Shown piece after piece: positions 1-32,000 of a stretch of 32,000 nt of DNA. The notes beneath the pieces were generated by a model. The model ran no database searches and was not told the DNA's origin. It worked only from the letters and a program-made list of their open reading frames with translations. The position numbers and the translations under genes were made by a program. The stretch is from a bacterium (lineage in GTDB: Bacteria > UBP7 > UBA6624): assembly GCA_002716355.1 (NCBI GenBank), contig PBAU01000002.1, positions 107,121-139,120 on the forward strand. The letters are read 5' to 3'. How positions within the stretch are numbered: the first letter of the stretch is position 1; each line of letters begins with the position of its first letter.

Positions 1-228
1 AATGCGTATCTTGGAGAGGCTGCAGGAAAATTCACAAGAACGCCAGCTGGCCATCCTGAAGGTTACCTCGAGGCTTTTGCAAACATTTACAGATGGTTTG
101 CCCGTTCGATACGGGGTGAGGAGAATGTTCCTGAATCGTATGCATCCATTGAGGATGGAGTCCGTGGGATCCGTTTCATCGAGGCTGCTATCGAATCATC
201 AGACAGTGAAACCTGGATTGATTTTTGA
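1..228 (+). CDS. Gfo/Idh/MocA-family oxidoreductase, C-terminal fragment (5' end lies outside the window)
   Basis: Frame +1 is open from base 1 to the TGA at 226-228. It reads ...TPAGHPEGYLEAFANIYRWFARSIRGE...GVRGIRFIEAAIESSDSETWIDF. The HPEGYxEAFANxY block is the C-terminal signature I associate with Gfo/Idh/MocA dehydrogenases. It is absent from the supplied ORF track because it has no start codon in the window. The listed frame +2 ORF 2..286 looks like a shadow of it. Confidence 0.55.
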   Translation, partial: NAYLGEAAGKFTRTPAGHPEGYLEAFANIYRWFARSIRGEENVPESYASIEDGVRGIRFIEAAIESSDSETWIDF

Positions 229-1364
229 TTGTGAAAAATTCTTATTTCCTACTTTTTTTAGTCATTGTTTTTTCAGGTTGTCTTAAAACCACTAAAGGAT
301 CAGAAGCTCCTCGCATTGTCGAGCAAACCCTTAAGTCTGAATTGTCACCCTGGGAAGAGGATCAGATGTTGACGCAATTGAATACAAGGGATCTCTTAAG
401 GAGAAAAATGTCTGAGCCTCTTGCTTACGAGCTTTTGGCAAGGCCGAACATCCCGCAAGAAAAACATCGTGACGCAATCAACTATCTTAAAGACATCAAC
501 AATGCAAACTTTGGGGATGAGGTCATCAATGCCAGCATACTATTAAGCGAACGTGGGGTTGCATTGGCCCATCTTGGGGTGCTTCTCATGGAGGCCGAAG
601 AGCTTGATTTTGACAAAACATGGGATGCCATAGGTAAACTTTATACAGATGAAACCCTGACCGCCTATCTTTTTGCCGGACTTCTTCTTTCGGATTACGA
701 CACTGCGAAAAACGCAATAGAGAAAGAAGAGGATGGTGTGTTCATACTGATCAGCTCAACATCCTTGGTTCCTGACGGTGAGGTCCGTAATAAGTTAACG
801 AATTATGCTATCGCCATTCTTTCAGATGCGGAAACAGATGATTTGGATATTCTTGAGGCTGGTATTTTGGCTATGAAGGACAATGAATACGGCCTTGACA
901 TTATGAGGGATTCGTTGATGGCAACTGCAGAAAACCATTCTTCAATAAATATCAGGTTTGCTGCGCTTGAGGCTCTTGGAAATGAAGTAGAAACAATCGA
1001 AATGAAAGCCATTCCGGTAATGAAGTACGACGTCAACTCTTTTTCCGTAAAGCCAGGCCAGCCTGTCAGGATCATCTTAAAGAACGAAGAGTCGATGCCA
1101 CATAATGTTGTTATTATTGAACCAGGATCCTTTCCAGACAAAATCATTGAAGAGCTTGCCGACCTGTATGGCTCTGCAGATGCTTCAGGTTTGGATTACA
1201 TCCCACAAACTGACACGGTTCTTTTCCATACTGCAATGATAAATGTTGACGAGTCTACAGAATTGCTGTTTTTTGCACCTGAGGATGAAGGTGTTTACCC
1301 TTATCTATGCACTTATCCAGGTCATTGGGCAACCATGAACGGCATCATGGAAGTCAAGAATTAA
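225..1364 (+). CDS. Lipoprotein with a helical-repeat (HEAT-like) N-terminal region and a C-terminal azurin-type cupredoxin (type-1 copper) domain
   Basis: The N-terminus MIVKNSYFLLFLVIVFSGC looks like a signal peptide with a lipobox-like FSGC. The start is TTG 225 or GTG 231. The C-terminal ~120 aa carry SMPHNVVII (His ligand) and YLCTYPGHWATMNG (Cys at 1308-1310, then x4-His-x3-Met), which is the azurin ligand spacing. Confidence 0.7.
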   Translation: MIVKNSYFLLFLVIVFSGCLKTTKGSEAPRIVEQTLKSELSPWEEDQMLTQLNTRDLLRRKMSEPLAYELLARPNIPQEKHRDAINYLKDINNANFGDEVINASILLSERGVALAHLGVLLMEAEELDFDKTWDAIGKLYTDETLTAYLFAGLLLSDYDTAKNAIEKEEDGVFILISSTSLVPDGEVRNKLTNYAIAILSDAETDDLDILEAGILAMKDNEYGLDIMRDSLMATAENHSSINIRFAALEALGNEVETIEMKAIPVMKYDVNSFSVKPGQPVRIILKNEESMPHNVVIIEPGSFPDKIIEELADLYGSADASGLDYIPQTDTVLFHTAMINVDESTELLFFAPEDEGVYPYLCTYPGHWATMNGIMEVKN

Positions 1365-1533
1365 TTCAATTCACATTGGTTGCACAAACCATGTATCTCA
1401 ACATTCCAACTTGAAGGAGTGAATGTTTTGCTTGCTGTATTTGTTTTCAGCATTTTGGGCAGATCATGGACAATTTCTAATTTTATGAATTACTATCGAC
1501 AAAAAACCAAATAAATAAAGGCGTTTTCTTGCA

Positions 1534-2175
1534 TCAATCAACAAAAGGTATAAAGTTTGGAAGACAGTCAACCTCAAATGCCTGAGGGCTTGATGATCTA
1601 GCACATTTATCTCCATATTTGCTGACCTGCATGGCGATATAAGCTAGGTCCAATGTTTTCCATAGTATCAAAATCAGGATGATCAATCCAACAAATTTAC
1701 TCAAAATGCTTTCTTTTTTTTGTATTGATGTTGGGTATAGGGTTTCTTCTTGTTTCCTTATACTTTTTACGTCAGCGCCTTTTTCAAACATTGACAATGT
1801 GATTCCAATCCGGTTGTTTGTATAGTTCCATTGCGCTTGAAAGTTTTTCTTTTTTTCAGTGGAGGCGCCCAGATCTCTGAGGCTGGTTGAAATGTCAAGT
1901 AGTTGTTTGATGCCTTTTGCCACTATGCTGGCTCTCTCATCATTGCCACCAATTGTCAATGCCACCGGAATGAGGTTTTTTGCAATCCAATCCTTTTCCC
2001 TCATAAAGGAGCTCTCCTCGTCTGTGTTTGTTTCTGGCATATCATGAGCTCCAGCACAAAGCAGCCAGGGTTCAGCTATTGTTCTTATCCTCTTCCAGTG
2101 TAGCTGGAAATCTTCGAGATTTTGTAATGCTTTTTTTGTTATTTTTTGTTTACTTTTCATGGAATAATAAAACAC
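1534..2175 (-). CDS. Hypothetical protein with a single C-terminal transmembrane helix (tail-anchored)
   Basis: ORF of 213 aa with an alternative ATG at 2160 (MKSKQK...). The hydrophobic stretch FVGLIILILILW lies near the C-terminus. It overlaps the 3' end of the upstream TPR gene, so it is probably co-transcribed. I recognise no family motif. Confidence 0.45.
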   Translation of the reverse strand: MFYYSMKSKQKITKKALQNLEDFQLHWKRIRTIAEPWLLCAGAHDMPETNTDEESSFMREKDWIAKNLIPVALTIGGNDERASIVAKGIKQLLDISTSLRDLGASTEKKKNFQAQWNYTNNRIGITLSMFEKGADVKSIRKQEETLYPTSIQKKESILSKFVGLIILILILWKTLDLAYIAMQVSKYGDKCARSSSPQAFEVDCLPNFIPFVD

Positions 2176-2671
2176 TTAGATTTTCCGCTGCTCCTGGAAA
2201 ATCAGAGTCCTCCTTAACAACCATTTTAAGAAACTTTATTGCATCTTTTGATCTGTCAGTTTTTGCATAAATTATTGACATGTCGTGAAGCGTGTGGATG
2301 TGGTTTGGTTTTATTTTCAAAACTTTGTCAAACATGCTTTCTGCATCCTTGAGATCTCCCTCCGAAAGAGAGAGTTTTCCAATATGGTAAAGGCATGTTG
2401 CCCTGGTGTTCGATTCAGTTTTTTTGCTCAGATCGAATGCAGTTTTGAAGCTTTGTTTTGCGGTAGGGTTGTTAGACCAGTATTGCGCCAAGCCCAACAT
2501 CATCCAGGACTCAGATGATTTTGGATTTTCATCAGTTAGGACCTGTGATAGATCCATAATCTGTTTAAGTAGCTCCAATTGGTTTTCAGCATCACCTTTC
2601 TCAAGTGATAGAAGCATTTTCCTTGCAAGTCCAATCTGCTCTTTATAAGAGTTGTTTTTTTTATCACTCAT
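2150..2671 (-). CDS. TPR-repeat protein
   Basis: 173 aa with repeated 34-aa-like helical units (WMMLGLAQYWSNNPTAKQSFKTAFDL; LYHIGKLSLSEGDLKDAESMFDKVLKIKPNH; LHDMSIIYAKTDRSKDAIKFLKMVV). Its start overlaps the maeB stop by 8 nt. Confidence 0.6.
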   Translation of the reverse strand: MSDKKNNSYKEQIGLARKMLLSLEKGDAENQLELLKQIMDLSQVLTDENPKSSESWMMLGLAQYWSNNPTAKQSFKTAFDLSKKTESNTRATCLYHIGKLSLSEGDLKDAESMFDKVLKIKPNHIHTLHDMSIIYAKTDRSKDAIKFLKMVVKEDSDFPGAAENLSVLLFHEK

Positions 2672-4922
2672 ATTCTTGAGCGGCAGCTAATGCAGCGAGT
2701 TCGACAACTTGCCCAACGCCACAATGCCTCTCAAGAACATGAACAGGATGTTTCATGCCCAGCAATATAGGCCCAACCAAATGAGCCTCTCCTAAAGATT
2801 GTAACAACTTGTAAGATATGTTTGCACTGTCTAAATCTGGACATACAAGAACGTTTACCCTGGATTCATTTGCAAGCGGTGAGAATGGATATGTCTTTTT
2901 GATGATTTTTGTATTCAGGGCAACATCAGCTTGCATCTCTCCATCAGCAGGTATTTCAGGCCATTTGTTCCTGAACAACCTTAAAGCTGCTTGAATCCTT
3001 GCAGCTTCCTCATCCGGACTTGATCCAAAGCTGGCGTGACTCAAGAATGCAACCACAGGATCCAAGCCTATTGATTCTGCAAGATCGGCAAGCAGTTTTC
3101 CTGATTCCGCCAAATCTTTTTTGGATGGCTTTATGCCTATGGTTGCATCTCCAAGAACGATTGGAGATATGTTTTCATTATTTGGAATTATCACATAAGC
3201 CCCTATTGCATGTTCTACCTCTTTTGCTGTAGGCAGAATTTGGAATAATGGTATCAGAGAATGCCTGTAATAAAGATTTTGTCCAACAACCAATCCATGT
3301 GCGTTACCGAGACGAAGGTGCATTGCTCCAAAAATGACAGGCCTTTTTATTCTTTTGTCGGCTTCTTTTTTCGTCAAGCCTTTTCTTCTCCTGAGTTCCA
3401 GGTATTTTTTTGCATACTCTTTTCTATCAGGGTGCTTTACTGGATCTAGTATTTCCATAGCCGAGATATCAACCTTGGATTGTTCAGCGGCAGCTTGAAT
3501 TTTTTTAGTATTTCCTACAAGAACTGGTTTTGCTAAAGCATCTCCAAGCAGTATCTCAGCAGCTTGCAAAATTACAGGCTCATCACCCTCGGGGAAAATA
3601 ATCTTCCTTCCTTTGCGTGCTGCATTTTTAAATATTGGTTTAAGAATCCTTCGACTCGGCTCTATTTTTCTTTGAAGCATGTATACGTATGTGTCAATAT
3701 CAATATGTTTTCTTGCGACTTTAGTTTCTATTGCTGCTCTTGCAACAGCTGGAGCAACATGGTAAAGAACCCTTCTGTCTGTTGGTTTTGGGATTACATA
3801 ATCTGGTCCAAAAGCAAGATCCGCCATTCCGTAAGCATCTTTCACCTCTTTTGTTACTGAGTTTCTTGCTAATTCTGCTAAAGCCTCGCTCGCTGCAACC
3901 ATCATCTCATTATTTATTGCTTTAGCAGCTACATCAAGTGCACCTCTAAATATGAAAGGGAAACCCAAAACATTGTTAACCTGATTTGGGAAATCAGATC
4001 TGCCTGTTCCAACAATAGCATCCGGCCTTGTTTTTTTGGCAAGGTCGTAAGGGATTTCAGGGTCTGGATTAGCCATAGCAAATATTATTGGATTCTTGTT
4101 CATTTTTTTAATCATGTCAGGCGTAACGGTATCCCTTACAGAAACCCCAAGGAAGCAGTCTGCACCATCTAAAGCATCCGCTAATGTTCTTTTATCTGTT
4201 TTTATTGCAAATTCATTTTTGTATTTATTCATGCCATCTTTTCTTCCAGTGTATACAACACCTCTCGAGTCAACAAGTATTATTTTCTCTTTCTTGTGCC
4301 CTAGATGGCAAAGCAGCCTGCCCATGGCAATGCCAGCAGCCCCAGCTCCGGATATGACTGTAGTTAAATCTCCCCATGTTCGATTTGTTAGAGTCAAGCT
4401 GTTGATTACAGCTGCGCCAGTAATGATTGCTGTTCCCCATTGGTCATCATGGAAAACCGGTATATTCAGTTTTTCTTTTAGCTTTTCTTCAACCTCAAAA
4501 CATTCGGGAGCCTTGATATCTTCGAGGTTTATACCACCAAAAGTTGGCTCCAATGCTTGTGTAACATTAATGATTTCTTCTGATGTTTTGGCATTAATTT
4601 CAATATCAAATGCATCAACATTAGCAAATTTTTTAAACAAAACCGCCTTTCCTTCACCAACTGGTTTAAAAGCTTCAGGTCCAATGTTTCCCAAACCAAG
4701 AACGGCAGTACCATTAGATAAAACAGCAACTAGATTTGCTTTATTTGTATATTGGTAAACATCCTGTTTGTTTTTATGTATTTTTAGACAGGGTTCTGCT
4801 ACACCAGGGGAGTAAGCAAGCGTTAAGTCATCCTGGGTCAAACAGGGTTTTGTAACTTTTATCTCAGTTTTCCCCGGTTTGGGGTTTTTATGGTAATTTA
4901 AGGCCTCGTCTTTTAGAGACAT
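2664..4922 (-). CDS. maeB: NADP-dependent malic enzyme (malic enzyme domain plus C-terminal phosphotransacetylase-like domain)
   Basis: 752 aa. The N-terminus ALNYHKNPKPGKTEIKVTKPCLTQDDLTLAYSPGVAEPC and the block FHDDQWGTAIITGAAVIN...ISGAGAAGIA are typical of MaeB. The C-terminal ~330 aa are PTA-like (DLDSANISYKLLQ). Confidence 0.9.
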   Translation of the reverse strand: MSLKDEALNYHKNPKPGKTEIKVTKPCLTQDDLTLAYSPGVAEPCLKIHKNKQDVYQYTNKANLVAVLSNGTAVLGLGNIGPEAFKPVGEGKAVLFKKFANVDAFDIEINAKTSEEIINVTQALEPTFGGINLEDIKAPECFEVEEKLKEKLNIPVFHDDQWGTAIITGAAVINSLTLTNRTWGDLTTVISGAGAAGIAMGRLLCHLGHKKEKIILVDSRGVVYTGRKDGMNKYKNEFAIKTDKRTLADALDGADCFLGVSVRDTVTPDMIKKMNKNPIIFAMANPDPEIPYDLAKKTRPDAIVGTGRSDFPNQVNNVLGFPFIFRGALDVAAKAINNEMMVAASEALAELARNSVTKEVKDAYGMADLAFGPDYVIPKPTDRRVLYHVAPAVARAAIETKVARKHIDIDTYVYMLQRKIEPSRRILKPIFKNAARKGRKIIFPEGDEPVILQAAEILLGDALAKPVLVGNTKKIQAAAEQSKVDISAMEILDPVKHPDRKEYAKKYLELRRRKGLTKKEADKRIKRPVIFGAMHLRLGNAHGLVVGQNLYYRHSLIPLFQILPTAKEVEHAIGAYVIIPNNENISPIVLGDATIGIKPSKKDLAESGKLLADLAESIGLDPVVAFLSHASFGSSPDEEAARIQAALRLFRNKWPEIPADGEMQADVALNTKIIKKTYPFSPLANESRVNVLVCPDLDSANISYKLLQSLGEAHLVGPILLGMKHPVHVLERHCGVGQVVELAALAAAQEYE

Positions 4923-4976
4923 GATTGTCCAATTCTAGTATTAGTAATATGATTAACGGTTAAACTCAGAAAGAAA

Positions 4977-6722
4977 ATGAATTCAAGTAGTAAAAAAAGC
5001 GATAATCGATTAAAAATTTTCATTAATTTATTAAAACCTCATTGGAAATCCTTATCTTTAGGTATTTTTATCCTTTTAGTTTTAGACGTGATTCAGGTTT
5101 TATTGCCCTTGGTGACAAAAGAGGTTATTGACAGGATTGAACAAGGTAACTGGGATAACGAAACAACCATACAGGTATTTTGGGTATTTTTGATTGCAGG
5201 AATAGCCACATTGGTTTTAAGGTATTCTTGGCGAGTGTTGATATTCGGAGCATCAAGAAAGGTCGAACGAGATCTTAGGAAAAAGCTTTATGAACGATTG
5301 ACGGGGGTTCCAATGAAGTTTTATGACAAGGTTCAGATTGGAGACCTTATGGGTAGGGCCAGTAATGATATCGAAGCTGTCAGGAATATGTCTGGGATCT
5401 TAGTGATTTGTGCATTTGACGGTATAGTTTGGGGCGTCTTAACGATTGGATTTATGTTTTCGTTAGATTGGCATTTGACGCTTGCAGTCTTGGTCCCATT
5501 CCCATTGATAGTTATTTTTACAAGATATATGGGACAGGCTTTTCATAAGCAGTTTAAATTAGTTCAGGAAGCATTTAGCAAGCTTTCTGCACATGTAGAA
5601 CAGGCTGCAGGTGGCATCCTTGCTTTAAAAGGCTTTCGCCAGGAGTTTGGCGAAGCCAGACTTTTAACTTCGAAAGCAAACGATGTAAAAAATGAAGGTT
5701 TCAAGCTTGCAAATTTAGATGCCTGGTTTGAGCCTGTTTTTAGGGTTGCTGCAGGTATAGGCATCACTGTTTTAATCATTTATGGAGGAGGACGGGTTAT
5801 TTCTGGCTATCTAACAGTTGGGGATTTAGCTGCTTTTTTGCAATATTTTAATTATCTCGTTTGGCCTTTTATGGCGTTAGGTTTCATGGTTAACCTTTAT
5901 CAAAGAGGTACTGCCAGTTTGATGAGGATACAAGAGATGATTGACGAACCTCAGGAGTTGAGGCCCGAAGGCTTTAAACCACAGGTGATTGACATTGAAT
6001 TTAAGAATATGTCTTTTTTGTACTCTGAAGAAAATAATGTTTTAAAGCAGATATCTTTTAAGCTTAAAGAGGGAGAAAAATTAGCGATTGTTGGACCTAC
6101 AGGATGTGGTAAATCAACGATTTTTAAATTGATTACAGCTCTTTATTCTGCAAAGGAAAAAACTATATTAATCAATAATCAAGATATTGAAAACATCAAT
6201 AAAGATTCTTGGAGGAGCATGATTGCTTGGTCTCCACAGGATCCAGTAACATTTTCAGAAACAATTAGATACAACCTTGATCTCGGCAAAAATATAGATG
6301 ATGACAGGTTGTGGGAATCTTTGAAGATTGCCGCTTTGGATTCTGATGTTGAAAAAATGTCAGGAAAGTTAGATTCAAAAGTCGGGGAAAGAGGTATTTC
6401 GCTATCAGGAGGGCAAAGGCAAAGACTTGCTCTTGCAAGAGCGATATGCCAAGATAGAAAATTAATATTGCTGGATGATGCTTTAAGCGCTGTTGATGCG
6501 GAAACTGAGTCAAAAATACTCATTAACCTCATCGATGTCATTAAAGATAAAACAGTTATTGTTTCTACACACAGAATATCTTCAATCTTTTCTTTTGACA
6601 AGGTTTTGCTTCTTTCCAAGGACGGAAGCATGGAGGCTTGTGATAAGCCAGACAGGCTCCTCAAGGAGAATAGAAAGTTTGCTCAAATGTGGAAGTTAAG
6701 CCAAGGAGAGAGTGTCAAATGA
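4977..6722 (+). CDS. ABC exporter permease/ATPase half-transporter (type I exporter fold); NBD with a degenerate Walker B
   Basis: 581 aa with an N-terminal 6-TM domain. Walker A is GPTGCGKST and the signature is LSGGQRQRLALARA. Walker B is ILLDDA, with Asp (6477-6479) where the catalytic Glu normally sits. Confidence 0.9.
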   Translation: MNSSSKKSDNRLKIFINLLKPHWKSLSLGIFILLVLDVIQVLLPLVTKEVIDRIEQGNWDNETTIQVFWVFLIAGIATLVLRYSWRVLIFGASRKVERDLRKKLYERLTGVPMKFYDKVQIGDLMGRASNDIEAVRNMSGILVICAFDGIVWGVLTIGFMFSLDWHLTLAVLVPFPLIVIFTRYMGQAFHKQFKLVQEAFSKLSAHVEQAAGGILALKGFRQEFGEARLLTSKANDVKNEGFKLANLDAWFEPVFRVAAGIGITVLIIYGGGRVISGYLTVGDLAAFLQYFNYLVWPFMALGFMVNLYQRGTASLMRIQEMIDEPQELRPEGFKPQVIDIEFKNMSFLYSEENNVLKQISFKLKEGEKLAIVGPTGCGKSTIFKLITALYSAKEKTILINNQDIENINKDSWRSMIAWSPQDPVTFSETIRYNLDLGKNIDDDRLWESLKIAALDSDVEKMSGKLDSKVGERGISLSGGQRQRLALARAICQDRKLILLDDALSAVDAETESKILINLIDVIKDKTVIVSTHRISSIFSFDKVLLLSKDGSMEACDKPDRLLKENRKFAQMWKLSQGESVK

Positions 6723-8506
6723 GAGGAATGAGCACGCTTGATACAGGCGATGTGCCTGTAGTGCCACAGATGACTTTGCTGAAATGGCTTTGGGATAGGG
6801 TAAAGCACCATAAAAAGAAAATTATCGGTATTGTCTTTGCGTTAGTTGGCCTTGTCTCAACAACAGTTTTTCAACCCTTGTTGATAAGAGAGCTGATTGA
6901 TAAGCATTTAGTTGTTGGAGCCAATGCTTCAAGTAGCGAAATATTGGTGATTGGACTCAAGTATTTAATTTTGGTCTTGTTGGCTTTTTATTTAAGTTGG
7001 TGGACCACAAGGAGCTTAGGAAGGCTGGCCAATGAGGTCATGTATGAATTAAGACGAGACTTGTTTAATCGTCTGGTCAGCTTAAAGGTTTCATTTTTTG
7101 AAAAAACCCCTGTTGGTGTAATAGTTCACAGGGTTAGCAATGACGTTCAATCAATCAGCGACTTGTTCACACAAGTATTAACAACCCTCATTAGCGATTT
7201 ATTCTTGATTGTTGGTGTAACTATTGCGATGATCAAAATTGCTCCATCAGTTTCTATGTGGGTTCTCATTCCCTTGCCCATAATAGTGGCAATCATGCCA
7301 ACTTTTTCCAGGTGGGTCTTTAAGCTTTTTGACATAATTAGGAATAGATCAACTGAAATGATCATTTCGCTCAACGAGATATTAAGAGGCTTGGGTCTCT
7401 TGAGGGCTTTTAATTCAGAAAAGGAAACCGATGAGAAATATTTGGAGTTAAATCAGAAAACATATGTTGCACATATGGACAGCATTAAGTCATTCAGTTT
7501 GTTTGACCCATTTGTGTCATTGTGTTTTTACTTCTCAATGGCAATTTTATTTTTAAAAGGAATCCCATTAATTAATGTAGATTCTGGGATTACTGTTGGG
7601 GTGCTAATAGCAATGTTAAGTTATACAAAATCACTTTACCAGCCCATGCATGATATTGCACACAAGATTCATCTTATCCAAAGCAGCCTTGCTGGAGTTG
7701 GGAAGGTGCATTGGTTGATGAACATCAACGATCCAGATGAGTGGAATCATTCCGAAAAGCAAATCAATCCATGGCCCTTGGAGGGAAGCTTTAAATCAGA
7801 AAATCTTGTTTTTGGATACACGGAAGACAAAACAATTATTGATGGAATAGATTTTGAACTCAACAAAGGAAAAAAATTAGCTATTGTTGGTTCAACGGGA
7901 GCAGGAAAATCAACATTGGTTAAATTGCTAATGGCATATTATTCACCAAAACAGGGCAGGATATTTGCAGGTAAGCATTCACACTTTGATGCAAATCTTG
8001 ATTCATGGCGCAAGGGAATTGCATTTTTGCCGCAAGAGGTGACACTGTTCAATCGTTCCATATTGGACAATATACGATTGCATCAAGACATTCCAAAAGA
8101 AAAGATAGAAAACATTATTAAGACGTTGGGCTTCGAAGACAGGATCAACTCAATGAAACATGGTTTGGAGACTGTTTTAGCAGAAGGGGGAAAGGATCTT
8201 TCTCTAGGTGAGCGACAATTGATATCAATCGCTAGAGCTCTTGTTTTTGATCCTGAGGTTTTGGTTCTTGATGAGGCAACAAGTTCCATTGATCCTGAAT
8301 TAGAGCTAACAGTCAATAAGGCCATTAACAAGTTGTTGCAAGGAAGAACAGGAATCATTATTGCTCATAGACTTTCAACGGTAAGGCAGGCTGATGAGAT
8401 ATTAGTTATTGATCAAGGAAAAATTAAAGAAAGAGGGACGCATGACCAGTTGATGAAAAAGAAAGGCCAGTATTATTATTTGATTCGTTTGCAAATGGAA
8501 AATTAA
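6719..8506 (+). CDS. ABC exporter permease/ATPase half-transporter, partner of the upstream gene; canonical Walker B, degenerate signature
   Basis: The ATG at 6719 forms an ATGA overlap with the upstream stop (the track's longest ORF starts at 6689). Walker A is GSTGAGKST and Walker B is LVLDEATSSID. The signature motif is LSLGERQ (8198-8218) instead of LSGGQ. Confidence 0.9.
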   Translation: MRGMSTLDTGDVPVVPQMTLLKWLWDRVKHHKKKIIGIVFALVGLVSTTVFQPLLIRELIDKHLVVGANASSSEILVIGLKYLILVLLAFYLSWWTTRSLGRLANEVMYELRRDLFNRLVSLKVSFFEKTPVGVIVHRVSNDVQSISDLFTQVLTTLISDLFLIVGVTIAMIKIAPSVSMWVLIPLPIIVAIMPTFSRWVFKLFDIIRNRSTEMIISLNEILRGLGLLRAFNSEKETDEKYLELNQKTYVAHMDSIKSFSLFDPFVSLCFYFSMAILFLKGIPLINVDSGITVGVLIAMLSYTKSLYQPMHDIAHKIHLIQSSLAGVGKVHWLMNINDPDEWNHSEKQINPWPLEGSFKSENLVFGYTEDKTIIDGIDFELNKGKKLAIVGSTGAGKSTLVKLLMAYYSPKQGRIFAGKHSHFDANLDSWRKGIAFLPQEVTLFNRSILDNIRLHQDIPKEKIENIIKTLGFEDRINSMKHGLETVLAEGGKDLSLGERQLISIARALVFDPEVLVLDEATSSIDPELELTVNKAINKLLQGRTGIIIAHRLSTVRQADEILVIDQGKIKERGTHDQLMKKKGQYYYLIRLQMEN

Positions 8507-8589
8507 TGCCGGTGGAGGGACTCGAACCCCCACGCCCTAACGGACACTAGTTCCTAAGACTAGCGCGTCTACCATTCCGCCACACCGGC
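8507..8589 (-). tRNA. tRNA-Leu, anticodon UAG
   Basis: The reverse complement is GCCGGTGTGGCGGAATGGTAGACGCGCTAGTCTTAGGAACTAGTGTCCGTTAGGGCGTGGGGGTTCGAGTCCCTCCACCGGCA. It has a perfect 7-bp acceptor stem, an anticodon stem CTAGT/ACTAG with loop CTTAGGA, a long variable arm (class II) and a TTCGAGT T-loop. CCA is not encoded. Confidence 0.9.
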
Positions 8590-8645
8590 TTAATGATATA
8601 TCCTAATCAAATAAGAGGAAAAAGAGAGCTTTTTTCTAAAAAAAA

Positions 8646-8654
8646 TGATAAAAT
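8646..8654 (+). promoter_or_regulatory. Possible extended -10 promoter element (TGaTAAAAT) upstream of gyrA
   Basis: TGATAAAAT lies about 50 nt upstream of the gyrA ATG, in the only sizeable AT-rich spacer here. I found no convincing -35. This is pattern match only. Confidence 0.25.
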
Positions 8655-8705
8655 ATTAAAAACCAAAAATTCATTTAAATTGATGGTTTTTTAGCCCTAA
8701 AAAAT

Positions 8706-11531
8706 ATGAGTGATCTTTTTGAATCTTTAGAACGTATACATACAGTTGATCTTTCTGAAACCATGGAGGATGCATATTTAAATTATGCTATGTCTGTCAT
8801 ATGTGGGCGTGCCCTTCCTGAGTCTAGAGATGGACTGAAACCAGTGCAAAGAAGAATTTTGTTTGAAATGGGGAATATGAATCTTTCGCCTGGAAGGCCG
8901 TATAGAAAATCTGCTCGTGTTGTAGGTTCCGTTATGGGTAAATGGCATCCCCATGGCGATGGTGCTATCTATGATGCTCTATCCAGAATGTCACAACCAT
9001 TTTCATTGCGTTACCCCCTTGTTGATGGGCATGGAAATTTTGGATCTATAGATGGTGATAGGCCAGCAGCACAAAGGTATACTGAATGTCGATTGTCGCC
9101 AATCGCTATGGAGATGCTGGCTGAGGTTGAACAGGAAACTGTAGATTGGGCACAAAATTATGATTCTTCAGCTGAGGAACCTGTCCTGCTTCCAAGCAGG
9201 CTACCAACATTGTTGATGAACGGATCAATGGGTGTGGCTGTTGGTGTAAGTACTGCAATACCGCCTCATAATCTCACAGAGCTTTTAGATGGGGCTTTAA
9301 TGCTTCTTGAAAATCCTGAATCCGAAGTAGAAGATTTAATGACCGTGATCAAGGGCCCTGATTTTCCCACAGGCGGTGTCATTCAGGGTAAAGCCGGAAT
9401 TAAATCCTATATTAAAACAGGTGTTGGTTCCATTCGTGTTCGAGCAAAAACAAAAATTGAAAGAGCGGAAGGGAGAAAAAACGCCAAAATTATTATTACA
9501 GAAATTCCATATCTAGTTAAGAAGCAAAGTATTGTTTTGCAAATGCATGAAGCTGCAAATAAGGATCGAATAAGAGGAATTAAGGCAATCAGGGATGAGT
9601 CTGGAAGAAAAGGTATCAGGATAGTAGTAGAAGTTTCAGCAAGACGAGACCCCAAGCTTGTTTTACATTTGCTTTTTAAGCATACTTCCCTACAGAGCTC
9701 ATTCCCTGCTCGAATGATAACGCTTGTTGATGGAGCACCTAAACCTTTACCACTAAAGGAATCTTTGCTAAACTACATCAACCATCGTTCTGCTGTTGTA
9801 AAGAGAAGATCTGCTTTCGAGTTAAGCAAAGCAGAAGCAAGAGCGCATATAGTTGAAGGTTTATTGGTAGCCTTAAAGGATATTGATGCTGTTATTGCAA
9901 TTATTAAGGCAAGCAAAGATAGAGAGGCGGCAAAAGAAAACCTAAGCAAGAAGTTAAAGATATCATCTTTACAATCTGACGCGATCGTAAGAATGCAATT
10001 AGGAACCTTAACAGGGTTAGAGGTTGAAAAATTACAAGCCGAAATGAAAGAGCTTCAGACAGCTATTGATTGGTACAAGAAGATATTGGGGGACGAAACA
10101 ACTTTAAATGGTGTTTTACGAGAAGAGATGGAAGGGTGGAGAGAAAAATACGGTGATGCACGTAGAACTAAAATTGACACAAGAGAGGCTGGTGACGAGA
10201 TGGTTATACAGCCAGAGTTGCAAGTCGTTATTTTCACTGAAAAGAATTACATAAAAAGAATACCTATTACTGATTTCAAAACATGGAGAAGAAGAGGTCA
10301 GGGCATTAAGGGCATTACCTTACAGCAGGGAGATACCGTAAAACAGCTTGATCTTTGCTGGAACACTGATGAGCTTTTCATGTTTACAGACAACGGTAAA
10401 ATATATTCAATTCCTGTCTACGATGTTATCGAGGGGGGCAGAGGGGCAAGAGGTATCCCTGTCCAAAATTACAGAAAGGAGCTTCAGCGTGAGAGAGTTG
10501 TTTGCATCAGAGCTCGAAAACAAGAGAAGGAAAGCCTTTTGATACTTACAGAAAAAGGTCGAGTGAAGCGATTGGCTCAAAAAGATGTTGCAAAAATTAT
10601 GAGACCTGGAAAAAAGGTTATGAGGGTTGACAAAGGTGATCGAATCGTGAATGCTTTATGGGTTGATGGCAATGATAGAGTCTTGACGGTTACGGCAAAT
10701 GGCAAGGCTTCACATCTTCCAGCTTCTGAAATTAGAGTAATGGGAAGAGCTGCTGGTGGTGTTAAGGCAATGACGTTGGAGACCACAAAGCGAGGCAAGA
10801 TAATCGATAAGATTGTTGATGCTGGTATTGTTGGACTGGAAGCCAAGGTTTCAGGAAAATTATCCTCCATTGAGGAAAAAGATGATGGTTCAAAAATACT
10901 AGTCATAGAGCCAAAAGGAATTACAAAGTTTTCTGGGAAAATTATTGATGCAGAGGGAACTAAAGACAACTATACTGTCAAAATAGATACGGGCTTAGCA
11001 CCCTTCCCAGAAAGAAACTTGAAATTCCCAGCAAGAAGTAAGCTATTAGTTGAACCAGGAACAAAAGTAAAAGCACTTGATGAAATTGTTGAGATGCCTG
11101 CAAAGTACCGAAAGCCAGTTGCGCATACTGTTCCACAACAAATGACCCTAGGTATCAAGATGGCTAAAAACAAAGACACAATGATTCTTGCTGGTGATAG
11201 TTTAACCATAGGGGATAGGGTTTTATTCGTAACTGATCAGGGTCTTGGCAAGCTTATGGATGCTCATTTGGTACGTAAAACACACCGGGGTTCAAAAGGT
11301 GTTAAGGTTTATTCAATCAAAACACCCAAAGGATCCAAGAGAAAAGGTGTAGGGAATCTTGCTAGATGTAGAGCTATTGGCAACGAGAAAGAGGTCGGCA
11401 TAGCGACAACCGATGGAAAAATTTATAAGACTGAAATCCAAGAGATATCGCAACAAAAAAGATCTAGTCGTGGCGTTATCGTTATTACGTTAAAGCCTGG
11501 CGACACTGTTGCTGATTTGGCAATTGTCTAA
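8706..11531 (+). CDS. gyrA: DNA gyrase subunit A, with an enlarged C-terminal domain
   Basis: 941 aa. Diagnostic blocks are RALPESRDGLKPVQRRILF, GKWHPHGDGAIYDALSRMSQPFSLRYPLVDGHGNFGSIDGD and the active-site block AAQRYTECRL (Tyr at 9078-9080). A GyrA-box-like RRRGQGIKG opens the beta-pinwheel CTD, which argues for GyrA rather than ParC. Confidence 0.9.
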   Translation: MSDLFESLERIHTVDLSETMEDAYLNYAMSVICGRALPESRDGLKPVQRRILFEMGNMNLSPGRPYRKSARVVGSVMGKWHPHGDGAIYDALSRMSQPFSLRYPLVDGHGNFGSIDGDRPAAQRYTECRLSPIAMEMLAEVEQETVDWAQNYDSSAEEPVLLPSRLPTLLMNGSMGVAVGVSTAIPPHNLTELLDGALMLLENPESEVEDLMTVIKGPDFPTGGVIQGKAGIKSYIKTGVGSIRVRAKTKIERAEGRKNAKIIITEIPYLVKKQSIVLQMHEAANKDRIRGIKAIRDESGRKGIRIVVEVSARRDPKLVLHLLFKHTSLQSSFPARMITLVDGAPKPLPLKESLLNYINHRSAVVKRRSAFELSKAEARAHIVEGLLVALKDIDAVIAIIKASKDREAAKENLSKKLKISSLQSDAIVRMQLGTLTGLEVEKLQAEMKELQTAIDWYKKILGDETTLNGVLREEMEGWREKYGDARRTKIDTREAGDEMVIQPELQVVIFTEKNYIKRIPITDFKTWRRRGQGIKGITLQQGDTVKQLDLCWNTDELFMFTDNGKIYSIPVYDVIEGGRGARGIPVQNYRKELQRERVVCIRARKQEKESLLILTEKGRVKRLAQKDVAKIMRPGKKVMRVDKGDRIVNALWVDGNDRVLTVTANGKASHLPASEIRVMGRAAGGVKAMTLETTKRGKIIDKIVDAGIVGLEAKVSGKLSSIEEKDDGSKILVIEPKGITKFSGKIIDAEGTKDNYTVKIDTGLAPFPERNLKFPARSKLLVEPGTKVKALDEIVEMPAKYRKPVAHTVPQQMTLGIKMAKNKDTMILAGDSLTIGDRVLFVTDQGLGKLMDAHLVRKTHRGSKGVKVYSIKTPKGSKRKGVGNLARCRAIGNEKEVGIATTDGKIYKTEIQEISQQKRSSRGVIVITLKPGDTVADLAIV

Positions 11532-11628
11532 TTCCAAGTTTCTTTATGTTGGACTGGATTCCGTTAAAGATTTGTTATTTGATGGTTGCAAATCAATCAA
11601 AGAAATTTTTACTTTTTTGAATTTTCAC

Positions 11629-12141
11629 ATGCATGCGCAAGAGGCCAGCTCTCTAATCGAAACAGTTCGAGGCCATTCAGGTGCTATATGTTTTTTCAAA
11701 TCTTCAATTCCAGAAGATTTATTAGAGAAAAAAAATTTATGTCAATCAAAGAAATATCTTTGTATAAAAGTGTATTCTGACAATTTGTATTTCCAAGAAT
11801 TGCCTTCACGAAAAACGATAAAAATTTCTTATCCTGAATTGGATTTAGACAATAACAACGGATTGCTGGGTGTGCAAATGAATCGTATTGCTAAAATGGT
11901 TAATGAGGTTGACAATGCTTTTTTGATAGTTAACCCAATTCAAGATGACAGTTTCCTGCCAACATTTTTAAAACTTGACCAATTGTTTTGGCTCTTGAGA
12001 GACTTGGAGAAAGTTAATCTTGTAGCGATTGAAAATCTTTGTATCTCAGATCCAGAAGCATGGGGGGTGGATGAGGGTTCTGAACCCAATCAATTTCTTA
12101 TGACAATGGCATCTATTGTTACCACAAGGAAAGCTAGTTAA
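11629..12141 (+). CDS. Hypothetical protein (orphan ORF)
   Basis: The open frame runs 11509..12141. The first ATG is at 11629, and the TTG at 11509 would overlap gyrA by 23 nt. I recognise no motif. Its 5' half is very AT-rich. It fills the only otherwise unexplained ~600 nt gap, so it is probably coding. Confidence 0.35.
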   Translation: MHAQEASSLIETVRGHSGAICFFKSSIPEDLLEKKNLCQSKKYLCIKVYSDNLYFQELPSRKTIKISYPELDLDNNNGLLGVQMNRIAKMVNEVDNAFLIVNPIQDDSFLPTFLKLDQLFWLLRDLEKVNLVAIENLCISDPEAWGVDEGSEPNQFLMTMASIVTTRKAS

Positions 12142-12751
12142 ATATATTTTGATATAGTGATATAAGTTTTTGTTCAAAATTTTTCTCATCAAACCTAACA
12201 ATGGCTCTGACGTAATTTTCTTTGTCAATTAGTAGAAGGTAGTTGGCATGAGCAATGTCGAACAAACCATCATTTTCAACCTCGTCCATTCCGCTCTTGA
12301 AACCATTAACTATTACATTTCTGATATCACTTTCTTCCCCTGTTAAGAAATTCCACCTCTCCTCAATTATTGACATTTCTTGGATGTATTCTTTAAGTCG
12401 TTTAGGGTTGTCATATTGTGGATCAACGGTAATGCTGATAAACTCAAGTTCGATATCGGGATATTTATCTTTAAAATTTTTTAATTTAGATATTTGCATT
12501 GGACACACACTTGTGCATTTTGTAAAAAAGAAATTTACAGCCCAATATTTTCCAGCCAACGTCTTGCTGGAAAACTGCTTTTCATTTTGATTGATTAAAT
12601 CAAAAGAGGGCGCCTTAAAGAGTTCCGGTAATGAATTTTTTCTCATATTGATTGCAAAAAAAATTAATACAATCGGAAGGATAATCATGATTATGAATAT
12701 TGGTCTTATCCATTTCTTTGCTTCATCATAAGTTTTTGGTATCTTCATCAT
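12134..12751 (-). CDS. SCO1/SenC-family copper chaperone (thioredoxin fold) for CuA assembly
   Basis: 205 aa with an N-terminal TM anchor (IFIIMIILPIVLIFFAI). It has the CxxxCP motif FFFTKCTSVCP and a downstream conserved His (DIAHANYLLLID). It is divergent from the cta cluster. Confidence 0.85.
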   Translation of the reverse strand: MMKIPKTYDEAKKWIRPIFIIMIILPIVLIFFAINMRKNSLPELFKAPSFDLINQNEKQFSSKTLAGKYWAVNFFFTKCTSVCPMQISKLKNFKDKYPDIELEFISITVDPQYDNPKRLKEYIQEMSIIEERWNFLTGEESDIRNVIVNGFKSGMDEVENDGLFDIAHANYLLLIDKENYVRAIVRFDEKNFEQKLISLYQNIFN

Positions 12752-12795
12752 GTTGTCTAATTTTATTTTTAAAGTTTAGAATTGAGCCTTGATTA

Positions 12796-13602
12796 ATGAT
12801 ACAAAGAAATCTTAAAATTACAATTTATGCGACAATTTTTCTAATTGCGTTAGGTGCATATACAACCGCAAGCGGATCAGGCATGGGTTGTGCTGATGTG
12901 TATCCCCTTTGCGATAGTGGCTGGTTGCCAAATTTTGATAATCCTGAACAAGTCACAGAATGGTTACATAGGCTTGGAGCAGCTATTGTGGGTCTTTGTG
13001 CATTTTTTGCTTTTTTCAAATCTTTCAAAACACCATTCAGGAAAATTGCCATGACTTCATGCTTGATTCTTTTGTTTCAGGGTGCATTAGGTGCGTTTAC
13101 GGTGAAAACCGAATTGCAGGAACCTTGGTTGATTTTTGCACATCTTTTTACAAGCATGTTGTTTTTGGGCTCGTTAGCAGCATGGTATACAGCTACAGAA
13201 AATTTAGAATTTAATGAAGACACCTTAGCTTTTACAAGAATATCTAAAATTTGTTGCATATTTACAATGTTACAAATTGCAATTGGTGCAATGCATGTGC
13301 ATTTGTTTAAAGGTTCAGCTCATGTTTTGATTACCCATATTGTTTTAGGCTTTCTTGTTACAGGTTTTTCTATGAGTTCAATGGCAAGAGCTAAAAGAAC
13401 TAAGCAGGATCAAAAAATCATCAAGAGAAGTTCATGGGCTGCTTACCTTTCGGTTTTGCAAATACTCTTGGGAGCTGGTGTTTTCTTATCGATGGCAGCC
13501 CCCAGCTACCCACCTTACATCACTTTGCACTTGATGATTGCTGCAATTATTTGGTTTATGCATGTTTCAAATTTTTTCACAAAGGCTGAAGAATCTATTT
13601 GA
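12796..13602 (+). CDS. ctaA: Heme A synthase (COX15/CtaA family)
   Basis: 268-aa polytopic membrane protein. It has a Cys pair in the first outer loop (GSGMGCADVYPLCDSGW) and conserved His in helices (EWLHRLGA, FAHLFTS, AMHVHLF, ITHIVLG). Its stop overlaps the ctaB start (TTGA). Confidence 0.8.
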   Translation: MIQRNLKITIYATIFLIALGAYTTASGSGMGCADVYPLCDSGWLPNFDNPEQVTEWLHRLGAAIVGLCAFFAFFKSFKTPFRKIAMTSCLILLFQGALGAFTVKTELQEPWLIFAHLFTSMLFLGSLAAWYTATENLEFNEDTLAFTRISKICCIFTMLQIAIGAMHVHLFKGSAHVLITHIVLGFLVTGFSMSSMARAKRTKQDQKIIKRSSWAAYLSVLQILLGAGVFLSMAAPSYPPYITLHLMIAAIIWFMHVSNFFTKAEESI

Positions 13603-14492
13603 AAAAAAAATTCCCTTATGTAGATATTACAAAACCAAGAATAACCTTTTTGGTTTTGCTAAGTACTGCTGTAGGTTTTTTTGCAGATACACAAGGTGGT
13701 CCTGGTGAATTTTGGCAATATTTTTTGTTTTTACTTTTGGGAACCGGTTTAGCTTCTGCGTCAGGCAGTGTGTTCAATAACATTCTTGACAGGGATATGG
13801 ATGCTTTGATGAATAGAACGAAAGAAAGGGCCATGCCGACAAAGAAAATTAAGGTCAAAGATGCTTTTTTTTATGCTTTTTTCCTTTTGTTTTCTGGGCT
13901 AATAATTCTTTGGAATTATTGCAATTCCATTTCAGCAGTACTTGCCTTTTTAGCAGTTTTTCTTTACGTTGTCTATACGTTTTTCTTAAAACGAAAAACT
14001 TCATTCTGTACTGTTGTGGGTGGAGCGCCAGGCGCTTTACCACCTTTGGTTGGCTATGCTGCCTCCAGAGGGGATCTGGGTGAGCCATTCGGAATTGCCT
14101 GGATGCTGTTTTATGTCATGTTTTTTTGGCAACCACCACATTTTTGGGCCCTAGCACTTAAGCATAAAGACGACTACAAGAAAACTGATTTCAAGATGTT
14201 ACCAGTTACCGACTCGGTTGATGTAACAAAAAAACAAATTCTTATTTACACAATAGTCATGGCAGTATTTGTTTTTGTGTTTGCAATAGAATTTGTTAAC
14301 CAGTTTTTCGTGCAGGTTTTACTGGTTCTGGCAACGTTATATTATCTTAGAGACACTTTCATGTTTTTGTCTAAAAAAGAAAATAAAAAATCAGCAAATG
14401 CATTATTCAAGACATCAGTATTTTTTATGGGTTTGTTTATGATTTTTTTATTGGTTGAATTTGTGCCCTTGAACCAAATCTCTCGTTTTTAA
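13599..14492 (+). CDS. ctaB: Protoheme IX farnesyltransferase (heme O synthase)
   Basis: 297 aa of the UbiA superfamily. Motifs are ITKPRITFLVL, NNILDRDMDALMNRTKERAMP and FWQPPHFWALA. The start is TTG and no nearby in-frame ATG exists. Confidence 0.9.
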   Translation: MKKKFPYVDITKPRITFLVLLSTAVGFFADTQGGPGEFWQYFLFLLLGTGLASASGSVFNNILDRDMDALMNRTKERAMPTKKIKVKDAFFYAFFLLFSGLIILWNYCNSISAVLAFLAVFLYVVYTFFLKRKTSFCTVVGGAPGALPPLVGYAASRGDLGEPFGIAWMLFYVMFFWQPPHFWALALKHKDDYKKTDFKMLPVTDSVDVTKKQILIYTIVMAVFVFVFAIEFVNQFFVQVLLVLATLYYLRDTFMFLSKKENKKSANALFKTSVFFMGLFMIFLLVEFVPLNQISRF

Positions 14493-14524
14493 TTATTGAA
14501 AAAGTTATACAATACCCTTTGGTT

Positions 14525-15511
14525 ATGTTTTTAGATTTCATACTTTCACCGCAAAATTGGCTTGATCCTGCAGGTCCAGTAGCATCAGACCAAAAAGACC
14601 TCTTTCTTTTTACCCTTTATCTGTGTATTGGAATATTCGTTATTGTGGGTGGCTTTATGCTTTATTCAATTTTGAAATTTAAAGCTAAACCAGGTGATGA
14701 GGAATTGCCTGATCAGAGTCATGATGGCACTCAATTAGAAATTGGATTAATGGTTGTTTCTGCAATTTTGGTTGCTGTTATAGCAGTGCCAAATGTTAAG
14801 CTTCTTTACAAATTGGCTGAACCCCCGCGTGGTTCAAACCCTTTGCAGGTTAATGTTATAGGCCATCAGTATTGGTGGGAGTTTGAAATACCTGAATACC
14901 AAATTGCAACAGCAAATGAATTCAAAATACCTATCGGAAGACCAATAGAGTTTAATGTAAGCTCTGTAGATGTTATTCATAGTTTTTGGGTTCCAAGATT
15001 GGGCGGTAAGGTTGATGCCGTGCCTGGTCGCGATAATTATTTATGGTTTCAGGCGGATCAGGAAGGTTGGTATTCTGGACAATGCGCTGAACTTTGCGGA
15101 TCCTCTCATGCAAAAATGAAATTCGAAGTTCATGCTGTTAATGATGAGGAATTTTTAGCATGGGTTGAGAAAGAGGCTGCACCTGCAGAACAGCCAATCA
15201 CAGAGTTGGCGAAAGAAGGAAAGGAGCTTTTCTTAACGAAAATGTGTGTCACATGTCATGCGGTCAAGGGTTACGATGGTGCTATTGGTATAACCGGACC
15301 AAATTTGTCTCATTTTGGAAGTCGTAGAAAGTTAGCCGGTATGTGGGTTGAAAACACCAAAGACAATCTTGAAGATTGGTTGGGTGATCCAGCTAGTTTT
15401 AAACCAGACAACATCATGGCGCTGCAGGGTCCAATGTATATTGATGATAAATTTGCTTTAACTAGAGATGAAATTGAAAAACTTGCAGCATACCTTAAGG
15501 AGCTTTACTGA
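14525..15511 (+). CDS. ctaC: Cytochrome c oxidase subunit II with a fused C-terminal cytochrome c domain (caa3 type)
   Basis: It has two N-terminal TMs. The CuA site is VIHSFWVPRLGGKVDAVPG...CAELCGSSHAKM. The C-terminal heme-c motif is CVTCHAV. I take the ATG at 14525; the track ORF begins at TTG 14519. Confidence 0.9.
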   Translation: MFLDFILSPQNWLDPAGPVASDQKDLFLFTLYLCIGIFVIVGGFMLYSILKFKAKPGDEELPDQSHDGTQLEIGLMVVSAILVAVIAVPNVKLLYKLAEPPRGSNPLQVNVIGHQYWWEFEIPEYQIATANEFKIPIGRPIEFNVSSVDVIHSFWVPRLGGKVDAVPGRDNYLWFQADQEGWYSGQCAELCGSSHAKMKFEVHAVNDEEFLAWVEKEAAPAEQPITELAKEGKELFLTKMCVTCHAVKGYDGAIGITGPNLSHFGSRRKLAGMWVENTKDNLEDWLGDPASFKPDNIMALQGPMYIDDKFALTRDEIEKLAAYLKELY

Positions 15512-17382
15512 TGTCAGGACATAGTCACAAACTTGCTTTACCAAAATTTCTTTCTTTCTTGAAAAACAGACCTACTAAAGAGAATGGTTTGGTTAGTTGG
15601 CTTACAACAGTTGATCATAAAAGAATCGGAATACTGTATCTTTATACTTCATTTTTCTTTTTGTTTGTGGGTGGTATCGAGGCTTTGTTTGTAAGGTCGC
15701 AATTGTCAGCCAACGATCTAGAAATTTTTGTTGGCTCAACTTACAACCAATTGGTCACTATGCATGCTACAACAATGATTTTCCTTGCAATAATGCCTCT
15801 TGCTGCGGCATTTTTTAACTTTATGATTCCATTACAGATAGGAGCTCGTGATGTTGCTTTCCCAAGGTTAAATGCTTTCTCTTATTTTATGTATTTAGCT
15901 GGCGGGATTGTCTTGAATGCTTCTTGGTTTATGGGGGGCGCTTCAGACGCTGGGTGGTTTGCTTATGCGCCTTTAACATCAGCAACATACAGTCCAACTC
16001 ATGGCGTAGATTTTTGGATTTTGGGTTTGATTCTTACTGGTATTTCTTCTACTGTTGCTGCGATTAATTTCATAGTCACAATAATTAACATGCGGGCTCC
16101 AGGAATGACATTGATGAAAATGCCTGTTTTTTCATGGATGGCTTTTGTCACTGCGTTTTTGCTTGCTTTTGCTCTTCCGGTAATCACAATTGCATTGATT
16201 ATCCTTTTTATGGATCGAAATTATGGCACAACATTTTTTCAGACTGCAGCAGGGGGAGACCCTATATTATGGCAACACCTTTTCTGGGTGTTCGGTCACC
16301 CTGAAGTGTATATTATTGTTCTTCCGGCATTTGGTATAGTTTCAGAAATTATTCCTGTTTTTTCTAGAAAGCCTTTATTTGGTTACAAATTGGTTGTTTT
16401 GTCAGGTGCTGCTATTGGATTCATGGGATTTACAGTTTGGAGTCACCATATGTTTACTGTTGGAATGGGCCCAATTGTTAATTCTGCATTTTCAATTACA
16501 ACGGCAGCTATTGCGATTCCAACCGGAGTCAAAATATTTAATTGGATTTTGACACTTTGGAATGGAAAAATTAAATTTTCTGTTCCGATGATGTATTCAA
16601 CTGCATTAGTGTTCTTGTTTATGGTAGGTGGTTTTTCGGGCTTGATGCATGGTGCAGCTGCTTCTGATTTCCAACAGCATGATACTTATTTTGTTGTTGC
16701 ACATTTTCATTACACCATCTTAGGTGGTGGTCTTTTTGGGTTTTTAGCTGGCACTGTTTACTGGTTGCCTAAATTCTTTGGAAAAATCATGGATGAAGAG
16801 CGTGGCCGAAAAATATTTTGGTGGATTTTCATTAGTTTCAATTTAACATTTTTCCCTATGCATTTCTTAGGCACAAGCGGTATGCCTAGAAGGATATACA
16901 CTTATTCATCTGATATGGAATGGACAGCATTAAATGGTTTCATAACATTAGCTTCATTTGTTTTGGGAATTGCCCTGCTTGTCTTTTTTATAGAAGTTAT
17001 CAAAGCTGTTAAAAGTAAAAATAAAGCTTCAGCCGATCCATGGGATGCTCGTACTCTTGAGTGGAGTATTCCCTCACCACCGCCAGTTTACAATTTTGCC
17101 GATTTGCCCAAGATTGAAAAGATTGATGAATTTTGGGAAAGTAAGGTTTCCAACAAGCCAATCAAGACATTACCAAGGGATCCTCATGGGATTCACATGC
17201 CGGGCAAATCATGGATGCCGCTCATCACTTCAATTGGCTTGTTGATTGCTTCTTTCGGTGCTGTTTATGAATCTGATTTGCGTTACATAGGATTAGGAAT
17301 TTTCTTATTGGCTTATTATGGTTGGGCTCTTGAGGGAGAGGCTGAATATTACCTTCCATACCCGAAGAAGGGGAAAAAGTAA
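15511..17382 (+). CDS. ctaD: Cytochrome c oxidase subunit I (heme-copper oxidase catalytic subunit)
   Basis: 623 aa. Motifs are WLTTVDHKRIGILYL, LFWVFGHPEVYIIVLP and HHMFTVG...VAHFHYT. An AAGGAG Shine-Dalgarno lies at 15497-15502, 8 nt before the ATG, and the ATG overlaps the ctaC stop (TGATG). The length matches long Bacillus-type CtaD with extra C-terminal helices. Confidence 0.95.
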   Translation: MSGHSHKLALPKFLSFLKNRPTKENGLVSWLTTVDHKRIGILYLYTSFFFLFVGGIEALFVRSQLSANDLEIFVGSTYNQLVTMHATTMIFLAIMPLAAAFFNFMIPLQIGARDVAFPRLNAFSYFMYLAGGIVLNASWFMGGASDAGWFAYAPLTSATYSPTHGVDFWILGLILTGISSTVAAINFIVTIINMRAPGMTLMKMPVFSWMAFVTAFLLAFALPVITIALIILFMDRNYGTTFFQTAAGGDPILWQHLFWVFGHPEVYIIVLPAFGIVSEIIPVFSRKPLFGYKLVVLSGAAIGFMGFTVWSHHMFTVGMGPIVNSAFSITTAAIAIPTGVKIFNWILTLWNGKIKFSVPMMYSTALVFLFMVGGFSGLMHGAAASDFQQHDTYFVVAHFHYTILGGGLFGFLAGTVYWLPKFFGKIMDEERGRKIFWWIFISFNLTFFPMHFLGTSGMPRRIYTYSSDMEWTALNGFITLASFVLGIALLVFFIEVIKAVKSKNKASADPWDARTLEWSIPSPPPVYNFADLPKIEKIDEFWESKVSNKPIKTLPRDPHGIHMPGKSWMPLITSIGLLIASFGAVYESDLRYIGLGIFLLAYYGWALEGEAEYYLPYPKKGKK

Positions 17383-18134
17383 TGGAGGCTTTGAAGTTGC
17401 AACCTGTAATAACAGCTTTTACTGTATTCGGTATTTTTGTTTGTGTTCTTTTGACTTATTATGCTCTATTAAACCTTTTCAAAAGCTTCCCTCGCATAAG
17501 GTCCAAAAAAGACAAAGAAGCAATTGCAGCTGAGGATGCTGACGTGCATCACCATGTTGATACATACACAGGTGAGCCAAACATAAAGCTTTTTTGGTGG
17601 GTATTTCTAGCTTCTGACTGTATGTTTTTTGGCTCTTTGATTACAGCTTATTTGATATACAAAGGTCAAAGTCTAGTCGGACCTTATCCATTGGATGTTT
17701 TTGATATGGAACTAACCACAATCAGCACATTCATTTTGCTTTTAAGCAGTTTTTTTATGGTTTTAACATTGTCCTCTATCCAAAAGGGTGATTTGGGCAA
17801 GTTTAGATTTTGGTGTTTTGCAACATTCTTGTGCGGGTTGACTTTTTTAGGTTTTCAAGTTTACGAGTTTGAGCATTTCATACATGAAGGACTACGATTG
17901 AAAACCAACCTGTTCGGAAGTACTTTTTATCTTCTAACAGGCACACATGGTGTGCACGTTGCAATCGGTGTTTTATGGCTTTTGGGAATGTTTATTTATT
18001 CCTTTTGGGGTGGCATTACAAAGGAGAGAGCTATAGAAGTAGAAATTGCCGGACTTTATTGGCATTTTGTTGATGTTGTTTGGATTGTTATTTTTTCTGT
18101 AATTTATTTGATGGAGCTACCAATCGGAGGTTAA
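17382..18134 (+). CDS. ctaE: Cytochrome c oxidase subunit III, with an N-terminal extension
   Basis: 250 aa. Motifs are FWWVFLASDCMFFGSLITAY, GFQVYEFEHF, FYLLTGTHGVHVAIGV and YWHFVDVVWIVIF. There is a 1-nt overlap (TAATG) with ctaD. Confidence 0.9.
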   Translation: MEALKLQPVITAFTVFGIFVCVLLTYYALLNLFKSFPRIRSKKDKEAIAAEDADVHHHVDTYTGEPNIKLFWWVFLASDCMFFGSLITAYLIYKGQSLVGPYPLDVFDMELTTISTFILLLSSFFMVLTLSSIQKGDLGKFRFWCFATFLCGLTFLGFQVYEFEHFIHEGLRLKTNLFGSTFYLLTGTHGVHVAIGVLWLLGMFIYSFWGGITKERAIEVEIAGLYWHFVDVVWIVIFSVIYLMELPIGG

Positions 18135-18138
18135 TTTT

Positions 18139-18882
18139 ATGTCGGACAATAAAGACCATGCATCTGTAAAACAATACATACAGGTTGCAATTATTTTAGC
18201 TTTGATAACTTGGCTTGAAGTAGTGATGCCGAACTGGCCTGTTCAATGGGTATTTACATTTGGTTTGTTGATTTTGGCAATTTTTAAATTTGTTTATGTA
18301 ATACAGATTTTCATGCATCTCAAATATGACAATAAGTTTTTCACAATATTATTGTTTTTTGGATTATTTTTAGCTGTAGGCACGATTTCAGCATTAATGA
18401 AAATTTATGATAGGGATTTCACTCTTCCATCGTTTATGGCACAATCAATGGGTCATGAGGAAACTAGCACGGATCATTCAGGAGAATCTGATCAAGCCAG
18501 TGTGGTTGAGGATTGTGCAGAAAGGGTGCCCTTTGATATAGAGATCATCGCTTCCGATCCAATGAATTTTGATATAGACGAGATAGTCGTTCCTTCTTGT
18601 TCAACAATAACCCTGACACTTGTAAATGATTCAAATATGGAGCATAATTTCGTTCTCATTTCTGAAGGGAAAGGAAATGAAATTGCTATGGCTGCAGTTG
18701 ATGCAGGCCCCTTGAATAACTATGTTCCAGAATCAGAAGATGTTCTTTTTGGAGGGGCTCTTGTTAAACCTCAAATTACAGAATCTTTTACATTTGATTC
18801 TCCTCCAATTGGTGAGTATGAATTTTTATGCACTTTTCCTGGTCATTATGTATTCATGAAAGGTTCTTTTACCGTTGAGTGA
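18139..18882 (+). CDS. Cytochrome oxidase subunit IV-like (CtaF/COX4_pro-like) membrane anchor fused to an azurin-type cupredoxin domain
   Basis: A GGAGG Shine-Dalgarno lies at 18126-18130, 8 nt before the ATG. Residues 1-90 form three TM helices with the subunit-IV-like block ...IFKFVYVIQIFMHLKYD... Residues ~95-130 form an acidic/Ser-rich linker. Residues ~131-247 form a cupredoxin with SNMEHNFVL (His169, 18643-18645) and FLCTFPGHYVFMKG (Cys231 at 18829-18831, His236, Met240). Confidence 0.7.
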   Translation: MSDNKDHASVKQYIQVAIILALITWLEVVMPNWPVQWVFTFGLLILAIFKFVYVIQIFMHLKYDNKFFTILLFFGLFLAVGTISALMKIYDRDFTLPSFMAQSMGHEETSTDHSGESDQASVVEDCAERVPFDIEIIASDPMNFDIDEIVVPSCSTITLTLVNDSNMEHNFVLISEGKGNEIAMAAVDAGPLNNYVPESEDVLFGGALVKPQITESFTFDSPPIGEYEFLCTFPGHYVFMKGSFTVE

Positions 18883-18896
18883 TTGGTGGAGTGTTT

Positions 18897-19304
18897 ATGA
18901 GTAAAAAAGAACCAAAAGTAATTGGTATTGGTGGTATTTTATTCAAATCAAAAAATCCTGATAAAACTAAAAAATGGTATCAAGAAAATTTAGGATTACC
19001 AACAGATCAATGGGGAACAATGTTTAAATCAAGAGATATTGATAACCCTGATCAAGTAAATTATCTTCAATGGAGTCCCTTTGATAAAAAAACTGATTAT
19101 TTTGATCCTTCTAAAAAAGAATTTATGATTAATTATAGGGTTCAAAATATTGAAGAATTTGTGAAAGTTTTAAAAGACAAAGAAATAACTGTTTTAGATG
19201 AAATTACTGAATATGATGGAATAGGTAAATTTGTTCATATTCTTGACCCTGAAGGTAATAAAATTGAACTTTGGGAACCACCAAAGTCCAACACAGTTGA
19301 GTAA
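18897..19304 (+). CDS. VOC (glyoxalase/bleomycin-resistance/dioxygenase) superfamily protein
   Basis: About 135 aa from the ATG at 18897, with GGAG 5 nt upstream. Motifs are IGIGGILFKSKNPDKTKKWYQENLGL and GKFVHILDPEGNKIELWEP, which is the typical VOC beta-alpha-beta-beta-beta pattern. It is markedly AT-rich compared with its neighbours. Confidence 0.7.
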   Translation: MSKKEPKVIGIGGILFKSKNPDKTKKWYQENLGLPTDQWGTMFKSRDIDNPDQVNYLQWSPFDKKTDYFDPSKKEFMINYRVQNIEEFVKVLKDKEITVLDEITEYDGIGKFVHILDPEGNKIELWEPPKSNTVE

Positions 19305-19309
19305 AGCTA

Positions 19310-20122
19310 TTGTTGTTAGGTTTATTTCTTCATCCTAGTTCCGAGCACTCAGCTCTTGATGGTCCTTACATATGGAATCATTCCGTGCCGGTAATATCCC
19401 TTTTACTAGGAATGCTATTTGCTTACTTGTTGGTAGTTGGGCCAAGAAGAAAAGACTGGGTTGAAAACAAATCCTTTCCATCGAAAAATTTTACTTATTG
19501 GCTATTGGGCCTTGTGTCTTTATATTTGGCTATTGCTTCGCCAATAGATCACATTGGTGAAAAGTATTTATTTTGGGTGCATATGGTTCAGCATATCATT
19601 TTGATATTCATATCGCCTATCTTTTTTCTCCTAGCCATTCCACAATGGATGGCAGAAAGACTATTTGCAAAGAACTCAAAATTAGAGAAAATTACTCATC
19701 CTTTTTTTGCTGCTTTAATATTTAATACCATTTTTATTTTTTGGCACATTCCTTATTTTTATGAGTTAGCACTAGTCAATAAAATGGTGCACGATCTTGA
19801 GCATTTAACCTTTGTTATTGGGGCTTTGATTATGTGGTGGCCCATTATTAGGCCAGTCAAAAGTTGGCAAAAGCAACCTGGTTCAAGCTTGCTTCTTTAT
19901 CTTTTTGTAATTGTGACATTTCAGATTCCTCTTTTTGTGCTTTTGACTTTTTCTCCTGATTTATGGTATCCATTTTATGGAGAGGCTTCAAGACTTGAAG
20001 GATGGTTGGATATTTCTGCAATTGAAGATCAGGCCTTAGGCGGATTGATAATGAAGACCATTGCCGGTTTTGCATATTTTGTTGCTTTTGTGTATGTTTG
20101 GTTGAAATGGGCTAAGGATTAA
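19310..20122 (+). CDS. ctaG: Cytochrome c oxidase assembly factor CtaG (Bacillus caa3_CtaG-type membrane protein)
   Basis: 270-aa polytopic protein. The block ASPIDHIGEKYLFWVHMVQHIILIFISPIFFLLAIPQW carries the HMxQH motif I associate with the caa3_CtaG family. It occupies the last position of the cta cluster, as in Bacillus. The start is TTG. Confidence 0.7.
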   Translation: MLLGLFLHPSSEHSALDGPYIWNHSVPVISLLLGMLFAYLLVVGPRRKDWVENKSFPSKNFTYWLLGLVSLYLAIASPIDHIGEKYLFWVHMVQHIILIFISPIFFLLAIPQWMAERLFAKNSKLEKITHPFFAALIFNTIFIFWHIPYFYELALVNKMVHDLEHLTFVIGALIMWWPIIRPVKSWQKQPGSSLLLYLFVIVTFQIPLFVLLTFSPDLWYPFYGEASRLEGWLDISAIEDQALGGLIMKTIAGFAYFVAFVYVWLKWAKD

Positions 20123-23100
20123 ATTCAATCCCCAGTTCATCAAAAACAAAAGCCCATGTATCTGCCAGCTCTTCAACTACCTTATGTAAAGGTTTGCCAG
20201 CTCCATGACCGGCATTTTTTTCAACCCGTAAGAGAGTTAATGATTGCGGATGCAGTTCTTGAACAAGTGCAGCGAATTTTCGTGCATGCAATGGATCCAC
20301 TCTTGTATCATGGTCAGCAGTTTTTAAAAGGAGATTAGGCCATTCTTCAGCTGATGGGACGTTATGGTAAGGGCTGTATGCATGCAGCCATTCAAAATCC
20401 TCTTTTTTGTCAGGGTCTCCGTATTCAGCTCTCCATAAACTTGCAATTAGGAATTTAGGGAATCGAATCATATCCAGCAATGGAACAGAGCACACTACAG
20501 CTTTAAAAAGTTCAGGTCTTTGGGTCATTGTTGCGCCAACCAGTAAGCCGCCATTGCTACCGCCAGAAATTACTATCTTGTTTGAATTTGTATATTTATT
20601 TTCTATTAGCCATTCAGCAGCTGCAATAAAGTCATCAAAAGTATTTTGTTTATTTCCCAACATGCCATCGTTATGCCACGAAGAACCATATTCACTGCCA
20701 CCTCTTAAATTTGGAAGAGCAAAAATTCCACCACTTTCCAAAAACGGGATTATGCTTGATCGAAATCCAGGAGTTTGCGAGATTGCAAATCCACCATAAC
20801 CGTATAGGTATGTTGGATTTTTTCCATCGAGAATAACATTTTTTTTATGGACGACAAACATTGTTACAATCGTCCCATCTTTTGATTCATATTCGACCTG
20901 CTTAACGGTTATGTCATCAGTTTTAGCATTAGATTTATTTTGTTCCCAGATTATTGTTTTGTCTGTTTTGTCATCCCACCTATAGATTGTTGTTGGGGAG
21001 TTGAAAGAAGTGTACGAGTAATAGTAAGGACCCTGCTCTTTTCTTGCGCTAAATGTTCCAATGCTCCCAATGCCAGGAAGCGGAATATCAGATATTTTGT
21101 TTGTTTCAGGATCCAATAACTTCATTACATGGTGTGCTTTTTTCATGTATCTCAACACTATTTTTCCACCTGCCCACCAAGCTTCAAACATGTTTTCACC
21201 TGGTTTTAAAACCAAAGTCCAGCTATTTTTTTGAAGTTTTGCGCTATCAAGCTGAATTTTCCAAAGCATGCCATTTGGACTATTTTCACTTGTTTCACTC
21301 ACGTAAAAAGCATCATTTCTGAAAAGCATTTGACCATAGTAGGTTTTGTGGTCCATTTCTGTAATCGGGATTATCTCATTCGAATCTTTTAAATTTTTGA
21401 TGAAAATTTGACTTGTATCCCAACCATTCCATGCATTTATGATTAGCCATTCGCCATTATCGCTTACCAAAGGTACTGGCCACTCCTCCTTTATCCTGCC
21501 TTCTCCGAAAATGTATTTATCATCTTGCCAGTTATCACCCATTTTGTGAAAATATATTTTTCGATAGTAATCTTCATCTCCTGCAGGTACAGTTCCTGGA
21601 ACAGGCCATCTGCCATAAAAAAATCCTGAATTGTCAGGTAGCCATGCTGGCGAACCCCAACGTGCATATGGAATTTCATCCTTGTATTTATATCCATCTT
21701 TAACTCTTTTGATATGTATGGTTGATTTCTCATCTCCATTTTCGCTAATACCATAAGCTATATGGCTTCCATCAGGAGAAATACTATACCAATCAAGACT
21801 CGTGGTGCCTTTTTCATTCCATGAATTTGGATTAAGAAGAATCGATCCAGATCCATCATTCGGATTCAGTCTTTCTTGAATTGGGTGTTTGCTTGAAGCC
21901 GGATAATCCTTCCAAAAAAGTACAGAGTGATTTTGGCCAGCTTTTCTTTCTGACCAAAACATTCTTTTGCCAAAAAATGTAGGAGCGCCAGTGCTATCGT
22001 TGTTTGTCAGTTTTTCAAAACTGGTTTTTAACTTTTCATGGTTTTTTAAATTATGCAAATAGGTTCTTGTTATTACATCTTGGCTGTCAGACCATTTAAG
22101 AACCTCATCAGACTCTCCATCCTCTAACCACCTGTAGTTGTCTGTAATCTCAATTCCATGCACGTTTTCAACAACAGGTATTTTTTTTGTCGGCAATATG
22201 AATGAAGCAGCAATAAGGCGTTCATCATCTTTCCAATCTTCTTCAATGGATAGGGAGGATGCATGACCTTCCATAGTAAGTGTTTCAACAATTGCTTCTG
22301 CAACATCCGCACCCCTTGCTCTAACTGATCTGCTTTGTTCCATGTGTATAAATTTTCCTGTTGTTTTTTGTGCAGATGTTAAACATGGTTCAGATACTCC
22401 ATTTACATCTCTGCCTTGAACATTAGTGCTCCCACATAAGTGAAGCTTCCTGGTTGCCCCCTCATAGTCATTGCATGTTGTTACATTTTCATTTTCAAAT
22501 CTTTTCGATAAATTGTCAGCTAGCCTAGCAACAAAGCTTTCTTTTGAGGTTTGTAATGATGTGCCATCAGAAAGACTGATCCCGCCTGCAGCCATTCCAT
22601 GAATACTTATAGTTATTGATTCGGGAAAGGTTTCAGTTGTTTTTTTGTGCATTGTGTGAAAAAGTGTCCTATCGTTATGAGCAGGATCGGATATTCCATA
22701 TGCTTTTCTTTCAGGCCTTGAGCATGCCGTTGTTGTTCCTGAACAACCAGAAGGTTTTTGATTTGTGCACCTGTGCGTCCCGCTAATGATTAAAACTTTT
22801 GCATTTGAATTTTTAAATATTTCCAAACCCTGCTTTAAGGTTCCATCAAATATTGGATGTGGTGTCTCCAAGATTAAATCTAATCCTTTTTTTCTCAAAA
22901 GCATCCATGGCCAACCTTTTTTTGAGGGACTCCATTGATAAACCTGATTTTTTTTATCGACACACAATCTGTAACCAGCCTGTTTTGCTTTTTCTGACGC
23001 TAGACCTGGTTGATTTTCAACAAGATGATCAAACGACATTTTCCATAAATTTTTGAGTTGCTTGCTTTCTTCTTGATATATCCCCTCATTAGGCTTCAGT

Positions 23101-23216
23101 ATGCTGTCAGAATTAATATTTTTCCAATCTGAATCTAAACATTCTGGAATCACAAAATTAAATAAAAAAATCCACATTGTTTTTCTCCTTCTTTTGAATA
23201 ATTTGATTATAAGCAA
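20112..23216 (-). CDS. Prolyl oligopeptidase (S9A serine peptidase) with an additional ~300-aa Cys-rich N-terminal domain
   Basis: Residues ~345-1034 are a canonical POP. They show GIEITDNYRWLED, a beta-propeller region, the catalytic Ser in ISGGSNGGLL, Asp in TADHDTRVDP and His in NAGHGAGKP. Residues ~27-320 form an extra domain with 8 Cys. The start is either TTG 23216 (which gives the KRRRK n-region of a signal peptide) or ATG 23177 (AAGGAG at 23185-23190, 7-nt spacer). Confidence 0.85.
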   Translation of the reverse strand: MLIIKLFKRRRKTMWIFLFNFVIPECLDSDWKNINSDSILKPNEGIYQEESKQLKNLWKMSFDHLVENQPGLASEKAKQAGYRLCVDKKNQVYQWSPSKKGWPWMLLRKKGLDLILETPHPIFDGTLKQGLEIFKNSNAKVLIISGTHRCTNQKPSGCSGTTTACSRPERKAYGISDPAHNDRTLFHTMHKKTTETFPESITISIHGMAAGGISLSDGTSLQTSKESFVARLADNLSKRFENENVTTCNDYEGATRKLHLCGSTNVQGRDVNGVSEPCLTSAQKTTGKFIHMEQSRSVRARGADVAEAIVETLTMEGHASSLSIEEDWKDDERLIAASFILPTKKIPVVENVHGIEITDNYRWLEDGESDEVLKWSDSQDVITRTYLHNLKNHEKLKTSFEKLTNNDSTGAPTFFGKRMFWSERKAGQNHSVLFWKDYPASSKHPIQERLNPNDGSGSILLNPNSWNEKGTTSLDWYSISPDGSHIAYGISENGDEKSTIHIKRVKDGYKYKDEIPYARWGSPAWLPDNSGFFYGRWPVPGTVPAGDEDYYRKIYFHKMGDNWQDDKYIFGEGRIKEEWPVPLVSDNGEWLIINAWNGWDTSQIFIKNLKDSNEIIPITEMDHKTYYGQMLFRNDAFYVSETSENSPNGMLWKIQLDSAKLQKNSWTLVLKPGENMFEAWWAGGKIVLRYMKKAHHVMKLLDPETNKISDIPLPGIGSIGTFSARKEQGPYYYSYTSFNSPTTIYRWDDKTDKTIIWEQNKSNAKTDDITVKQVEYESKDGTIVTMFVVHKKNVILDGKNPTYLYGYGGFAISQTPGFRSSIIPFLESGGIFALPNLRGGSEYGSSWHNDGMLGNKQNTFDDFIAAAEWLIENKYTNSNKIVISGGSNGGLLVGATMTQRPELFKAVVCSVPLLDMIRFPKFLIASLWRAEYGDPDKKEDFEWLHAYSPYHNVPSAEEWPNLLLKTADHDTRVDPLHARKFAALVQELHPQSLTLLRVEKNAGHGAGKPLHKVVEELADTWAFVFDELGIEFNP

Positions 23217-23239
23217 CCCTTTGTAATAGACTTTCTATT

Positions 23240-24112
23240 ATGAAAACCATGCTGGCGTTTGATATTGGCGGAACTAAAATATCGTGCGCTTTGGTAACTA
23301 ACGGAAAAATCCTTTGCAAGCAGGAACAGAAAACAGTCAAATCAGACACGGCTGAAGATTTTGTACAGCAAGTTTTTACAATGGGACAGCCTTGGATTGA
23401 TAAAGCAGATAAAGTCGCTATAGCGACTCTAGGGCTTATTGATCAGGGTTGCTGGAGTGCTCCAACATTAGATTTAAAAGATGGTGAAAATTTTCCTCTA
23501 GCAAAAAAATTAACAAAATTATTTCATAAAGATGTAATTGTTGTTAATGATGCGCAAGCAGCAGCCTGGGGGGAGTATCGGTTTGGAGCCGGAAGAAAAA
23601 AAGATATGCTCTTTATAACTGTTTCTACAGGTGTTGGCGGAGGTCTTGTTTCGCATGGCAAATTGATAACAGGTAAGACAGGACTAGCAGGACATATAGG
23701 ACATATACAGATTGATCCTGATGGTCTGAAGTGCACCTGCGGTAGGAAAGGGTGCCTTCAAGCCTATGTTTCTGGTGAGGGTATTGCCTTTGCTGCACAG
23801 CCTTATTACCCAAAAGCAACTGCAAAAGATGTCTTTGAACAAGCTGCTAATGGTGAAGGGTGGGCTAAGGACATTTTGTACACCTCTGCCTCATTGTTAA
23901 CAACAGCTATTTCCAATGCTAAAAGCATGCTTGACATTGAGATTGCCATTATTGGTGGAAGTGTTGGTTTGGCTGAAGGTTATATAGGGATGTTGCAAAA
24001 AGAAATGCTTAAAGAAGATGATTTATATAGTGTTGAAATAACCAAAGCCATTCTAGGGAAAGATGCTGGCTTGATTGGTGCTGCTTCACTTCCTTCGGGT
24101 TATCAAAACTGA
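23240..24112 (+). CDS. nanK: ROK-family sugar kinase, N-acetylmannosamine kinase-like
   Basis: 290 aa. Motifs are LAFDIGGTKISCALV, VNDAQAAAWGEY, FITVSTGVGGGLVSHGKLITGKTGLAGHIGH, the zinc motif CTCGRKGCLQAYVSG, and IIGGSVGLAEGY...DAGLIGAA. It is collinear with E. coli NanK as I remember it. No other nan genes are nearby, so substrate specificity is uncertain. Confidence 0.7.
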   Translation: MKTMLAFDIGGTKISCALVTNGKILCKQEQKTVKSDTAEDFVQQVFTMGQPWIDKADKVAIATLGLIDQGCWSAPTLDLKDGENFPLAKKLTKLFHKDVIVVNDAQAAAWGEYRFGAGRKKDMLFITVSTGVGGGLVSHGKLITGKTGLAGHIGHIQIDPDGLKCTCGRKGCLQAYVSGEGIAFAAQPYYPKATAKDVFEQAANGEGWAKDILYTSASLLTTAISNAKSMLDIEIAIIGGSVGLAEGYIGMLQKEMLKEDDLYSVEITKAILGKDAGLIGAASLPSGYQN

Positions 24113-24912
24113 TCATCCATAAATGAATCTGGTAATAATCTTGCAACAATTGTTTTTAGTTTATGCATAGGGCCAACGATATATCTTGTTTTGGGTTTAG
24201 ATGATTCCAAGGAATCAATAACTGCATCTACAACATATTTGGCGTCAAGAGCTTTTTTTTCTGCTTCCGAAGCACCGTTTAAAAGTGAATTGATTTCATC
24301 TTGGTAAAGTTGAAGTTTTTCCTTAGGGAGTTTTTTCATTTGGGAATCTCCTCTACTGAGAGTTTTGTTCCAAATGGGCGTTTTCATTGATCCAGGTTCG
24401 ATAATTGAAACTTTTATATCCCATTTTTTTAATTCTCTTCTGAACCCATCGCCTATAGCTTCTAGTGCATGTTTGCTAGCTGCATACATGCCCAATAATG
24501 GAAAAACAATCATCCCACTTACAGAGCTTATAAACACAATTCTTCCTTGTGCTTTTCGGATTGCTGGCAAAAAATCTTGTGTTACTGAAATTTGGGATAT
24601 GACATTTACATCCAATTGTTTTCTTGCATCCTCGATAGGCATTAACTCAAGCGGTCCAGGGCAGACTATCCCAGCATTATTAACAAGAGCATCTAAAGAA
24701 TTTCCGATTTTTAAAACAGCTTTTTCAATATGTTCTTTTTTAGTTATGTCAAGGATGATGGGTTGTAGGTTTTTAGACCCTCCAGCTTGCAGGTTTTTTT
24801 TATCTTTTTGAGTCCTGACACCGGCAAACACTTGCCAACCTTGTTGGTCTAAAGAAAGGGCAATTGCTTTTCCAATACCTGTAGATGCACCAGTAATTAG
24901 TATTTTTTTCAC
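24103..24912 (-). CDS. Short-chain dehydrogenase/reductase (classical SDR)
   Basis: 269 aa with the motifs ILITGASTGIGKAIA (TGxxxGxG), LVNNAGI and the Ser...YAASKHAL catalytic YxxxK. Confidence 0.85.
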   Translation of the reverse strand: MKKILITGASTGIGKAIALSLDQQGWQVFAGVRTQKDKKNLQAGGSKNLQPIILDITKKEHIEKAVLKIGNSLDALVNNAGIVCPGPLELMPIEDARKQLDVNVISQISVTQDFLPAIRKAQGRIVFISSVSGMIVFPLLGMYAASKHALEAIGDGFRRELKKWDIKVSIIEPGSMKTPIWNKTLSRGDSQMKKLPKEKLQLYQDEINSLLNGASEAEKKALDAKYVVDAVIDSLESSKPKTRYIVGPMHKLKTIVARLLPDSFMDDQF

Positions 24913-24981
24913 TTCCTTTACTCTAAATCATTAAAAATATAAATAAAAAAAATGTAAACTAAAGACTAATTAACTTTGATT

Positions 24982-26199
24982 ATGTTTTTATTTAACATTT
25001 TGCCCATTTTTTCTGATGATGCATATTTAACTGCATACTTTGCTGATTCTTTTGTTGGGGGATCGGGTTTTCCAAATTCAGACACTGTGACTTTATTGGG
25101 TATTACAGACCCTTTGTATCTTTATTTTGTTAGTTTTTTAGTTTATGTTGGCTTGACACCATTAACTGCTATTCATTTGGTTAATTCATTATCTATATTC
25201 TTGATTTTTGCAATAATCAAAAAAGAAAAAGGCACTTCAATTTTTTTCATTGTTTTAGCATTTATTTCACTGTGGTATCAATTGCTTGTAGGTAACGGTA
25301 ATGGATTGTTCATGCTTTTCTTTTTGCTTTATTTGATTGATTACAAAAAACTAGAACCTATTTGGTTATCCCTGGCCACTTCGGTCAGGTTTGATTTTGG
25401 CCTCTATCTTGCATATGTGTTTATAGGCAAGCTCAAAGAAAAAGATTTTCAGTGGTGCCTCAAGGCATTTTTTTCTTTTGTCCCTGTCTTGATGTTAAAT
25501 TTATTTTTTTGGAAAACACCAATTCCAAACACATTGCTTTCTAAAAGATTGATGTACGACAGGTTATTTATGCTGGATTTCGAAGTTCCAGACCATCTTC
25601 AATGGTTAATTTTGTCAATTTGCTTTGCTTTACTCTTCAAGAAGATTAACAAAAAAGTGATTTTAGCTGCGCTAGCTTTTAGTCTTTCCTGGGCCTTTGC
25701 GGGAGTTTCACCTGGAAATGCCTTTTCAATGCTGGGCTTTATGCTTCTATTGGCTTTTGTTTTTTCAAGCCATCAAGACTTTATTGCCTTGCTTAAAAAG
25801 CAAATGTTCAAGATATGCTTAATTGCTTGTGCATTAACACTGCCTCAAACTATAAGAATTTATCAAAAATGGGAAGATCACCATTATGTGACTTCCGAGA
25901 TTAGCAAGTTGATGCCAGAACAAGGCTGCACACTTGTGTATTGGTATTTTGGTTATCTAAGACACCATTCAGATGCGTGCCTGGTTGACGGTTCCGGTTT
26001 CTTTGACAAGAATAGCTTTGAACTTTTAAGTGAAACAAAATCAAATGAGATATTTTTAAGGCTTTCGGAAAAACCCTCTTCCGTAATTCATTTTCACCAA
26101 CCAGATGTCGAACCGCTGAGGTATCTGCCGGAATACCCATTTTCAAGAATAATCAAGGGCAAATATATTCAAGCTATCATATATACAAAAGATTTTTAG
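24982..26199 (+). CDS. Polytopic membrane protein, possibly a GT-C-type glycosyltransferase
   Basis: About 405 aa with roughly 9-10 hydrophobic helices and a ~110-aa soluble C-terminus. The N-terminal loop SDDAYLTAYFADSFVGGSGFPNSDTVTLLGITDPLY resembles the DDA(Y/F)I...G.G...N......G.T.PLW opening that I recall from uncharacterised arabinofuranosyltransferase-like GT-C proteins. I take the ATG at 24982; the track ORF starts at TTG 24976. Confidence 0.45.
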   Translation: MFLFNILPIFSDDAYLTAYFADSFVGGSGFPNSDTVTLLGITDPLYLYFVSFLVYVGLTPLTAIHLVNSLSIFLIFAIIKKEKGTSIFFIVLAFISLWYQLLVGNGNGLFMLFFLLYLIDYKKLEPIWLSLATSVRFDFGLYLAYVFIGKLKEKDFQWCLKAFFSFVPVLMLNLFFWKTPIPNTLLSKRLMYDRLFMLDFEVPDHLQWLILSICFALLFKKINKKVILAALAFSLSWAFAGVSPGNAFSMLGFMLLLAFVFSSHQDFIALLKKQMFKICLIACALTLPQTIRIYQKWEDHHYVTSEISKLMPEQGCTLVYWYFGYLRHHSDACLVDGSGFFDKNSFELLSETKSNEIFLRLSEKPSSVIHFHQPDVEPLRYLPEYPFSRIIKGKYIQAIIYTKDF

Positions 26200-26222
26200 A
26201 TAGTAGGATAATAGAAGCCTTT

Positions 26223-26293
26223 TGGCCGGTCGTATAAGGGCAGTACAACGGACTTTGGATCCGTGAGTGGAGGTTCGAATCCTTCCCGGCCAG
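26223..26293 (+). tRNA. tRNA-Gln, anticodon UUG
   Basis: TGGCCGG-TC-GTAT-AAGGGCA-GTAC-A-ACGGA-CTTTGGA-TCCGT-GAGT-GGAGG-TTCGAAT-CCTTC-CCGGCCA-G. It folds into a full cloverleaf with anticodon TTG. The U1:A72 first pair is typical of bacterial tRNA-Gln. CCA is not encoded. Confidence 0.85.
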
Positions 26294-26303
26294 TTTTTAT
26301 GTT

Positions 26304-27050
26304 ATGGATTTTGTTCTCGCGATCCTCGTTCTTTTTTTAATTGCTTTTCTTTTTGCTGCCACTGGTCATGGAGGGGGGAGCGGGTATTTGGCACTTTTTT
26401 TGATTTGGGGAGTTCTTCCCATGGAAGCCAAGCTCTATGCTTTGGTTTTAAATGTTCTTGTTTCGTATTTGGCATTTTCGAATTTCAGGAAAGCCGGGTT
26501 GTTTGATTCCTCATTGGCATTTCCATTGCTTATCGGCTCCCTGCCTGCCTTTTGTATTTTCGTAAAAACTGCACCCGGTGAGGATTTTTACAATCAAGTT
26601 GTAGGTTTGTTGCTTTTGTTTTCTGCATTAAGGCTTTTTGTCCCCCATAATAAAAAAAAATACAAACTGAAAAAAAAACCAAAAACATGGATGCTCGTTT
26701 TGCTGGGTTTTTGCATTGGTGGCCTGGCTGGTTTTATCGGTATAGGAGGGGGAATTTTCCTTTCGCCCCTCTTGATTTTTTTCGGATGGGCAGATCCAAA
26801 AAAAACAGCGGCCATAAGTTCAATTTTTGTTTTGGTAAACTCAGCATTAGGGGTTTCTTTACTGCTTCCAGAGCTTGGATGGCTTTGGCAGATCTTTGCT
26901 TTGATCTTGAACGGGTCCTTTTTGCTTGTGGCTGTTGGTTTTGGAGGGTGGCTTGGATCTCTCCATGGTAGCAAAACGTTCAACAAGGTTATTATGAACA
27001 GAGCTTTAGGCGCTATCTTGCTAATAGCATCAGTATTGCTTGTTTATTGA
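26304..27050 (+). CDS. TSUP (TauE/SafE, DUF81) family membrane transporter
   Basis: 248 aa with two internally repeated halves, each opening with a Gly-rich helix (ATGHGGGSGYLALFL and FIGIGGGIFLSPLL). About 8 TMs. Confidence 0.8.
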   Translation: MDFVLAILVLFLIAFLFAATGHGGGSGYLALFLIWGVLPMEAKLYALVLNVLVSYLAFSNFRKAGLFDSSLAFPLLIGSLPAFCIFVKTAPGEDFYNQVVGLLLLFSALRLFVPHNKKKYKLKKKPKTWMLVLLGFCIGGLAGFIGIGGGIFLSPLLIFFGWADPKKTAAISSIFVLVNSALGVSLLLPELGWLWQIFALILNGSFLLVAVGFGGWLGSLHGSKTFNKVIMNRALGAILLIASVLLVY

Positions 27051-27052
27051 TT

Positions 27053-27703
27053 ATGATGTTGTTTATGAAAAATTATGCTTTGATTTATTTTTTGATCCTT
27101 TTTGTTGTTTGGTGGAGTGATTCTTACAGCAAATCCAATGTAAGTGATTCTTTTGAATCGGTGAATAGTGCTTCTGTCCAGGAAGAGGAAGAAGGGCCAT
27201 CAACTGAATTGGTTATTGGTGAGCATCAAACCGAATTAGGTATAGTTTTTATTTTTGAGGGCGCTATTAAAGACACTATTTACAATGGTACAAACATTCT
27301 GCCAGAAGATGCAACCGATGTACACCTGGAAGCACGTGTCAATTGGGGAAAAGATAGTATTGTTGGTGCTGTTGAGGGTGGTTTTGTGCCATATTTGGAC
27401 ATCAATGCAACAGTTATGAATGAGAGCACAGGCAATCAGGCGTCTGTTGATCTGATGCCACACTTAAACCTTATTGATAACTTTCATTATGCTTTAAACA
27501 TGAAATTGCCTGGAGCTGTTAACGATATATATACTGTTACATTCACCATACAAGGTGATCCTGCAATTGATACACTTTTGTACCATCATGATTTTGTTCA
27601 AGAGTACAGCAGCATGGAAAAACCAAGTTTGATTCCCGAAGAGCTGACCCTTACTTATAAACATATAGATTTTATAGAAATTGCATCAGCAACAAGAAGA
27701 TAA
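27053..27703 (+). CDS. P19/FetP/Tp34-family periplasmic metal (Cu/Fe) binding protein
   Basis: It has a signal peptide (MKNYALIYFLILFVVWWSDSYS). The blocks ATDVHLEARVNW, GGFVPYLDI and DLMPHLNLIDNFHYALNMKLPG match the family pattern HLEA...GF.PYL...lmPm...DG.HYG.N.kL as I recall it. The start is ambiguous (TTG 27047 or ATG 27053/27056/27065). Confidence 0.6.
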   Translation: MMLFMKNYALIYFLILFVVWWSDSYSKSNVSDSFESVNSASVQEEEEGPSTELVIGEHQTELGIVFIFEGAIKDTIYNGTNILPEDATDVHLEARVNWGKDSIVGAVEGGFVPYLDINATVMNESTGNQASVDLMPHLNLIDNFHYALNMKLPGAVNDIYTVTFTIQGDPAIDTLLYHHDFVQEYSSMEKPSLIPEELTLTYKHIDFIEIASATRR

Positions 27704-27742
27704 CAACTGTATCTTTTATTGCGATATAATATGAAACCCGTT

Positions 27743-28012
27743 ATGAAAAAAGATTTGCATCCTGAATGGCATGACTGCAAGGTTTCATGTGATTGTGGTG
27801 AGAACTTTACTGTGGGTGCTACCGTACCCTCTTTAAAGGTTGAAATATGTTCTGCATGCCACCCTTTCTTTACTAAAAAGCAGAAGTTTATTGACACTGC
27901 AGGACGTATTGATAGGTTCAATGCAAAATTTGGTCAATCCTCGCTATCCGATATCATGTCGAAAAAAAGAAAAGCGAAAAAAGAATCTTCAGAAAAGTCT
28001 GAAGCGCTTTAA
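27743..28012 (+). CDS. rpmE: 50S ribosomal protein L31 (zinc-ribbon type) with a Lys-rich C-terminal tail
   Basis: [64 protein letters not shown] is a canonical L31 with CxC...CxxC. A tail ...[17 protein letters not shown] follows. Alternative upstream starts are ATG 27731 and TTG 27719. Confidence 0.85.
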
Positions 28013-28015
28013 CAT

Positions 28016-29089
28016 ATGACAAGCCTAAAGGAGTCAGTGGCTCCATTCCATAAGGAGCTTACAGAGGTTGATAAACAATTATCTGACCCTAACGTAATTT
28101 CAAATCCAAGAAAATTAAAAGAATTAGGTTTGCGAAGGAATTACCTAGAGGAGATAATTGGCATTGCAGATCAATACTTTCAAGCTGAAAAATATTTTGA
28201 TGAATTGAAGGAAGCACTTGATGGTGATGATGTTGAGCTAGCAGAGATGGCTGAGCTGGAAATGGAATCAGCTGAAAAAAAGTATCTTGTAACAAAAGAG
28301 AATTTAGAAAATGCTCTTTTGCCGCCAAATCCAGATGCCCATAGAAATGCATTGTTGGAAATTAGAGCAGGTACAGGTGGTGATGAAGCGGGAATATGGG
28401 CTGGAGATCTTTTTAACATGTATCAAAGAGCAGCGACTGCAGAAGGTTTTAATGTAAAGGTTTTAAATAAATCACAAGCTGAAATGGGAGGCTTTAAGGA
28501 GTTGGTTTGCCAGGTTAAAGGTCGAGGATCCTATGGATTCTTTGCTTCTGAAAGCGGTATCCATAGAGTTCAACGTGTTCCTCAGACAGAAAGTCAAGGC
28601 CGACTGCATACTTCTGCAGCAAGTGTTTATGTTTTACCCGAAGCAGATTCAGATGTGAATATAAATATTGATTTAAAAGATTTAGCAATTGATACATACA
28701 GGGCTTCAGGCGCTGGGGGACAGCATGTCAATAAAACTGATTCAGCTGTCAGGATCACCCATATGCCTACAGGCATTGTTGTTCAATGCCAAGATGGCAG
28801 AAGCCAACATCAAAATAAAGAGACCTGTTTGAATATGTTGAAAACTAAACTTTACAGATTGGAAATTGAAAAACAGGAAGCGGAAGGCGCTCAGAAAAGA
28901 AAATCTGCTGTTGGTAAAGGGGATAGGTCTGAAAAGATAAGAACATACAACTATCCTCAAAATAGAGTTACTGATCACCGTGTATCGATCACTAACCATC
29001 AGCTGAGCTCATTAATGATGGGAGAGGTTCCAGGTTTTTTTAAACAGGTTAATACTGCTTTGCGCCGCATGGACCTGGAAGAAATTTAA
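28016..29089 (+). CDS. prfA: Peptide chain release factor 1
   Basis: 357 aa. Motifs are ALLEIRAGTGGDEAGIWAGDLF, the PxT recognition tripeptide region RVPQTESQGRLHTSAASV and the GGQ motif RASGAGGQHVNKTDSAVRITH. Confidence 0.95.
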   Translation: MTSLKESVAPFHKELTEVDKQLSDPNVISNPRKLKELGLRRNYLEEIIGIADQYFQAEKYFDELKEALDGDDVELAEMAELEMESAEKKYLVTKENLENALLPPNPDAHRNALLEIRAGTGGDEAGIWAGDLFNMYQRAATAEGFNVKVLNKSQAEMGGFKELVCQVKGRGSYGFFASESGIHRVQRVPQTESQGRLHTSAASVYVLPEADSDVNINIDLKDLAIDTYRASGAGGQHVNKTDSAVRITHMPTGIVVQCQDGRSQHQNKETCLNMLKTKLYRLEIEKQEAEGAQKRKSAVGKGDRSEKIRTYNYPQNRVTDHRVSITNHQLSSLMMGEVPGFFKQVNTALRRMDLEEI

Positions 29090-29090
29090 A

Positions 29091-29951
29091 TTGTTTATTG
29101 GTAAGGATATTAATGAAACTGTCAAATTGGCAAGAGATGCATTTGAGTCGATTGGGATTGATTCACCTTGGCTTGATGCAGAGATACTATTAGCAGATTC
29201 TCTTAATTTAACAAGAGAGGAGATTTTAGTTAAAGGAAATAACCCCTTCCCCAGTGAGGATTCTAAAAAATGGCAAAATATTGTTTTAAGGAGAATGAAA
29301 AGAGAGCCTGTTGACAGGATATTAGGGAAAAAAAGATTTAGAAAACTAGATTTCAATGTGGTTCCAGGTGTTTTTTCACCAAGACCTGAAACTGAAGAGC
29401 TTTTAAGCCGTGCACTAGAGAGGATTCCCGAAAATGGTTGTTTTTTGGATCTTTGTTGTGGCACCGGATGTATTGGAATTAGCATTGCCAATGAGAGAAA
29501 TTGCCAAGGGGTTTTATGTGATATTGATACAAAAGCTGTATCCCATGCCCAAAGTGAAGCAAAAAGACTATTGCCAAATGCTGATTTAACGATTGTTCAA
29601 AGTGATCTTTTTGAAAATATAGAGGATAAATTTGATTTGATCGTTTCAAACCCACCTTATATTTCGACAAAAGAAAGAAAATCTCTCCCTCCTGAGGTTA
29701 TAAATTTTGACCCTGAGGGCTCTTTGTTTTGCGGTCCTGACGGTTTGCATGTGTGCAAATCAATCATCGACAAAGCACCGAATTACCTTAATAAAAATGG
29801 TTGGCTTTTGATCGAGTATGGCTTTTGTCAAAAAGACAATGTTTCTAATTTGTTTTCTTCAGATTGGACAAATGTAAAGCAACGAAAACCGTGGGGTGCA
29901 CCACGTTCAGAAAAAGATTTTTTTGTAGAAGCTCAATGGAGCCCATCATGA
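29091..29951 (+). CDS. prmC: Release factor glutamine N5-methyltransferase (HemK/PrmC)
   Basis: 286 aa with a TTG start 1 nt after the prfA stop. Motifs are VFSPRPETEEL, SAM motif I LDLCCGTGCIGI and the substrate motif IVSNPPYI. Confidence 0.9.
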   Translation: MFIGKDINETVKLARDAFESIGIDSPWLDAEILLADSLNLTREEILVKGNNPFPSEDSKKWQNIVLRRMKREPVDRILGKKRFRKLDFNVVPGVFSPRPETEELLSRALERIPENGCFLDLCCGTGCIGISIANERNCQGVLCDIDTKAVSHAQSEAKRLLPNADLTIVQSDLFENIEDKFDLIVSNPPYISTKERKSLPPEVINFDPEGSLFCGPDGLHVCKSIIDKAPNYLNKNGWLLIEYGFCQKDNVSNLFSSDWTNVKQRKPWGAPRSEKDFFVEAQWSPS

Positions 29952-30724
29952 CTGTCATTCACCCCCCTCGCGAACCATTATTTGAAGCTGCGAGAATGAT
30001 GGATTGGGGAGTTCTTTTGCTTGAAACCGAAACCGTTTTTGGAATTGCTACCAAGCCAAAGAATATAGATAAAATTTTTGAAATAAAATCTAGAGACTAC
30101 ACCAAGCCTTTGTCCTGGGTGTTTCCGCCAAAATCTGATTTTATTATCAATCATCTTCAGCCGAAACAAGGCGAATTTTTTGACTCTTATTGGGAGTGTT
30201 CGGAATTTCATAAAGAAATTTTTGACTACTTGCTCACAGCTCAATTATCAATAACAACTGTTATTCCAGGAGAATCAAAACAGGATAAATGTTTGCCCCC
30301 AGCATCTTCAGAAATGGGGATTGGAGTAAGGTTCGGAAATTTTGGCTTGAATCAATTGGCCCATCTTTCAGGACCTTATCTTTTAACAAGTGCTAACAAG
30401 TCTGGCGATCGGTCACCCAAGATGGTAGAAGAGATTGATGATTCAATTCTTGTGAAAGTATCTGGTTTCTACAATCTTAATGATGTGATAATCGATAACC
30501 CGATTGAAGTGGACGAAGATGGTAAATTTATTTGGGAGGAGGACGAGGAGCCTTTGAGCAATTGGTTTGTTGACCAGGTAAACAAATACCATAAAATCTT
30601 AAAAGGAGAACCTTCCCCTGTGGTTCTGCTGTCAGGCAATACAATTAAAACATTAAGGGGAAGCGTTTCAGAAGGTGTTCAGAAAAGCATGACTGAGGCT
30701 TTTCCCGATTTGAAATTTATATGA
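29948..30724 (+). CDS. YrdC/TsaC/Sua5-like domain protein (divergent)
   Basis: The ATG at 29948 forms an ATGA overlap with the prmC stop (the track's longer ORF from 29864 overlaps prmC). Motifs are GVLLLETETVFGIA (compare PTDTVYGL), IKSRDYTKPLSWVF (compare K.R...KPL), YLLTSANKSGDRSP and GEPSPVVLL...TLRGS. The prfA-prmC-tsaC synteny is common in bacteria. Confidence 0.6.
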   Translation: MTVIHPPREPLFEAARMMDWGVLLLETETVFGIATKPKNIDKIFEIKSRDYTKPLSWVFPPKSDFIINHLQPKQGEFFDSYWECSEFHKEIFDYLLTAQLSITTVIPGESKQDKCLPPASSEMGIGVRFGNFGLNQLAHLSGPYLLTSANKSGDRSPKMVEEIDDSILVKVSGFYNLNDVIIDNPIEVDEDGKFIWEEDEEPLSNWFVDQVNKYHKILKGEPSPVVLLSGNTIKTLRGSVSEGVQKSMTEAFPDLKFI

Positions 30725-31845
30725 AAGCTTTTAAGGCGTTTTTTGAAAAATATTCTGTCTGGTTTATTTCACTTGGTTCCCCTGGGTTGTTTTTATGGGC
30801 TTTTTTTGAAGCTATATTTTTTCCTTTGCCACCAGATATTGGCCTGATTATTTTTGTTAAAGAGAATCCTGAAATTTGGATAAACTTGGCTGCTTTAAGC
30901 ACTGTTGGAAGCGCATCTGGAGCCATGGTTGGTTGGTTAATCGGGTCTGTTTTCAAGGAGAAATTAGAAATTAAATTTGCCAAAAACAATAAATATCAAA
31001 AAATAAAAAGAAATTTACTTAAATATGGAGGCGAAGCAATTGTGTTTGCTGGCTTTACACCTCTGCCTTATAAATTATTTGCAATAACTTCCGGAATGAT
31101 AGGTTTGCCATTAAAGGTTTTATTTTGGTCTTCCATTATTGGCAGAGGAGCAAGGTTTGCTCTTGTTGGATATGTAACTGCAAAATTCAAAGACGGCATT
31201 AGTGAATTTTGGTCTAGTCCATCTGGATTAATTTGGATTTTTGTTATGTTCTTAGCGTTATTTATTTATGCTAAAAGGAAATCTAAAAATAAAGAAAATA
31301 GGCTTTTTAAACCAAAACATTTAGGCGGACATGATAATAAAACATGGTTAGATGAAGGAGCTTTAAGCTACTTGGTAACAAATCTTAAAGTCAAATCTTA
31401 TTTGGACATTGGTTGTGGCCCTGGAGGGATGATTAAGCTTGCTGAAAGCATGGACCTTAAAGCTTATGGGATTGACGGTGACCCCACTTTGAAATTCAAC
31501 AACCTTGATGTCTTGAAACATGATTACACTAAAGGTGAAAGTGCTTTCGATCAAGCAGTTGATCTTGCTTGGAGTGTTGAATTTTTAGAACATGTAGATG
31601 AGCGCTACCAAGAACACTATATGAAGGATTTTCAAAAAGCAAAATATGTTTTTGTCACACATGCTCCAATCGGCAAAACGGGACATCATCATGTTAATTG
31701 TCAATCGAGCGAATATTGGATTGATGTTTTTGAAAAATACGGCTTTAAATATGAAAGAAAACATACTGAAAATGTAAGAATCCATTCAACAATGCCAAGA
31801 GAGTTTGTAAAAGAAACAGGTTTGGTTTTCTCAAATTTAAACTAG
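30721..31845 (+). CDS. Fusion protein: YqaA/DedA-superfamily membrane domain plus a class I SAM-dependent methyltransferase domain
   Basis: There is an ATGA overlap with the upstream stop. Residues 1-160 are collinear with E. coli YqaA as I recall it (FFEAIFFPLPPDIGLII; STVGSASGAMVGWLIGSVF; LLKYGGEAIVFAGFTPLPYKLFAITSGMIGL). An extra TM follows (LIWIFVMFLALFIYA). Residues ~200-374 carry MTase motif I (SYLDIGCGPGGMIKLA), the acidic motif II-like YGIDGDP and DLAWSVEFLEHV. Confidence 0.65.
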   Translation: MKAFKAFFEKYSVWFISLGSPGLFLWAFFEAIFFPLPPDIGLIIFVKENPEIWINLAALSTVGSASGAMVGWLIGSVFKEKLEIKFAKNNKYQKIKRNLLKYGGEAIVFAGFTPLPYKLFAITSGMIGLPLKVLFWSSIIGRGARFALVGYVTAKFKDGISEFWSSPSGLIWIFVMFLALFIYAKRKSKNKENRLFKPKHLGGHDNKTWLDEGALSYLVTNLKVKSYLDIGCGPGGMIKLAESMDLKAYGIDGDPTLKFNNLDVLKHDYTKGESAFDQAVDLAWSVEFLEHVDERYQEHYMKDFQKAKYVFVTHAPIGKTGHHHVNCQSSEYWIDVFEKYGFKYERKHTENVRIHSTMPREFVKETGLVFSNLN

Positions 31846-31861
31846 GATTGTCTTTAAACAA

Positions 31862-32000
31862 ATGGAGGATACTTTTTTGATAATAAAGCCAACAGCCTTT
31901 AAGGCTGGTTCGGCAGAAGGTATTTTGACAATGGTTAAGCAAAATGGATTTGAAATTATTAAGCAAAAAGAAACCCATATTCCTCTGGAAACAGCAAAGA
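31862..32000 (+). CDS. ndk: Nucleoside diphosphate kinase, N-terminal fragment (3' end lies outside the window)
   Basis: From the ATG at 31862 the frame is open to the window end. It reads MEDTFLIIKPTAFKAGSAEGILTMVKQNGFEIIKQKETHIPLETAK, which matches the NDK opening pattern (ERTF.IIKPD.v....g.I.....GF.i...k......A). It is too short to appear in the ORF track. Confidence 0.55.
   Translation, partial: MEDTFLIIKPTAFKAGSAEGILTMVKQNGFEIIKQKETHIPLETAK

Follow-up and report, generated by a model that had tools for sequence, protein, structure and literature searches.

The window (the 32,000-nucleotide stretch of DNA from a marine bacterium that we analyzed) contains a cta operon for a caa3-type cytochrome c oxidase of the A family, recognizable by a subunit II that combines the ligands of CuA with a fused heme c domain. 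Divergent from the operon, on the reverse strand, lies the gene for an SCO1/SenC copper chaperone for CuA assembly (12134..12751; Pfam SCO1-SenC, 98.7 bits). The operon itself occupies the forward strand and opens with ctaA for heme A synthase (12796-13602; Pfam COX15-CtaA) and ctaB for heme O synthase (13599-14492; Pfam UbiA). Subunit II, encoded by ctaC (14519..15511), has the CuA site CAELCGSSHAKM and matches the Pfam models COX2_TM, COX2, and Cytochrom_C, with a TIGR02866 score of 209 bits versus 147.7; together with the CVTCH motif, the Cytochrom_C match bears out the claim, made from sequence alone, that a heme c is already fused to this subunit. The product of ctaD (15511..17382) is identical to MBG97652.1, which NCBI names cytochrome c oxidase subunit I, and its ortholog in a related locus (L001) carries PF00115. 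Subunit III is encoded by ctaE (17382..18134; Pfam COX3, 57.1 bits at residues 67-243) and has an N-terminal extension of ≈65 residues. Immediately after ctaE lies the gene on which this report centers, at 18139..18882 of the forward strand. A sequence-only reading had placed it in the ctaF slot between ctaE and ctaG; it does follow ctaE directly, but a VOC/glyoxalase-like gene (18897..19304) intervenes before ctaG (19310..20122, forward strand), which encodes a Bacillus-type caa3 assembly factor (Pfam Caa3_CtaG, 184 bits). Promoter-like and terminator-like sites are no commoner than in shuffled sequences, and an Rfam search returned nothing but two tRNAs. Elsewhere in the window, a lipoprotein with a cupredoxin domain is encoded at 225..1364.

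The gene after ctaE is a single ATG-initiated frame of 247 codons. Its own GGAGG Shine-Dalgarno (18126..18130, forward strand) lies 8 nt 5' of the ATG within the 3' end of ctaE, overlapping the last codons before the ctaE stop at 18132-18134, so the uninterrupted frame and its start signal are both as first described. Within this one ORF, an N-terminal and a C-terminal Pfam domain each score above threshold, which confirms the proposed fusion of an oxidase subunit IV to a blue-copper domain. This genome is not alone in having the architecture: at least 28 protein clusters, all from uncultured bacteria, show it at identities that fall to ≈28%, and some of these clusters come from Dehalococcoidia MAGs.

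Residues 1-95 (18139..18423, forward strand) constitute a three-helix membrane anchor that is an oxidase subunit IV of the COX4_pro/CyoD type. Pfam COX4_pro (PF03626) matches residues 16-80 at 31.8 bits, above its gathering score of 28.9, and distant fusions score 32-54 bits. A profile built from the family's N-terminal halves matches subunit IV of the Escherichia coli bo3 oxidase (CyoD, 6wti_D) with an E value of 1.8e-5 over all three helices, residues 3-90 aligning with residues 3-96; both matches support the subunit IV-like character first read from the sequence. The AlphaFold2 model places the helices at residues 10-32, 36-61, and 66-95, with a confidence of only ≈55-65 in the membrane part, and hydropathy agrees. 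His7, Lys50, Met59, and His60 of the anchor are invariant in 28 of 28 fusions. The caa3_sub_IV model TIGR02229 scores 17.7 bits, below its cut-off of 37.25, which indicates a divergent COX4_pro outside that subfamily model. The anchor shares with the CyoD, QoxD, and CtaF subunits a three-helix bundle, an MHLK motif, and a slot directly after the subunit III gene, but the known members are ≈100-110 residues long and lack an extramembrane domain, whereas the fusion protein has 247 residues and includes one.

The extramembrane domain (residues 130-247; 18526..18882, forward strand, stop codon included) is confidently predicted to be a type-1 copper cupredoxin with an intact copper site. Pfam Copper-bind (PF00127) matches residues 139-247 at 36.4 bits relative to a gathering score of 21.2, as anticipated for this half of the protein. 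All four type-1 ligands are where they had been reported: His169 (codon 18643-18645), Cys231 (18829-18831), His236 (18844-18846), and Met240 (18856-18858), all on the forward strand, and the Cys231-x4-His236-x3-Met240 spacing is that of azurin. These ligands, along with Asn170, Pro234, Gly235, and Gly242, are invariant in all 28 fusions. Because the ligands and the Asn that follows His169 persist throughout while identity falls to ≈28-34%, the copper site appears to be under selection. Residues 130-247 are modeled by AlphaFold2 as a β-sandwich with a pLDDT of ≈90, and Foldseek aligns this Greek-key β-sandwich fold to auracyanins and azurins with TM scores of 0.80-0.88.

Among the solved structures, auracyanins are the nearest. 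They comprise the A and B forms from Chloroflexus aurantiacus and the Roseiflexus castenholzii protein (PDB 2aan, 1ov8/1qhq, and 6kol). A profile search of the PDB ranks auracyanin A (2aan, E 2.4e-19) and 6kol (E 4.2e-16) ahead of all azurins, and the same two auracyanins take the first two Foldseek ranks with 34% identity, TM scores of 0.85-0.88, and an rmsd of 1.5 Å, versus 31% identity and a TM score of ≈0.82 for azurin. The azurin equivalog model TIGR02695 reaches 56.4 bits, below its cut-off of 105.1, and with the auracyanins closer we rejected formal azurin membership. The initial description of the domain as azurin-type therefore holds for the ligand spacing and the fold, but the domain as a whole appears auracyanin-like, by similarity rather than by formal membership, as no curated auracyanin model matched. 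The Pfam SoxE model gives weak matches, with an E value of 0.046 here and 4.3e-9 for a relative with two cupredoxin domains (P0004). Cys154 aligns with azurin Cys26; its candidate partner, Cys126, lies outside the alignment, and the Cys126/Cys154 pair occurs only in the window's own clade (three of the 28 fusions).

Anchor and copper domain are joined by a linker (residues 96-129; 18424..18525, forward strand) that contains Cys126, is acidic and rich in Ser and Thr, and is predicted from the model and the family alignment to be a disordered tether. The AlphaFold2 pLDDT is below 50 at residues 92-123, in agreement with the acidic linker of ≈35 residues that had been proposed. Across the family, the linker ranges from 31 to 72 residues (median 46) and is never shorter than 31. 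It is consistently rich in Ala, Ser, Thr, Asp, Glu, and Gly, its sequence is not conserved, and in the Dehalococcoidia-type clade it is rich in His and Asp.

The orientation of the protein in the membrane is strongly suggested by two features. Of 30 family members, nearly all have a net positive loop between the second and third transmembrane helices, whereas their loop between the first and second helices and their segment after the third are neutral or acidic. In addition, a sister protein (P0113), whose anchor is 45% identical to that of the window, is fused to a c-type cytochrome, a module that matures only outside the cytoplasm. Both point to a cytoplasmic N terminus and a periplasmic cupredoxin, the side on which the sequence-only reading had put it. 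That reading had relied in part on a Lys-rich N terminus, which proved incorrect, as the segment contains two Lys and two Asp residues and has a net charge of zero.

The fusion gene lies directly 3' of the subunit III gene in loci from clades that are only ≈30% identical (L001, L002, L005, L008-L014, and L017), synteny being shared by L005, L008, and L009, and this placement within a caa3 operon holds in every recovered context long enough to judge. By motif scan, all recovered neighboring subunit II copies have the CuA motif and one CxxCH, which suggests that the enzyme oxidizes one-electron carriers rather than quinol. Two sister genes occupy the same slot with a different cargo: P0004 (L017) joins the same anchor to two tandem cupredoxins, and P0113 (L019) is the cytochrome c fusion described above. 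The appended module thus seems to be interchangeable among electron carriers. ORFs of the latter kind share with the window protein the COX4_pro anchor, the operon slot, and a C-terminal periplasmic redox module, but there a heme c domain takes the place of the cupredoxin. Such COX IV-cytochrome c fusion ORFs appear in passing in a published table (Table A3 of PMC8756737).

Several known systems resemble parts of this arrangement. Auracyanins share the His-Cys-His-Met site and act as periplasmic carriers tethered to the membrane, but each is a protein in its own right, with a lipid or an N-terminal helix as its anchor; in the window protein, an oxidase subunit does the anchoring and precedes the copper domain. 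The azurins of Pseudomonas aeruginosa and its relatives have in common with the window protein the Cys-x4-His-x3-Met spacing, the His-Asn motif, and the fold; unlike its tethered copper domain, they are soluble. In the subunit II-cytochrome c fusions of the Thermus and Bacillus caa3 oxidases and in cytochrome cy, a flexible linker likewise ties a carrier to its oxidase or supercomplex, covalently or through the membrane, but that carrier is a heme, located on subunit II or on an anchor of its own, whereas here copper is carried on subunit IV. Membrane-bound cupredoxins in COX operons are reportedly the subject of work by Degli Esposti in 2020. Sulfocyanin SoxE is a membrane-anchored cupredoxin encoded together with a terminal oxidase, and physically associated with it, in the Sulfolobus SoxM supercomplex. 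The AcoP protein of Acidithiobacillus ferrooxidans, a cupredoxin anchored by a transmembrane helix and encoded in a cox cluster, binds its oxidase tightly and restores the activity of the destabilized enzyme (PMC4059628). AcoP and SoxE are both separate polypeptides, neither being fused to subunit IV, and AcoP differs further in its unusual green site and stabilizing role.

A further analog, which we take to be non-homologous, is archaeal. OE_4073R of Halobacterium salinarum is an uncharacterized halocyanin/CbaD fusion whose CbaD-related part is homologous to a subunit of the characterized terminal oxidase of Natronomonas pharaonis (cba genes), and its cupredoxin has been read as the electron donor of the oxidase (PMC8305020). 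As in the window, a terminal oxidase has a blue-copper carrier covalently joined to one of its small accessory subunits; OE_4073R differs in being archaeal and in its reversed domain order, with the halocyanin at the N terminus. We take the N. pharaonis cba oxidase to be of the ba3 (B-family) type, CbaD to be unrelated to COX4_pro, and halocyanin to belong to a plastocyanin-like branch. Our search of the openly available full-text literature turned up neither a paper describing a COX4_pro-cupredoxin fusion nor one characterizing such a family. Within that literature, the initial impression that no such oxidase had been described holds for this particular pairing, but a conceptually equivalent fusion, halocyanin/CbaD, is already on record.

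We consider it probable that the window protein is a captive periplasmic electron shuttle, mounted on subunit IV of the caa3 oxidase and feeding that enzyme. In such a scheme, a type-1 copper domain of the auracyanin/azurin-like kind would have been added to the C terminus of subunit IV, the anchor would sit in the oxidase with its N terminus in the cytoplasm and its C terminus outside, and the flexible acidic linker of ≈35 residues would let the copper domain swing across the periplasmic face of the enzyme. We infer that the protein is a member of the oxidase complex, that electrons flow toward the oxidase, and that the donor is most plausibly a quinol-oxidizing complex (Alternative Complex III [ACIII] or bc-type) or else another cupredoxin or a cytochrome. 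Electrons would then be passed to an entry site of the oxidase, either the heme c of subunit II or CuA. Tethering would fix a 1:1 stoichiometry and provide a high local concentration, making a soluble carrier dispensable. The further argument that a monoderm cell has to tether its carriers is one that we do not extend to this organism, whose GyrA finds unclassified bacteria as its relatives (63-97% identity) and, after them, Firmicutes at ≈47%.

The auracyanins, as the closest solved relatives, support this proposal, auracyanin A having been put forward as the link through which cytochrome c oxidase receives electrons from ACIII (PMC9316378). Support also comes from the kinetic logic of cytochrome cy, an anchored carrier on a long linker that shuttles between complexes III and IV (PMC8361435), and from the halocyanin/CbaD precedent (PMC8305020). 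Counting against a shuttle is the heme c already fused to the oxidase, which makes a second carrier look redundant. Geometry imposes a further demand. In A-family structures, subunit IV lies against the side of subunit I where subunit III is found, at a distance from subunit II, so the copper domain would have to span roughly 40-60 Å, which is plausible given the length of the linker. As for the donor, Pfam searches of all large ORFs in the window detected no ACIII, bc1/b6f complex, or soluble cytochrome c. The 10 kb downstream on a related contig (L015) contain housekeeping genes only and no donor complex, and no ACIII or bc complex adjoins the operon in the relatives with conserved synteny.

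A cupredoxin bound to an oxidase need not carry electrons to it, and the domain could instead be an AcoP-like stabilizing partner or handle copper, as a relay or buffer that loads CuA or CuB or as protection against copper stress. AcoP, in restoring the activity of its oxidase (PMC4059628), provides a precedent, and the His- and Asp-rich linkers of the Dehalococcoidia-type clade could bind metal. We nevertheless regard this alternative as unlikely. A canonical, fully conserved His-Cys-His-Met center in an auracyanin/azurin fold is the hallmark of electron transfer rather than copper delivery, and a role in copper assembly is already covered by SCO1 and CtaG, which are encoded in the same cluster. 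The replacement of the cupredoxin by cytochrome c in sister genes likewise fits electron transfer but not copper trafficking. Although NCBIfam returns a match to the copper-resistance cupredoxin CopI, it is weak (17.5 bits, E 0.0026) and far under the cut-off of 280.

Azurins and pseudoazurins serve denitrification enzymes, and the copper domain might likewise be an exit or branch point for electrons, taking them from the fused heme c or from the same donor and delivering them to periplasmic enzymes other than the oxidase, for instance copper nitrite reductase or nitrous oxide reductase. It might also act as a one-electron store that speeds O2 reduction; the tandem cupredoxins of P0004 suggest a relay or store, and the lipoprotein at 225..1364, a second cupredoxin, shows that a multi-cupredoxin network exists. 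These variants are quite improbable in our judgment, since denitrification genes are absent from the window and from all related loci examined, and covalent attachment to the oxidase with strict linkage to the cta operon points to a protein that serves the oxidase itself.

That an error of assembly or sequencing merged a ctaF gene with a separate, adjacent auracyanin gene, or that the gene is a decaying and functionless one, has almost no probability, even though MAG-derived sequence can contain frameshifts and the linker is of low complexity: both halves pass their Pfam thresholds, the identical protein is found on ≈19 contigs from NCBI, JGI, ENA, Logan, and Tara assemblies, and the 28 clusters retain a single frame with both domains and the full set of ligands down to ≈28% identity. 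Orthologs at 92%, 75%, and 71% identity likewise keep the single frame, which an indel in the linker leaves intact, and full-length orthologs in the 71-92% range are carried by five representatives of GTDB species as well as by several metagenomes. Relatives at ≈28-34% identity have the same two-domain architecture. No frameshift or stop thus splits the gene, and we rejected an assembly artifact as the origin of the fusion.

The source of electrons for the oxidase is a basic open question in most uncultured bacteria, and a fused carrier would name that carrier outright. Subunit IV of the A-family oxidases is a small subunit usually seen without an assigned catalytic role, and the fusion would give it a concrete job. 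The fusion also suggests an auracyanin-based link to a caa3 oxidase in marine and Dehalococcoidia-type bacteria, a connection that for Chloroflexus has been proposed but never demonstrated. For experiment, the protein offers a natural 1:1 construct in which electron transfer from type-1 copper to heme c and CuA could be measured and which may suit cryo-EM.

The parallel halocyanin/CbaD fusion of archaea, taken with the variants that carry a cytochrome c or two cupredoxins, suggests that this solution evolved more than once. A broader proposal, which we advance tentatively and hold to be somewhat doubtful, is that several uncultured lineages could use subunit IV as a modular docking platform that hard-wires interchangeable periplasmic carriers to the oxidase, be it one cupredoxin, a tandem pair, or a cytochrome c. 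The marine clade of the window would then have a self-contained oxidase whose two covalently attached carriers operate in series, from type-1 copper to heme c to CuA, and the tether might reach a neighboring quinol-oxidizing complex. The outcome would be a supercomplex-like path that dispenses with a diffusible carrier and in which the added carrier is copper, not iron. In public databases, the protein identical to that of the window is annotated by NCBI as a hypothetical protein (MBG97654.1), and the automatic name assigned by IMG already lists both domains.

The gene at 18139..18882 on the plus strand reads from its ATG as a frame of 247 codons, as the sequence-only reading had described, and a GGAGG Shine-Dalgarno sequence (18126-18130, +) lies 8 nt before the start, within the final codons of ctaE. 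Its proposed identity as an oxidase subunit IV joined to a blue-copper domain is borne out in both halves: residues 16-80 match Pfam COX4_pro (PF03626) at 31.8 bits (gathering score 28.9), and residues 139-247 match Copper-bind (PF00127) at 36.4 bits (gathering score 21.2). The protein misses the cut-off of the NCBI caa3_sub_IV subfamily model (17.7 versus 37.25 bits). A profile of nine family members, built from their N-terminal halves, hits subunit IV (CyoD) of the E. coli bo3 oxidase, whose structure is solved, at E 1.8e-5 over all three helices. Eight diverse members of the family were the basis for an AlphaFold2 model, in which the anchor forms helices at residues 10-32, 36-61, and 66-95, the linker has a pLDDT below 50 at residues 92-123, and residues 130-247 form a beta-sandwich with a pLDDT of ~90.

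All four proposed copper ligands (His169, Cys231, His236, and Met240) are present, and the Cys-x4-His-x3-Met spacing is that of azurin. Although the ligand spacing is azurin-type, membership of the azurin family does not hold: the fusion scores 56.4 bits against the NCBI azurin equivalog cut-off of 105.1, which rejects azurin in the strict sense, and the copper domain is nearer to the auracyanins of Chloroflexi. Its best match by sequence profile search is auracyanin A (2aan, E 2.4e-19), followed by Roseiflexus auracyanin (6kol, E 4.2e-16), whereas azurins reach E ~1e-12 or weaker. Foldseek gives TM scores of 0.85-0.88 against 6kol and 2aan (rmsd 1.5 A, 34% identity), compared with ~0.82 and 25-30% identity for azurins. 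BLASTP against Pseudomonas aeruginosa azurin (31% identity) aligns Cys154 on azurin Cys26, and a disulfide of the azurin type may join Cys126 to Cys154 in the window's clade.

An identical protein is on record at NCBI as MBG97654.1, "hypothetical protein CL659_00850 [bacterium]," and occurs on ~19 contigs from NCBI, JGI, ENA, Logan, and Tara assemblies; a sibling carries the automatic IMG name [quoted passage not shown] Five GTDB species-representative MAGs, together with several metagenomes, contain orthologues at 92, 75, 74, 74, and 71% identity; the domains are conserved, the linker evolves fast, and there is an in-frame indel. Searching 1.84 billion cluster representatives exhaustively with HMMER recovered further full-length fusions ~28-34% identical to the window protein, and a profile search of a 5.8-billion-protein set yielded 24 clusters that combine PF03626 with PF00127, one of them named as a Dehalococcoidia MAG hypothetical protein. 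The fusion is a single frame in its relatives as well, and an assembly artefact is ruled out in practice by the ~19 contigs and by an architecture kept to ~28% identity. Invariant residues in an alignment of 28 fusion clusters are the four ligands, Asn170, Pro234, Gly235, and Gly242 in the copper domain, and His7, Lys50, Met59, and His60 in the anchor. The linkers in these clusters span 31-72 aa (median 46); Ala, Ser, Thr, Asp, Glu, and Gly are abundant in them, and their sequence is not conserved. Histidine accounts for 4.8% of linker residues overall. His, Asp, Ser, and Thr are abundant in the linkers of the Dehalococcoidia-type clade (proteins P0021, P0153-P0156, and P0162-P0165; equivalent to window 18424-18525), as in GHGSDSHDTSH, and such stretches might bind metal ions.

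The oxidase operon is compact, its genes overlapping or lying a few bases apart, in the order SCO1 (minus strand), ctaA, ctaB, ctaC, ctaD, ctaE, fusion, VOC, ctaG. The fusion had been placed between ctaE and ctaG; it does directly follow ctaE, but a VOC/glyoxalase-like gene (18897 with ATG or 18879 with GTG..19304, +) separates it from ctaG. This gene is missing from the cta-operon position in every relative examined (L001, L005 at 92% identity, L008, and L009), which suggests that it was inserted recently. The distant clade has the order COX2 (with heme c), COX1, COX3, fusion, CtaG, CtaA, CtaB, SCO1 on four contigs (L010, L011, L013, and L014); a fifth, L012, begins at the COX3 gene, which the fusion follows. 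CtaE (17382..18134, +; 250 aa) has a ~65-aa N-terminal extension that includes one more hydrophobic helix as well as an HHHVD motif; its COX3 profile match begins at residue 67, and distant relatives are 198-220 aa long.

Subunit II carries the full CuA motif (CAELCGSSHAKM) and the fused cytochrome c (CVTCH) attributed to it. Because CuA and one CxxCH are kept by every subunit II recovered (11 sequences that include one), the cupredoxin is an addition to heme c and not a replacement. Other modules occupy the subunit-IV slot of caa3-type operons: P0004 (L017 8001-9248; 415 aa) joins COX4_pro to two tandem cupredoxins, and P0113 (L019 2566-3276; 236 aa) joins it to a cytochrome c domain with CTACH. 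Table A3 of an earlier study (PMC8756737) lists, in passing, ORFs in which COX IV and a cytochrome c domain are joined.

Nearly all of 30 family members have three hydrophobic segments, a net positive TM2-TM3 loop, and a neutral or acidic TM1-TM2 loop and post-TM3 segment, charges that fit an N-in, C-out anchor. The N-terminus itself, earlier described as Lys-rich, does not merit the term, with two Lys and two Asp. CyoD is reported to have a cytoplasmic N-terminus and a periplasmic C-terminus (Chepuri and Gennis 1990). c-Type cytochromes mature solely outside the cytoplasm (Ccm and Ccs systems), so the cytochrome of P0113, whose anchor is 45% identical to that of the window protein, independently supports the C-out topology and, with the loop charges, the periplasmic cupredoxin proposed earlier.

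We infer that the fusion is probably a tethered electron shuttle feeding the oxidase. The anchor would serve as subunit IV within the complex, and the copper domain, as a captive one-electron shuttle, would take electrons from an upstream donor and pass them to the fused heme c or CuA. This reading draws on a type-1 centre that is canonical and invariant and lies in a fold shared with known carriers, on sister genes that swap the module for other electron carriers, and on the presence of SCO1 and CtaG, dedicated copper assembly factors, in the oxidase cluster. It also draws on the nearest relatives, auracyanins, which have been proposed to connect Alternative Complex III to cytochrome c oxidase (PMC9316378), and on the precedent of carriers tethered on long linkers, such as cytochrome cy (PMC8361435). 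By standard polymer scaling, a linker of ~39 residues treated as a random coil spans ~40 A end to end and ~130 A at most, a reach that would be of the order required to get from the side of subunits III and IV to the region of CuA and heme c. Two points weaken the shuttle reading: the carrier is redundant with the fused heme c, and neither the window nor the 10 kb downstream nor the syntenic relatives showed a donor complex. An oxidase-stabilising or copper-handling role, for which AcoP is a model (PMC4059628), is unlikely: neither the canonical type-1 site nor the cytochrome c variant in the same slot agrees well with it. That the domain is an electron exit, branch, or store is improbable, and denitrification genes were not found nearby.

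The full-text literature searched contains no description of a COX4_pro-cupredoxin fusion; the sequence-only reading likewise knew of none, and the NCBI label is hypothetical protein. A precedent for the idea, a blue copper protein covalently joined to a small oxidase subunit, is the uncharacterised halocyanin/CbaD fusion OE_4073R of Halobacterium salinarum, cited by the authors of that study in favour of halocyanin as the oxidase's donor (PMC8305020); the caa3 cytochrome c-subunit II fusion, cytochrome cy, AcoP, and sulfocyanin SoxE are related in concept. New in this case is that subunit IV of a bacterial A-family oxidase bears an auracyanin-like domain, which gives the enzyme two covalently attached carriers, as the sequence-only reading had proposed. 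The fusion is real, conserved, and directly testable; it extends a familiar design principle and is not surprising in kind.

The window also encodes a second cupredoxin protein (225..1364, +; 379 aa). Its N-terminus is lipobox-like (LVIVFSGC), its middle region is helical and lacks a Pfam match, and its C-terminal part is a Copper-bind domain (39.5 bits) whose ligand motifs are MPHNVVI and CTYPGHWATMNG. Identity to the fused copper domain is 32%, and the protein could act as partner or donor in a chain of several cupredoxins. Between gyrA and SCO1, overlapping both, lies a 210-aa ORF (11509..12141, +) with no Pfam match, which may be a real conserved gene because ORFs of similar size occupy this position in L005, L008, and L009. 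An S9 prolyl oligopeptidase (20112..23216, -; 1034 aa), with a ~340-aa N-terminal extension lacking a Pfam match, adjoins the cta operon across the clade (L001, L005, and L008). A related contig covering the region 10 kb downstream (L015 16658-20943) carries ssb, cinA, recA, rny, and ymdB, the last four arranged as in Bacillus subtilis; this order and the Bacillus-type CtaG hint at a Terrabacteria-like lineage. GyrA relatives run from 63 to 97% identity, then Firmicutes at ~47%; the window's GC content is 0.34-0.41, and the distant fusion clade includes Dehalococcoidia. Rfam and ARAGORN searches of the window returned tRNA-Leu (anticodon TAG; 8507-8589, -) and tRNA-Gln (anticodon TTG; 26222-26294, +) and nothing else. 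A P19/FetP-type periplasmic Fe2+ transport protein (PF10634; 27047..27703, +) neighbours a TauE/SafE-family membrane protein (26304..27050, +), a pair that could bear on the iron/copper economy of an oligotrophic marine organism.
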